From positions 16,274 to 80,273 of the forward strand of contig JAKVBI010000019.1 in NCBI GenBank assembly GCA_022447545.1: a DNA stretch of 64,000 nt, given 5' to 3'. Source of the stretch: Myxococcota bacterium. GTDB taxonomy: Bacteria > Myxococcota_A > UBA9160 > SMWR01. Shown here one piece after another: positions 1 to 64,000 of the stretch; positions within the stretch are counted from its first letter, which is position 1, and each line of letters opens with the position of its first letter. The position numbers were made by a program, and so were the translations under genes. The notes below the pieces were generated by a model. It saw only the letters and a program-made list of their open reading frames with translations. It searched no databases and had not been told where the DNA came from.

Positions 1-267
1 AATGCATTACGCATCTCGAAACCGGAATTGCAAACAACAAGACAAACCCGTCTCTGAATCGAGAGATGTCCCGATACGTCGAAGCGGCTCGCAACGCACT
101 CGCTGGGAAGACCCCTACGACGGCCCCACAGAACCCGTCGTGAGCACACGAGGGACGAACGAGTGGGCCAAGCGACGCGGATTGATTCAGCAGGAGCGAT
201 ACGTCTCCAGTCGCCGGGAACGCTTTCGGTCCATCCGCTGGATCAAAGCGGACGGGTTCCATTGTTG

Positions 268-897
268 ATGCAACTACTACGACCCAAGGGAGCGCTCGCT
301 CTGAGCATTGCGACTCTCATGTCGGTTGCATTCACCGTCAGTGCATATGAAACGGCACCGCAGTATCTGATTACAATTGCTCAGGGTGTCAGCCGTGCTG
401 AGGCGCAGACCCTGATGGCGGGTAACCGCCACGTCCAATCGACCCGCAACACACGAAGCGGATCAAAGATCTCGAAACTTCGAGTGACATCCGGGAAAAC
501 TGCCCGCCTAGAATCTGGGCGCCATCTTTATGCTGTCGAAGGTATCTACACCGCCGATGCGATCAGCCGAAACCTGATGATCCCGTTTGGAACTGGAATC
601 CAAATGGAAGAAAAGCCGTTGACGCACGGGTTTTCCGTGACAGCGACTCAGCATGGACGCCAAGTCGAAATCAGCATTGAGCCGTTTCTCATGCGAGAGG
701 GGCACGATGCGCCAGAAAACCGCGAGATCCAAGAATTCAAAACAGAATTGCTGGTCGTTCCGGGGGAGTGGACCCTGGTCGGCGGCGGTGGGGATCTGCC
801 GGATCCCAGTGCCAAAGTCTACGGTACACGCTCATCGACGACTGAAAGCCTGACTCTTCTCAAAGTCGACACGGTCAGTCCGACTGTCAATCAATAG
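268..897 (+). CDS. exported hypothetical protein with secretin-core-like beta-rich region
   Basis: ORF 163..897. The ATG at 268 exposes a signal peptide (MQLLRPKGALALSIATLMSVAFTVSA/YE). Segments KLRVTSGKTARLESG, GFSVTATQHGRQVEISIEP and KTELLVVPGEWTLVGGGG follow the pattern of the secretin C-domain core. Assignment by eye only. Confidence 0.5.
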   Translation: MQLLRPKGALALSIATLMSVAFTVSAYETAPQYLITIAQGVSRAEAQTLMAGNRHVQSTRNTRSGSKISKLRVTSGKTARLESGRHLYAVEGIYTADAISRNLMIPFGTGIQMEEKPLTHGFSVTATQHGRQVEISIEPFLMREGHDAPENREIQEFKTELLVVPGEWTLVGGGGDLPDPSAKVYGTRSSTTESLTLLKVDTVSPTVNQ

Positions 898-1643
898 TAA
901 TCGTCCACGCCCCAGCGCAGTGAAAGATCTGCTTTCAGGTGCGCCATGGCCGAACGGTGGATCTGAGAGATCCGCCCTTTGGTTAACCCTAGAAGTCCAG
1001 CAATCTGAGTGAAATCCATTGCCTGGAAGTAGTGCGATCGAACGACGATGCTCTCTCGTTCGGGTAGGTTATCCAAGGCATTTACGACGATCCGTTTTGC
1101 ACGTTCGATCTGGCCACATTCGTATGGATCAGAACGCTTACGATCTACTTCCCGTTGATCACCATTCGCCATCTCGAGGAGTGCGCCGAGCGCAAGCCCC
1201 AACGTCAGATTCATGGCTCGCTCGAAGCTCTCACTTTCCGACAAACCCGAATCAGCAAGGGATTTCGATCGCTCAGAGATGACTCTTTTTCGGTAGGAAT
1301 GAAAACTCCGCCTTTCCGAGATCTTGGGGATGCTGTTCAGAATTGCCCCGCGAATTCGATAGCCAGCGAAAGTGGAGAAACTGGCACCGCGTGTCGGGTC
1401 ATAGCGATCGAGTGCTTCCAAAAGGCCCACTGTTCCGTAGTGGACGTAGTCGTCGAATTCGGCCAGACCGTCAGACCGATTCGCATAGAGCCTTCCAGCT
1501 ATTCGTTTCGTCAAGTCGAGGTGTTCTTCGAAGATCTTGCAGCGAGTCGTCTGGTCCACACCCGACCGGACGTCGTTCCAGAGTCTGGCTTCCTCATCCA
1601 GATCTCGTTTGGTGGCAAGGGAGGCTTTGTTCGAAGGGTCCAC
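891..1643 (-). CDS. fliA: flagellar sigma factor FliA (sigma-28, FliA/WhiG family)
   Basis: 250 aa. Region 2 (YVHYGTVGLLEALDRYDPTRGASFSTFAGYRIRGAI) and region 4 HTH (MDFTQIAGLLGLTKGRISQIHRSAMAHL). Last gene of the flagellar operon, 3 nt after fliP. Confidence 0.9.
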   Translation of the reverse strand: MDPSNKASLATKRDLDEEARLWNDVRSGVDQTTRCKIFEEHLDLTKRIAGRLYANRSDGLAEFDDYVHYGTVGLLEALDRYDPTRGASFSTFAGYRIRGAILNSIPKISERRSFHSYRKRVISERSKSLADSGLSESESFERAMNLTLGLALGALLEMANGDQREVDRKRSDPYECGQIERAKRIVVNALDNLPERESIVVRSHYFQAMDFTQIAGLLGLTKGRISQIHRSAMAHLKADLSLRWGVDDYY

Positions 1644-1646
1644 GGC

Positions 1647-2429
1647 CTAGACGAAACTCCCCAGTAGCGATCGGACAACGAGATTCCATCCATCGATCAA
1701 AACGAACATGAGAATTTTGATTGGAAGGGAGAGCATCATGGGTGGAACCATCAGCATTCCCATCGACATCAATATGCTCGCCACAACAATGTCAATGAGC
1801 ACGAAGGGCAGAAAGATGACGAACCCGATTTGGAAAGCCATTTTCAGTTCGCTCAACATGAAGGCGGGAATCAGCGAGGCGCTCGATACGTCATCCACCG
1901 TATCGGGCATGGGAGAGTTGGAGACTTCGAGCATCAACTCGAGGTCTTCCTCTCGAGTTTGACGAATCATGAAATCCCGAAGAGGAGACATGGCGCTTTC
2001 GAATGCTGCGTCGCTATCGATTCGATCTTCGAGAAAAGGAGTCATCGCATTCTGCTGAATCGACTGAAAGGCCGGCATCATGTTGAAGAAAGTCAAGAAC
2101 ATCGCGAGGCCGACGAGGACAGCATTGGGCGGTGTCTGCTGCATGCTGAGTGCATGACGTAGAATGGAAAGGACGACGATGATGCGAATGAACGAAGTCA
2201 TCATGATGAGAAGGGCCGGTGCGACGCTGAGTACGGTCAGGCCCAGCAGAACCTTGATCGCTGTCGAGATTCCTTCTCCGCCCTGACCGTCCGCGAAGTC
2301 AATCGAAAGGCCCGGCATCGACAGGTCGGCAGCTGCCGAATCACCGGCACCCAACAGCATTGAGATCGCAGTGGTACTGACGAGCGAAATCAATCGAGTT
2401 CGCGTCAGCAGGCTAGCCATCGCAGTCAC
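1647..2429 (-). CDS. fliP: flagellar export gate protein FliP
   Basis: 260 aa. Signal-like N-terminus, then the FliP signature LLGLTVLSVAPALLIMMTSFIRIIVVLSILRHALSMQQTPPNAVLVGLAMFLTFFNMMP. Confidence 0.95.
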   Translation of the reverse strand: MTAMASLLTRTRLISLVSTTAISMLLGAGDSAAADLSMPGLSIDFADGQGGEGISTAIKVLLGLTVLSVAPALLIMMTSFIRIIVVLSILRHALSMQQTPPNAVLVGLAMFLTFFNMMPAFQSIQQNAMTPFLEDRIDSDAAFESAMSPLRDFMIRQTREEDLELMLEVSNSPMPDTVDDVSSASLIPAFMLSELKMAFQIGFVIFLPFVLIDIVVASILMSMGMLMVPPMMLSLPIKILMFVLIDGWNLVVRSLLGSFV

Positions 2430-2880
2430 CCTTCGATGAAGGCAAATCCTCGTCGGCGTCGAAAACGTGAAGAGAGCTCAGGCGATCACCAGATTGACCC
2501 AATAGAATCTCTTTTCCGCGGGCTTGCACGAGGAGTAGTGAACTCTTGGTCGAAATTCTTTGGGTTTCGATCACTCGAATGTTCGGCTCGATGGGCCAAC
2601 CGGAGTCATTTCCATACCCCAAGCGCCGAAGTCCCAAAACACCGCCACCGACCAGTGCGAGGCCGACCGCTGTGGCTCCCGCAGTTCGAAGGAGGGTCGT
2701 TCCGGAAATCGAAGATTCTCGTCGAAACGGGATCTCCGATTCTTCGTCGACAAGTGGTGCTAGTGGGCGAACGTTCTCAGAGGATGATGCGTCAGCAACT
2801 CGAGGGAATGCGGAGAGAACAAATCCGACCAAAGTTGAAATTGCAAACAGGTATGTTGCAAACCGGATCGACTCAGTCAC
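2413..2880 (-). CDS. fliO: flagellar biosynthesis protein FliO
   Basis: Sits between fliN and fliP. TM segment (ATAVGLALVGGGVLGL) followed by IRVIETQRISTKSSLLLVQARGKEILLGQSGDRLSSL, typical of FliO. The maximal ORF reaches 2988 but would overlap fliN by 115 nt. The GTG at 2880 overlaps the fliN stop by 8 nt. Start uncertain. Confidence 0.6.
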   Translation of the reverse strand: MTESIRFATYLFAISTLVGFVLSAFPRVADASSSENVRPLAPLVDEESEIPFRRESSISGTTLLRTAGATAVGLALVGGGVLGLRRLGYGNDSGWPIEPNIRVIETQRISTKSSLLLVQARGKEILLGQSGDRLSSLHVFDADEDLPSSKGDCDG

Positions 2881-3199
2881 TCTCGACCTCGGTGATGCGA
2901 ACGCCAAAGTTGTCGTCAACTGCAACGAGAGTGCCGCGTCCGACGACCTTTCCGTCGAGGAGAACATCAACGGGGGCATCCACATCACGGTCGAGCTTGA
3001 CCACAGAGCCGTCTTTCAGGTCGAAAAGCTCTCCTACGCTCATCTCACATTCACCCATTACGACCGAAAGTCGAACTTTTACACCGCGAATGAGTTCGAG
3101 GTTGCGTCCAAAGAGTTCCTCACCATTTCCGGAATCTGGCGTCGCAGATTCTGGCTGGAGGACGGAGACAGTGGGTTCGTCTGTTTGTTCGTTCAACAT
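2873..3199 (-). CDS. fliN: flagellar motor switch protein FliN
   Basis: SpoA/FliN domain LIRGVKVRLSVVMGECEMSVGELFDLKDGSVVKLDRDVDAPVDVLLDGKVVGRGTLVAVDDNFGVRITEV. The ATG at 3199 is preceded by AGGAG and by the fliM-like stop (TGATCAGGAGTGAACACATG). Confidence 0.9.
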   Translation of the reverse strand: MLNEQTDEPTVSVLQPESATPDSGNGEELFGRNLELIRGVKVRLSVVMGECEMSVGELFDLKDGSVVKLDRDVDAPVDVLLDGKVVGRGTLVAVDDNFGVRITEVESD

Positions 3200-3213
3200 G
3201 TGTTCACTCCTGA

Positions 3214-4029
3214 TCACCCGGGCGATTCGCCCGGTGCGCCGGAGGGGCGCTTGAGTAGCAGTACACTGGCACCTTCGTGTTCGCATAGGTATGCGTCACA
3301 CGAGAGTTCGAGGTCTGGGAATTCGAATACCGAAGGGTCACTGATACCCTGGTCCAGGGAGATCACATCTCCGGCGCATAATGTCGCCAACGAGTCCAAG
3401 GGGATCTCTGCGGTTCCCACAATCGCTCTGGCTCGCACTCTCTGAACGTCCAGGCTCTCGCTGATGGGCGTCAGCGTAGACGAAGGGGTGGAGCCTTCGG
3501 CCGGGTGTTTGGAGAGGCTCTTGAGCAATGCATCAGCGAGGGCGGGGGAGAGCAGGGCGGTTATGTGTGTGTCGCCGATGGGGTGGTTTACAGCAATCAC
3601 TCCTGAACCCGGTGCGAATGCGCTATCCGGGATCGAACCGACTCCGATATGCGCACCCCCGTCGGTCTCGGAACGAGTCCCGAGAATACGCTGCGCCAGG
3701 TCGATGCTCGCTCGCTCCACGAGTTCTTGGGTCAGTGATGTACCCGGGCCCTTGGGCTCCTTTTCGAGTTCGTGGCGTGGTCGAGCAAAGAGGGCTGCAG
3801 CCAACTCTGCCTCGTCCTCAATGCGAACCGAACACCACAGGTCCCGTGATTCGGTCACGATTCGAACATTCGACCATTGGCTGGGATCCGGTGAAACTTC
3901 GAGCAGAGCCTTGACCGAAAGACCTGGTTCCATCGTCCAATCGCGTCGCCATTTGGAGAGAAGGTCCTTTAACTGACGTTCGATCGAGTCTTGTTCTCGT
4001 TTGGGTCTCAATCGGAAAGAACGGCTCAT
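3214..4029 (-). CDS. short divergent FliM-like switch protein (C-terminal SpoA/FliN-like domain)
   Basis: 271 aa in the fliM position (between flgE and fliN). C-terminus VRARAIVGTAEIPLDSLATLCAGDVISLDQ is SpoA-like. The N-terminus MSRSFRLRPKREQD lacks the LSQxEIDxLL CheY-P binding peptide. ATGA overlap with the flgE stop. Confidence 0.6.
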   Translation of the reverse strand: MSRSFRLRPKREQDSIERQLKDLLSKWRRDWTMEPGLSVKALLEVSPDPSQWSNVRIVTESRDLWCSVRIEDEAELAAALFARPRHELEKEPKGPGTSLTQELVERASIDLAQRILGTRSETDGGAHIGVGSIPDSAFAPGSGVIAVNHPIGDTHITALLSPALADALLKSLSKHPAEGSTPSSTLTPISESLDVQRVRARAIVGTAEIPLDSLATLCAGDVISLDQGISDPSVFEFPDLELSCDAYLCEHEGASVLLLKRPSGAPGESPG

Positions 4030-5240
4030 CGTCTTGACCTCGAGTTCTCGATGAGTTCTTGGATCATCTCATTTGCAGTGGTCAAAACCTGTGATGATGC
4101 TTGAAAGCCCCGCTGTACGATGATGAGCTCGGTGAATTGTTGCGTCAGCTCGACGTTCGAAATCTCGAGCGAGCTTCCTGCAATCCGGCCCATGACTCCT
4201 GTGTTGGCGACCCCCGTAATGGGTGTCAGGCCCTCGGCCGAGAACCGGCCTTCTCCAAGCTGCTCGAGATCCTGAAGGTTCTCGAACCAGGCCAGCGCAA
4301 GGCGCGCTCCACTTTCCGTGGCGCCGTTCGAGTACTGAAACTTGAGCACTCCATCTTCATCAAACTTCGAACCGGTCAGAGAACCCAGACCCCGGCCATC
4401 CTGGTTCGTGAAGGAAAGGGTTGAATCCGCTCCACCAGAAAACGAAGTGGCACCTCCGAATTCACCCGGCGTTCCGAAATCTAAAGTAACGTCGTGGGGT
4501 AGAGCATCGTCCGGAGCAAACGTAAAGGTTGCGCTCGAATAATTTTCCAGAGGCGATCCGTCGCCGCTGAAGCGGATTTCTCCGACATTGGCGATGAAAG
4601 TATCTGACTCCGTATAGGCTTCGATGAGCCAACTTCTCGAGACCACCGAACTGTTGTTCTTGAACAAAAAGCGAAGCTTATGCTCGACTCCGAGCGTGTC
4701 AAAAATCGGAACGTCTTCCACCGTGTGACTGGATGAGCCAACCGAGAGATTGTTTGCGAACGACACCTTATTGGTCGTCAAGGGTGCTGATGTTCCATAC
4801 CCAGCTCTTGTGATGACCGTGGGGTTACCATTCGCGTCGATTCCGGCGACAGGACTTCCGTCGGAAGCTATGAGGTCTCCGTTCGAGTCGAAGGAAAACT
4901 GCCCGGCACGTGTGTAGACATCCCGTTCATCGGTCTTTAGAACGAAGAACCCATTTCCCTCAAGGGCGACATCAGTGTCGTTTCCGGTGTCACGGATATC
5001 TCCTTCGTTGAAATTCACGAACGTTCCAGATGATCCGACGCCCATTCCAAGGCCGAACCTACCCTCGGGGTTGGGGCCACTCCCAATGCTCTGACGGTAG
5101 AAGAGATCATCAAAGAGAAGACCGCTTCTCTTGAATCCCGGTGTGTTCAAGTTTGCAACGTTGTTGCTCAACACGTCGAGTGAGCGGGCAAAGGTGAGCA
5201 TTCCCGACATTCCGATGTAAATGGCTCCAGGCATGCTCAA
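4026..5240 (-). CDS. flgE: flagellar hook protein FlgE
   Basis: 404 aa. N-terminal rod/hook motif GMSGMLTFARSLDVLSNNVANLNTPGFKRS and C-terminal LEISNVELTQQFTELIIVQRGFQASSQVLTTANEM. Confidence 0.9.
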   Translation of the reverse strand: MSMPGAIYIGMSGMLTFARSLDVLSNNVANLNTPGFKRSGLLFDDLFYRQSIGSGPNPEGRFGLGMGVGSSGTFVNFNEGDIRDTGNDTDVALEGNGFFVLKTDERDVYTRAGQFSFDSNGDLIASDGSPVAGIDANGNPTVITRAGYGTSAPLTTNKVSFANNLSVGSSSHTVEDVPIFDTLGVEHKLRFLFKNNSSVVSRSWLIEAYTESDTFIANVGEIRFSGDGSPLENYSSATFTFAPDDALPHDVTLDFGTPGEFGGATSFSGGADSTLSFTNQDGRGLGSLTGSKFDEDGVLKFQYSNGATESGARLALAWFENLQDLEQLGEGRFSAEGLTPITGVANTGVMGRIAGSSLEISNVELTQQFTELIIVQRGFQASSQVLTTANEMIQELIENSRSRR

Positions 5241-5662
5241 CTCTCCTCGCCGTCATTGATGATTCCTACCTGCGACAGGCCGATATCGGTCAGGAACTGT
5301 CCGGATGAGGTCTCGATGGTGAGCCTCGGTGTTCCCTCGCGATCGAAAGTGATCGTGTTGACCCGACCCACTTCGCTTCCGCCTTCCACCGCGACTTCTA
5401 CGACACGTCCGAGCAGTCGGAACGCCTGTGCGACCGTCTCGGCTCTCAAGAGTAGATTGGTGTTCTCAGATGTCTGACGGCTTTGCACCAAACTCGCGAA
5501 TTGTGCGAGCTGTGCGACGAATTCTTCATTGTCCAACGGCTTCAGAGGGTCCTGATAGGTGAACTGGGTCAGGAGAATCTCGAGAAAATCCTCCTGGCCA
5601 AGCCCGGTTTGCTCCACGGCTGTTGTTTCGTTTCCAAGTACAGCACCTACGGCTTCGATCAT
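5237..5662 (-). CDS. flgD: flagellar hook capping/assembly protein FlgD
   Basis: 141 aa. FlgD motif GQEDFLEILLTQFTYQDPLKPLDNEEFVAQLAQFASL. 4-nt overlap with the flgE start. Confidence 0.9.
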   Translation of the reverse strand: MIEAVGAVLGNETTAVEQTGLGQEDFLEILLTQFTYQDPLKPLDNEEFVAQLAQFASLVQSRQTSENTNLLLRAETVAQAFRLLGRVVEVAVEGGSEVGRVNTITFDREGTPRLTIETSSGQFLTDIGLSQVGIINDGEES

Positions 5663-5674
5663 GGGGAGCCTCCC

Positions 5675-6382
5675 TCAGTAAAAAATATCGAGTTCACGTT
5701 CATGACTACCCGGTGCATCCGATTTGGATGCCGGGCGATTTCGGTTCTCATCGACGAGCGTCTTTCCGTTCAGAGTGAATGTGGCGAGGCGTGCGCCGAG
5801 TTGGCGAATGATTTTTCGGATCGTATTTGCGAGTCGGCTTCCGGCGTCGCCGCGGAGGTTTCCATCGCGCATCAAGACATGAATCTCTCCGTCTTTGTTC
5901 ACGACCCGCGTCATAATTTCTTCGAATTCGCCCGGTGCTGCCATCGAGTTCCGCGATTGGACCACCTCGCCGGTCTGCGGGGTCCTGGCTGCGGATGCGT
6001 GTTTTGTGGCCAGAGGAGCCGCATTGGCTCGAAGGGAATTGGGACTTGCAATGGGTCTCGTAGGTTGGATTTGCGGTGTGAGGCTCGAAGAAGTGGCTTG
6101 AGTCTCGTTTTTCAGGTCCGCCGGTTGCAACGAAAAAATGGTCGTGCTTTTCTCGACTTCCGTACTTTTTTCGGGCCGGTTCGTCGACGACGTGGTTAAG
6201 TGTTCTCCCCGGTCCTTCAGATTCGAATCCTTCTTCTGATCCATCTCTTCAGGTTTGGGTTGCGCCGCAAGAAACTCTCTTTCCCAATCCAGCAGTTGGG
6301 CAAGGCGTTGCGCGGGCGTCGATCCTGAAGGTTCATCGTGTGTGACCGGGGCATTCCCCAGGTTGGTCAACAAGTCGCTCAT
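5675..6382 (-). CDS. flagellar-operon protein of unknown function (Ser/Thr/Pro-rich, in the classical FliK position)
   Basis: 235 aa between fliJ and flgD. Low-complexity S/T/P/Q-rich centre. C-terminal segment GEIHVLMRDGNLRGDAGSRLANTIRKIIRQLGARLATFTLNGK only loosely resembles a hook-length-control C-domain. 4-nt overlap with the fliJ stop. Confidence 0.55.
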   Translation of the reverse strand: MSDLLTNLGNAPVTHDEPSGSTPAQRLAQLLDWEREFLAAQPKPEEMDQKKDSNLKDRGEHLTTSSTNRPEKSTEVEKSTTIFSLQPADLKNETQATSSSLTPQIQPTRPIASPNSLRANAAPLATKHASAARTPQTGEVVQSRNSMAAPGEFEEIMTRVVNKDGEIHVLMRDGNLRGDAGSRLANTIRKIIRQLGARLATFTLNGKTLVDENRNRPASKSDAPGSHERELDIFY

Positions 6383-6831
6383 GCTCGCCCACCTCCCACG
6401 AGCCAGAGTTCATCGAGTTCTCGCTGATTACGGCGTGTTTCCTCGATGTTGGAGGTCTCGATTGTTCGTTCCATCAATTTGCTCACGGTCTCGCGCTCGC
6501 GAAAGGCGATACCCAGAAGTTCTTCGGTTTCCTTGAATTTTCCGTCGAGCGCACGGGTGTGCTCTTGGCGTTCTTCGAGTTTCTTATGGAGCGCATCCAG
6601 GAACATTCGCCCGCTATTGAGGACGCCGAGGGAGAGTTGGGCTCCATCTTTCAAGCCTCGTCGTAACTCGGACTCGAAATCTGAGATTCGGGTTGCGAGA
6701 GTTTTTTCGATGCTTCGTGATTGATCGAGTTCTGATTTCGCCTTCGAAGAAACGATGCGCGCCTGTTCGAGCGCATGGTTTCTAAATTTAAATAGGGAGT
6801 TCAGCACGCGGATTCGTCTCTTTGAACTCAT
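6379..6831 (-). CDS. fliJ: flagellar export chaperone-like protein FliJ
   Basis: 150 aa, charged and predicted coiled coil, immediately after fliI with a 4-nt overlap. Size and position fit FliJ. Confidence 0.7.
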   Translation of the reverse strand: MSSKRRIRVLNSLFKFRNHALEQARIVSSKAKSELDQSRSIEKTLATRISDFESELRRGLKDGAQLSLGVLNSGRMFLDALHKKLEERQEHTRALDGKFKETEELLGIAFRERETVSKLMERTIETSNIEETRRNQRELDELWLVGGGRA

Positions 6832-8153
6832 TCGTTACTGCCTCCCGGGTTGCGAATGAGCGAAGAAATTTCTGCGAAAGATTTCGTTCGAGATCTCGAT
6901 TCGTCTGGGTCCTGATTGAAAAACGAACGAAGTAACGGCACGAGTCGAATCGCCGCGTCGAGCTTTGGGTTGGAACCGGACCGGTAGGCTCCAATCTCGA
7001 CCATGTCCCGGTGGGTTTCGTAGGTGCTGAGAATGTCAATGGCTTCAGTGACGACTGCCCTTTGGGATTTGTCACACAGGACATGGATGAGTCTGCTGTT
7101 GCTCTGCAGGAGATCTATGGCCGGGTAATGGCCGCGATTTGCGATTTCTCGGGAAAGAACGATATGGCCATCCAGAATTGCCCGAATGCTATCCGCGACG
7201 GGGTCGTTCATGTCGTCGCCTTCGACGAGAACCGAGTAGAACGCGGTGATCGTTCCGCCACTTTTGTCGGGCCCACCCCGTTCGAGGAGTCGAGGCAGGA
7301 GTGAGAAGACCGAGGGTGTGTATCCCCTTGCCGTGGGAGGTTCGCCGACGGCTAGACCGATTTCCCGGCGCGCCATGGCGAAACGGGTAATCGAATCCAT
7401 GGCAAGCATTACGTGCTTGCCCTGATCTCGGAAATATTCGGAAATCGCCGTCGCTGCGAGAGCTGCATGAGACCGAACCAGAGCGGGTTGGTCGGGTGTC
7501 GCGACGACCACTACCGATCGCGCGAGTCCCTCGTCTCCGAGGACCTCTTCGACGAACTCCAAGACCTCCCTTCCCCGTTCACCGATCAATCCGATCACGC
7601 TGATGTCCGCGTCTGTGTGTCGTGCAATCATTCCCACAAGAATGCTCTTGCCGACCCCACTCCCAGAAAAGATTCCCACTCGTTGGCCGCGGCCCACGAC
7701 CTTGAGGGTGTCGATAGCAGCGACTCCCGTTTCAAGGGGTTCCTGGATCCGGGGGCGATCGACTGGATTACGAGGTTGAGCGAACAGCGGGTAACGAGCC
7801 TCAGCAGCAATGGGTGGACCACCATCGAGTGGTTCACCGAACGCATTGATGACTCGGCCGATGAGCGCATCGCCAACGGGTACTTCCACTGGGCGACCCG
7901 TTGCGATTACTTCGCTTCCCAATCGCATGCCGTATGTATCGCTATGGGGCATCAAAAGGACACGGCCCTCTCGAATGCCCACCACCTCTGCCGACGTGAC
8001 GGAATCTCCATCGTGAATCTGACAACATTCTCCGAGGAAGACGTCGGGACCGTCCGATTCCATCACGAGACCCGCGAATTGCCGAATTCGACCAATGCGA
8101 CGCACGAAATCCTGAGACTCGATGGCGTGGAAGTAATTCGTGGCCGAAGCCAT
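6828..8153 (-). CDS. fliI: flagellum-specific ATPase FliI
   Basis: Walker A GRGQRVGIFSGSGVGKS, Walker B region HVMLAMDSITRFA. The ATG at 8153 shares one base with the fliH stop (TAATG). The upstream extension to 8267 is rejected. Confidence 0.95.
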   Translation of the reverse strand: MASATNYFHAIESQDFVRRIGRIRQFAGLVMESDGPDVFLGECCQIHDGDSVTSAEVVGIREGRVLLMPHSDTYGMRLGSEVIATGRPVEVPVGDALIGRVINAFGEPLDGGPPIAAEARYPLFAQPRNPVDRPRIQEPLETGVAAIDTLKVVGRGQRVGIFSGSGVGKSILVGMIARHTDADISVIGLIGERGREVLEFVEEVLGDEGLARSVVVVATPDQPALVRSHAALAATAISEYFRDQGKHVMLAMDSITRFAMARREIGLAVGEPPTARGYTPSVFSLLPRLLERGGPDKSGGTITAFYSVLVEGDDMNDPVADSIRAILDGHIVLSREIANRGHYPAIDLLQSNSRLIHVLCDKSQRAVVTEAIDILSTYETHRDMVEIGAYRSGSNPKLDAAIRLVPLLRSFFNQDPDESRSRTKSFAEISSLIRNPGGSNE

Positions 8154-8944
8154 TAGCCGACCTCCACGACGAGGTTTTGTCGAGTCGTTCGCACTGCGTT
8201 GCGTAGACGTTCGACCTGCAACTCCAGTCGGCCATCGAGCGTTCCGCCACTCCATTCCACTAAACAACCGCCGAGTTCAATCTTGGGATCCGAGACGATC
8301 TGGATGCGTTCGCCGATGGAGGCGGAAAATCTTTCATCTCTGGAAAACATTGCGTGATCTTCGGTTGAAAGGTGGACCGAGAGCACGTCTTCCGACTCGA
8401 TTTCCGAGCAGACGGTTTTGACCGATGCGGCGATCCCTTCTCGAGTAGAAAATGCATTCCCAAGAACTTTGCAGAGACCAGCCATTACGGCCTCTGCGAT
8501 TGCATCTTCTTCGCGTTGCAAGCGCTCTCCAGTTGCAAGGTTCAAGGATTCGATGATGCGACTAGCGCGTTCAATTTCCGATTCCAGTTCCTGCTTTCCT
8601 GCTTCGACCCCCTCGGATCGTCCAGCGGCGAAGCCAGCTTCGTGAGCGGAATTTCGCTCGTCTGCCACCGTTGCCCGTAGTTGCTCGAGTTCTTTCTGTG
8701 CCTCCACTTCTGATTTTCGCGCGTCGGCGAGGCGAGCCTCGAATCGAGAAGTGATCTGTTGTTCTAATTCCGCCAGGCGCTCTTCGAAACCCATCGAGGT
8801 GGGTTCGTCAACGGTCACGACTTCTTGCGGTTTCGGTTCATCGGAAGGGACCGCTGTCTGAACATCCTCCTCTTCGTTACCGCCGGGGCGAGGAAGGATT
8901 CGCGGCCGCGTCTGGAGTTTGGGAGACCGAATTAGCGCGCCCAC
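8153..8944 (-). CDS. fliH: flagellar assembly protein FliH
   Basis: 263 aa. Charged coiled-coil centre and C-terminal IQIVSDPKIELGGCLVEWSGGTLDGRLELQVERL, typical of FliH. Precedes fliI. Confidence 0.8.
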   Translation of the reverse strand: MGALIRSPKLQTRPRILPRPGGNEEEDVQTAVPSDEPKPQEVVTVDEPTSMGFEERLAELEQQITSRFEARLADARKSEVEAQKELEQLRATVADERNSAHEAGFAAGRSEGVEAGKQELESEIERASRIIESLNLATGERLQREEDAIAEAVMAGLCKVLGNAFSTREGIAASVKTVCSEIESEDVLSVHLSTEDHAMFSRDERFSASIGERIQIVSDPKIELGGCLVEWSGGTLDGRLELQVERLRNAVRTTRQNLVVEVG

Positions 8945-17893: not shown

Positions 17894-19941
17894 AGCGCCA
17901 CCATTCCGTAGGATTTGACGTTCACGGTGTTGGGGATCTCTTCTAACGAGATCACGTTGAGCTGCGGAATCATGCGCTCCATGAGTTGACGAACATGTCG
18001 CCGCAGTTCGGGTGCACACAAGAGAACGGGGAGGATGTCACCGGTCAGCATCTTCTGGACGTGCGTTGCCGTCTGTGTGATCAATTGCTCGGCGAATTTT
18101 GGGTCGACTGCAAGGCTTCCACCTCGTTCGTTCACCGTGACTCCGGCCGCGAGTGTTCGCTCGACTTCGGGATCCAGAACCAGAACGTGCAGCTCACCCG
18201 AAGAATTCATCAGGGGTTCGCAAATGGAAGCCGCCAACTTCTTCCTAACCAATTCAGTTACGAGGTTGGGGTCTTTGGTCTTTGTTCCCTCGTCGATGAG
18301 AACTTCGAGGATCAGGTCGAGATTCCGAATCGGGACGTTTTCGTCGAGAAGACCCTGAAGAACCTTCTGGATTTCTGAGTAGGTCATGACCGACGGGACG
18401 AGTTCGTCGACAAGTCCGGTGTTTCTCTTGCGAACGCCCTCGACGAGTTTTTCGACGACACTGCGTGTTAAGAGCTTCGAGACGTGTCGTCGAAGTACAC
18501 CCGTGATATGGGTCATGAGTACTGTAAGCGGCTCGACCACCGTATAGCCCGCTGCGCGTGCGCGATCGCGCTCGGACTCGAGGACCCACACCGCCGGCAG
18601 GCCATAGGCTGGGTCCGTCGTTTCCAGACCTTCGAGTTTGGACTTGGCGTTTCCCGGATCGATCGCCAGATGGCGATCGGGCAGGATCTCGGCTTCTGCG
18701 AGCTTTGCTCCGAAAAGGTTGAGTTGATAGGCGTGGGCGCCGAGCGTACGGTCGTCCTTGACTCGAAGGGGCTGCATCACCACGCCCATTTCCATGGCAA
18801 ACTGCTTCCGGAATGCTTTAACCCGTTCCATCAAGAGGCTGTCCTCGCCTCCGACCAGCGAGATGAGGGCCTGTCCAACTTGAAGTTCGATGGCATCCAC
18901 TGTGAGCAGGTCGTAGATGTCCTCGGATTCGTCTGCGGCTTTGCTCGTTTCGGTTTCTGCGGCTTCTTCGATGTCTGCATCCATCGAGCCTGCACGCCGC
19001 GCTACCCAGGCCAGGGTTCCGACCACACCCAGGAGCATCAAGACGGGAAATGCGGGAATCCCGGGGATGAATAGGGTCACGAACAGAGCACAGGAAAGAA
19101 TCCCGAGGATCTTGGGATAAGAGGTGATCTGCCTGGAAATCTCTGCGCTCAAATAGGTATCTGAAGCGGCCCGCGTGACGATGATTCCCGTGCCAGTGGC
19201 AATGACGAGTGCGGGAATCTGTGTGACGATTCCGTCGCCGACTGTGAGCAGGGTGTAGGTCCGAAGAGCTTCTCCCCAATTCATCCCCAATTGGGCGATG
19301 CCGATCGTCAAGCCGCCGATGATGTCGATGAGAACGATGATGATTCCGGCAATCGCGTCGCCCTTGACGAATTTGCTGGCGCCGTCCATCGCTCCGTAGA
19401 AGTTGCCCTCTCTCTCGATCTGGCGTCGTCTCTCCCGGGCCTCGTTTTCATCGATCAAGCCGATGTTCATGTCCGCGTCGATGCTCATTTGTTTGCCTGG
19501 CATCGAATCGAGCGTGAAACGAGCTGCTACCTCGGCGACCCGTTGTGCGCCGTTGGTGACCACGACGTACTGGACGACGATCAGAACGATGAAGACGATC
19601 ATTCCAATCACGTAGTTCCCGCCGACCACGTGCTCGCCGATCGATTGAATGACCCTCCCCGCATCGGCATCACTGAGAATCAGACGAGTCGCAGATATGT
19701 TCAGAGCGAGGCGGAAGAGTGTCGCGATCAGCAGGAGAGAGGGGAATGTCGAGAACTCGAGTGGCTTCTTGACATAGAACGTCAGGAGCAGGATGAGAAA
19801 CGCGAAAGAGAAATTGGTGATCAGGAGGAAGTCGAGAAGGCCCGACGGAATGGGAAGAAAGAGGACCGACAGGATTCCGGTGACTGCGAAAACGAGGACG
19901 AGGTCCGTCTGATTGCGCATTCGCATTGCGAAGGATTCCAT
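17890..19941 (-). CDS. flhA: flagellar export gate protein FlhA
   Basis: 683 aa. FlhA signatures VVGGNYVIGMIVFIVLIVVQYVVVTNGAQRVAEVAARFTLDSMPGKQMSIDAD and FVKGDAIAGIIIVLIDIIGG. Confidence 0.97.
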   Translation of the reverse strand: MESFAMRMRNQTDLVLVFAVTGILSVLFLPIPSGLLDFLLITNFSFAFLILLLTFYVKKPLEFSTFPSLLLIATLFRLALNISATRLILSDADAGRVIQSIGEHVVGGNYVIGMIVFIVLIVVQYVVVTNGAQRVAEVAARFTLDSMPGKQMSIDADMNIGLIDENEARERRRQIEREGNFYGAMDGASKFVKGDAIAGIIIVLIDIIGGLTIGIAQLGMNWGEALRTYTLLTVGDGIVTQIPALVIATGTGIIVTRAASDTYLSAEISRQITSYPKILGILSCALFVTLFIPGIPAFPVLMLLGVVGTLAWVARRAGSMDADIEEAAETETSKAADESEDIYDLLTVDAIELQVGQALISLVGGEDSLLMERVKAFRKQFAMEMGVVMQPLRVKDDRTLGAHAYQLNLFGAKLAEAEILPDRHLAIDPGNAKSKLEGLETTDPAYGLPAVWVLESERDRARAAGYTVVEPLTVLMTHITGVLRRHVSKLLTRSVVEKLVEGVRKRNTGLVDELVPSVMTYSEIQKVLQGLLDENVPIRNLDLILEVLIDEGTKTKDPNLVTELVRKKLAASICEPLMNSSGELHVLVLDPEVERTLAAGVTVNERGGSLAVDPKFAEQLITQTATHVQKMLTGDILPVLLCAPELRRHVRQLMERMIPQLNVISLEEIPNTVNVKSYGMVAL

Positions 19942-19946
19942 GAGCG

Positions 19947-21038
19947 TCAGGCCTCCACCGAGGCCGAGCGGGATGGCGCCCTGGCTGCAAAGACGCGCGC
20001 GAGGATCCGCGCTACGGAGGCGTAGTGTTCTTCGGAAATGGCTTGATCTACCGAGACGCTACGGAACAGGCCGCGTGCCAGTGTTTTTTCCTCGACAATG
20101 GGAACTCGGCTTTGGCGGGCAATTTCCCGCATCTTCGCAGCGTGATCTCCCGCTCCCTTGGCAGTGACGATCGGTGCCGCCATTTCACCTCGTTCATATC
20201 GAAGTGCGACGGCGAGATGGGTTGGGTTCGTGATGAGTACGTCCGCATCGGGAACTTTCCTGATGGATCCAGCTCGTTGAGCCGCTTCGCGCTGAAGTTC
20301 CCGCATTTTTGCGCGCACGTGAGGGTCTCCCTCGCGGCGCTTTCTTTCTTCTTTGATCTCTCGGTGGCTCATTCGCAACTTTTTTGCGTATTCGAACCGT
20401 GTGTAGAAGAGGTCGATCAGAGCCACGAAGACCAATGCCAGCAGGAGCTTTGCCGCGAGCCCACTCGCAGTGGAGAGCAGAGCAACCGGATACACGACCG
20501 GGTCCTTGTCCATCATCGTCTGCAAATAGGGAAGGAGCGCTTTGATGGCGAGATAGGCGATGCCCGTGAACAGCACCATTTTGAAGAGCGTCTTGCCGAT
20601 CTCGTACAGGATCCGCACGTTGACGAACTTTTTGAGGTTCTTGCTCGGGTCGAGCCTCTTGAAGTCGGGTTTGAGCGGCTTGCTCGAGAGAACAGGGCCT
20701 GTTTGTACCAGGTTCGCAAAAACCGCCACGCTCATGACACATGCGCCCACGAACCAAAAAATGGAACTGAGCTCCGTCAATACGCCGGAGAAGAAGGGGG
20801 CGATGACTCCCGATTCCAATGGCACGCTGCCAGCGCTGGCAAGGAGTTTGCGGGAAAACGCGAGATCGCGGGCCACGAGTTGGGAACCCATGGCATAAAC
20901 GAGGATCAGCCCCATCCCCAACACCAGAAGCGAGTTCACTTCGATGCTCTTGGAGACCTGCCCCTGACGCTTGGCCTCTTCGAGCTTGAAGGGGGTCGCG
21001 GGTTCCGTTCGATCCTGTTCTTGCTGTCCGTCTGCCAT
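19947..21038 (-). CDS. flhB: flagellar export switch protein FlhB
   Basis: 363 aa. N-terminus EQDRTEPATPFKLEEAKRQGQVSKS. Autocleavage motif in DVLITNPTHLAVALRY. Confidence 0.95.
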   Translation of the reverse strand: MADGQQEQDRTEPATPFKLEEAKRQGQVSKSIEVNSLLVLGMGLILVYAMGSQLVARDLAFSRKLLASAGSVPLESGVIAPFFSGVLTELSSIFWFVGACVMSVAVFANLVQTGPVLSSKPLKPDFKRLDPSKNLKKFVNVRILYEIGKTLFKMVLFTGIAYLAIKALLPYLQTMMDKDPVVYPVALLSTASGLAAKLLLALVFVALIDLFYTRFEYAKKLRMSHREIKEERKRREGDPHVRAKMRELQREAAQRAGSIRKVPDADVLITNPTHLAVALRYERGEMAAPIVTAKGAGDHAAKMREIARQSRVPIVEEKTLARGLFRSVSVDQAISEEHYASVARILARVFAARAPSRSASVEA

Positions 21039-21041
21039 GGG

Positions 21042-21806
21042 TTACCCGATCACCGCGTCCCAGTAGGTGAAGATGGATGTATAGATTCGCTCGTATAGGG
21101 GGCCGGCCTGGGTCAACGTGATCGCGAGAACGGACAGGCCGACTAGGACCTTGATGGGAATGCCAAGAATGAACATGTTCACCTGAGGCATCGTGCGACC
21201 TGCGACCGCCATGGCAGTGTCGATGAGGAGGAGCGTGAAAATGGGTGCCGCGACGACTGCGATCCCGAAGGTGAACATCGCGCCGAATTGGGCAACGACG
21301 AGGCCGACGTCGAAATCCGCCAGCCCCTGCCCGGGGGGAATGCGGGAAAGGGAGTACGCGAGCCCACGGACCAAAAGGTGATGTCCATCCACCAGGAAGA
21401 AGGTCGTGACCGCTGCGAGGTTCAGGAGGGTACCGAGGAGGGGGGCGGCTGCTCGGGTCGCAGGATCAATGAGGTTCGCGACCCCAAAACCGAGTTGAAA
21501 GTCGAGGACACGCCCTCCCAGAAGAAATGCCCCGAACGTCGCGGCAACTCCAAAAGCCAGCAGTCCACCCGTGAGAATCTCGAGCGCCGCAGACCTGAAC
21601 AACCAAGCCAGTGAGAGGTCGGCAGGAATGGACTCCAGGTTCATCCCCAGGGTCAGCATGAAGGCGAGCCCGAGAGTCATCATCACCTGGATCCGGATGG
21701 GGACTCGCGTCATGGCGAAGACCGGCGTGAAGAGCATCACGGCACCCACCCGGATCGAGACGAGCAGCACGACGACCCAGAATTGTGCATCGGCAGTGAT
21801 GTCCAT
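21042..21806 (-). CDS. fliR: flagellar export gate protein FliR
   Basis: 254 aa polytopic protein between fliQ and flhB. FWVVVLLVSIRVGAVMLFTPVFAMTRVPIRIQV is FliR-like. Confidence 0.9.
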   Translation of the reverse strand: MDITADAQFWVVVLLVSIRVGAVMLFTPVFAMTRVPIRIQVMMTLGLAFMLTLGMNLESIPADLSLAWLFRSAALEILTGGLLAFGVAATFGAFLLGGRVLDFQLGFGVANLIDPATRAAAPLLGTLLNLAAVTTFFLVDGHHLLVRGLAYSLSRIPPGQGLADFDVGLVVAQFGAMFTFGIAVVAAPIFTLLLIDTAMAVAGRTMPQVNMFILGIPIKVLVGLSVLAITLTQAGPLYERIYTSIFTYWDAVIG

Positions 21807-21821
21807 CTCAGCACAGCAGCC

Positions 21822-22088
21822 TCAGAAGTAGGAAGGGATCTCAGAGATGACCTGTGTCGCAAAGCTGGTGAGCTTCTCGAGCATCCAGCCGCCAAAAGCA
21901 ATCAGGACGAATGCCACCGTCACGATCTTGGGTACGAAGGTGAGCGACATCTCTTGGATCTGCGTGGCTACCTGCACCACGCTGACGAGAAGACTCACGA
22001 GGAGGGCCAGACCAATGACGGGTCCTCCTACCTGGATGGCCGTCCACAGCATCTGATTGCTGAGTACGAGCGCCAGATCGTTGCTCAC
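21822..22088 (-). CDS. fliQ: flagellar export gate protein FliQ
   Basis: The GTG at 22088 is preceded by GGGAG (GCGGGAGCCACAAGTG) and gives 88 aa. IGLALLVSLLVSVVQVATQIQEMSLTFVPKIV is the FliQ signature. The ORF maximum (TTG) is at 22103. Confidence 0.9.
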   Translation of the reverse strand: MSNDLALVLSNQMLWTAIQVGGPVIGLALLVSLLVSVVQVATQIQEMSLTFVPKIVTVAFVLIAFGGWMLEKLTSFATQVISEIPSYF

Positions 22089-22500
22089 TTGTGGCTCCCG
22101 CAACCCCCACCGGAAGCTTCAGAATGGTCTGGCGGCTCTCCAGCATCAATCGGACGGGATCGGAAATTCCTCGAATACGCGGAGAAATGTGTCAGCGATA
22201 GTGCGGAGTCAGCACCTCATGAAACCCGAACAGGCTCAGGCCAAACCCGAGTTGTAACGCGCAACTGAGCCGCAACTCCGTTGATAAAAGCCCGCTTGTA
22301 GATCACTTTTTGGTACCGATCAACGAATGGGGTAAACACCCTATTTCTTGGCCGTGGAAACCGCTGAATCTCGAATCCACATGTCGGCGGACACGACCAA
22401 AAAACGAAGAATTCGCCGCGAACTCGGTGGTGCGAGCCGGAGGTGTGCTTCCTCATACCTGGGAGCGTGAGCGGAAAAACAGGTGCAGCAGGCGCCTTCT

Positions 22501-22526
22501 GGGACCGGGATCCCACGGGCGGTCCC
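22501..22526 (-). terminator. candidate stem-loop downstream of the amidohydrolase gene
   Basis: Inverted repeat GGGACCG / CGGTCCC (7-bp stem, 12-nt loop) about 40 nt after the stop at 22564. A T5 run follows only about 20 nt later on the transcribed strand, so it is not a classical intrinsic terminator. Confidence 0.25.
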
Positions 22527-22563
22527 GCTGGTGCGCGGGACTTCGGTGAGTTCGAAGGGGCCT

Positions 22564-23703
22564 TCACCGGGTCAGGTCGTAGAAGCGAAAGGCGTTTTCA
22601 CCCAGAATCTGCCGCTGCTCGGATTCACTGAGACCCGTCATGTTGTCGCGCAACTCGGCCACCGCACCGAGCGAGGCATCGATGTGGGGGTAGTCTGAGG
22701 CCCACACGCAGAATTCCGGACCGATGCGATGAGCGATTTCCGCCGTCATGGTCTCGTCGGGATCGGCAGAGATCACGCACTGACGACGAAAGTAGTCGCT
22801 GGGTTTGAGGTTCAGAGGATAGGCGCCGGGTGCCATCTCGTACTTGTGGTCGAGTCGGTCGAGCCAGGCCGAGATCCAGTTCGAGCCCGCTTCGAGCACC
22901 GCGCAGCGCAGGCCTGGGAAGCGCTCGAACACGCCACTTGCCAGCATCTGGGTGAAGGCGGCCATGACATCGATGGCCAGGAAGGCGTGGTAGAACAGGC
23001 GGCTGCCGCCCTCCAGGGCCGGAACCCAGTCGGAAAAGAACGGCCGTTGGCGTACCACGACGTGAAAGGCGATGGGCATCGCCAGGTCCTGTGCCGCCGC
23101 CCAGAGGCGGTCGAATCCGGCATCGCTCAACTGCCGTCCACCCCGGGCTTGGAGATCCGGCGAGAGATAGATGCCTACGCAGCCATCTTCCCGTGCGCGC
23201 TGGGCCTCAGCCACCGCGAGGTCAGCGTCGAGGAGCGGAATGTGGGCGATGGGGTAGAGGCGGTCGGGTGCACTTCGGCACCAGTCGGCCAACCAGCGGT
23301 TGTAGGCTCGCGCGTAGGCGATCGAAAGATCCGCGTCGCGGACGATGTCCTCCCAGCACAGTCCGATCGTTGGGTAGAGGAGGCTCACGTCGATCTGTTC
23401 TTCGTCCATGATCGCAAGGCGACCGGGCACGTCATTGCCCCCGCGAGGGCATCCATCCACGTAGCTGTAACGCCCGGGGACGAACGACTCCTCGGCGGGA
23501 AGGTGGATGCCCCCCAGTGTTCCGAGCACGCCGCGCAACATCTCCAGGGGCTTCCCGTCGATGAGCAGCACTTCGAGACCCTGGGCGTCCTTTTCGATGC
23601 GAATGGCGCGATCGCGCCATTTGGGTTCCAGGTACTCCTGCCACAGGTTTTGGGGCTCGAGAATGTGTCCATCGATGTCGACCACCGGGGAATCCATGCT
23701 CAT
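22564..23703 (-). CDS. amidohydrolase-2 (PF04909-type) metal-dependent hydrolase/decarboxylase
   Basis: The ATG at 23703 is preceded by GGGAGA. VVDIDGHILEPQNLWQEYLEPKW at the N-terminus and CVWASDYPHID near the C-terminus. Confidence 0.8.
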   Translation of the reverse strand: MSMDSPVVDIDGHILEPQNLWQEYLEPKWRDRAIRIEKDAQGLEVLLIDGKPLEMLRGVLGTLGGIHLPAEESFVPGRYSYVDGCPRGGNDVPGRLAIMDEEQIDVSLLYPTIGLCWEDIVRDADLSIAYARAYNRWLADWCRSAPDRLYPIAHIPLLDADLAVAEAQRAREDGCVGIYLSPDLQARGGRQLSDAGFDRLWAAAQDLAMPIAFHVVVRQRPFFSDWVPALEGGSRLFYHAFLAIDVMAAFTQMLASGVFERFPGLRCAVLEAGSNWISAWLDRLDHKYEMAPGAYPLNLKPSDYFRRQCVISADPDETMTAEIAHRIGPEFCVWASDYPHIDASLGAVAELRDNMTGLSESEQRQILGENAFRFYDLTR

Positions 23704-23991
23704 GTTCGGTTCTCCCATCGTTGCGAGCCTCATCGGCGCCGAATGCGTCGATTGCAAGAGGCAGATCCCAGAGGGTGCTCTGCGCGCTCCTCGGCCAGGA
23801 GTCGAAGTGCCTGCCTTGGGATCATCTGCGGGTGACATCCCATGATGCCGGTGGGTTCGATTGGCGGTCAAGCCGGCCATCCATGGGTTTCATCGATGAG
23901 TGAATGAATTGGTTGAATGCAGCCGGGGCCGTAGAGATCAGCCCCTGTGGATCGGCTCCAATTCCAGAGTCGAAGCACCTACAATGCCGTC

Positions 23992-24846
23992 ATGTCAGCC
24001 GAAAGCGACCGTCCCAATGCGGCACAGATCGACTATTGGAACGGTCCGGCAGGGGATGCCTGGGTGTCCAATCAGGCCGAGATGGATGGAACCCTTGCGG
24101 GTCTCGTGGAGCCCCTTCTCGACGCTGCCGATCTGGCCGAGGGCATGCGAGCCGTGGACGTGGGCTGTGGATGCGGGGCGACCACCCTCGCGCTTCGCGC
24201 GCGCCTGGGCGATGGTGGTCACGCGACCGGTGTGGATGTCTCGGCAGCCATGCTGGCGAAGTCCCATGAGCGTGCCACGGCGGACGGCCTCGAAATCGAC
24301 TTTCTGGAGTCTGATGCCAGCGCTCACGCCTTCGAGCCCAACAGCATCGACCGCATCGTCTCGCGCTTTGGCGTGATGTTCTTCGACCGGCCTGACGAGG
24401 CGTTCGCCAATCTTCGCAGGGCTCTCAAACCCGATGGAAAGCTCGTTTTCTTCTGTTGGCAGGCCCGCTCCGAGAATCCCTGGATGACCCTTCCCATGGC
24501 AGCGATTCTGCCGATTCTGGCACCCGATGCGACGGCGCCGGACCCCTACGCTCCGGGCCCCTTCTCTCTTGGAGAGCGGGATCACCTCCGTGGCGTGCTC
24601 CAGCGCGCGGGCTTTGGCGAGATGAGCATCGATGACTTCGCTTATCCGATGAACATCACAGGCAGTCTCGACGACGCAGTTGCGTTTTACACTCAGCGCG
24701 GCCCTGTCCAGAGCCTTTTTCTGGAAGCCGATGCAGACGCTCGCATGCGGGTTCTGGCGGTTTTGCGCGAGATTCTCGCCCCTCATCACGATGGCGAGCG
24801 CGTCGCTCTCGAGGGCAACACCTACCTGGTGACTGCTGCGCCATGA
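23992..24846 (+). CDS. class I SAM-dependent methyltransferase
   Basis: Motif I VDVGCGCGATTLAL. The start is taken at MSAESDRPNAAQIDYWNG (ATG 23992). The ORF maximum is 23947. Confidence 0.8.
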   Translation: MSAESDRPNAAQIDYWNGPAGDAWVSNQAEMDGTLAGLVEPLLDAADLAEGMRAVDVGCGCGATTLALRARLGDGGHATGVDVSAAMLAKSHERATADGLEIDFLESDASAHAFEPNSIDRIVSRFGVMFFDRPDEAFANLRRALKPDGKLVFFCWQARSENPWMTLPMAAILPILAPDATAPDPYAPGPFSLGERDHLRGVLQRAGFGEMSIDDFAYPMNITGSLDDAVAFYTQRGPVQSLFLEADADARMRVLAVLREILAPHHDGERVALEGNTYLVTAAP

Positions 24847-25397
24847 CTGCAAGGGACAGCGCACGCGACCAAGCGCGAGAGAAGTGGCAGCATCGCGGGG
24901 ACGGCCGCCCTGCCTTCGCCGTGGATCCGGGTCCGGGTCGGGAGTCGGTGTGGGATTATCCGCGGCCGCCACGGGTCGAGCGCGACTCCCGACGCGTGGA
25001 GGTGCGTACCGGAACGGTCCTACTCGCCGATACCGTGCGCTCGTTGCGCGTGCTCGAGACGGCGAGCCCGCCAACCTTTTACCTGCCGGTCGAGGACATT
25101 CAGCGCGAGCTCCTGCTTCGCGCTCCGGGTCGCAGCGAGTGCGAGTGGAAGGGAACTGCGAGCTATTGGGCGTTGGCGAGTTCCGAGGAGTCGGAGCAGG
25201 CGATCGCCTGGAGCTATGCCGCTCCACTCCAGGGATTTGAGTTGATCGCCGGCCACATGGCCTTCTATCCGGGGAGGGTGGAGTGTCGGTTGGCCGGCGA
25301 GCGAGTTGAGCCCCAGGCAGGCGGATTCTACGGGGGTTGGGTGACTTCCGAGATCGTGGGCCCCTTCAAGGGCGAGTCGGGAACGGGTCGCTGGTAG
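24843..25397 (+). CDS. DUF427 domain protein
   Basis: 184 aa. LETASPPTFYLPVEDI...SECEWKGTASYW...AWSYAAP...GHMAFYPG is the DUF427 pattern. ATGA overlap with the methyltransferase stop. Confidence 0.75.
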   Translation: MTARDSARDQAREKWQHRGDGRPAFAVDPGPGRESVWDYPRPPRVERDSRRVEVRTGTVLLADTVRSLRVLETASPPTFYLPVEDIQRELLLRAPGRSECEWKGTASYWALASSEESEQAIAWSYAAPLQGFELIAGHMAFYPGRVECRLAGERVEPQAGGFYGGWVTSEIVGPFKGESGTGRW

Positions 25398-25433
25398 ATC
25401 GAAGCGCTGGTTGGCAAGGAAAGGAGGAGTCCC

Positions 25434-26075
25434 ATGGAAGATCGTACCCACGCAGGGTTGTATCTCGAAATGACTGACGAGACCCCGGAGGTCTATGCCG
25501 AGAGCCGTTTGCGCGAAGTCCTCGGCTGGCCGGGCGTCGAGCGGGGCACCTGGTGGCGTAACCTCGTTCCAGGCCGGACAGAGTTTCCGCGCACGCTGCC
25601 GGAGTTCGCCACACTCGCGGTGTACGAGGTGGGCGAAACCTTTGCGCCCATGTCACCAGGAGCCGAACGAAGCCTCACATTTCGCCGCACACCCCGGCCG
25701 GGCCAGGGCAATCTCAGTGGCCAACCCACTCTGGGCCTCGAACTCGTTCTGATCAGCCCCAGAAATCCCGGCGGTGCGCAGGCCCTGCGCGACTGGGCGG
25801 ACTTCATCCACATCCGCGAAATCGCGGCCTCCAGCGCGCCGGGGTTCACCATGATCACGCCGTATGAAAATGCGGGGGAGGGAGAGCCGCGATTCATGCA
25901 CTTCTACGAGATGGACACCGCGGATGCAGAGAAGGCGTTTCAGGGGATGGCCCCCGCCACCCAGGTCAGGGTGGGAGCTCCGGGAAGTCCGGAATACGAT
26001 GAGTGGGCCAACCATCCGGAGCTGAGAATCAACTACGTGAACACCTTCACGCGGATAGGCGAGGCGATTGCTTGA
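25434..26075 (+). CDS. hypothetical protein
   Basis: 213-aa ORF with high GC3. No family recognised. Confidence 0.55.
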   Translation: MEDRTHAGLYLEMTDETPEVYAESRLREVLGWPGVERGTWWRNLVPGRTEFPRTLPEFATLAVYEVGETFAPMSPGAERSLTFRRTPRPGQGNLSGQPTLGLELVLISPRNPGGAQALRDWADFIHIREIAASSAPGFTMITPYENAGEGEPRFMHFYEMDTADAEKAFQGMAPATQVRVGAPGSPEYDEWANHPELRINYVNTFTRIGEAIA

Positions 26076-26212
26076 ACCCATCCGCGCTCATGGGCTCCTG
26101 GCCCCCCGGGCGTGGGTCGCGAGGGTTTGTGGTAGCTTTTCGCCATGGCCAAGGGGAGTTCGGGCACTCGCTGCGCGCGTGATCTGACATTCAACCCCCG
26201 CCGTTCGATCGC

Positions 26213-26623
26213 GTGACCATGCGGGCGGTTGCGCTGTTCGCCATTGCGGTGTTCGTGGTGATTTCGGTAATCGCCACCTCACCCCATGGCAGCAGTGTGT
26301 TCTGGTTCGTGAACGAGATTCCCGGCGCGGACAAGACGGGGCACTTCATCGTCATCGGGCTGGTGACACTTCCGGTCGTTCTGGGGTTCTCCTCCGCCCG
26401 GGTGTTTGGCCATCGCCTTGGATCCGGCCTGTGCCTGCTGCTTATTGCCGTGGTGGTGACCTTCGAGGAGTTCTCTCAGCAGTTGCTGCCCTATCGCCGC
26501 TTCTCCCTGGTCGACCTGGCCTTCAGCTACGCGGGACTCGCCGTTTTCGGGGCCATTGCGGCCTGGATCGATCACGTTCGCAATCGGCGCCGCTCCGTTC
26601 AGCTCGATCGCAGCAGCTTGTAG
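26213..26623 (+). CDS. VanZ-like membrane protein
   Basis: 136 aa, 4 predicted TM segments. ADKTGHFIVIG ... EEFSQQLLPYRRFSLVDLAFSYAG matches the VanZ-like pattern. Confidence 0.6.
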   Translation: MTMRAVALFAIAVFVVISVIATSPHGSSVFWFVNEIPGADKTGHFIVIGLVTLPVVLGFSSARVFGHRLGSGLCLLLIAVVVTFEEFSQQLLPYRRFSLVDLAFSYAGLAVFGAIAAWIDHVRNRRRSVQLDRSSL

Positions 26624-27255
26624 ATCGGAGCGAACCGCTCGAGGGTGGAGTCGGGTAGTGGGACCAGATCTCCGAGGATGCGTGCTCCCCAGATGATCTT
26701 GGCCGTGCGCTCGACCAGTTGGGCGACCTTCATGGCGTTCGTGGCGCTGGTCCCCACAGTGAGTAGACCGTGATTGGCCATCAGTACCGCACCGCGGTCT
26801 CCCACCCAGCGCGCCACTTCATCGCCCAGCGAGTCGCTTCCCGTGAGTTGGTATCCGGCCACGGGGACTTCACCACCCACGTAGATATCGAACTCCTCGA
26901 TGACGCAGGGGATGGGCTGATGGGTCACGGCGAACATCGTGGCGAAAATGGCATGGGAGTGGATGACGCCGTGGATGTCGTCGTGGGCGCGCATGCATGC
27001 CAGGTGGAGGGCCTTCTCGCTGGTCGGGGACCGCTCGCCCTCGACGACGTTTCCATCGAGGTCCAGCACGACGAGATCTTCGAGCTGCATGACCTCGTAG
27101 GACAGTGACGAAGGCGTCATCACGACGTTGCCGTCGGGAAGACGCCCGGAGATGTTCCCGGCGGTGCCCTCTACCAGGCCCGACCGCAGCAGCTCCTTCG
27201 CCGTATCTAGAACCTCTTGCTTGACCTCGTCATTGCTTCGCTTGGTCTTCGCCAT
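26599..27255 (-). CDS. class II aldolase/adducin family protein
   Basis: GTAGNISGRLPDGNVVMTPSSLSYEVM and metal-binding GVIHSHAIFATMFA. The start is taken at MAKTKRSNDE (27255). The ORF maximum is 27282. Confidence 0.85.
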   Translation of the reverse strand: MAKTKRSNDEVKQEVLDTAKELLRSGLVEGTAGNISGRLPDGNVVMTPSSLSYEVMQLEDLVVLDLDGNVVEGERSPTSEKALHLACMRAHDDIHGVIHSHAIFATMFAVTHQPIPCVIEEFDIYVGGEVPVAGYQLTGSDSLGDEVARWVGDRGAVLMANHGLLTVGTSATNAMKVAQLVERTAKIIWGARILGDLVPLPDSTLERFAPIYKLLRSS

Positions 27256-27294
27256 GGGGGCGAAGGTAACCGGGCGCGGCATGTACTGTAAAGC

Positions 27295-27927
27295 TCAGGC
27301 GTCAGAGGCTCGGGTCGCTCGCGCTCGAACGTGGCGCTGCCAAAGGCGCTGCGAGAGCCGATAGAGGACATGGTCGCGCAGGGGGGCATCGGGTTCGAGC
27401 GCGGGGTCCGCGAAATCATCGGAAGGGTCGTGTTGCATGCCGATCCGTTGCGTCACACGCTGAGAGCGCAAACTCGTTGCTGCGGTGAACGAGGCGATCT
27501 CGTTGAGTCCGAGTTCCCGGAAGGCAAAGTCCGCTACGGCGTGCGCCCCTTCGCTGGCGAACCCCTGGCACCAGAAGCGGCGCGCGAGGCGCCATCCGAT
27601 TTCTACGCAGGGAGTGAAGTGGGCTTCGAAGCTCGGATGCGACAGGCCAACGAATCCCGCGTGCTCTGTGAGGCCCGGTACTTCGACCCCCCAGAGCCCG
27701 AAGCCGTGCTCGTCGAAGTGCGCGCGGATCCGTGCCGCGGATGCATCGCTCTGAGTACGACTGAGTGTCGAGGGGAAGTGCTGCATGACGGCGAATGTGC
27801 AATCCTGAAAGAGAGCCGACTCGACGGGGGTTTCCGCCGGGTCCGGTGCGAGGGCGGATCGTGGCCGTCCCGCGAAAGGAGAGTGTGATGATCGAAGTGC
27901 AGCTGCCCGATGGCAGTCAACGTTCAC
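27295..27927 (-). CDS. GNAT family N-acetyltransferase (RimJ/RimL-like)
   Basis: FGLWGVEV...GFVGLSHP...VEIGWRLARRFWCQGFASEGAHAVADFAF...NEIASFTAATSLRSQRVTQRIGM. The only in-frame starts are GTG 27927 (overlaps the first 40 nt of divergent thrS) or ATG 27786. The longer form keeps the expected N-terminal strand. Confidence 0.75.
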   Translation of the reverse strand: MNVDCHRAAALRSSHSPFAGRPRSALAPDPAETPVESALFQDCTFAVMQHFPSTLSRTQSDASAARIRAHFDEHGFGLWGVEVPGLTEHAGFVGLSHPSFEAHFTPCVEIGWRLARRFWCQGFASEGAHAVADFAFRELGLNEIASFTAATSLRSQRVTQRIGMQHDPSDDFADPALEPDAPLRDHVLYRLSQRLWQRHVRARATRASDA

Positions 27928-29891
27928 TGCCCGATGGCTCGACGGCGGCCGACCTGGCGAAGGACATCGGCCCCGGCCTGGCCAAGGCTGCCGTCGCGGC
28001 GGTGGTCGACGGAAACGTCGCGGACCTCTCGAGCCCTTTGCCGGCGGGCGCGAGTGTGGCGCTGCTCACCAAGCGCGACCCCGAAGGGCTCGAAGTGCTG
28101 CGGCACTCGGCCGCTCATCTCATGGCCGATGCCATTTTGCGCTTGTTTCCCCAGGCGCAGCTCACCATCGGGCCCGTGGTGGAGGACGGCTTCTACTACG
28201 ACCTCTTCATGCCCGAGGGCACCATTACACCCGAGGATTTTCCGGCCATCCAGAAGGAGATGAAACGCATCGCCAAAGAGGGGCACCCCTTCCAGCGCTG
28301 CGAAGTCGGGGACGTGGATGCCGACGAATCCTTTGCCCGCTACCGCGCCATCGATGGCGGTCACAACGCCTTCAAGGCCGAGTTGGTGGGAGACATCCAG
28401 GCGCGCGGTGAGGGGATCACCCTGTATCGACACGGCGATTTCGTGGACCTTTGCCGCGGCCCCCACGTGCCCAACACGAGCTGGTTGAAGCACACACGCC
28501 TGACAGCGGTTTCGGGCGCCTACTGGCGGGCCGATGCCGAGCGTGAGCAACTGGTGCGCGTCTACGGCACGGCCTTCTTCAGTAAGGACGATCTCGAGGA
28601 ACACCTGCGGTTGATCGAGGAGGCCCGTAAGCGCGACCACCGCGTTCTCGGAGAGCAGCTCGACCTGTTCCACTTCGAGGAGGAAGCACCCGGCTTTCCC
28701 TTCTTCCATCCCAAGGGTGCCGTTCTCTACTACCTGTTGGTCGATCGCATGCGCGCGCTATTGCGGCGGCGAGGCTACGAGGAGCTGCGAACTCCGCTGG
28801 TGCTTTCGGAAAAGCTCTGGCACACCTCGGGCCACTACGACAATTACCTGGAGAACATGTTCTTCACCAAACTCAAGCTCCGAGACGAGAGCCAGCCCGA
28901 AAAGATCCACGACAACGTGGACGAGACGCGACCGATGGCCGTCAAACCCATGAACTGCCCCGGCCACCTGTTGGTCTACGGAGATCGAACCCACAGCCAC
29001 AACGAATTGCCTCTGCGCTACTCGGAGATGGGTCTGGTGCACCGTCGGGAGTTTTCGGGTGTGCGCCACGGTTTGTTCCGCGTGCAGGCGTTTACTCAGG
29101 ACGATGCCCACCATTTCTGCACCCCGGAACAGATCGGCGGCGAGATCCGCCTGTTGATCGCCTTCTTCCGCGAGGTGTACGGGATGTTCAGCCTCGACGA
29201 TGTGCGCTTCGAACTCTCCACAAGGCCCGAGAAGAGCATCGGCAGTGACGAGATGTGGGAGACCGCCGAGACCGCCCTACGCGAAGCCCTCGACGAGTTC
29301 GACATCGATTATGAGTTGAATGAGGGCGACGGAGCCTTCTACGGCCCGAAGATCGACTTCCACATCCGCGACGTGCTGAAGCGCTCCTGGCAGTGCGGCA
29401 CCATCCAACTTGATTTCTCCATGCCCGAGCGCTTCGGTCTCAGCTACATCGGGGCTGATGGCCAGAAACACACGCCTGTGATGATCCACCGCGCCTGCTA
29501 CGGCAGCGTCGAGCGCTTCCTTGGCATTCTGATCGAGCACTTCGGGGGGCGCTTCCCCCTGTGGTTGGCCCCGGTTCAGGTCGTGGTGATCCCGGTCAGC
29601 GAAAAGCACAACGACTATGCGCGTGGTGTCTATGAGGCCCTGCTCGATGCAGACCTCCGCACCGAGATCAACCTGCGAGACGATCGTGTGGGTTACAAGA
29701 TCCGCGAGGCGAGTTTGCAGAAGGTCCCCTACGTGATCGTGGTGGGCGAGCGCGAAGCCGAGGCCGGAACCATCAATCTCCGCTCGCGAGACGCGGGTGA
29801 GCTGGGAGAGATGTCCCAGGCCGAGTGGCTCCAACGCATCGCGGAGGAACGCCTGCCCGGAGGCACGGCCGTGGCCGTTCCCTCCGACTGA
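27888..29891 (+). CDS. thrS: threonine--tRNA ligase
   Basis: 667 aa from the ATG at 27888 (AAGGAGAGTGTGATG). TGS domain MIEVQLPDGSQRSL, editing-domain HSAAHLMADAI, class II core FRVQAFTQDDAHHFC and TIQLDF. Confidence 0.97.
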   Translation: MIEVQLPDGSQRSLPDGSTAADLAKDIGPGLAKAAVAAVVDGNVADLSSPLPAGASVALLTKRDPEGLEVLRHSAAHLMADAILRLFPQAQLTIGPVVEDGFYYDLFMPEGTITPEDFPAIQKEMKRIAKEGHPFQRCEVGDVDADESFARYRAIDGGHNAFKAELVGDIQARGEGITLYRHGDFVDLCRGPHVPNTSWLKHTRLTAVSGAYWRADAEREQLVRVYGTAFFSKDDLEEHLRLIEEARKRDHRVLGEQLDLFHFEEEAPGFPFFHPKGAVLYYLLVDRMRALLRRRGYEELRTPLVLSEKLWHTSGHYDNYLENMFFTKLKLRDESQPEKIHDNVDETRPMAVKPMNCPGHLLVYGDRTHSHNELPLRYSEMGLVHRREFSGVRHGLFRVQAFTQDDAHHFCTPEQIGGEIRLLIAFFREVYGMFSLDDVRFELSTRPEKSIGSDEMWETAETALREALDEFDIDYELNEGDGAFYGPKIDFHIRDVLKRSWQCGTIQLDFSMPERFGLSYIGADGQKHTPVMIHRACYGSVERFLGILIEHFGGRFPLWLAPVQVVVIPVSEKHNDYARGVYEALLDADLRTEINLRDDRVGYKIREASLQKVPYVIVVGEREAEAGTINLRSRDAGELGEMSQAEWLQRIAEERLPGGTAVAVPSD

Positions 29892-29908
29892 GCGGCGGGG
29901 TCTCGCGA

Positions 29909-31408
29909 TCAGTCCGCGTGCACGTAGCCGTAACTGAGGTTGCTGCGCGTGATGCCTGTGGCACGGTATTCGGCGCGCATGGTGTCGATGGCGTCGCCGG
30001 TCACTGCACCTTCGGTGCTCTGGGCCTTCAGGCCGTACAGGCGCGCGCCGTTGTCCCAGAAGATCGCGTTCTTGGTCGGGCCGGTATCCGGACCCAGGGC
30101 CGAGAAGCCGTGCTTCTCCTGCAGGTCCTCTGGAATCTCGAGGCGTCGAAGGGCTTCGATCTGCCACTGCGGGGAGCCGTACCAGGTGGAATCGGTTCCC
30201 CAGAGTAGATGGTCGTCGCCGAGGCCCGCCAGAAGTGTTCCCAACATGCCGGCACAGAGTCTGGGCTGTGTCACCACCGTATTCGCGAAGGAGGTGCCGA
30301 TCTCGCCATAGACGTTGCTTACCCCGAATTTCTCGGGAATTTCTGCGAGGTCACTGACCCAGCGGATGTAGCCCGTCTTTTCGAAGACCTCGGCATCGTG
30401 GTCGGGAATTTCCACGAAGGGTCGCAGTGCCGAGTGGTAGATCACGAAGTCGAGACCCGGCCAATCTTTGGCTGCCTGGCCTACGTCCTCCACGGTGGCA
30501 TGGCGCCAGACCCCCTTCATGCTCTTCTCGTAATCTCGCGGCACCAGGCCCTTGTGGACGCAAATCGTGGTGATCCCGGCCTTCTGGGCCTTTTCGTAGA
30601 AGGGGTAGACGAGCTTCTCGTCATCCATCCGCCAGGGGTGCTTGGCGTTGGCGGGCGCCAGTGGGTCGCCGATCGTGTAGCCCTTCCACGAGTCGGGCTT
30701 CAGGTTCTCGATGCAGTGGTCCACGTCGTCCAACCAGCCCGGAATGCCCGGCGTGAAGGCGCAGTGGATCAACATGCGGCGCGAACCCGCGATGCCGTTG
30801 ACGAGTTGTCTGGATAGGGCCATCTGCTCATTGGATAAGAGCCATGGGCGGTCCTCGAAAGGCACGGTGCTGAGCAGCGCCACATCGGTATCGCTGTCGA
30901 GATAGATCTCTTTCAGGTAATTCTCGAACTGGAAACGCTCGTGGAGGATGCCCATCTCGTCGAGCATCCCGGGGTTCCAGTGCTTCGCCGCAAAGTGTCC
31001 CACTTCGATGGGCTCGGGATTGCGCAGGTCGTCGCGGTTGAAGTGGGTCTGGTCGTCGAAGATGCGTTGCGAAGCGAGGCGTGCAGCACGTTCGTTGGCA
31101 GCCTCGAAGTCGCTGGCTTCGGCACTGGCCACATCGAACACGGAGCCGTGGACCTCATTCATGGCGAGGAAAGCAACGGCCATTCCCGAGGCCGTCTTGA
31201 GGAACTCGCGCCGATCGAGACCCACTCGAGATCCCAGTCGATCGCCCAGTTCTGCGATTCGACTCTCCACCCGCTTTTGCTGTCGAGTCTGGGGCAGGGG
31301 GTTGAACTCCCCGTTGGAGACCACCCGGGTGGGGACCGGCGACGCGGATTCGTCGAGCTCCGCCGGGGCGACCTCCCGCATTTCACGCTCGGACAGCCAG
31401 TTCGACAT
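29909..31408 (-). CDS. amidohydrolase family protein with internal twin-arginine motif
   Basis: The ATG at 31408 gives 499 aa. LDRREFLKTASGMAVAFLAMNEVHG lies at residues 64-88. Catalytic-domain segments IFDDQTHFNRDD and LLWGTDSTWYGSPQW. Confidence 0.75.
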   Translation of the reverse strand: MSNWLSEREMREVAPAELDESASPVPTRVVSNGEFNPLPQTRQQKRVESRIAELGDRLGSRVGLDRREFLKTASGMAVAFLAMNEVHGSVFDVASAEASDFEAANERAARLASQRIFDDQTHFNRDDLRNPEPIEVGHFAAKHWNPGMLDEMGILHERFQFENYLKEIYLDSDTDVALLSTVPFEDRPWLLSNEQMALSRQLVNGIAGSRRMLIHCAFTPGIPGWLDDVDHCIENLKPDSWKGYTIGDPLAPANAKHPWRMDDEKLVYPFYEKAQKAGITTICVHKGLVPRDYEKSMKGVWRHATVEDVGQAAKDWPGLDFVIYHSALRPFVEIPDHDAEVFEKTGYIRWVSDLAEIPEKFGVSNVYGEIGTSFANTVVTQPRLCAGMLGTLLAGLGDDHLLWGTDSTWYGSPQWQIEALRRLEIPEDLQEKHGFSALGPDTGPTKNAIFWDNGARLYGLKAQSTEGAVTGDAIDTMRAEYRATGITRSNLSYGYVHAD

Positions 31409-31466
31409 GGGTTTTTCCTGTTCAAGCGGGCAAGTCGATGTGCAGAAGTACAGCAGACAGTTGTAT

Positions 31467-31483
31467 GCAAAGCAAGCGCTTGG
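31467..31483. promoter_or_regulatory. candidate TetR operator, copy 2 (GCAAAGCAAGCGCTTGG)
   Basis: Its reverse complement CCAAGCGCTTGCTTTGC is 16/17 identical to the motif at 32699..32715. It lies in the divergent amidohydrolase/SnoaL-like intergenic region. Confidence 0.4.
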
Positions 31484-31595
31484 TAATTTCCGCAAGGCCT
31501 TTCGGCGTCGTGCCGGAGGCCACGTGTCGCCAACGATCCCCCCTTCTGGACCCAATCCGGTTCCATCGAAGTAGGGTGGGGGCCCGGAGGTTCGA

Positions 31596-32060
31596 ATGGT
31601 CTTGGAACCCAGCCGCCTGAGCGCTGAAGAGGTGATGGCACTCACCCGACTCCACGCCGAACTCGAGGTGGCGGGAGATTACGAGCCTCTGCTTGCCACT
31701 CTGGTAGAAGAGCCCATTTTCGAGTTCCACCCACCGGGCGGGCAGTTGGTGGGTGGTGAGACCCTGCGTCGTTATTACACGCGCTTCCTCGCTGAGTTCA
31801 TGCCGCTGGTGGAGGAGACGATCCTGATCGGAGAATGGACGAACGAGAGAGCCTGTGTGCACGAATACCAGCTGCGTTTGCGCATCGGTGGTGAATTGGA
31901 GAATCACCAGCTGATGGGTTCGATCTACGCCTCGGGCGATCGTCTGGGGGGAGAGCGCCTGTACGGAAGTGCGCGCCTCATGGATCTTATGCTGGGCCCC
32001 TTCATGGAGGAACTGGTGCCCATTGAGGCTGCCACCCAGTGGGCGCTTCCGACTCCCTAG
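31596..32060 (+). CDS. SnoaL/NTF2-like fold protein
   Basis: 154 aa. The ATG is preceded by GGAGG. Size and pattern fit the NTF2-like family. Weak call. Confidence 0.5.
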   Translation: MVLEPSRLSAEEVMALTRLHAELEVAGDYEPLLATLVEEPIFEFHPPGGQLVGGETLRRYYTRFLAEFMPLVEETILIGEWTNERACVHEYQLRLRIGGELENHQLMGSIYASGDRLGGERLYGSARLMDLMLGPFMEELVPIEAATQWALPTP

Positions 32061-32656
32061 GATGGGAACGTGTCGGCGATGCCGCGCATGAAGACATCGA
32101 GCCACGCGCCCACGATCTCGTCCTCTGTGAACGCGTCGGGGTCGTACCAGCGCTGCACGGCGCCCATCACGTCCATCATCATGCGGTACGCGAAAGCGGG
32201 TTCAATGTCCTTCCGAAACTCGCCTGAGTTCATCCCCTGGCGGATCACCGTCACGAAGATCGCCTCCACCTGGTCGACCATCTCGTGGATGTAGTCGAAC
32301 TCGGGCAGTTGAAACAAGCGATCCTGCTCGTGGATCAGTACGGCGGTTTCGTTGGGATGCTCGAGATTGGCGCGCACACAGGCGCGGAACAGGTCCTCCA
32401 GCCGTTGACTCGCAGAACCGCTCCCCTGGTCGGCTGCCCGGTAGCGCGCCAACAGACTCTCGCCGTAGACGCGCATCAGTTCGTGGACGATGTCGCTCTT
32501 CGTTCGAAAGTGGTGGTAGAGGCTTCCAGACAACATGCCCACACGAGCACCGATGTCTCGCACGGTGGTGGCCTGGACGCCGCGATCGGCGAACAACTCG
32601 CCGGCGGCACTGGCGATTTCGCGTCGGCGTTCGGCGGCGGACACACGTCGTGCCAT
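32057..32656 (-). CDS. TetR/AcrR family transcriptional regulator
   Basis: 199 aa. N-terminal HTH RREIASAAGELFADRGVQATTVRDIGARVGMLSGSLYHHFRTKSDI. Confidence 0.9.
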   Translation of the reverse strand: MARRVSAAERRREIASAAGELFADRGVQATTVRDIGARVGMLSGSLYHHFRTKSDIVHELMRVYGESLLARYRAADQGSGSASQRLEDLFRACVRANLEHPNETAVLIHEQDRLFQLPEFDYIHEMVDQVEAIFVTVIRQGMNSGEFRKDIEPAFAYRMMMDVMGAVQRWYDPDAFTEDEIVGAWLDVFMRGIADTFPS

Positions 32657-32698
32657 GGGGCGACTCCGGGTTCCAGTTGGACGGGGAGAGCATATCGG

Positions 32699-32715
32699 CC
32701 AAGCGCTTGGTTTGC
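32699..32715. promoter_or_regulatory. candidate TetR operator, copy 1 (CCAAGCGCTTGGTTTGC; perfect 12-bp palindrome CCAAGCGCTTGG)
   Basis: Located 43 nt from the TetR start and 73 nt upstream of the divergent P450 start. Repeated at 31467..31483. Confidence 0.45.
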
Positions 32716-32787
32716 TTCGAAAGGGCGCCCCGGCTCCGACGGGCGGCGTTCGGGCAGGGTGAGTGGAGCTTCGTTCAGGGTCCCCCG

Positions 32788-34068
32788 ATGACCTCTTCCG
32801 ATTCTCTCACGGCTCGTGCTGGAGTGTCCGCTCGCCCTCCCGACCCGGCTGGCCTATCCGACGCCGCCAAAATTTTCGGGGTGATCCTCGATCCCCAACA
32901 GCGCGGTGACCTGTACCCCTACCTCCGCCGCCTGCGCGAGGTCGAGCCTCTTCACCGAACCGAGGCCCTCCACGGGCGCCCGGCATGGATGGTGACCCGC
33001 TTCGCCGATGCGTTGGAACTTCTTTCCAACAAGGCTCTGGTGAGTGATGAACGCAATGCCGAGATCTTCGATACGGGTCCCAGCGGCGCTCTCTTCTACG
33101 CCATGGTCAAGCGGTTGTTGCTCTACATCAACCCCGTAGAGCACGATCGGATTCGCAAGTTGTTGGCGCGGCACTTCACTCCACGTGCCGTCTCCAGGTA
33201 CCGGCCGCTCATGCAGAATGCCGTGGATGATCTGCTGGCCAAGGTCGAAGGTAGGGAGGAGATCGACATCGTGGCGGACCTCGCCTATTCCCTGCCGACG
33301 GCGGTGATCTGCGAGATCCTGGGAGTTCCCGCCGAGGATCTGCCCGTCTTTCACCGGTGGCTCAATGATTTCGCGCGTCGCGGCGACGTGAGCGGTATCA
33401 CCCCCGAAGTGGAACGCCTCGGCGAAGAGTCCGTCTTGGGCTTTACCGATTATTTCGAGCGTCTGATTTCAGAACGGCGCAAGCGGCCGCAGAACGATTT
33501 GATGACGATCCTCGTGGAAGCTCGTGACGAGCAGGGCGGTCTCGACGAGGATGCGCTGGTGGCGCTCTGTATCCTGATGATCCAGGCCGGCCACGAGACC
33601 ACCGCCGACATGATCGCCCTGGGCGTGTTGGCGCTGTTGCGTCATCCCGACCAACTCGTGTTGCTGAGAAGCAAGCCCGAACTCCTGCGCAACGCCATCG
33701 AGGAAATGCTTCGGTACGACGGCTCCAATCAGTTGGTGCAGCGCGTGAGCCATGAAGACTTCGAACTCGCGGGGGTCTCCATCCGTGCGGGTGAGGTCTG
33801 CTCGATCCTGACTGGCGCAGCGGGACGCGACCCCGCCCGCTTCGCCGAGCCAGACCGTCTGGACATCGAGCGCAGGGAGATCCAGCATTTCGGCTTCGGT
33901 CACGGCAGCCACATCTGTCTGGGGTCGGCACTTGCCCGTTTCGAATTGGAAGCCATGTTGGGCAGTCTGATCGCCCGATTTCCCGGGCTCGAGTTGGCCG
34001 AGGAAGAAATTCATTACCGCGACAGTCTGGTGCTGCGAGGCCTGAAGCGCCTCGCGGTCCGGTTGTGA
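32788..34068 (+). CDS. cytochrome P450
   Basis: 426 aa from the ATG at 32788. I-helix LMIQAGHETTA, ExxR EEMLRYD, heme loop FGFGHGSHICLGSALAR. Confidence 0.92.
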   Translation: MTSSDSLTARAGVSARPPDPAGLSDAAKIFGVILDPQQRGDLYPYLRRLREVEPLHRTEALHGRPAWMVTRFADALELLSNKALVSDERNAEIFDTGPSGALFYAMVKRLLLYINPVEHDRIRKLLARHFTPRAVSRYRPLMQNAVDDLLAKVEGREEIDIVADLAYSLPTAVICEILGVPAEDLPVFHRWLNDFARRGDVSGITPEVERLGEESVLGFTDYFERLISERRKRPQNDLMTILVEARDEQGGLDEDALVALCILMIQAGHETTADMIALGVLALLRHPDQLVLLRSKPELLRNAIEEMLRYDGSNQLVQRVSHEDFELAGVSIRAGEVCSILTGAAGRDPARFAEPDRLDIERREIQHFGFGHGSHICLGSALARFELEAMLGSLIARFPGLELAEEEIHYRDSLVLRGLKRLAVRL

Positions 34069-34111
34069 ACTACCACGTCTCAGTCGTGTCAGGACAGGGA
34101 GGATGCGCGCC

Positions 34112-34879
34112 ATGAGTCGATTGTCCGAATATCAGCACCGCTACGAGGTTGCGCGTCTGGAGCGCAGCGATGACGGCGTGCTCGAGGTCACCCTACACAC
34201 CCGGGGCGGCTCGTTGTTGCTGGACGAAACCACCCACCGGGAGTTGCCACTGTTGTTCAGCGACATCGGCAACGACGCTGACACCAAGGTCATCCTGCTT
34301 ACCGGCACCGGCGACGATTTCTGTAGTGAGTTGGCGGGAGGGGACTGGGATTTCAGTACTCCGGCGGGTTGGGATCGCACCTACTGGGAGGGGCGGCGCC
34401 TGATGCAGAACCTCATGGACATTCACGTGCCCATGCTCGCAGCGATCAACGGACCTGCCCGGGTGCACGCAGAGATCCCCATTCTGTGCGACATCGTATT
34501 GGCATCGGAGACCACCGAGTTTCAAGACATCGCCCACTTCGGCGAGGGCTTCAAGGTGACACCCGGTGATGGATCTCATCTCGTGTGGCCTTTACTGTTG
34601 GGTTTAAACCGTGGCAAGTACTTCCTGCTCACCGAGCAGGTGATCGATGCACGGCAGGCCCTCGATCTCGGATTGGTCAACGAGGTGTTGCCTCCGGAGG
34701 AACTCCTGCCGAGGGCTCGTGCCCTGGCTTCGGATCTGGCGACTCGAAGCTCCGTGACGCTTCGGTACACGCGTGTGGCGCTCAACATGCTCTTGCGGAA
34801 TCTCATGCAGGACGGGATGAGTCATGGCCTGGCCCTCGAGGGTTACAGCGTGATGGAGCGGGCCCAGCAGGGTTCCTGA
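34112..34879 (+). CDS. enoyl-CoA hydratase/isomerase (crotonase) family protein
   Basis: VILLTGTGDDFCS and MLAAINGPARVHAEIPILCDIVLASETTEFQD. The ATG at 34112 lies 9 nt after GGGAGG. An alternative ATG is at 34103. Confidence 0.85.
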   Translation: MSRLSEYQHRYEVARLERSDDGVLEVTLHTRGGSLLLDETTHRELPLLFSDIGNDADTKVILLTGTGDDFCSELAGGDWDFSTPAGWDRTYWEGRRLMQNLMDIHVPMLAAINGPARVHAEIPILCDIVLASETTEFQDIAHFGEGFKVTPGDGSHLVWPLLLGLNRGKYFLLTEQVIDARQALDLGLVNEVLPPEELLPRARALASDLATRSSVTLRYTRVALNMLLRNLMQDGMSHGLALEGYSVMERAQQGS

Positions 34880-34913
34880 AAGCAGAGAGGCGAGAGCGGA
34901 GCAGGTCGAATCG

Positions 34914-35816
34914 ATGGACGCAGATCAGATCGTCATGGGCCGGTTGCAGGACAAGACTGTGGTCGTCACCGGGGCGGGCCGGGGGATCGGCCGAGCCTAT
35001 GCGCTGGCCATGGCGGCAGAAGGTGCACGTGTCGTCGCCAACGATCTCGGTGTCGATCTCACGGGTTCGGGGCGGAGTTCCGAAACCGCAGAAGGCGTAG
35101 TGGCCGAGATCCAGTCCCTCGGAGGGCAGGCGTTGGCGAGCGCCGTCGATATTTCCGACCCCGCAGGTGCGGCGGAACTCATGTCGGCGGCGGTGGATCA
35201 TTTCGGCGCCATCGATGCGCTGGTCAACAATGCAGCCATCGAATTTCGAGGCACACTGGAGGAGCACACCGCCGAGAACTGGGATCGTGTGATGACGGTG
35301 AACACCCGAGGCACCCTGCTGTGTGTCCAGCAGGCGGTTCCGTACATGCGGGCGGCAGGGCAGGGCTCCATTCTCAACACCACTTCTGGATCGTTCTGGG
35401 AGGGAATTGAAGAGGTGGCGGCCTATAGCGCATCCAAGGCGGCGGTGTTTTCCCTGACTCTGTCTCAGCACACGGAGCTCCGCTCCTCGGGAATTCGTTC
35501 CAACTGCATCGCGCCCAACGCGACGCGCACGCGAATGCTCGAGAGCTGGCTCGCGCGCCTGGCCCGCGAATCCCAGCGTGCCGAGGAAGAGGTCGCCGAG
35601 GAATACGGAATTCAACCTCCCGAGAACCTTGCACCGCTGGCAATTTTGCTGTGCAGCGATGCTGGGCGTCACATTTCTGGGCGAATCTTCGAGGTGCAGG
35701 GCCCGCGCATTCATGAGATTTTGCCCCCGAGTCGCGGAATTTGTGTCGATCGAGAAGGAACAGCCTGGGATCCCGACATGTTGGCGCGGAGCCTTGGCGA
35801 AAAAGGAGCTCGCTGA
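34914..35816 (+). CDS. SDR family oxidoreductase
   Basis: VVVTGAGRGIGRAYALAMAAEGARVVAND and catalytic YSASKAAV. Confidence 0.9.
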   Translation: MDADQIVMGRLQDKTVVVTGAGRGIGRAYALAMAAEGARVVANDLGVDLTGSGRSSETAEGVVAEIQSLGGQALASAVDISDPAGAAELMSAAVDHFGAIDALVNNAAIEFRGTLEEHTAENWDRVMTVNTRGTLLCVQQAVPYMRAAGQGSILNTTSGSFWEGIEEVAAYSASKAAVFSLTLSQHTELRSSGIRSNCIAPNATRTRMLESWLARLARESQRAEEEVAEEYGIQPPENLAPLAILLCSDAGRHISGRIFEVQGPRIHEILPPSRGICVDREGTAWDPDMLARSLGEKGAR

Positions 35817-35849
35817 TTGGCTTCTGATGGACGTGAGTCAGGACAGGGG

Positions 35850-37052
35850 ATGTCCGAGCTGGTCTTCGACCCTTTCGATCCGAACCAGACTCAGGACATG
35901 TGGCCATTGATGGCCGAGTTTCGGCGTCAGAGCCCAGTGGCCCGGATGCCCAACGGCTTCGTCTACGTATCCCGCTATGGGGACACCGAGACGGTGCTGC
36001 GCGATTCAGAGACTTTTTCCAATGCGGGTGGCATGCGCCCCACGGGTTTGGAAGTGCCCCTGGAAGACTGCAGCATCGGGGAGTTGGTTCCGCCCGTGCA
36101 CGGTCCCATCCGTCGACTGGCCATGGTGGCGGCGCAGAGCCCGAGCATCGTAGAAGGCGCTCGGCCGTTCACCCGTGAAACTGCCTTGTCCTTGATCGAT
36201 GCCCTGGTGGAAAAAGATGGAGGCGATCTCATCGAGAATTTCAGCCTCGCGCTGACCAATGCGGTGATCGGGCGCTTGCTGGGGATCACGCCCGAGGAGA
36301 GTGCACAACTCGCCGTCTGGGGCGAGGAGATCATGCGCAGCACTCTCACCACGTTGAACCGCACCGAGCGCGGCGTTGGCTACGCGGGAGCTTTTCCGGA
36401 GTTCACTCAGTATCTCGAGGGCCTGGTATCGGAACGGATGAAAGATGATCTGCACGACGACGGAATTTCACACATCGTGCGCGCCGGCCTCGACGACGCG
36501 GACCTCACGGTTCCGCTCATCCGAATGATTCTGCTCAACCTCGTACTGGGTGGGACGGCGACCACTCGTGATTTCATTGGAAGCCTGTTGCTCGAACTCC
36601 TGCACCGTCCTGAGCTTCACGAGCAACTGAGAGAAGACGCCGAACTGATTCCGACCGCCACGGAGGAGTCTCTGCGAGTGGCCCCCCCTGTCCTCTACTT
36701 GATCCGCACCTGCACTCGGCCGACTGAACTCGGGGGAGTGGTCCTCGAGGCTGGAGAGCGGGTGGTGGTGGGGATTGCATCGGCCAATCGGGACGAGGAG
36801 TTCTACGAAGACGCCGAGCAATTTCGTCTGGATCGAGTGAACCCAGCACCTCACTTCTCCTTTGGTTACGGACGACATTTCTGTGTGGGCGCTGCGCTCG
36901 CTCGTATGGAGGGCCAGGAGGCTTTGCGCGCCTTTCTGGATCGTCTGGCGCCAGGCCAGGTGCGATTGCCCGCTGGGAGTGGGATCGAGCGCATGCCGTT
37001 GCCCTACATGCTGGGACCCCTGCGCCTGGATGTGGAGATCCGGGCGCGTTGA
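35850..37052 (+). CDS. cytochrome P450
   Basis: Heme loop FSFGYGRHFCVGAALAR, ExxR EESLRVAPP, I-helix LVLGGTATTRD. The start is taken at ATG 35850. The ORF maximum (TTG) is 35817. Confidence 0.92.
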   Translation: MSELVFDPFDPNQTQDMWPLMAEFRRQSPVARMPNGFVYVSRYGDTETVLRDSETFSNAGGMRPTGLEVPLEDCSIGELVPPVHGPIRRLAMVAAQSPSIVEGARPFTRETALSLIDALVEKDGGDLIENFSLALTNAVIGRLLGITPEESAQLAVWGEEIMRSTLTTLNRTERGVGYAGAFPEFTQYLEGLVSERMKDDLHDDGISHIVRAGLDDADLTVPLIRMILLNLVLGGTATTRDFIGSLLLELLHRPELHEQLREDAELIPTATEESLRVAPPVLYLIRTCTRPTELGGVVLEAGERVVVGIASANRDEEFYEDAEQFRLDRVNPAPHFSFGYGRHFCVGAALARMEGQEALRAFLDRLAPGQVRLPAGSGIERMPLPYMLGPLRLDVEIRAR

Positions 37053-37152
37053 GGGCTCCGCGGCCGCCCTTCCTCCGTTCGCCCGTGTGAGCTTCATGGT
37101 AAGATCACGCAACTCATTGGGCTAAAAAGCGACTCTCGGTCAGGAGGGACGA

Positions 37153-38481
37153 ATGTACCGGAAACGATTCTCGATTTTCGCCGGCGTGGCGATTTCTCTG
37201 CTTCTCGCGCAGGTGACAACGGCAGCCAACGAGGACGCGGGAAGCGCGGCTCCCACGTTCCAGGAAGGCGATGTCCTCAGTTTCGACGATGTCGACAAGC
37301 TCAAGCCGTTTTTGCCCGAGCAAGTCTGGGACAACCGAGACTTCTTCTTCTACGAGGGTATGAAACTCGAGATCGGGCCCACCCAGTTCGACTACTCGAA
37401 CCCCAAGGAGTTCACTGCTGCGACGGAGCGCTACGACGGTGGTCCGAGGATCGGGCCCGACAACAGCCTCGAGAATTACTTCGCCGGTGAACCGTTCAAG
37501 ATGTCCGAAATCGACTGCCTCGGTGATCCCCAGGCCGGGGCAAAGATCATGTGGAATCACCGCCGCCAGTGGCGGGGGTCGGGGGGCGTGCCTGCGACCT
37601 TTTATTACTCGTACTGGGATCGCGGCGAGCAGCTTCCGCTCTACTACGAGGGCACGGGTACAGGGGTGAATTTGGCCCATCGTGTCGAGGGGCAGTATCA
37701 GGAGACGGATGGGGATCTCTTCCGCGGCGAGAAGCGCAACCAGGCCCAGGCCATCGACGTAGACGCTCCCTTCGACGCCCGTGGCATCATGTTGCTGACC
37801 TTCCGCTACAAGAGTTCCGATGGTCCGAGGGCCACGGCCAAGAACGACGATACCTGGGTCTACGTTCCCACTTTGCGGCGCGTGCGCCGTATTTCCACGG
37901 CACAGCGCACGGATGCGGTGGCGGGTACGGACTTCACCATGGACGACCTGTTCAGCTTCAACGGGATCGTTCCCCAGTACGAATGGGAATGCATGGCCGA
38001 GACCCAGGTGCTCGCTCCCATGAACACCACCGTCAAGGCATTTCCGTACGAGCGTGATCACAACTTCGGTCCCTATGGGCTCTCCTATGCGGATGATCGT
38101 TGGGAATTGAGGGACACGATGGTGGTCAAGATGATTCCCAAAAACGACGACCACCCCTATCTCCACAAGATCATCTATCTCGATAAAGAGACGCTGACTG
38201 CGCATTACTCCTTTGCCTACGATCGCAAGGGAGAGCTGTGGAAGATCATCACCCACAACAAGCGCTGGAGTGAGGATCACGACTTGACCGGCAACTACTA
38301 TCCGGGGTGGCCCGGGATCGAGAAGCCGCGGGATCTTCACATCGTCAGCGACACCATCGTGAATACGCAGACTGGAACTGGAAACCGAATCGAGTTCTGG
38401 GACCGCACGGGCCTACCGCTCAAGAGCAAGGGCAAGGTGCGGCGTCTGATCGATGTGGGTCGCTTGACCAAGGGGCGTTAG
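37153..38481 (+). CDS. DUF1329 family exported protein (LolA-like outer-membrane lipoprotein-sorting fold)
   Basis: Signal peptide MYRKRFSIFAGVAISLLLAQVTTAA. Family hallmark NDDTWVYVPTLRRVRRISTAQRTDAVAGTDFTMDDL. Confidence 0.7.
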   Translation: MYRKRFSIFAGVAISLLLAQVTTAANEDAGSAAPTFQEGDVLSFDDVDKLKPFLPEQVWDNRDFFFYEGMKLEIGPTQFDYSNPKEFTAATERYDGGPRIGPDNSLENYFAGEPFKMSEIDCLGDPQAGAKIMWNHRRQWRGSGGVPATFYYSYWDRGEQLPLYYEGTGTGVNLAHRVEGQYQETDGDLFRGEKRNQAQAIDVDAPFDARGIMLLTFRYKSSDGPRATAKNDDTWVYVPTLRRVRRISTAQRTDAVAGTDFTMDDLFSFNGIVPQYEWECMAETQVLAPMNTTVKAFPYERDHNFGPYGLSYADDRWELRDTMVVKMIPKNDDHPYLHKIIYLDKETLTAHYSFAYDRKGELWKIITHNKRWSEDHDLTGNYYPGWPGIEKPRDLHIVSDTIVNTQTGTGNRIEFWDRTGLPLKSKGKVRRLIDVGRLTKGR

Positions 38482-38657
38482 TCTCGGGCAAGCGCTGGGT
38501 TTGACCCCCCGTCCGGTTCCAGCAGTCGCTCCAGTGGCTGGGGAGACGGCTCCATTCACGGCAGGCGGCTTGACGGCTGCAACACTCGGGCGCAGTGGTG
38601 GGAATAAGGGGTTGTCGAGCACTGGCTCGTGTCGGCCGTGGGAATCGCCGGGGGCGC

Positions 38658-39776
38658 TCAACGGTTTCGGCGGTCTGTCGAAGATTCGGTGCTAGTGCCG
38701 ATCCGCCTCACCTGCATGGCCTGGGCCTTACACAGGGCGACGACGGGCTGAGAGGGGGTCAGGGAGAGATCGCGCACGGCTCTTTCCGTGACCTCTGCCA
38801 GGACTGGAGCGGACAGGCCGCAGTCGAGAGTCACCAGGCATCGTGCGCTACTGCGGGTCACACTGACCACGCGACCTGGAAGCCGGTTGGTGAGGGACAA
38901 GGGCGTTTCCACGGGGGGGCGAGCGAGCACGAGATCCTCGGGGCGCAGGACCATCTCCACCCGGTCACCGGGTTCGGCTGGGCAGTCTCCGCATGCCAGC
39001 TCCCTTTCACTTGCGCCGTCGGGGCGGATCCAGGCGAGGCCATCGGGATCACGCCGCGCCACCCGACCCGGCAGTGCGAACACCAGGCCGCAGTCGTGCA
39101 ACAACTCCAGCGTGTCGGAATCCGTGGCGAGTTGGGGAAGGGGGCCCTGACCGGCGATGGCACCGCGATCGAGTAGGAGTAATTCGTCCGTCAAGGCGAG
39201 CAACTCGGCCAGATCGTGGCTGATCATGAGAATCGGAAGGTCGTAGTGATCGCGAATGCGGCGCAGGTATGGGAGGATCTGACGCTTCAGGCCGCGGTCC
39301 AGGCTGGCAAGGGGCTCGTCCAGGAGCAGCATGCGAGGTGCACTGAGGAGCGCGCGCCCCATGGCCACGCGTTGACCCTCGCCGCCCGAGCACTGGTCGG
39401 GCCGACGCTTCAGCAGGTTACCGATGTCGAGCAACTCGACCACTTCGTCGATTCCCGGTCCCGGACCTTGTTGGGCCATACCGAAGCGGAGATTGGCGTC
39501 GATGCTGAGGTGTGGAAACAGTCGATGGTCCTGGAACACCATGCCCAGGCGCCGGCGGTGCGGAGGCGAATCCAGGCCAGTTCGCGTGTCGACCACCGCC
39601 TCGCCGTCGATCACCAGGCGAAGTGCATCCACGGGGATGAGGCCGGCCAGGGCGTGAAGCAGGCTGGTCTTGCCCGCACCCGAGCGACCGAAGATCCCCG
39701 TGGCGCGATGGGCCAGGCGGGTGTCCAGTTCGAGCAGGAAATCTCCGCGGCGCACACGACAGGAGACTTCGATCAT
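38658..39776 (-). CDS. modC: molybdate ABC transporter ATP-binding protein ModC
   Basis: Walker A GRSGAGKTSLL, signature CSGGEGQRVAMGRAL, Walker B LLLDEP. C-terminal TOBE-like domain. Follows modB with a 4-nt overlap. Confidence 0.9.
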   Translation of the reverse strand: MIEVSCRVRRGDFLLELDTRLAHRATGIFGRSGAGKTSLLHALAGLIPVDALRLVIDGEAVVDTRTGLDSPPHRRRLGMVFQDHRLFPHLSIDANLRFGMAQQGPGPGIDEVVELLDIGNLLKRRPDQCSGGEGQRVAMGRALLSAPRMLLLDEPLASLDRGLKRQILPYLRRIRDHYDLPILMISHDLAELLALTDELLLLDRGAIAGQGPLPQLATDSDTLELLHDCGLVFALPGRVARRDPDGLAWIRPDGASERELACGDCPAEPGDRVEMVLRPEDLVLARPPVETPLSLTNRLPGRVVSVTRSSARCLVTLDCGLSAPVLAEVTERAVRDLSLTPSQPVVALCKAQAMQVRRIGTSTESSTDRRNR

Positions 39777-40480
39777 CGTCCCCCCCGCTCATGGCGAACG
39801 CGATCCCGCAGACGTCGCAGGAGCCACTCACTGGTGGCCAGGGCGATCAGGGACAGCAGGATCGACAGCCCAGTCAGGCGCAGAGCCTCGGTTTCTCCGC
39901 CAGGTACCTGGATTGCCGTGTAGATGGCGATGGGCAGGGTTCGGGTCTGTCCAGCGATGTTGCCCGCCAGGGTGATGGTCGCTCCGAATTCGCCCAGACT
40001 GCGCGCGTATCCGAGGACCAGTCCGGCCACGATGCCGGGCAGAGCGAGGGGTAGGGTGATCTTCCAAAACCGCCGCAATGGCCCCGCCCCCAGCACCGCA
40101 GCGGCTTCTTCCAGGCCGGGATCGACCAGTTCGATGGCCGTGCGCACGGAACGCACCACGAGTGGGAGCGCCACCACGGCTGCTGCGAGGACCGCGCCGG
40201 GGTAGGAGAAGGCGAGACGAAGTCCGAGGTCTCCGAGTACTGGGCTCAGCCAGCCGTTGCGTCCCACCAGCAGCAACAACAGGTAACCCACGACCACCGG
40301 TGTCAGCACCAGCGGCAGGTGCACCAGGGCATCCACCAAAAGCTTGCCGGGAAACTGGCAACGGGCGAGCAGCCAGCCGAGGGCGATGCCCGGCACGACC
40401 AGGACCGCCGAGGCCCAAAGGGCCACGGTGGCCGAAAGCCAGAGGGCAGACCATTCTGCGGGTGAGAGCAGTGAGGTCAT
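39773..40480 (-). CDS. modB: molybdate ABC transporter permease ModB
   Basis: 235 aa. ARSLGEFGATITLAGNIAGQTRTLPIAIY. Confidence 0.9.
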   Translation of the reverse strand: MTSLLSPAEWSALWLSATVALWASAVLVVPGIALGWLLARCQFPGKLLVDALVHLPLVLTPVVVGYLLLLLVGRNGWLSPVLGDLGLRLAFSYPGAVLAAAVVALPLVVRSVRTAIELVDPGLEEAAAVLGAGPLRRFWKITLPLALPGIVAGLVLGYARSLGEFGATITLAGNIAGQTRTLPIAIYTAIQVPGGETEALRLTGLSILLSLIALATSEWLLRRLRDRVRHERGGR

Positions 40481-41334
40481 GGCTGGGCGAGGGCCGTGGA
40501 GGGGAACGATGGGAAACCATTCGCGCGCAGGAGTTCGTGGCCCTCGGGTCCCGAGAGCCAGTCGAGGAATGCTCGGGCGTGGGGATGCTGCGATGGGGTC
40601 AGAGCTGCCGGATACACGATGGGGTCGTGGGTCTCAGCGGGTAATCGAGCGGCCACTCGGACGGCATCGCTCATACGGGCGTCCGTTTGGTAGACGATCC
40701 CCCAATCGACCTCGTTGCGTTCCACAAGACGCAGCGCTCCTCGGGCATCGGAGGCGGAGATCAGTCGGGGCCGAAGTTCCTCCCACCAACCCAGAGATCC
40801 GAGGGCATCCCGTGCATAACTCCCCACCGGGACGTGCCGGGGGTCGCCGGTGCTCCAGAGGCCGGACAGGGCGGGCGGGGGTCGATCCGAGGCAACGGTG
40901 AGGGTGTGTTCCGGGGACCCGCGAGGTTGGATCAACACCAGGGTGTTGTGGGTCAGATTGCGTCGAGAGGTGACATCGATGAGGCCTCGAGCCGCGAGGT
41001 GGTCCATCCACGCCTGGTTGGCCGACACATAGAGGTCGACGGGAGCCCCCTGCTCGATCTGGCGGGCGAGGGTGGAACTCGAGGCGTAGGTCGCTTGACC
41101 CCTTCCCGAGTTCTGAGCGTTCCAGGTCTTGAGAGCGTCATCCATGAGGTTGGCCAGGCTCGAAGCGGCTGCAAGGGTGAAGGGTGGCCCTCCCGAGGCC
41201 TGTGACTCGCCGGGCTTCCCAGCCCTGTTGGTGGAGTCGCAGCCTACGGTCCATCCCGTCACCAGGAGAGCCGCGATCAGCGACAGGCGGCGGGACGAGT
41301 GGAGTACGAGTTGGCATCGGGTCCAAATGAGCAC
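40477..41334 (-). CDS. modA: molybdate ABC transporter substrate-binding protein ModA
   Basis: FTLAAASSLANLMDDALKTWN...ATYASSSTLARQIEQGAPVDLYVSANQAWMD...WGIVYQTDA. There is no in-frame ATG near the signal sequence. The GTG at 41334 gives VLIWTRCQLVLHSSRRLSLIAALLVTGWTVGC. Start uncertain. Confidence 0.8.
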   Translation of the reverse strand: MLIWTRCQLVLHSSRRLSLIAALLVTGWTVGCDSTNRAGKPGESQASGGPPFTLAAASSLANLMDDALKTWNAQNSGRGQATYASSSTLARQIEQGAPVDLYVSANQAWMDHLAARGLIDVTSRRNLTHNTLVLIQPRGSPEHTLTVASDRPPPALSGLWSTGDPRHVPVGSYARDALGSLGWWEELRPRLISASDARGALRLVERNEVDWGIVYQTDARMSDAVRVAARLPAETHDPIVYPAALTPSQHPHARAFLDWLSGPEGHELLRANGFPSFPSTALAQP

Positions 41335-41496
41335 GAGGAGAGAATGCTGCGCCTGCCCGGTTCCGTCGACCGGCCTGTCAGGATCTGATTCATGAGCCGG
41401 TTGCCTCGTGGGCCGGAAGTGGGGATGCTCGGGTCCCCGGTGGTGATCTGGAGGGGCTTTGTCGCTTCGCCGTGCCGCCTGGATTGCGAGGTACCC

Positions 41497-42756
41497 ATGA
41501 GAAACACCATCGCCGTGGCCGGAGCGCTGCTCTCGGTCGTCGCTTGCGCGGGCGGGAAGCCGCGTCAGGATGCGAATGGGGCCGACGCTGCCTGGGAACT
41601 CCACCGCACCGCCATCGTCGTCGACACGCATTCGGACACCACGCCTCGCTTCGAGGACCCCGAGTGGGATTTTCTTCAACGGCACGACCCATCCGACGGG
41701 CACATGGATTTGCCGCGGATGCGCGAAGGGGGCCTCGATGTTCAGTTCTGGTCGATCTACATGGGGCAGCGCGAGGGAGAGGGGCGGGCCATTCGGGAGG
41801 CACTCCAGCGCATCGATGCCGTGCACCGACTGGTGGACCAGCATCCCGATGAACTCGGCCTCGCGACCAATGTCGAGGAGATCCGCAAGTTGGTCGCTGA
41901 AGGGCGGATCGCCTGTCTGATGGGCGTGGAGGGGGGGCACATCATCGAGAACGACCTCGCTGCCCTGCGCAGCTTCTACCGGCTGGGGGTGCGTTACCTG
42001 ACTCTGACCCATTCCTTTCATACCGACTGGGCCGACTCGTCGGGTACGGGCCGGGATCTCGAACCGCTGCACCATGGCCTGACGGAGTTCGGCGAAGAGG
42101 TCGTGCTTACCATGAACCGGCTGGGCATGATGGTGGATGTTTCACACGTATCCGACGAAACTTTTTCGGACGTTTTGGCCGTATCTCGAGCACCGGTGAT
42201 CGCCTCGCACTCCTCGGCGAGGGCGGTTGCCAATCACCGAAGAAACGTGAGTGACGACATGCTGCGTGCCCTGGCCGAGAACGGCGGTGTGATCATGATC
42301 AACTTCTACCCCGTCTACATCGACGAGGAAGCCAATCGGGCGGCGGACGCCTATTACCAGAAGTGGGGCCGAAGAATGGCCGAGATCCAGAAGGCTCACG
42401 CCGACGACCCGAAAGCGCGTGCCAAGGCATACCGGGCGCAAACGAGCGCCCATCCTCTTCCGCAGACCTCCTTCGACGTTCTGCTTGATCACTTCGACCA
42501 TGCGATTGTCGTGGCCGGGCCCGATCACGTGGGCATCGGCGCGGACTGGGACGGGGTGCCGAGCATGCCTGTGGGCATGGAGGACGTGACCTTTCTTCCC
42601 GAACTCACACGAGGGTTGCTCGGGCGAGGGCATTCTCCCGAAGTGGTGCGGAAGGTGCTCGGCGAGAACCTGCTCCGTGTGATGGCCGAAGTGGAAACCG
42701 TGGCCGAGCACCTGCGCGAGGAGATGTCGGCCGAGAGTGCTCCGTCCCATCCCTGA
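41497..42756 (+). CDS. membrane dipeptidase (peptidase family M19), lipoprotein
   Basis: The ATG at 41497 gives the lipobox signal MRNTIAVAGALLSVVAC. VVDTHSDTTPRFE, HMDLPRMREGGLDVQFWSIY, GVEGGHIIEN, LTLTHSFHTDWADS. Confidence 0.88.
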   Translation: MRNTIAVAGALLSVVACAGGKPRQDANGADAAWELHRTAIVVDTHSDTTPRFEDPEWDFLQRHDPSDGHMDLPRMREGGLDVQFWSIYMGQREGEGRAIREALQRIDAVHRLVDQHPDELGLATNVEEIRKLVAEGRIACLMGVEGGHIIENDLAALRSFYRLGVRYLTLTHSFHTDWADSSGTGRDLEPLHHGLTEFGEEVVLTMNRLGMMVDVSHVSDETFSDVLAVSRAPVIASHSSARAVANHRRNVSDDMLRALAENGGVIMINFYPVYIDEEANRAADAYYQKWGRRMAEIQKAHADDPKARAKAYRAQTSAHPLPQTSFDVLLDHFDHAIVVAGPDHVGIGADWDGVPSMPVGMEDVTFLPELTRGLLGRGHSPEVVRKVLGENLLRVMAEVETVAEHLREEMSAESAPSHP

Positions 42757-42849
42757 GCCGACACCATAAAGACAACAGGAAATTCCCATCGTCGCCGAAT
42801 CGTCTATTCTTGCAGAGATGAGGAGAAGCCCCTTGAGCCGTTTAGCGCG

Positions 42850-44046
42850 GTGTCTCTGGTGAGCCGGGAGCAGCTCATCCAGATGGCGCGGCGCAACCTC
42901 GCCCACGTCAAGGCAGGCACCGTCGACCAGGCAGCGGATGTCTACCGGGTGCCCGCTGAGAACTACTACGATCCCGATCGAGGCCGGTTGGAGGTCGAGC
43001 GTATTTTCAAGCGGCTGCCTCTCGTGCTCGGTTTTTCGGCAGAATTGGCAGAACCCGGCGCCTATCGCGCGATGCAGGTCGCCGATGTCCCCGTTCTCCT
43101 CACTCGGGGTACCGATGGCGAGGTACGCGCATTCTTGAACGTGTGCAGCCATCGGGGTGCAGTCGTGGTGGCCGAGGGCACCGGCAGTGCGCGTCGCTTT
43201 ACCTGCCCCTATCACGGTTGGTCCTATGACTCCGATGGCGGGCTCGTAGGTGTGTTTCGAGCCCAGGACTTTGGCGAGGTCGACAAGTCTTGCCTGGGCT
43301 TGACGGCTCTGCCCGTCAGCGAGAGATCAGGCCTCATCTTCGGCGTCCTCACGCCGGGAATCTCCGTAGATTTCGACGCATTCCTGGGCGGATATGACGA
43401 GATCCTGGCGCATCTGAAACTCGATGCTTGTCATCTCGTCGGTCGCCAAGAGGTGGAGGGTCCCAACTGGAAGGTGGCTTACGACGGGTATCTCGATTTC
43501 TATCACCTCCCCGTGCTGCACCGGAATAGCTTCGGCCCAAAGATGCCGTGCGAAGCTCTTTACGATGCCTGGGGGCCTCATCAACGGGTCACGATGCCCA
43601 ACCCCCACTACATCGAGCTCGAGGGAAAACCCGAGGAGGAGTGGGAATCCGCGGATCTGGTCGCAGGCGTCTGGACGATTTTCCCGCACGTTTCGATCGC
43701 GGACTTCGAGGCGGGAGGGAAGCTGTTCATGGTTTCGCAACTCTTTCCGGGACCCAGCGCAGATGAATCGGTGACGGTTCAGAATTTTCTGTCGGTTCTC
43801 GAACCCAATGAGGAGCGAGAGGCCGCCAACGTCGAGATGATGAAATTTCTGGAACGCGTGGTTCGCGACGAGGACTACTTCACCGGGAATCGAATTCAGA
43901 AGGCGCTGAAGACGGGTGCCAAGTCCGATGTCTTATTCGGAAAGAATGAAGGCGGTGGCCAGTCCTTTCACCGCTGGGTGGATGCGCTGATCCAAACCGG
44001 GGACGAGGAACTTCCCGATTTGTTCGCCCGGGGGATTGGCGTCTAG
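42850..44046 (+). CDS. Rieske [2Fe-2S] ring-hydroxylating oxygenase, alpha-only type
   Basis: Rieske motif CSHRGAVV...CPYHGWSY. Mononuclear iron motif DFYHLPVLH. GTG start at 42850 (uncertain). Confidence 0.88.
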   Translation: MSLVSREQLIQMARRNLAHVKAGTVDQAADVYRVPAENYYDPDRGRLEVERIFKRLPLVLGFSAELAEPGAYRAMQVADVPVLLTRGTDGEVRAFLNVCSHRGAVVVAEGTGSARRFTCPYHGWSYDSDGGLVGVFRAQDFGEVDKSCLGLTALPVSERSGLIFGVLTPGISVDFDAFLGGYDEILAHLKLDACHLVGRQEVEGPNWKVAYDGYLDFYHLPVLHRNSFGPKMPCEALYDAWGPHQRVTMPNPHYIELEGKPEEEWESADLVAGVWTIFPHVSIADFEAGGKLFMVSQLFPGPSADESVTVQNFLSVLEPNEEREAANVEMMKFLERVVRDEDYFTGNRIQKALKTGAKSDVLFGKNEGGGQSFHRWVDALIQTGDEELPDLFARGIGV

Positions 44047-44070
44047 GCATCGTCGTGCCAAGAGGCGCTC

Positions 44071-44385
44071 CTATTGCAGGATGCAGCCCAGGTCCTTGTC
44101 GTAGAGCGCAACGCGCTCAATCGCGCCCAGGACCGAGGCTCGTACACCGGGAGGGGTTGTCAGGACCTCTGCATCGATGGGGTCCATCTCGGGCATCATG
44201 TCGGGTCGGCAGGCGTCGGCGGTGCGCTCGTCCACATAGATGCACGAGCACATCTGCTTGGCGAGGAAGCCTGCCCCCGTCTCCGCGAGCTCCTGCAATG
44301 GGCGGATGTAAGCCACGTAGATGAAAACGCCGGCGAGTCCGGCGGCGATCAGGGCGATCCAAGTGATGCGCGATCTGCGGCTCAC
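44071..44385 (-). CDS. small single-pass membrane protein, Cys-containing
   Basis: 104 aa. N-terminal TM ITWIALIAAGLAGVFIYVAYI. 4-nt overlap with the upstream serine hydrolase stop. Confidence 0.5.
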   Translation of the reverse strand: MSRRSRITWIALIAAGLAGVFIYVAYIRPLQELAETGAGFLAKQMCSCIYVDERTADACRPDMMPEMDPIDAEVLTTPPGVRASVLGAIERVALYDKDLGCILQ

Positions 44386-45569
44386 GGTGTGGTTCCCGAG
44401 CTTGTTTCGTGTGAAGGGGTGTCCCGCACGGGAAACAGGATGATCGTCTCGCCGATCAAGCGCCTCAGTTTCGCGAAGTTCTCGAAGGGCGCTTCGCCGA
44501 GGCGGACGAACACGAGGTCACGGGTGGGGTCCATGGCCACGAGTTGGAAACCCGCTCCTTCGGCGGCGAATACTTCCGAGGGGGCTGAGGGCAGCATGTT
44601 CCATTGTCCCACCGATGGGATCGAGTTCACCCAGAAGTGACCTCCGTAGATTCCACTATTGGGTGCCGGTCCCGGCGTGCGAGCGTGGTCTACCCAACCT
44701 TCCGGAAGGATTCGGCGATCCTCCCACATGCCATCTCGCAGATACAGGGTCCCGAAGCGGGCCCAGTCTCGGGCGGTGGCGTGGAAGAAGGCTCCTCCCA
44801 TGAACTCTCCACTGAGGGCGAACTCGGGCCGAGCGCTCGACATGCCCAGGGGTTCGATGAGTTCCTCTCGCATGAAATCGAGAGTGTCGGGAGCGCCGTT
44901 TCCGACGGCGCGGCCCAGGATGGCGGTGACGATGAGGCTGGTGGCCGTCGAGTAGGCCCAATGGGTTCCCGGTGGATGGAGGAGGGGAACGTCGGCCGCA
45001 TAAGCGGCTGGGCTGCGTCTGCCCGGTCCGAATAGAGTCCGGCCGACGAAGGGGTTTTCTGTAATGAACCCGTCGGCGTTGTCGAGCCCGGAGGTCATGT
45101 GCAGCAGATTGCCCAGGGTGATGGCCGACCGCGGATCGTCGGATTGCTGCCAGGCTGGAACGGGCGCGGGAGCCTCGATGTCGAGCACACCACGTCTCAC
45201 GAGAATTCCAACCAGGGCGTGGGTAACGCTCTTGGCCATGGACCAGGACTGGAAGCGTTGGTCCGGGCCGAATTCCTCGGCATAGCGCTCGAAGATCAGC
45301 AGCCCCCCCTGCACGATGAGGAGAGCGCGTGTGTCTCGGACTCCACCTCGGCCTCGATCTGCGAAGAGTTGCTCGACTCGTTCGTCGAAACGCGCTCGGT
45401 CCAGATCCTCTGGCAGCGAACCTTTGGGCCAGTCGTGAGTGGGCCACGGGACATTGGCGGGCTGGCTCGGGAGTTGTACGAGGTCGGCGCGACCGCTGCT
45501 TGTCGATGCGATGATCCACAACAGACCCATGAGGACATACGACGCCTTGTTTTCTAGGAATCGATGCAT
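44382..45569 (-). CDS. serine hydrolase (beta-lactamase / PBP-like family)
   Basis: 395 aa. Signal peptide. SxxK motif in FQSWSMAKSVTHALVGILV. Confidence 0.85.
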   Translation of the reverse strand: MHRFLENKASYVLMGLLWIIASTSSGRADLVQLPSQPANVPWPTHDWPKGSLPEDLDRARFDERVEQLFADRGRGGVRDTRALLIVQGGLLIFERYAEEFGPDQRFQSWSMAKSVTHALVGILVRRGVLDIEAPAPVPAWQQSDDPRSAITLGNLLHMTSGLDNADGFITENPFVGRTLFGPGRRSPAAYAADVPLLHPPGTHWAYSTATSLIVTAILGRAVGNGAPDTLDFMREELIEPLGMSSARPEFALSGEFMGGAFFHATARDWARFGTLYLRDGMWEDRRILPEGWVDHARTPGPAPNSGIYGGHFWVNSIPSVGQWNMLPSAPSEVFAAEGAGFQLVAMDPTRDLVFVRLGEAPFENFAKLRRLIGETIILFPVRDTPSHETSSGTTP

Positions 45570-45620
45570 TGCTCTGCTGGAGCCTTTCGGGGGTGCAGGT
45601 CTTTCAAGGGAAGACGCTGC

Positions 45621-46484
45621 TCAATCCGGAAGGGGTGGATTGGCTCGCGCGAGGATTCCCTCGTAGCGTTGGCGAACGCGGGCGTCGTGATCCTCACTGG
45701 GGGGTAGGATCCAGAAGCGGCCCTCGCGAATTCCCTCGAGGCAGTAGGCGGCGACGTCCTCGGGCTCTGAAAGACGGAATTGAACCCCTGAACTTTGCGC
45801 TAATTCTTCCATGCTGACGTAGGAGGCTGGCTGACTGTCGGGGGCGGCGAACTTGGGGGGGCGGTTTCGTCCCGAATTCAGAATGTTGGTATTGACCAGG
45901 TGGGGGCCGGGAAACAGGGCGGATGCGCCAATGGACGCCTCTTCCATTAGAAGCTGATAGTGGAGGGTCTCGGTGATGCTGGTCAGTGCGGCCTTGGTAG
46001 CTGAGTAGATGGGCGTCGTGGGTAGGATCGTCAGCCCACCATTGCCCGAAGAGGTGTTGACCACCCAGCCCTCCTCACCGCCCTCGAGCATCCGGGGGAC
46101 GAAGGCGCGGATGCCGTGAATCACTCCCCAGACGTTGACCCCCAGGCCCCAGCTCCAATCGGTTTCGGGGAGGGTCCAGATTCGGCGCTGTGCCTCGCCG
46201 AGGCCAACGCCGGCATTGTTGAACAGCAGATGGACGGCCCCCTTTGTGGCGAAGACGTGGTCTGCCAGTCCGGTGACCGAGGCGGCGTCGCTCACATCGG
46301 TGACCCGGGCATCGACCTCGCCGTGGGATCCGCTCAACTCCGCCGCAGTACGTCGAAGTGCTTCCTCCTCGACATCGGCAATGACGACACGCGCTCCCTG
46401 GGCCACGAGTGCTGCGGCCAGGGCGCGTCCCACCCCGCTCGCACCCCCGGTGATCACTGCGACGCGGTCGGTGAAATCACGCAA
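45621..46484 (-). CDS. SDR family oxidoreductase
   Basis: VAVITGGASGVGRALAAALVAQGARVVIADV and YSATKAAL. Confidence 0.9.
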   Translation of the reverse strand: MRDFTDRVAVITGGASGVGRALAAALVAQGARVVIADVEEEALRRTAAELSGSHGEVDARVTDVSDAASVTGLADHVFATKGAVHLLFNNAGVGLGEAQRRIWTLPETDWSWGLGVNVWGVIHGIRAFVPRMLEGGEEGWVVNTSSGNGGLTILPTTPIYSATKAALTSITETLHYQLLMEEASIGASALFPGPHLVNTNILNSGRNRPPKFAAPDSQPASYVSMEELAQSSGVQFRLSEPEDVAAYCLEGIREGRFWILPPSEDHDARVRQRYEGILARANPPLPD

Positions 46485-46555
46485 GTCTGGAACCTCCGGT
46501 TTCAGGGACCTCTGCGGCCCGGTCGGTGTTCTTGACCTCGTTGGATCTTTTCCAT

Positions 46556-47545
46556 TCAGGCCTCTTGGGAAGAGGAGGGGGCGGTCTCGACATAGAAGTT
46601 CGAGAAGTAGCGCCGGAATTCGGGAATCGGGCCGTCCCCATCACACAACAGGGGGTGCACCCGATGAAGTTTGTGTTGCCAGATTCTGATGTCGTCTTCG
46701 ACGCCGGCCGCTGTGTTTTCGATGGATCGTACCCCCATCGCTTCTTCCAGGGATCCGGGCTTTTCTCTTCGCCGGGTAAACGCGAATCGAAGCTCGACTT
46801 CTTGGCTGTCGATGGGGGTCACGAGGGTCATGAGCAGGGTCTCGGCCAAGCCCGATAGGCGTGTGCATTTCTGTCCCGCCCCATTCTGGACGGTGACCAC
46901 GCGGCTCTGGTAGGTGCGTACGCTTCCGTCGGGGTCTTCGGCCGTGTGGGGGCCCTCCACCATGCTGCAGCGCATGACACCGTCGTAGGTGGTCTCGCCT
47001 TCGGGCACTGCATCCATGCCGTGCACGTAGCGGAAGTGAGCCGGGTCCACTCCATTCTCTGCGATTTCCTGGGGGTTGGAGCGGAAACGCCAGTGGTAGC
47101 GAGTGAGCGGCTCCCAGTCGGGATCTCCCACCTCCGGGTATTCGACGACATCGAAGGTCGGTTTTTCACCCCGAGGGTGGTACCAGCCCCAGATGATCTG
47201 ATTGCGCTCGACCGTCGGATGCGCCGTAACCGCCCCCGCCCGGTCACCGCCGCTCGGGGTGCGCTTCGCGTAGGGGACATCCACGCAGCGCCCCTCGGTG
47301 GAGATCGCCCAGCCGTGGAAGGGGCAGCGCAACGTTTCACCCTCGACGCGTCCGCCGTGGCCCAGATGCGCGCCGAGGTGGGGACAGTAGGCGTCCATGA
47401 GGCAGGGGGTTCCGTGTTCGGTCCGGAACAACACCAAATCGCGTCCGAAATAGTGGACCGGTCGGACTTCGCCGGTTGTGAGTTCGTCGGAGTAGGCGAT
47501 GAAGAACCAGCCGAAAGGAACCGGCAGCGGGAGCGGTTCGACCAT
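46556..47545 (-). CDS. Rieske [2Fe-2S] domain oxygenase (alpha-only, KshA/phthalate-family-like)
   Basis: The ATG at 47545 is preceded by AGGAG. CPHLGAHLG...CPFHGWAIS. Iron motif DPAHFRYVHG. Confidence 0.88.
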   Translation of the reverse strand: MVEPLPLPVPFGWFFIAYSDELTTGEVRPVHYFGRDLVLFRTEHGTPCLMDAYCPHLGAHLGHGGRVEGETLRCPFHGWAISTEGRCVDVPYAKRTPSGGDRAGAVTAHPTVERNQIIWGWYHPRGEKPTFDVVEYPEVGDPDWEPLTRYHWRFRSNPQEIAENGVDPAHFRYVHGMDAVPEGETTYDGVMRCSMVEGPHTAEDPDGSVRTYQSRVVTVQNGAGQKCTRLSGLAETLLMTLVTPIDSQEVELRFAFTRRREKPGSLEEAMGVRSIENTAAGVEDDIRIWQHKLHRVHPLLCDGDGPIPEFRRYFSNFYVETAPSSSQEA

Positions 47546-47573
47546 GGGGAGGCTCCTGATGAGTCGAAGAAGG

Positions 47574-48731
47574 TTAACTGGAGAAGGTTTGGCGGGGGGG
47601 GCCGATACGCTGTGCGATTGGCGTGAGCGCATCGAGTTCGAGTCCGTAGCACTCGACGGCGTTGAGGCCGAAGATCGCCTCCATTTCGTTGGGGGGAACG
47701 CCCTTGAAGGATTCCCCGATGCGCTCATGGGTTCTCGGCCAGAGACCTTCGGGGTGGGGGTAGTCGGTGCCCCACATGAGATTCTTCACGCCGATCTGAT
47801 GGCGCCGGGAAACTCCGAGGGGGTCGAGCAGCGATGCGCCGACCCAGCAATTGCGCGCGAAGTATTCGCTGGGCTCCATGGAGAGGTGGCCGCGAAAGTT
47901 TCCGAGTTTGCCGCTGGTGTGTTTTTCGGAAGCGCGAATCTCCATCATTTCGAGAATCGCGGGCAAGTGGAATTCGCTGACTTCGGTGACCGCGAACTTC
48001 AGGCGGGGGAACCGCTCGAAGACGCCTCCGAAGATCAGCACCCACAGTGGGCGGACTGCCCAGAAAACGAACTCCGTCAGGTAGATGCCCATCATGCCGG
48101 GCAGGTCTTCGAAGTCCGGGGTGGGGCCCGAGTGCGTGTGTACCACCATTTTCAGGTCCTGGCAGGCGGCCCACAGGGGGTCGTAGCGTGGGTGGTGGTA
48201 GGCGGGATATTCGCCCCAGAGCGCGGGGATCAGGATGCCGCGCAAACCGGCTTCGTGTGCTCGACGGGTTTCTTCGACGGCATCGTCGACGTCGTAGACG
48301 GCTGGGATCACGGCCACACCGATCCGTCGTTCGGGTGCCTCAGCGCAGAATTCTGTGAGCCACCGGTTGTGGGCCCGTGCGCCGGCCCACTGCAGTTCGG
48401 GATCCACGTTCCAGGGCTTGAGGCCGAGTCCGGCACCAAACGGGGGTGCATTCATTTCGGTGATGCCGTCTGGGAAAAGTACTTCCGCAGCGACCCCATC
48501 GGCGTCGATCACGGCCAGACGTCGATCGGAGTCCCAAGCGCCCTGGAGTTCGGACTCGATGCCGCGGCGCCATTTCTCGTTGAACTCTTTGACGAAGAAC
48601 TTCTTCTCGGCGATCCGCGTCTGTTCGAGCTGTTGGGGCAGGGCGACATCGAAGGCGTCTCGATAGCGCGGGTCCACATATTCGCGGTAACGCTCCGGCG
48701 GAAGCCCTGCGTGCCCATCGGAAGAGATCAT
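47574..48731 (-). CDS. amidohydrolase-2 (PF04909-type) family protein
   Basis: MISSDGHAGLPPERYREYVDPRY at the N-terminus and LMWGTDYPHPEG near the C-terminus. The start is taken at ATG 48731. Confidence 0.82.
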   Translation of the reverse strand: MISSDGHAGLPPERYREYVDPRYRDAFDVALPQQLEQTRIAEKKFFVKEFNEKWRRGIESELQGAWDSDRRLAVIDADGVAAEVLFPDGITEMNAPPFGAGLGLKPWNVDPELQWAGARAHNRWLTEFCAEAPERRIGVAVIPAVYDVDDAVEETRRAHEAGLRGILIPALWGEYPAYHHPRYDPLWAACQDLKMVVHTHSGPTPDFEDLPGMMGIYLTEFVFWAVRPLWVLIFGGVFERFPRLKFAVTEVSEFHLPAILEMMEIRASEKHTSGKLGNFRGHLSMEPSEYFARNCWVGASLLDPLGVSRRHQIGVKNLMWGTDYPHPEGLWPRTHERIGESFKGVPPNEMEAIFGLNAVECYGLELDALTPIAQRIGPPRQTFSS

Positions 48732-48832
48732 CAGATATCGGTCCACAGGGCTCTCCCGTATTTTTAGGTCAGTGGAGCATTGTAGATGGATCGGTTGATC
48801 GCCGAAAGCCGAGCCGTGTAGGATGCGTCGAC

Positions 48833-50110
48833 ATGAGCGGCCCCGTTTCACCCCATCGAGCCCGCTACGCCTTGGGCCTGCTTTTCGTGGTCTACGCGGT
48901 CAGCCTGGTCGACCGCCAGATCCTCGCCATGTTGCTCGAGGACATCAAACTCGAGATGGGGCTCAAGGATTGGCAGCTCGGCTTTCTGTCGGGACTTGCC
49001 TTCGCGCTGTTTTACAGCACGGCGGGGATTCCCCTGGCTCGTTTGGCGGATCGTGGCTCCAGGCGCGCCGTGATCGCTGCGGGCATGATTGCCTGGAGCA
49101 TTGCGACGGCCTTGAGCGGGGCTGCGCGTGGTTTCTGGCAACTCGCGCTGGCAAGGGTGGCGGTAGGCGTGGGTGAAGCGGCGGGAAGTCCTCCGAGTCA
49201 CTCTCTGATTTCCGATCTGTTTCCGCCCGAGAGCCGCGCACGTGCCATCGCCATCTACACCATGGGGGCCAACGTCGGGGTCATGGGTGGGTACATGCTT
49301 GGCGGCTGGTTGGCCCAGAGCATTGGCTGGCGTTGGACGTTCGTAGTCATCGGCCTGCCCGGGGTGCTGGTTGGTTTGCTGGTGCGATTCACACTTCCCG
49401 AGCCGCCTCGTGGGGCCATTGAGGATCGAGCCGACGACGAGCCCCAGCCGCCGCTGGGCGAGGCCTTGAGATATCTGTTCAGGCTGCGTGCCTATCGCCA
49501 GCTCGCTGCGGCGACGTCACTGTACAACGTTGCTTCCTACGGATTCATGTTCTGGGTGCCCGCATTCATGCAGCGCGTACACGAAATGGATCGCACGGAG
49601 ATCGGTTTGTGGTTGGGGCCCATTGCGGGTTTTGTGGGTGCGGCAGGCGCTTTTACGGGTGGTTGGCTGGCGGACATCGGTTCGCGACGTGACGAGCGCT
49701 GGCTGGCGTGGGTTCCGGCGATCGCGGGCATGTTGGGCGCCCCGTGCATTGTCGTCTTCTTGCTGATTCCCGGCGCACATGCCGCCGTGCTCTGGTACGT
49801 GCCCATCACGTTCTTGACCGCCATGTGGACCGGAGGCACCTACTCGGCGGTCCAGGGCCTGGCGAGCCTCCGCATGCGGGCCACCGCGGCCGCGGTTCTT
49901 CTCTTTCTGCTCAACTTCATTGGTTTCGGTCTGGGGCCACAACTGGTCGGCATTCTCAGCGATGTGTTCGAGCCCACCTGGGGTCGGGAATCTCTGCGGT
50001 ACGCGCTGCTCGTCGTCGGGATGTGCAAGGCCTGGGGTTGTGTGCACGGGTTCCTGGCAGCCAAGCACCTTCGTGCTGAGCTGGCGGCCGTGCGAGAAGG
50101 GGAGGCTTGA
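48833..50110 (+). CDS. MFS transporter
   Basis: 425 aa, about 12 TM. LADRGSRR loop motif. Paralogue of 52753..54033. Confidence 0.9.
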   Translation: MSGPVSPHRARYALGLLFVVYAVSLVDRQILAMLLEDIKLEMGLKDWQLGFLSGLAFALFYSTAGIPLARLADRGSRRAVIAAGMIAWSIATALSGAARGFWQLALARVAVGVGEAAGSPPSHSLISDLFPPESRARAIAIYTMGANVGVMGGYMLGGWLAQSIGWRWTFVVIGLPGVLVGLLVRFTLPEPPRGAIEDRADDEPQPPLGEALRYLFRLRAYRQLAAATSLYNVASYGFMFWVPAFMQRVHEMDRTEIGLWLGPIAGFVGAAGAFTGGWLADIGSRRDERWLAWVPAIAGMLGAPCIVVFLLIPGAHAAVLWYVPITFLTAMWTGGTYSAVQGLASLRMRATAAAVLLFLLNFIGFGLGPQLVGILSDVFEPTWGRESLRYALLVVGMCKAWGCVHGFLAAKHLRAELAAVREGEA

Positions 50111-50248
50111 TTGCCGTCGATGCTGGGCCGACGGCAGACTCTTGCCGGAATTTCACGTGGTAGGATAAGACCTGTTTCGCGTCCGATCTCATCAAGGCGA
50201 GCGAGCATTTCGATTCTCAGCCCATCGACCATGGGAGATATGTAGCCG

Positions 50249-50590
50249 TTGGAAACTGCGAACTGGAAGGTCTTTTCCGTCGAAGAACTGACCGAGCACC
50301 GAAATCGCCAAGGGATGCCCTATCTCGAATTTCTGCGGGTTCCGGCTCTTAGCTCTGGTATCTACTTCCTACCTGCCGGAGCCAAAGATCTTCAGAGTCC
50401 GCACGATGAGGACGAGGTCTATTACGTCGTCAGTGGGTCTGCCCGGTTGAAGATGGGCGATGAGGAGCATGTACTCCAGGCAGGCTCGGTCCTGTATGTG
50501 CCAGCGACTTCGTCACACTCGTTCATCGAGATCGAAGAAGACATCACACTTTTGGTGTTTTTTGCATCCGGAGGCCCGTCAGAGGGTTAG
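50249..50590 (+). CDS. cupin domain protein
   Basis: 113 aa. HDEDEVYYVVSGSARLKMGDEEHVLQAGSVLYVPATSSHSF. TTG start, uncertain. Confidence 0.75.
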   Translation: METANWKVFSVEELTEHRNRQGMPYLEFLRVPALSSGIYFLPAGAKDLQSPHDEDEVYYVVSGSARLKMGDEEHVLQAGSVLYVPATSSHSFIEIEEDITLLVFFASGGPSEG

Positions 50591-50768
50591 TTCGTTGGAT
50601 CTCTCGACGATCCGAAGCTGAGAAAGAACGACCTTCATCCAGCGCTGATAGCTACCGTGATAGGCGCTGTGAACGCGATCCCCGCCGGGTATGCCGCGGA
50701 GCCGGGAATCCTCATCTGTTTGGATCTTCCACTGTTCGGGGCCCACCGCGTCCTCGGTTCTTGACACC

Positions 50769-52511
50769 TCAGTTCGGTGGAATGGGTTGCGGCACGCCTC
50801 CGAGCACCGTGCCCCAGACCGGGATGTCCTTCCACGTCGCGGGGTCGACCTCGTAGGGGTCCGCCTCGAGGACCGTGAAATCCGCGCGCTTGCCGGGCCG
50901 GATCGACCCGATCTCCTCTTCGAGCCCGAGGCTTCGTGCCGCCTCCACGGTGATCGCCCGCACTGCCCGGTCTGTCGACAACTTCTGGTCCGCTCCCCAG
51001 ACACGGCCGTCACTTCCGATCCGGTTGACGGCAACCCAGGCCAGGCGCAGAGGCTCCGCGGGTGCCATGGGGTAGTCGGAGTGAAACGAGACGGGGACGC
51101 CGGCGCGCTCGAGTCCCCCCAGCGGTGAGATATCTGCAGCGCGTTCGGGCCCGAAACCGTGCTCGTGGTAGATGGGCGCGAGTTCGTGGGTGTAATAGGC
51201 GTTGTTCGAAACTTCGACTCCCATGCGTGCCAGTCGCTGATGCTGATCCTCACGGGCGTAACCGTAATGTTCGAGCACGATGCGGCGTCCGGGGGAAGGA
51301 TGGGCTCGTTGCTGAGCCTCGATCTGGTCGAGTACCAGGTCGAGGCCGGCATCTCCGTTCACATGGACGTGGATCCCCCATCCCTTTTTCCAGAAGGCTT
51401 CGAGGACCGCCTCCTGTTCCTGCGGTGTCATCATCCACTCGCCGTGGTGACCATCCAGGTAGGGCTCGGACATCTGCATCCGCTGGCTGAAGAAGGCGCC
51501 GTCGGCGTAGTACTTGGCATGCTCGACCACCCGGACACGATCCGTGGAAAGCCACAGCAATCTGGCCGCTGCACGTTCGGCGGCGGTGGCGTCTTCGTGT
51601 TCGCGCAAGAGATACATGGCATTCGGTACGAGCACGATGCGGTAGGGGGCTTCGCCTCTGCGCAACTCGAGATGGAGCAGGGTGAGTTCGGCCAACGCGT
51701 TGATCTGGGGAAACCCCTGTTCGGCGACGGTGGTGAGGCCACCCCGGTGAATGACCTGACTCAGCATCGACAGGCCCTCGAGATAACGCCCCGGCGATGC
51801 CAGGATTCGTACCATTGGGCCGCCGAGGTCGAACGAGGCGGTTTCCCAGAGGTGTCCTGTTTCCCAGTTGGCCTGGGGGTGGGCATCGAAAGCTTGTCGT
51901 TCCATGCCGAGAGTCTCGAGGGCTCGGCTGTTGAAGAACATCTCGTGTACCGAGCGCTGCCACACGAAGATCGGACGCTGGGTCGAGATCGCATCCAGGT
52001 CCGTGCGAGAGAGTGCTCCGTGGTAGGGCTCGTGGTAGCCCCAGACGAGCAGCCAGTCGTCATCCTCGGAGCGCTCGCGGTCCAGTTCGCGCAGTCGCCC
52101 CAGGAAACCTTCTCGGCCGCGGACCGCCTGTGTTCGCCCCCTGGGTGTGGCCCACTCCATGGCAGAGACGATGTCCATGTTGAGGATGGTGGCTCCTAGC
52201 GACGGGTGGAGATGGGGATCGATGAAGCCCGGCAGGAGAATCTTGTCGGCGAAGCGGGAGTCGACCTCGCTGGGGATTTCTCCCAATTGTTTTTGTACGG
52301 ATTCGAGACTGCCCAGTGCAAGGATCTTGCCCGCCTGGACTGCCACGGCTGTGGCCTCGGGCACCGAGGGCTCCAGTGTGTGGACCTTGCGAGCGGTGAA
52401 GATGCGAACCGCTGAGGAATTGGAACCACTCCAGCAGGTGAAAGACAGCAAGAAGGCCACCGTTGCCAGGGCAACGAACGCGAGGCGGGCTCTGCCGAGT
52501 CGTTTCTTCAC
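50769..52511 (-). CDS. amidohydrolase (Amidohydro_3 type), membrane-anchored or secreted
   Basis: LLPGFIDPHLHPSLG metal site, HVHVNGDAG, SFHSDYPMAP. The GTG at 52511 gives VKKRLGRARLAFVALATVAFLLSF. Alternative starts are ATG 52661 and TTG 52673. Confidence 0.82.
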   Translation of the reverse strand: MKKRLGRARLAFVALATVAFLLSFTCWSGSNSSAVRIFTARKVHTLEPSVPEATAVAVQAGKILALGSLESVQKQLGEIPSEVDSRFADKILLPGFIDPHLHPSLGATILNMDIVSAMEWATPRGRTQAVRGREGFLGRLRELDRERSEDDDWLLVWGYHEPYHGALSRTDLDAISTQRPIFVWQRSVHEMFFNSRALETLGMERQAFDAHPQANWETGHLWETASFDLGGPMVRILASPGRYLEGLSMLSQVIHRGGLTTVAEQGFPQINALAELTLLHLELRRGEAPYRIVLVPNAMYLLREHEDATAAERAAARLLWLSTDRVRVVEHAKYYADGAFFSQRMQMSEPYLDGHHGEWMMTPQEQEAVLEAFWKKGWGIHVHVNGDAGLDLVLDQIEAQQRAHPSPGRRIVLEHYGYAREDQHQRLARMGVEVSNNAYYTHELAPIYHEHGFGPERAADISPLGGLERAGVPVSFHSDYPMAPAEPLRLAWVAVNRIGSDGRVWGADQKLSTDRAVRAITVEAARSLGLEEEIGSIRPGKRADFTVLEADPYEVDPATWKDIPVWGTVLGGVPQPIPPN

Positions 52512-52752
52512 CTGACAGGAGGCATAGCTCAGACGGATCGATTCGCTATCGCCTCCCCGGATTCGCCTCCGGATTGGCCTGCTTGGGCACCGAAACCTCG
52601 TCTCCCTGAGACCGCTCGAGCCCTCGAATTGAATACTTCCACAGGAAGTGGATTCGGGCATAGACTGGCGCAATCAGTCTCGGCGCCACCTTGCTGCGGG
52701 CCGGGAAATCGCAGGTACATGGATTGATGCGCGCCCCGGAGAGAATTCTGGC

Positions 52753-54033
52753 ATGACTGCGACGCTTCGAGATAGTCGCGCCTATCTGCGCTACGTGCTC
52801 TTCCTGCTCTTTTTGGTGCAGGGACTCAACATCATTGACCGGCATTTGTTCGGATTACTGATCGAGCCGATCAAAGCGGAGCTGGGCGTTTCCGACGCCG
52901 TCATGGGCTTCATGACGGGGCTCGCCTTCGCGATCTTCTACAGCCTGGTGGGGGTTCCTGTGGCCCGCTGGGCGGATCGGGGGACGCGGCGCGATGTGAT
53001 CTCCATCTGCCTGTTCCTCTGGAGTCTGATGACGGCTGCCTGTGGCTTGGCTCAAACGGTGACGCAGATGGTCATGGCGCGAATCGCTGTTGGTGTCGGC
53101 GAGGCCGGAGGTTCTCCACCTTCTCACGCGCTGATCGCCGACTACTTCCCCTTGGAGGAACGTGGTCGCGCCATGGGATTGGCGTCCATGGGCGGGGCCG
53201 TGGGGATTACCGTTTCTCTCCTGGTCGGGGGTCTGATTGCCGAGGCCTGGGGTTGGCGTGCGGCGTTCTTCGCCATGGGCTTGCCCGGTGTCCTTCTGGC
53301 CATCGTCATTCGTTACACTCTTCGCGAGCCCGAGCGCGGCCGCTACGATCCGCCGCGTCCGAAAACGCCCGTTCTGTCCACCCGTCAGGCCATTCGTCGG
53401 CTGATCGGGATTCCGGCACTCGTTCACATCTCGTTGGCGGGCAGTCTTCATTCGTTCGCCGGTTATGGGGGCGCGACGTGGAACGCCGTCTTCCTGATGC
53501 GTGTTCACGATTTCAGCATTGGCGAGGCGGGCGTGCGGCTTGCCCTGTACAGCTCGCTCGCAGCTGCGGTCAGCGTGTTCGCTGGTGGACGACTGGCTGA
53601 TTCTTGGGGTCGGCGGGACGTGCGCTGGTATCAGTGGATGCCGGCACTGGGAGCACTTGCGCACATTCCCTTCGCATTCGCTTTCCTGCTCTGGCCTGAC
53701 GGAGAATCCGCCGTCTGGTTTTTGATTCCCTCGGCGCTGCTGGGGGGTCTTTGGGCCGCCCCGGGCCACGCCATGGTGCAGAGCCTGGCCCCGCAGCAGA
53801 TGCGGGCCACGGCATCGGCTCTGATGCTGTTGATGTTCAATTTGATCGGTTTCGGGCTCGGTCCCTGGGTGGTGGGGATCCTCAACGACGTGCTCGAGCC
53901 AAGGTTCGGCGCGGAGGCGGTGCGCTACTCGCTCTTGCTGATTGGCTTGACTTCGCTGTGGGGGACGGCGCACAACTTTCTGGCCGCGCGCACCCTGGCG
54001 CGCGACCTAGACCACGGGAGTGCGACGACATGA
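52753..54033 (+). CDS. MFS transporter
   Basis: 426 aa from the ATG at 52753. WADRGTRR loop. Long stretches align with 48833..50110 (for example ARIAVGVGEAGGSPPSHALIADYFP versus ARVAVGVGEAAGSPPSHSLISDLFP). Confidence 0.9.
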   Translation: MTATLRDSRAYLRYVLFLLFLVQGLNIIDRHLFGLLIEPIKAELGVSDAVMGFMTGLAFAIFYSLVGVPVARWADRGTRRDVISICLFLWSLMTAACGLAQTVTQMVMARIAVGVGEAGGSPPSHALIADYFPLEERGRAMGLASMGGAVGITVSLLVGGLIAEAWGWRAAFFAMGLPGVLLAIVIRYTLREPERGRYDPPRPKTPVLSTRQAIRRLIGIPALVHISLAGSLHSFAGYGGATWNAVFLMRVHDFSIGEAGVRLALYSSLAAAVSVFAGGRLADSWGRRDVRWYQWMPALGALAHIPFAFAFLLWPDGESAVWFLIPSALLGGLWAAPGHAMVQSLAPQQMRATASALMLLMFNLIGFGLGPWVVGILNDVLEPRFGAEAVRYSLLLIGLTSLWGTAHNFLAARTLARDLDHGSATT

Positions 54034-55175
54034 ACCTCGATCCCATCCCCCAGGTTCCCACCGACGATCCCTTCCCGCTGTATGACGTACTGCGTGAGGA
54101 ACACCCCATGCTCCGCGTCGAGGAGCGAGACCTCTGGGTGGCTTCGCGCTACACGGACGTGCGGGCCATGCTCGAGAATCCGGACGTCTGGTCGTCGGCT
54201 CATGGCGTCGTTCCCAGTCGCTTCAAGCCCGACAAGCCCACCATCATCGCCATGGATGCACCACGCCACACGGTGCTGCGGAAGTCCGTGAGTCGAGCCT
54301 TCACGCCGCGGCGCATCGACGTGCTCTCGAAACGAATCCGTGAGATCGCACGCGAACTGATCGACGAATTTCCCGCGAGTGGCGAGTTCGATGTATTCCA
54401 CGCCTTCACCGATCCGTTGCCCATGTACGTCATGGCGGCTCTGCTGGGTGTCGGCCGCGAAGAGCGAGCAATGTTCAAGCGCTGTGGCGACGCCATCGTC
54501 TATGCCTCGGACACTCCACCCGACGAGTTACACGCAGCTCAGTCGGAGTTGACCGATTATCTGGCGGTCGTATTCGAGGAGCGTCGGCGGGAGCCGCGAG
54601 AGGATCTGATCAGCGTGCTCGTGTCAGATTCGCCCGAGGGCAAGGCACTCGACGAGGAGGAGATGCTGGGGCTGTGTTTCTTGTTGCTCGTGGCGGGGAC
54701 TGAGACGACCACCAGTGCATTGGGCAACGGGCTCCTGTTGCTCGACCGGTTTCGCGCAGAACGTGACTGGGTCGCCGCCGATCCGGCGCGTGTCCACGCG
54801 GCCTCGGAAGAAGTATTGCGTTTCGACCCGCCCGTTCACGGACTGTCTAGAGTGGCCAGCCGAGATACCGAGGTGCATGGCGTGCCCGTCTCCGAAGGTG
54901 AATGGGTCCACATGCTGTTCGCAGCTGCCAACCGCGACCCGCGTACATTCGAAAACCCCGAGCGCTTCGATCCCGCCCGCACCCGCAACCACCACGTCTC
55001 CTTCGGTTGGGGGGTTCACTTCTGCCTGGGGGCGAATCTTGCGCGGATGGAGCTTCGCATTGGTCTGCAGGAGTTGCTGGCCCGGATGCCCAACTACCGA
55101 GTCGTGACCGACGGGGTCGAACGTCTGCGTTCCGATACCAATCGCGGCTTCGCGCGCCTTCCCGTAGAGATCTGA
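54030..55175 (+). CDS. cytochrome P450
   Basis: 381 aa from the ATG at 54030 (ATGA overlap with the MFS stop). LLVAGTETTTS, EEVLRFDPP, heme loop FGWGVHFCLGANLAR. Confidence 0.9.
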   Translation: MNLDPIPQVPTDDPFPLYDVLREEHPMLRVEERDLWVASRYTDVRAMLENPDVWSSAHGVVPSRFKPDKPTIIAMDAPRHTVLRKSVSRAFTPRRIDVLSKRIREIARELIDEFPASGEFDVFHAFTDPLPMYVMAALLGVGREERAMFKRCGDAIVYASDTPPDELHAAQSELTDYLAVVFEERRREPREDLISVLVSDSPEGKALDEEEMLGLCFLLLVAGTETTTSALGNGLLLLDRFRAERDWVAADPARVHAASEEVLRFDPPVHGLSRVASRDTEVHGVPVSEGEWVHMLFAAANRDPRTFENPERFDPARTRNHHVSFGWGVHFCLGANLARMELRIGLQELLARMPNYRVVTDGVERLRSDTNRGFARLPVEI

Positions 55176-55281
55176 TCCCCGTCAGGCGCAGACCGGCGAT
55201 GTCGTCCTCTTCGTGGTGGATCTTCCGGAGGGCCATTCCGAGGGCTTTCCGGAGAACTGAAACGGAGCCATCGGGATGAGG

Positions 55282-56232
55282 TCAGCCCAGGCGACCGGCG
55301 GCTTCGGCTCGCTTGCGTCCCCGCTCCACCATGTCCCGCCAGTTTTTGCGAATCATCCTCAGGTAGGGGGGAGGAGGATCCGGTAGCCAGGTGGTGTGCT
55401 CTGGCGGATCCGGCCAGCGGTAGGGGAGATGTTCGACCCAGCCTGGCTCCGGCGCAGATTCGAAGAGGGCGAGAGTGTCGAGCAGGATCTGGCGGTGCAG
55501 CGCGGAGTCTCCCACGATTCCCAGGGGTCGGCCCATGGGGAATTCGATGGCGGCTACCCGGGGCATTCCGACGATGCGATGGAGTGACCAGATCGAACTG
55601 AGGACTACGGTGGGAATTCCCGCCTTCTCGATTTCTCTTGCGACCAGACCGGCCGTCAGTTGGCACTGGGGTCAGACGGGGACCAGCAGGGCGAGGTCCA
55701 CCTCCTCCGAGACCATGGCTTCGGCGATGGCGGTGCAACTGGGCTCCAGTCGACGCAGGTCCGGACCCTGAAATCCCATGATGGAGTAATGGCTCGGCGC
55801 GGCCTCTCCGATCGTTTCCTCCCGTTCCAGTTCTCGGAGCAGCGGAACGGGGAAGCAAACGTCGGGATCGGCCAGCACGTGACTCGTCTCGATGTGGAGG
55901 TGGTCGGCTTGGAGGGTCTCCGCTGTCACGTCGCGTTGCAGCCGGCGCCAGGTCGGATCCCCCCAGGTCGGTCGGCGTCGTTCGGTTTCCATGTCGAACC
56001 GGGTGTCGCCTTTCATGGAGAGGCCCGCGGTGGACACCACGCTGATGCGGCTCTGGGACAGGCTCTTCTCGACCGGTGCCCAGGGGATGTCCTTTACCGC
56101 TTCGCCATAGCGGACGTTCGATCTCAGGAGTTCGAAGAGCGCCACTTCGAGAAATCGATAGGGGTCGCATTCACCGGGGCGCGGAGGGTCACCCCAGCGG
56201 CATTCGCGATCTCGGAAGGGGTTGCTGCCCAT
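55282..56232 (-). CDS. PrdB/GrdB-family (glycine/sarcosine/betaine/D-proline reductase B-like) protein, candidate selenoprotein with in-frame TGA at 55672..55674
   Basis: ORFs 55672..56232 and 55282..55566 are in the same frame, and the 35 codons between them contain no stop. Read-through gives DLALLVPV-U-PQCQLTAGLVAREIEKAGIPTVVLSS...MPRVAAIEFPMGRPLG. This parallels the PrdB region LTAGUGTCHRSAVIVQRAIEEAGIPT...PRAVAPLVPMG as I remember it. Confidence 0.75.
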
Positions 56233-56351
56233 GTCGAAGCCTGCCTCTTATGCGCGTCGGGATTCTCTGGATTCTGGCACCAGCTTACCGAATCACCGAC
56301 GCTCCCCATGCCGTGCTCTCCATGGAAAGTCGGTCGGGTCCGAGGCGTCGG

Positions 56352-57299
56352 TCACGGGTCGTCGGACTTTCGGTTCGACTCGAGGGATTTGGCCTGTTGT
56401 CCCAAAAACCGGTTCAGCTGGAAGTCGAAGCGGCTGGTGGCACCCCCGCCGCGGATGCGGGCGTAGGGTGCCCAGCGGGGCGGGCTCGCAGCTTCGGGAA
56501 TGTCTCCCATCACGGTGACCCGCTGGATGATCCGCTCGCCTTCGAAGTCGTTGAGGACGAAGTGTTGGGTACAGCGATTGTCCCACATGGCCACGGTGCC
56601 CTCGCTCCAACGACGACGTACCGTGAAACGTGGACTCGACATCCACCGCGTCAGGTGGCCGAGCAGTAGTTCGCTCTCCTCATGGCTGAGTTCCACGATG
56701 CGTCGGGTGAAGTGTTCGTTGACAAACAAGGATTTGCGTTTCGTCACCGGGTGGATGCGTACCACCGGATGGATCGTCATTTCCTCGGGCTTGCCATGGG
56801 GGGTGGCATCATGCAAAGCCGTCAACCCCTCGCAAAGCTCCTGGAGCGGAGGTGAGAGTTCGTCGTAGGCCTTGTAGGCATTGGTCCACATCGTGTCGCC
56901 ACCCACCTCCGGGCACTTCACCATGTGGAGGATGGCGAGAATCGAAGGCTGGGAACGGAACGTGATGTCGCTATGCCACTCGTCGGCAATGCCGCCACTG
57001 CTGGCTGCCAGTTCGAAGATCTCGGATTGATCGGAGAAGGGGTTACGCAGATTGGGGTGCCCCTCCAGTTGTCCGAAGTGCCGACCGAAGGCGATGTGCT
57101 CCTCAGGTGTGATGCTCTGGTCTGGGAAGAAGAGCACGAGGTGCTGGGTCAGCAGGGAGAGGATCTGTTCCGCCTCCATCGGGCCAACCTCGCGAAGCGA
57201 GATGCCTCGAACTTCCGCCCCGAGAGAAGCCGAGAGGGGGACAACCTCCGGTGTTTTCTCGAGGTTGGTGACTTCATGTGCAGAACTCATGCTCTTCAC
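56352..57299 (-). CDS. TauD/TfdA family Fe(II)/2-oxoglutarate dioxygenase
   Basis: 315 aa. WHSDITFRSQPSILAILHMVKCPEVGGDTMWTN and HPVVRIHPVTKRKSLFVN. Confidence 0.88.
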   Translation of the reverse strand: MKSMSSAHEVTNLEKTPEVVPLSASLGAEVRGISLREVGPMEAEQILSLLTQHLVLFFPDQSITPEEHIAFGRHFGQLEGHPNLRNPFSDQSEIFELAASSGGIADEWHSDITFRSQPSILAILHMVKCPEVGGDTMWTNAYKAYDELSPPLQELCEGLTALHDATPHGKPEEMTIHPVVRIHPVTKRKSLFVNEHFTRRIVELSHEESELLLGHLTRWMSSPRFTVRRRWSEGTVAMWDNRCTQHFVLNDFEGERIIQRVTVMGDIPEAASPPRWAPYARIRGGGATSRFDFQLNRFLGQQAKSLESNRKSDDP

Positions 57300-57350
57300 T
57301 ATACCAGTCGGACCCCAGGGCCGCGTCGGCCGGCGTCGTTCCCCACAGGG

Positions 57351-58238
57351 TTAGCGGGATTGGGTCAACCAGTCTTCCAACAGCCGATTGACGGTGTCCG
57401 GGACGTCCTGTTGAACCCAGTGGGACGCGTCGGGGAGGTATTCGAGGGTCAGGTCGCGTACATACTCTTCCGTTCCGTAGGTGGTCTCCTTGAGTAGCGC
57501 GATGTCCTGTTCGCCCCAGATCATCAGGGTGGGGGTTTCGATGACGGGCCATCCCAGCGCATCCTGGCGTCCCTTTCCGCCGCGCAGGAGCGCTCGGTAC
57601 CAATGGATCATTGCGCGTGCCGCACCCGGGCGCATGACGTTGGCGGCGTAGATTGCCTGGTCGTCCCGACTGAAGCGCTCGGGATGAACGGAAGTGCGCG
57701 CGAACATCTCACCCACCCGAGCGCCCTGGTTCAATGTCAGCATTCTCTCGGGCAGCCAGGGCAACTGGAAGAAAAGCATGTACCAGGAGCGCAGCATCTG
57801 ACGGGGATGATTGCGCATGCGCGCCGAGACGTTCCCCGGGTGCGGAACGTTCATGATGACCAGGCGCTCTAGGGCAGTGGGATGTCGTGTGGCGAAGACC
57901 CAGGCGACGATGGCTCCCCAGTCGTGTCCCAGCAGGGTGATCTCGTTGGCGCCAGACTCCTGGATGAGTCCCGCTACGTCCGCAACGAGTTTCTCGATCG
58001 CATAGGATTCGACGCCGAGAGGCTTGTCGCTTTCGCCGTAACCGCGGAGGTCCGGGGCCCAAACGCGGTACCCGAGGTCTGCGAGCAGAGGCATCTGGTG
58101 ACGCCAGGAATACCAGCACTCGGGAAACCCGTGGAGGCAAAGGGCCAGCCGTGTTGCACTGGGATCGCGTTCGATCTTGGCCACGTGGAACCGCAACCCC
58201 TCTGGGGTGGACACGAATTCGTGCTGGATTTCGCTCAC
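57351..58238 (-). CDS. alpha/beta hydrolase (epoxide hydrolase / haloalkane dehalogenase-like)
   Basis: LCLHGFPECWYSWRHQMPLLADLGYRVWAPDLRGYGESD and nucleophile elbow LLGHDWGAIVAW. Confidence 0.88.
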   Translation of the reverse strand: MSEIQHEFVSTPEGLRFHVAKIERDPSATRLALCLHGFPECWYSWRHQMPLLADLGYRVWAPDLRGYGESDKPLGVESYAIEKLVADVAGLIQESGANEITLLGHDWGAIVAWVFATRHPTALERLVIMNVPHPGNVSARMRNHPRQMLRSWYMLFFQLPWLPERMLTLNQGARVGEMFARTSVHPERFSRDDQAIYAANVMRPGAARAMIHWYRALLRGGKGRQDALGWPVIETPTLMIWGEQDIALLKETTYGTEEYVRDLTLEYLPDASHWVQQDVPDTVNRLLEDWLTQSR

Positions 58239-58407
58239 TCCCTCTCCTCCGTGTTCGCGAGTTCGCCCGGGTGTGCGCAGGGGACTCGATGGTGAGGGCG
58301 CCTATTCGGTGACCGCGTCGAGTGCTCACTCGAGATGCATTCCGGACCTACAGCGCCGATTCCTTCTCGGGGGCCTGATGACAGTGCACCGTTGCGAACG
58401 CGGCCCG

Positions 58408-58857
58408 CTACTGGAGGCCGATGTCCTTGGGTGGGCACGAGTACGCGTTACCCGTCTTGGTGACGTCAGTTTGTGCGCTGTAGTAGTTTCCGGTTCCATC
58501 GAAGCTACTGCCGGAACCCGTCTGGCCGGCGGTTTCACTCTGGATGGATACGTAGTTCGCGCCGAGTGCGTGGGCCCGGTTCCGGACGTCGTTGAGCGCT
58601 CCCTCGGCGAGATTCTGATTGCTCGTATAGCGACCACTGATGATCCCACCCTGGGCACCGACCACTGCCCCGACGAACTTGCAACTCTTGGGCGGAGCCT
58701 GGCGGGCCACGATGACTCTCTCAGCACCTGGCTGAAGGGGAGTTGCCGCGCATCCGCCGATTGCGGCGGAGAGAATCACTAATCCAAACCATGCCGGAAT
58801 TCGTTGGCTGACGGTCGCGTGGCGAATGCGCCTTTGGTGCGGATGCATGTGCTTCAT
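58408..58857 (-). CDS. DUF4156-like lipoprotein
   Basis: The ATG at 58857 is preceded by GAGGAG. Signal with AIGGC lipobox-like site. CKFVGAVVG...ALNDVRNRAHALGANYV pattern. Confidence 0.6.
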   Translation of the reverse strand: MKHMHPHQRRIRHATVSQRIPAWFGLVILSAAIGGCAATPLQPGAERVIVARQAPPKSCKFVGAVVGAQGGIISGRYTSNQNLAEGALNDVRNRAHALGANYVSIQSETAGQTGSGSSFDGTGNYYSAQTDVTKTGNAYSCPPKDIGLQ

Positions 58858-59028
58858 TCTCCTCGTGCTCCCGACACTGGAAGCGTTGCGATGGCTTGTC
58901 CCAGATTCTCTCCAAAAAATCCAATAGGGAGAGGATCGCCAGGGTTGTGGAAAACATAGGCCACGTAATTTCAATTGGCAGTCCTGGAGGAACAGGGCGC
59001 CCTGCCTCTGGTTCACTTCGGTAGGGGG

Positions 59029-60987
59029 CTAGCGTATGAGTTGGTTGGGCTCGGGTCGGGCTCTGCGCGAGAGTCGATAGATTGTGTGACTTCCCAGTCG
59101 CGCCGTTGCCTGAGCATTTCTTTCGAAGTGTGTCTCGTCGAGTGCTGGAAATTCCGCGTGTTCCCGAGGTCCAATGACCACGTAGTCCACCTCGTAGCGG
59201 TCGAGCAGATCTGCGGTCTCTGCGTCCCCTTCGAACATTCTGGCGACGTCCGTCGCTCGCTGCTCGAAGGGGATGCCGTGGTTGTAGAGCCAGCGCTTCG
59301 AACCCAGCACGATCTGTCGACCCGACAGCATGGGAACCGGGTGGTGCATGTCCGAACCTGTCAGGAATACGGCGTCGACGGGTGTCTGATCGCGCACGAA
59401 TTCTCCCACCCGCACCTCCTCGTGGCTCAGCATCACGGAATTCCCGAGGACCTCATGGGTCACCGCCAGAGCTCCCGACAAACACATCGTGAGCGTCAGC
59501 AGGGCAGGTGCCCATTTTCGGCGCCCTGTGTCGAACCACACCCCCAACCAGCGTCCCACCAGGATCGCGCCGCCCAGCTGGAAATACGCCAGAAGTTTGA
59601 TGTTCTCGTACGCGAGAGGGGTCACGGTGACGAGGTTTGCCAGGGGGAAGAGGGCCACGAGAGGACCGCTTGCCCAGCGCAGGTGGCGTGGTGCCTTCCA
59701 CCAGGCGATCGGCACCAACAGGAGGAAGGGGGCGGCGTTCCAGATCCAGAAATGCAACCAATCGAGGGGGGTCTCGGCCGAGCGGGGCCAGCCCGCGAGC
59801 AGACGCAGGTGGCTGGGTGCCAGGGACAGGTGTTGCCAGATCCAGACCAACTGGGGCAGAGCCAACAGGGTCGAGAACGCCCCGAACCAGAGCCAGCGTC
59901 TCCGTACCGCTCTCCCGTTGCGCCGCAGGTCGGCCCACGCGTAGAAGACACTGGCGAGTCCGACCCCCAGAAACGAGTGCGAGTGCACCAGGGGAAGACT
60001 CCCCAACAATGCGCCGGCCAGAGCCAGGCCGAAGGTCTCGTCGTTATGTCTCGAGGCCGTAGTCAGCAGCCAGAGCACTGCGACCCCGATCGCCATGCCA
60101 TAGGGGGCTGATCGCGAGGCGAGGAATTGATTGCCGATCACATTGGCGTAGGCGAGGAGCGGGTCGGCGTTGCCATAGGTGTAGTTGGTTTTCAGGGCGG
60201 CTTGGATCGAGGTTCCCGCCCAAAGATCCTGAAAGAACAAAGCGAAGCCGAGCCCACCGGACAGTAGGAACAAGGCGAGTGCCAGGTAGGCGGCGCTGCG
60301 CGGTGCATCGTCGGTCAGACGGCGCGCCAAGGCGAACGACATGAGGCCGAACACCGAGATGGATACCCAGGCGCCGAGTGCGAAGGCTTCCCTTGGGGTC
60401 AGACCCAGGCTGCGAAAACTCGCGACCGAGAAGTCCGAGACGAAGGGGTACGCGAGGGGCCAGCCGGCAAAGAACGGATACTCGGGTGGGTGGAGATTTC
60501 CACGTTCGAAAAAGGCACTGGCCAGGGAGGCGTGGAGCGTGAGATCTCCCCAGGTGGTTCCCGCCGAAAACAGCGATCCGCCCGGGCCGACCCGAAAGAA
60601 GTGGTTGTGGACCAGGTAGGTGAGCAGCCCGCCAAGGATCATCAGCGCTAGGATCAGGCGGCTTCCTGCGCCCCGGTTTCTAAGCGCCTGTGCGAACCCC
60701 TTCGCGTCGGCACCCAGGCGTTCGCGTCCTCGTCGGTTGACGTGGAGTTCCCAGGCCGCCAAGACCAGGCTGGCGAAGACGGCGCCCTGAGAAGCAGTGG
60801 TGACGCCGGCCGCGCCCGTACCGATCCCGGGCATCAGCGCGAACAGCAGGGGGAGCCAGAGGACGAGGGTCAGCCCCAGTACGTTTCCCAGGGCCAGGCG
60901 TTCGTGGGCACGGAGGGGGAGGGACAAACGGGTCGTCAGCAACACCCCCCACAGGACGGCCGCCGCCAGTTGCAGAACTGCCAGCAC
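59029..60987 (-). CDS. large polytopic membrane protein (GT-C glycosyltransferase-like / DUF2298-like)
   Basis: 652 aa with many TM segments. Loop WGDLTLHASLASAFFERGNLHPPEYPFFAGWPLAYPF. C-terminal soluble part ending DLLDRYEVDYVVIGPRE, as in DUF2298/PMT-like proteins. Family assignment tentative. Confidence 0.45.
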   Translation of the reverse strand: MLAVLQLAAAVLWGVLLTTRLSLPLRAHERLALGNVLGLTLVLWLPLLFALMPGIGTGAAGVTTASQGAVFASLVLAAWELHVNRRGRERLGADAKGFAQALRNRGAGSRLILALMILGGLLTYLVHNHFFRVGPGGSLFSAGTTWGDLTLHASLASAFFERGNLHPPEYPFFAGWPLAYPFVSDFSVASFRSLGLTPREAFALGAWVSISVFGLMSFALARRLTDDAPRSAAYLALALFLLSGGLGFALFFQDLWAGTSIQAALKTNYTYGNADPLLAYANVIGNQFLASRSAPYGMAIGVAVLWLLTTASRHNDETFGLALAGALLGSLPLVHSHSFLGVGLASVFYAWADLRRNGRAVRRRWLWFGAFSTLLALPQLVWIWQHLSLAPSHLRLLAGWPRSAETPLDWLHFWIWNAAPFLLLVPIAWWKAPRHLRWASGPLVALFPLANLVTVTPLAYENIKLLAYFQLGGAILVGRWLGVWFDTGRRKWAPALLTLTMCLSGALAVTHEVLGNSVMLSHEEVRVGEFVRDQTPVDAVFLTGSDMHHPVPMLSGRQIVLGSKRWLYNHGIPFEQRATDVARMFEGDAETADLLDRYEVDYVVIGPREHAEFPALDETHFERNAQATARLGSHTIYRLSRRARPEPNQLIR

Positions 60988-60999
60988 GATTCCGTGACT

Positions 61000-61245
61000 T
61001 TATCGGTGGCCTCGGCGCGCGGCCAGTGACCCTCGCCCCGAGGGATCGGGTCTCGCGTGTCCGCTCAACTCCCGTGCACTTTCTGGGCGGGTGTGGCTTT
61101 GGCGATCACCTCGTGCACTGCGTCTCCCACCTCCGAAGGCACCCAGCGTGCAGCCTTGTCGACGCTTGGCCCGCTGCGCCAGCCATCCCCCCACCACGCA
61201 CCCGAGGCCGCCGGCTCCGAGTACGCAGATGTGGGGAGTTTCCAC
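61000..61245 (-). pseudogene. possible remnant of an NAD(P)/FAD-binding oxidoreductase N-terminus
   Basis: The GTG-initiated ORF begins ETPHICVLGAGGLGCVVGGWLAQ (Rossmann GxGxxG). It then degenerates into Arg/Gly-rich sequence and stops after 81 aa. It lies in a 430-nt gap between genes. Confidence 0.25.
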
Positions 61246-61418
61246 GGGGCACTACCTCTGGATCTCGCAGTTGCTGGATCGACGGGATCCGAGCGCTTGC
61301 GTTACGTGGGTGATGAGACTGCCGGGCGCGATGCGAGTCCTCTTGCATCCTGCCGACGCGCTCGATCGAGACGCCCCGGTGCGTGCCTTTGTGTGCGCGC
61401 AACTGCCATACTGGTCCC

Positions 61419-62207
61419 ATGTCGGACGAACGTGTCGAATTGGGCCACGCCATCATCTCCTTCGTGGAGCCCCATCCGGGCTACGAGCTGGCGTGGAACC
61501 GTTGGTATGAGCGCGACCATCTGATCGCAGCAGGAACTGGCGCGCCCTTTACGATGGCGCTTCAGCGTTGGCTGGCCACGCGACGCCACAAAGCGGTGCG
61601 CGTGCCCCATGACAATCCCATCGCACAGCCGCCCGAGCGTGGGACGTTTCTGGCCGCCATGTGGATCCAGAAGGATCACCTCGTCGACCAACAGGCGTGG
61701 GTCGCCGAGCAGATGAAGATGCTCGCCGAGCAGGACCGCAACTTCGACCAGAGGGACGTGTTGAGCACGGCGAGTTGGGACTATCTGGGGGGCGCACTGC
61801 GTGATCCCGATGGCGTTCCGCCGGAACTGGCCCTCGATCGCCGGTACGAGGGGATCGTGCTGGTCTGGCTCGAATGCCGTTCCGGAACTTCCCCTCAGGC
61901 TTTGAGCGAGGCATTGAGGGACCAGGTGCTGCCGTCCATCCTGGATCAGTCGCCCATCGCCCAGGCTCTGTGCTTCACGCCGCTGCCCAAGGCCGACTGG
62001 TGGCCCAAGGCGGCGCCTGAGGTTCCCGGTGTCGGTACGCGTGTGCTGGTGGCCTGCTTCGTCGAATGCGACCCCCTGGACGCATGGAGTGAGCACTTCG
62101 CCGAGCTGACTTCGGATCTCGAAGCAGAGGGGCTCTGCGAGGTTCTACTCGTTGCGCCCTTCGTTGCGAGCGTGCCGGGCGTCGATCCAGACCTCGACGA
62201 ACTCTGA
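61419..62207 (+). CDS. hypothetical protein
   Basis: 262 aa from the ATG at 61419 (MSDERVELGHAIISFVEPHPGYELAWNRWYERDH). High GC3. No family recognised. Confidence 0.6.
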   Translation: MSDERVELGHAIISFVEPHPGYELAWNRWYERDHLIAAGTGAPFTMALQRWLATRRHKAVRVPHDNPIAQPPERGTFLAAMWIQKDHLVDQQAWVAEQMKMLAEQDRNFDQRDVLSTASWDYLGGALRDPDGVPPELALDRRYEGIVLVWLECRSGTSPQALSEALRDQVLPSILDQSPIAQALCFTPLPKADWWPKAAPEVPGVGTRVLVACFVECDPLDAWSEHFAELTSDLEAEGLCEVLLVAPFVASVPGVDPDLDEL

Positions 62208-62232
62208 TCGAGCCCTCGGGCGCGCAGCGGAT

Positions 62233-63123
62233 TCAGCTCCCGAGGGCGGTGTCCGGTGCTCCCAGGTCGCGCACCACACGCGCGATGAGACGATCGGGCC
62301 AATTGGTCGTCATGCCGTTGGCACCGAGACGGATCGCGAGATCCATGTCTTCGTCGGAGGTGATGTACCAGACCCTCGCTTCGAGTCCCTTGGACTGGGC
62401 GACCGAGACATTTTCTTCCGAGAGATCCCGAACCGGGATTCCCACCTGCTGAAAGCCCTCGGCCAGGGCCTGGTCGATGCCTTCGAGGTAGTTGCCCGGC
62501 AACAGCCAACAGATGGGGACCTGCGCATCGAGCGCCCGGAATCGACGCAGCTGCTCGAGGCGGAACGAGGTCATCATCACGCGGTCGCGAAGACCCGCTG
62601 CCTCGATGACGTCCAGCGTTCGACGGGGGAGCTCTGCTTGGTCGTCCTTGAGTTCTATGTGGTAGTAGAGCGAGCGGCCCATGGTTTCGAAGAGCTGCTT
62701 CAGGCTGATCAGCCCGGTACCCGCGTAGCGCACTTCGACCTCGGGGTGCGCTTTGTCGAACCAGGTCCCGATATCCGTGTCCAGCAGTTCCGCCAACGTG
62801 TAGTCGCGAGGTACACCGGTTCGATTCGTCTTTGTGTCCATCTGGGTGTCGTGAAAGAGAGCCACCTCGTCATCGGATGAGAGCACGACATCGATCTCCA
62901 CCTCGAAGGCGCCCATGCGATGGGCCAGCTCGAAGGCGGGCAGAGTGTTCTCGGGCGCGTAGGCCGAGGCTCCACGATGGGCGATGACGTGGAAGGGAAT
63001 GGAGTAGGGGACGGAACTGCGCGGGGGCCGGGACGCGCTCTCACTACCCATCCGCCGGAAGGTAAGGCAGATCGGAACCGGGATCCATGCAGCCATGCGG
63101 CTCGAAGGCGCGAGCCTTGTCAC
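62233..63123 (-). CDS. glycerophosphodiester phosphodiesterase family protein
   Basis: VIAHRGASAYAPENTLPAFELAHRMGAFEVEIDVVLSSDDEVALFHD. Start uncertain (63123, 63096 or 63051). Confidence 0.88.
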   Translation of the reverse strand: MTRLAPSSRMAAWIPVPICLTFRRMGSESASRPPRSSVPYSIPFHVIAHRGASAYAPENTLPAFELAHRMGAFEVEIDVVLSSDDEVALFHDTQMDTKTNRTGVPRDYTLAELLDTDIGTWFDKAHPEVEVRYAGTGLISLKQLFETMGRSLYYHIELKDDQAELPRRTLDVIEAAGLRDRVMMTSFRLEQLRRFRALDAQVPICWLLPGNYLEGIDQALAEGFQQVGIPVRDLSEENVSVAQSKGLEARVWYITSDEDMDLAIRLGANGMTTNWPDRLIARVVRDLGAPDTALGS

Positions 63124-63176
63124 GAGGGGCCCGACCAGAGCAACGCCGGGTCGAGAGCTGGTATTGCGCCGTCGAC

Positions 63177-64000
63177 CTATTCGGGCGAGAGGGTGCTCAA
63201 GCGCTCGACGGCGTCGAGGTAGCCCTCGACCATCTCCAGGATGACTTCCCGTGACGAACGGATGTCGTTCATCAAGCCCACGGTCTGCCCCACCGGGTTG
63301 AAGGCGACGGCCTGGGCTTGTTCCGAGGATGCGTAGCGGCTGGTTCGCGTAATGGCGTCCATGGTGACCATGTTTTGGAGCGGCATGCCCAGAGGGTCGG
63401 GTGTGTCGTCCTCAGCCCAGGCCTCGGTCCAGTCGTTCTTGAGCATGCGGCACGGCTTGCCCGTGAAGGAGCGCGAACGCACGGTGTCCTGGCTGGATGC
63501 CTGGAGGTAGGAGGCCATCTGGGCCGGAGGGCACTCGGCTTCCTGAACGGTCAGCCACACCGACCCCGTCCAGACCCCGGCAGCGCCCAAAGCCAGGGCC
63601 GCTGCCGCCTGCTGACCCGTGGCGATTCCCCCGGCCGCGAGCACCGGAACGGGGGCCACGGCCTCGATGATCTGAGGCCACAACACGAGACTTCCGACTT
63701 CGCCGGTGTGTCCACCTCCCTCGGTTCCCTGGGCAATGATGAAGTCGAGGCCGGCCTCCTTGTGTTGGAGGGCCTGATGGACCTTGCCACACAGGGCGCC
63801 GACCAGACGCCCGCTTTGTTGAACCCGTTCCACGACCTCGGGCGGTGGCGTGCCGAGAGCGTTGGCGATCACCGTGACCTTCTCGTGCTGGAGGGCCACG
63901 TCGAGCTGGGGCGTCGCCGTGGCGAGGCTCATCCCGAGCAGTTCGTGGTGTTTTTCTTCGGGTGGCATTTCGGGTACGCCGTGGTCGGCCAGGAGCTTGG
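63177..64000 (-). CDS. nitronate monooxygenase (NMO / 2-nitropropane dioxygenase) family protein, 5-prime end outside the window
   Basis: FIIAQGTEGGGHTGEVGSLVLWPQIIEAV...VLAAGGIATGQQAAAALALGAAGVWTGSVWL. The reading frame stays open upstream of the ATG at 63968 to the window edge (..KLLADHGVPEM..). Confidence 0.85.
   Translation of the reverse strand, partial: KLLADHGVPEMPPEEKHHELLGMSLATATPQLDVALQHEKVTVIANALGTPPPEVVERVQQSGRLVGALCGKVHQALQHKEAGLDFIIAQGTEGGGHTGEVGSLVLWPQIIEAVAPVPVLAAGGIATGQQAAAALALGAAGVWTGSVWLTVQEAECPPAQMASYLQASSQDTVRSRSFTGKPCRMLKNDWTEAWAEDDTPDPLGMPLQNMVTMDAITRTSRYASSEQAQAVAFNPVGQTVGLMNDIRSSREVILEMVEGYLDAVERLSTLSPE

What the first reader, a model, noticed from the sequence alone, without database searches (positions are those of the whole stretch)
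55282..56232. In-frame TGA in a U-x-x-C motif: candidate selenocysteine PrdB/GrdB-family protein that the ORF track splits into two ORFs
- The 186-aa and 94-aa minus-strand ORFs are in the same frame and are separated by a single TGA (55672..55674) plus 35 stop-free codons.
- Read-through yields a 316-aa protein: ...VSEEVDLALLVPV-U-PQCQLTAGLVAREIEKAGIPTVVLSSIWSLHRIVGMPRVAAIEFPMGRPLG...
- The TGA sits exactly where selenocysteine lies in D-proline reductase PrdB (..TAG-U-GTC....IEEAGIPT....PR......PMG).
- The N-terminal half also matches PrdB: ISVVSTAGL, FPVPLLRELEREETIGEAAPSHYSIMG.
- Immediately downstream (55644..55669 on the mRNA strand), CCAG-U-GCC...GGU-CUGG can form a 7-bp bulged hairpin, a possible bacterial SECIS.
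- No PrdA, GrdA, GrdE or GrdC partner is present, so this is an orphan member of unknown function.
Basis: partly seen in the sequence, partly recalled or inferred. Interest (0 to 1): 0.65.

Follow-up and report, generated by a model that had tools for sequence, protein, structure and literature searches.

The report
Split selenoprotein gene, PrdB-like, marine
The two neighbouring ORFs are one gene for a 316-residue selenocysteine protein of the PrdB/GrdB superfamily, a marine selenoprotein family catalogued since 2005, so this is a correct but ordinary annotation repair and the protein's real substrate is still unknown.

Summary
The 186-aa and 94-aa minus-strand ORFs share a frame and are joined by one TGA (55672..55674) plus 35 open codons.

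The selenocysteine reading is strongly supported:
- 97 homologous loci from Myxococcota, Gammaproteobacteria, Spirochaetales and metagenomes all carry TGA at this column.
- The downstream third evolves like coding sequence, with invariant E202, P224-R225, P232 and G238.
- Full-length relatives have Cys at that position (CPVC, CPRC, CPDCC).
- TGA is otherwise the normal stop codon in this window.

A SECIS-like hairpin lies at 55639..55658. Its six codons show no synonymous change across 17 orthologues (permutation p<1e-5). The sister clade has a hairpin at a similar distance, with compensatory changes.

It is not a D-proline reductase subunit. It scores 111 bits against a PrdB cut-off of 300. 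No PrdA, GrdE or GrdA partner turned up in the 38 Pfam-scanned window ORFs or the five annotated related loci, and no neighbour is conserved across 44 loci. The surrounding genes are oxygenases.

The family has been listed as the abundant marine "PrdB" UxxC selenoprotein since the 2005 Sargasso Sea and 2008 GOS surveys. It is a new member of a known kind. Function is inferred only; the sel genes could not be checked.

The parts
55282..56232 (-). Complete gene: 316 codons including one in-frame UGA (Sec187), plus the terminal TGA at 55282..55284
   Evidence: Orthologues align over residues 1-308/316 through the stop. Positions 1+2 versus 3 are equally conserved on both sides of the UGA.
55672..56232 (-). 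N-terminal part as annotated in public records (186 aa, P0001, 'hypothetical protein MK489_18605'). It covers the end of the Pfam GRDB model.
   Evidence: P0001 is 100% identical. PF07355 scores 31.6 bits against a threshold of 22, with model positions 212-344 of 347 ending 4 residues before the UGA.
55672..55674 (-). UGA codon 187, read as selenocysteine (inferred)
   Evidence: TGA in 97 of 97 homologous loci. Cys in full-length relatives P0149, P0199, P0202, P0203, P0232 and P0246. The codon before it (GTC) is invariant.
55663..55665 (-). Cys190 codon, the resolving Cys of the U-P-Q-C motif
   Evidence: Cys in 96% of 96 family sequences. In the AF2 model of Cys-form P0199 the equivalent residue sits in the first turn of the helix that starts right after the Sec-equivalent Cys168.
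55639..55658 (-). SECIS-like hairpin, nt +17..+36 from the U of UGA. Pairs: U17-A36, G18-C35, bulged A19, C20-G34, G21-C33, G22.U32, C23-G31, C24-G30. Loop GGUCU.
   Evidence: RNAalifold consensus on 12 distinct sequences. Codons 193-198 have zero synonymous differences in 17 orthologues, against a gene mean of 0.50, permutation p<1e-5. Free energy is -7.7 kcal/mol. The single-sequence z-score is not distinctive.
55282..55671 (-). C-terminal 129 codons after the UGA. Public records either leave them uncalled or call them as separate small 'hypothetical proteins'.
   Evidence: 44 fragment clusters. E202, P224, R225, P232 and G238 are invariant and W273 is in 98% of 96 sequences; the PrdB model TIGR04483 aligns across residues 50-273.
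56244..56249 (-). Possible Shine-Dalgarno AAGAGG, 11 nt before the ATG at 56232
   Evidence: Read directly and not tested. The start codon is supported by the conserved MGSNP/MGNVP N-termini.

Best explanation
Window 55282..56232 (minus strand) is one gene for a 316-residue selenoprotein of the GrdB/PrdB superfamily.

Translation (inferred from standard bacterial Sec insertion). The ribosome reads UGA187 as selenocysteine. A short hairpin 13 nt downstream, with loop GGUCU and a bulged A, would recruit SelB with Sec-tRNA(Sec).

Protein chemistry (inferred). Sec187 and Cys190 (U-P-Q-C) sit at the N-terminal end of an alpha-helix in a Rossmann-like beta-alpha-beta domain. They would form a redox-active selenol/thiol pair. 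Sec would attack a substrate, Cys190 would resolve the adduct into a selenenylsulfide, and a cellular dithiol such as thioredoxin would re-reduce it.

What it is not. It is a stand-alone enzyme with no conserved partner gene. It is not the B subunit of a Stickland D-proline or glycine reductase. Its substrate is unknown.

Shown: one reading frame, the conserved UGA, Cys homologues, the RNA-level constraint and family membership. Inferred: actual Sec insertion, the redox cycle and partner independence.

Confidence is about 0.9 for 'real selenoprotein gene' and about 0.5 for the stand-alone redox mechanism.
For: One frame with a single TGA.

Conservation of the UGA and what follows it:
- TGA at the same column in 97 loci across several phyla, never a sense codon or another stop.
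- The terminal stop of the same genes varies among TGA, TAG and TAA.
- TGA terminates 22 of 28 Pfam-validated genes in the window, so the code is not reassigned.
- The part after the UGA shows the same coding signature as the part before it: positions 1+2 are 75-84% identical and position 3 is 36-53%.
- It carries family-invariant residues.

Cys at the Sec column in full-length relatives. Cys and Sec forms occur side by side in an Acidimicrobiia clade.

Hairpin:
- Six consecutive codons without synonymous change, p<1e-5.
- The sister-clade hairpin at a similar distance from the UGA (nt +15 to +31, against +17 to +36 in the window) is 98.4% paired. It shows G-C to A-U in 6 sequences and U-A to A-U in 3, and exceeds 500 of 500 shuffles.
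- It has the same stem-bulge-stem-GGUC-loop layout as the E. coli fdhF element, whose sequence was verified and folded.

Family: Pfam GRDB above threshold; the best NCBIfam match is PrdB.

The helix N-cap position of the motif comes from a model with pLDDT 95.

No partner:
- No PrdA or GrdE domain in 38 scanned window ORFs.
- No conserved neighbour across 44 loci.
- None in five annotated loci of four further relatives.
Against: - No tRNA-Sec, selA, selB or selD in the 64-kb window. The rest of the MAG could not be searched.
- The window hairpin is not thermodynamically unusual on its own (z = -0.13). In its own subfamily it shows invariance rather than covariation.
- No Rfam SECIS model matches.
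- The redox mechanism rests on the motif, a predicted structure of a 27-32% identical Cys homologue, and analogy.
- A partner encoded elsewhere in the genome cannot be excluded.
Confidence: 0.8

Rival explanations
1. It is the genuine selenoprotein subunit PrdB of a D-proline reductase. Its PrdA (pyruvoyl) partner is encoded elsewhere in the genome.
For: The best NCBIfam hit is TIGR04483 PrdB, covering 216 of 238 model positions. JGI and the marine selenoproteome papers label relatives 'D-proline reductase PrdB'.
Against: - The score is 111 bits against an equivalog cut-off of 300.
- No prdA-like gene in the window or in the annotated loci of relatives. No conserved neighbour across 44 loci.
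- The window is rich in O2-dependent enzymes (3 P450s, 2 Rieske oxygenases, TauD), which does not fit a Stickland fermenter.
Confidence: 0.06
2. It is a substrate-specific 'protein B'-type component. It works with unlinked GrdA/GrdE/GrdC-like or unknown partners to cleave a C-N or C-X bond of an abundant marine small molecule such as an osmolyte.
For: Characterised members of the superfamily differ mainly in substrate: glycine, sarcosine, betaine and proline (NCBIfam names). A GrdB-like protein is discussed for fluoroacetate dehalorespiration (PMC10838667, listed). The family is abundant in ocean metagenomes.
Against: No partner genes were seen. The protein lacks the roughly 210-residue N-terminal half of GrdB/F/H, because matches start at model positions 212-223.
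Confidence: 0.1
3. It is a pseudogene, or a genuinely truncated 186-aa protein followed by an unrelated 94-aa ORF.
For: Public gene calls end at the TGA and call the remainder separately. No sel genes are in the window.
Against: - A nonsense mutation would not be the same codon at the same column in 97 loci from several phyla.
- The downstream part is under purifying selection, with invariant residues.
- The 35 codons between the TGA and the ATG are conserved as protein.
Confidence: 0.02
4. The UGA is read through, but not as selenocysteine. Examples would be near-cognate Trp/Cys suppression or a lineage-specific reassignment.
For: The Sec machinery was not seen in the window. The window hairpin is modest at -7.7 kcal/mol.
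Against: - TGA terminates 22 of 28 validated genes here.
- The aligned residue in relatives is Cys within CxxC, the classic Sec/Cys pair.
- A constrained hairpin follows the UGA at the distance expected for a bacterial SECIS.
- The family is an accepted selenoprotein family.
Confidence: 0.03

Closest known systems
Marine 'proline reductase PrdB' UxxC selenoprotein family (Sargasso Sea 2005, PMC1088965; GOS 2008, PMC2398784; 2021 marine trace-element survey, PMC9402790)
   Same: Same Pfam family (pfam07355), same UxxC motif, same marine metagenomic habitat, and mostly Sec forms with few Cys forms: 42 Sec to 1 Cys in the Sargasso Sea and 235 to 110 in GOS. The window gene is a member.
   Different: Nothing essential. 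Those papers lump the clade with true PrdB and assign proline reduction by name. The present data (score below the cut-off, no partner, aerobic context) argue that this name is unearned.
D-proline reductase subunit PrdB of Clostridium sticklandii / Clostridioides difficile (TIGR04483)
   Same: Homologous over almost the whole PrdB length (residues 50-273 against model positions 19-234 of 238, E 5e-32). Sec in U-x-x-C followed by ...AGIPT...PR...P.G... motifs.
   Different: - 111 bits against a cut-off of 300.
- About 45 extra residues at each end.
- No prdA, prdC, prdD, prdE or prdF nearby.
- The host carries many oxygenases.
Glycine/sarcosine/betaine reductase selenoprotein B (GrdB, GrdF, GrdH; PF07355, TIGR01917, TIGR01918)
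   Same: Pfam GRDB hit above the gathering score. The UGA falls 4 residues after the end of the Pfam model. It maps to about model position 350 of the GrdB HMM. I recall this as the GrdB Sec position; that point is from memory and was not tested.
   Different: Only the C-terminal half of GrdB is present. Scores of 48-51 bits compare with cut-offs of 65-800. No grdA, grdE or grdC.
E. coli fdhF SECIS element
   Same: A hairpin shortly after the UGA with a lower stem, a single 5' bulged base, an upper stem and a loop starting GGUC. Both encode an in-frame GGU CUG (sequence verified, folds).
   Different: - The loop GU lies 3 nt further from the UGA.
- The bulge is A, not U.
- The loop has 5 nt, not 4.
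- SelB binding is untested.

Membership tests
GrdB/PrdB superfamily (Pfam PF07355 GRDB) | Profile match at or above Pfam's gathering score | tested here: met
   31.6 bits against 22, E 1.4e-7, residues 47-183 on model positions 212-344 of 347
GrdB/PrdB superfamily (Pfam PF07355 GRDB) | Sec or Cys in a U/C-x-x-C motif, followed by a conserved C-terminal domain | tested here: met
   U-P-Q-C. The column is Sec/Cys in 92% and the second Cys in 96% of 96 sequences. E202, P224-R225, P232 and G238 are invariant.
D-proline reductase PrdB (NCBIfam TIGR04483, equivalog) | Score at or above the equivalog cut-off of 300 bits | tested here: not met
   111.1 bits
D-proline reductase PrdB (NCBIfam TIGR04483, equivalog) | Encoded with prdA (pyruvoyl proprotein) and other prd genes | tested here: not met
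   No such domain in 38 scanned window ORFs. No conserved neighbour across 44 loci. None in L106 or L109-L112. Genes elsewhere in the genome were not testable.
Glycine/sarcosine/betaine reductase protein B (TIGR01917, NF040794, NF040795, TIGR01918) | Full-length match above the cut-off, including the N-terminal half of about 210 residues | tested here: not met
   48.6-51.1 bits against cut-offs of 65.45-800. Matches begin at model positions 212-223.
Bacterial selenoprotein gene | In-frame UGA conserved in orthologues, with conserved coding sequence downstream | tested here: met
   97 of 97 loci have TGA. The coding signature after the UGA equals that before it.
Bacterial selenoprotein gene | Homologues with Cys aligned to the UGA | tested here: met
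   P0149, P0202 and P0203 CPVC; P0169 CSIC; P0199 CPDCC; P0232 CPAC; P0246 CPRC. Cys clade P0271-P0276.
Bacterial selenoprotein gene | SECIS hairpin immediately downstream of the UGA | tested here: inconclusive
   - Hairpin at nt +17..+36 with zero synonymous change over 6 codons, p<1e-5.
- The sister clade shows compensatory pairs.
- No covariation within the window's own subfamily.
- The single-sequence z-score is -0.13.
- No Rfam hit.
- SelB binding is untested.
Bacterial selenoprotein gene | selA, selB, selC (tRNA-Sec) and selD present in the genome | not testable with these tools
   None in the 64-kb window and no tRNA-Sec in the 112 fetched loci.
Bacterial selenoprotein gene | Selenium in the protein | not testable with these tools
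   Needs 75Se labelling or mass spectrometry

The most novel reading that the evidence does not exclude
This partner-less PrdB-like clade is not a proline reductase. It would be a self-sufficient selenoenzyme with an uncharacterised substrate, used by aerobic, oxygenase-rich marine heterotrophs (Myxococcota, Gammaproteobacteria, Acidimicrobiia, Spirochaetales). One of the most abundant ocean selenoprotein families would then have carried the wrong functional label for twenty years, and it represents a fold with no solved structure.
Probability: 0.3. Interest if true: 0.55.

Novelty: new member of a known kind. Interest (0 to 1): 0.3.

Why it matters
Practical. The public record for this MAG annotates only a 186-aa 'hypothetical protein'. 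Related records split the gene into two hypothetical proteins. Reading UGA as Sec restores a complete, highly conserved enzyme.

Biological. The clade is among the commonest ocean selenoproteins, yet its name 'proline reductase' rests on homology alone. The below-threshold score, the absence of any pyruvoyl partner and the aerobic gene context suggest a different, unknown reaction.

Structure. Neither a PDB sequence search with the window protein nor a fold search with the model of a Cys homologue found a relative. A structure or an assay of a Cys form such as P0199 would be informative.

None of this changes what is known about Sec decoding.

Tried and rejected
Rejected as the conserved element. 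G9-C28 is A.C in 6 of 12 distinct sequences and C6-G31 is broken in 3. Its 5' arm lies in codons with normal synonymous variation of 0.44-0.56.
- **Single-sequence folding as evidence.** Uninformative (z = -0.13).
- **Rfam.** Nothing at gathering scores. Only a meaningless snoRNA hit at E 2.7 in the local region.
- **Conserved operon partner.** All-against-all clustering of ORFs within about 7 kb across 44 loci found only the gene itself, its shadow ORFs and sporadic SDR, luciferase-like, P450 and enoyl-CoA hydratase neighbours in 10 loci or fewer. The TauD and alpha/beta-hydrolase genes upstream in the window are not conserved, even within the subfamily.
- **Other split selenoprotein genes in the window.** The scan for TGA-joined ORF pairs was too noisy at 60% GC. 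The UGCC candidate at 21824 appears, from its coordinates, to be one gene's stop codon followed in frame by the next gene; this was not checked further.
- **Look-ups and searches that failed.**
  - Exact look-up of the window protein's contig: not on record.
A Cys homologue was modelled instead.
  - PDB sequence and Foldseek searches gave no significant relative.
- **Promoter and terminator scan around the gene.** Nothing found.

Full report
**Observation.** On the minus strand the 186-aa ORF 55672..56232 ends with TGA at 55674..55672. The same frame stays open for 35 codons up to the ATG of the 94-aa ORF 55282..55566, and continues to a terminal TGA at 55284..55282. Translating 55282..56232 gives 316 codons with one internal stop in the context LLVPV-U-PQCQLTAGLVAREIEKAGIPT.

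**Family.** With Cys substituted for the stop, the protein hits Pfam PF07355 (GRDB) at 31.6 bits (gathering score 22). The match covers model positions 212-344 of 347 and ends four residues before the UGA. The best NCBIfam model is D-proline reductase PrdB (TIGR04483), at 111 bits and E 5e-32, aligning residues 50-273 to model positions 19-234 of 238. This is far below the equivalog cut-off of 300. The GrdB, GrdF and GrdH models and the umbrella model TIGR01918 score 48-51 bits, all below their cut-offs, and they match only from model position about 212 onward. The protein therefore belongs to the GrdB/PrdB superfamily and is PrdB-sized. It is not an equivalog of any characterised member.

**Is the UGA decoded?**
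- *Database proteins.* A protein search returned 142 relatives, almost all 173-190 aa long and covering only 52-59% of the query. These are gene-caller truncations, not real ends.
- *Genome loci.* In 45 loci, tblastn alignments run through the stop to about residue 300. All 43 loci that cover the site have TGA at the same column.
- *Metagenome loci.* Adding 60 metagenome loci gives 97 TGA and no other codon. One stray 'GAC' was an unrelated motif hit.
- *Hosts and subfamilies.* The hosts are labelled Myxococcota, 'Deltaproteobacteria', Gamma- and other Pseudomonadota, and Spirochaetales. Two subfamilies appear: PV-U-PQCQ (the window plus roughly 20 loci) and PV-U-PDCC.
- *Stop codon usage.* The terminal stop of the same genes varies among TGA, TAG and TAA. 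TGA terminates 22 of 28 Pfam-validated genes in the window. The code is not reassigned; the recoding is site-specific.
- *Coding signature downstream.* Against 16 orthologues, the part after the UGA has the same signature as the part before it. Codon positions 1+2 are 75-84% identical and position 3 is 36-53% identical.
- *Invariant residues.* In a 96-sequence family alignment E202, P224, R225, P232 and G238 are invariant, and W273 is present in 98%.

**Cys homologues.** An exhaustive phmmer search with the 129 residues after the UGA found 471 hits. Most are C-terminal fragments that gene callers started just after the UGA. The full-length relatives have Cys at the aligned position: CPVC in P0149, P0202 and P0203; CSIC in P0169; CPAC in P0232; CPRC in P0246; CPDCC in P0199. 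A few have Gly, Ser or Asp instead. In an Acidimicrobiia clade, Cys forms (P0199, P0271-P0276) sit among more than a hundred clusters truncated at 168 aa, which are Sec forms. This is the classical Sec/Cys pattern.

**SECIS.**
Its G9-C28 pair is A.C in half of the distinct subfamily sequences.
- *The conserved hairpin.* RNAalifold on 12 distinct sequences gives U17-A36, G18-C35, bulged A19, C20-G34, G21-C33, G22.U32, C23-G31, C24-G30 with loop GGUCU. This is window 55639..55658, with a free energy of -7.7 kcal/mol.
- *Synonymous constraint.* In a codon alignment of 17 distinct orthologues (median 69% amino-acid identity), the six codons under this hairpin (193-198, ACG GCC GGT CTG GTC GCA) have no synonymous difference at all. 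The gene mean is 0.50. Only 13 of 291 informative codons are synonymously invariant, and a run of six never occurred in 100,000 permutations. The one change seen (GTC to GCC in L008) turns G.U into G-C.
- *Sister clade.* The PDCC subfamily has a different, stronger hairpin at a similar distance: CCGGUCC-GUG-GGACUGG at nt +15..+31. It is 98.4% paired in 61 distinct sequences. G-C becomes A-U in six sequences and U-A becomes A-U in three. Its covariation score exceeds 500 of 500 shuffles and every slid control.
- *Comparison with fdhF.* The layout (lower stem, one 5' bulge, upper stem, loop beginning GGUC) resembles the E. coli fdhF element. I checked that element's sequence against 5,420 genomes and folded it. 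The roles of its loop GU and its bulge are from my knowledge of the literature.
- *Caveats.* The window hairpin alone is not thermodynamically unusual (z = -0.13). Rfam has no match.

**Machinery.** The window contains no tRNA of any kind. No Rfam family reaches its gathering score in the window. No SelA, SelB or SelD domain occurs among the 38 larger ORFs scanned. No tRNA-Sec occurs in the fetched loci. The remainder of the 150-kb contig and of the MAG could not be searched. This is the main untested point.

**Context and function.**
- *Neighbours in the window.* Upstream on the same strand lie a TauD-family dioxygenase (56352..57299) and an alpha/beta hydrolase (57351..58238). A cytochrome P450 converges from downstream (53751..55175).
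- *Rest of the window.* It holds two more P450s, two Rieske oxygenases, amidohydrolases, MFS transporters and a flagellar cluster.
- *Conservation of neighbours.* Clustering ORFs within about 7 kb across 44 loci shows no conserved neighbour beyond shadow ORFs. SDR and luciferase-like genes recur in 10 loci each, and P450 in 5. Five annotated loci of four further relatives have unrelated neighbours and no PrdA, GrdE, GrdA or PrdC domain.
- *Consequence.* Every characterised member of the superfamily needs a pyruvoyl partner (established knowledge, summarised in PMC13188914). This clade is therefore unlikely to be a proline or glycine reductase subunit. The abundance of O2-dependent enzymes argues against a Stickland fermenter.
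- *Structure model.* An AlphaFold2 model of the Cys form P0199 (27-32% identical to the window protein) has pLDDT 95. It places the Sec-equivalent Cys168 directly before the N-terminus of helix 169-184, after strand 161-165, with the second Cys in the first helical turn. This is the usual geometry of redox-active CxxC pairs.
- *Solved structures.* No solved structure resembles the fold at E <= 0.001, and none is detectable by sequence.
- *Proposed mechanism.* I therefore propose a stand-alone selenol/thiol redox enzyme. Sec187 attacks, Cys190 resolves the adduct to a selenenylsulfide, and a cellular dithiol re-reduces it. This step is inference.

**Comparison with what is known.**
- *Metagenome surveys.* The Sargasso Sea selenoproteome lists 'proline reductase PrdB', UXXC, with 42 Sec genes and one Cys homologue, as its third most abundant selenoprotein family (PMC1088965). 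The GOS analysis lists 235 Sec and 110 Cys sequences under pfam07355/UxxC (PMC2398784). A 2021 survey of marine metagenomes that extends the earlier GOS analysis attributes 6.4% of selenoprotein genes to proline reductase (PMC9402790).
- *Genome surveys.* These report the same family in Anaeromyxobacter and Geobacter (PMC1794560).
- *NCBI naming.* NCBI already names one relative 'glycine/betaine/sarcosine/D-proline family reductase selenoprotein B'.
- *Literature gap.* A full-text search for 'PrdB-like', 'GrdB-like' and similar terms found only two papers. Both concern Synergistota fluoroacetate metabolism.

**Verdict.** It adds a member to a known selenoprotein family rather than revealing a new one. 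The residual interest lies in three points: the family's label is probably wrong, its substrate is unknown, and no structure has been solved.

Noticed in passing
window 4026..21038 (minus strand): A flagellar basal-body and export cluster: FlgE/F/G-like 4026-5240, FliI 6828-8267, FliF 9477-10964, FlgI 12150-13424, FliK-like 16706-18019, FlhA 17890-19941, FlhB 19947-21038. The MAG is labelled Myxococcota, a phylum better known for gliding motility.
   Followed up: no
window 22564..58238: An oxygenase-rich catabolic region. It has three cytochrome P450s (32650-34068, 35817-37052, 53751-55175), a Rieske ring-hydroxylating alpha subunit (42850-44046), a KshA-like Rieske oxygenase (46556-47728) and TauD (56352-57299). 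It also has three Amidohydro_2 proteins and two MFS transporters. This suggests aerobic degradation of sterol-like or aromatic compounds.
   Followed up: partly
L014 nt 2751..3602 (TGA at 3324): The same 'Deltaproteobacteria' MAG locus carries a second, divergent PrdB-like gene with its own in-frame TGA (LLAPV-U-PMCNQAVGLVAAELERQGIST). It lies 5 kb upstream of the PDCC-type copy. This looks like a third Sec-containing clade of the family.
   Followed up: partly
proteins P0199, P0271-P0276 and P0277-P0388: A large Acidimicrobiia/Actinomycetota clade of the same family. A handful are full-length Cys forms (CPDCC). More than a hundred clusters are truncated at exactly 168 aa and are presumably Sec forms. 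Sec and Cys have exchanged within one clade.
   Followed up: partly
window 59029..60987 (minus strand): A 652-aa ORF whose sequence looks strongly hydrophobic and multi-pass, with no Pfam match at E <= 0.001.
   Followed up: no
window 55672..55677 and orthologues: The codon immediately 5' of the UGA (GTC, Val186) is also synonymously invariant in all 17 orthologues. This may be a codon-context requirement for Sec insertion.
   Followed up: no
model of P0199: A very confident AlphaFold2 model (pLDDT 95, pTM 0.93) has no Foldseek match in the PDB at E <= 0.001. Only partial resemblances to flavodoxin-like and B12-binding-like alpha/beta domains appear. This fold search, and a PDB sequence search with the window protein, found no experimentally solved relative.
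   Followed up: partly
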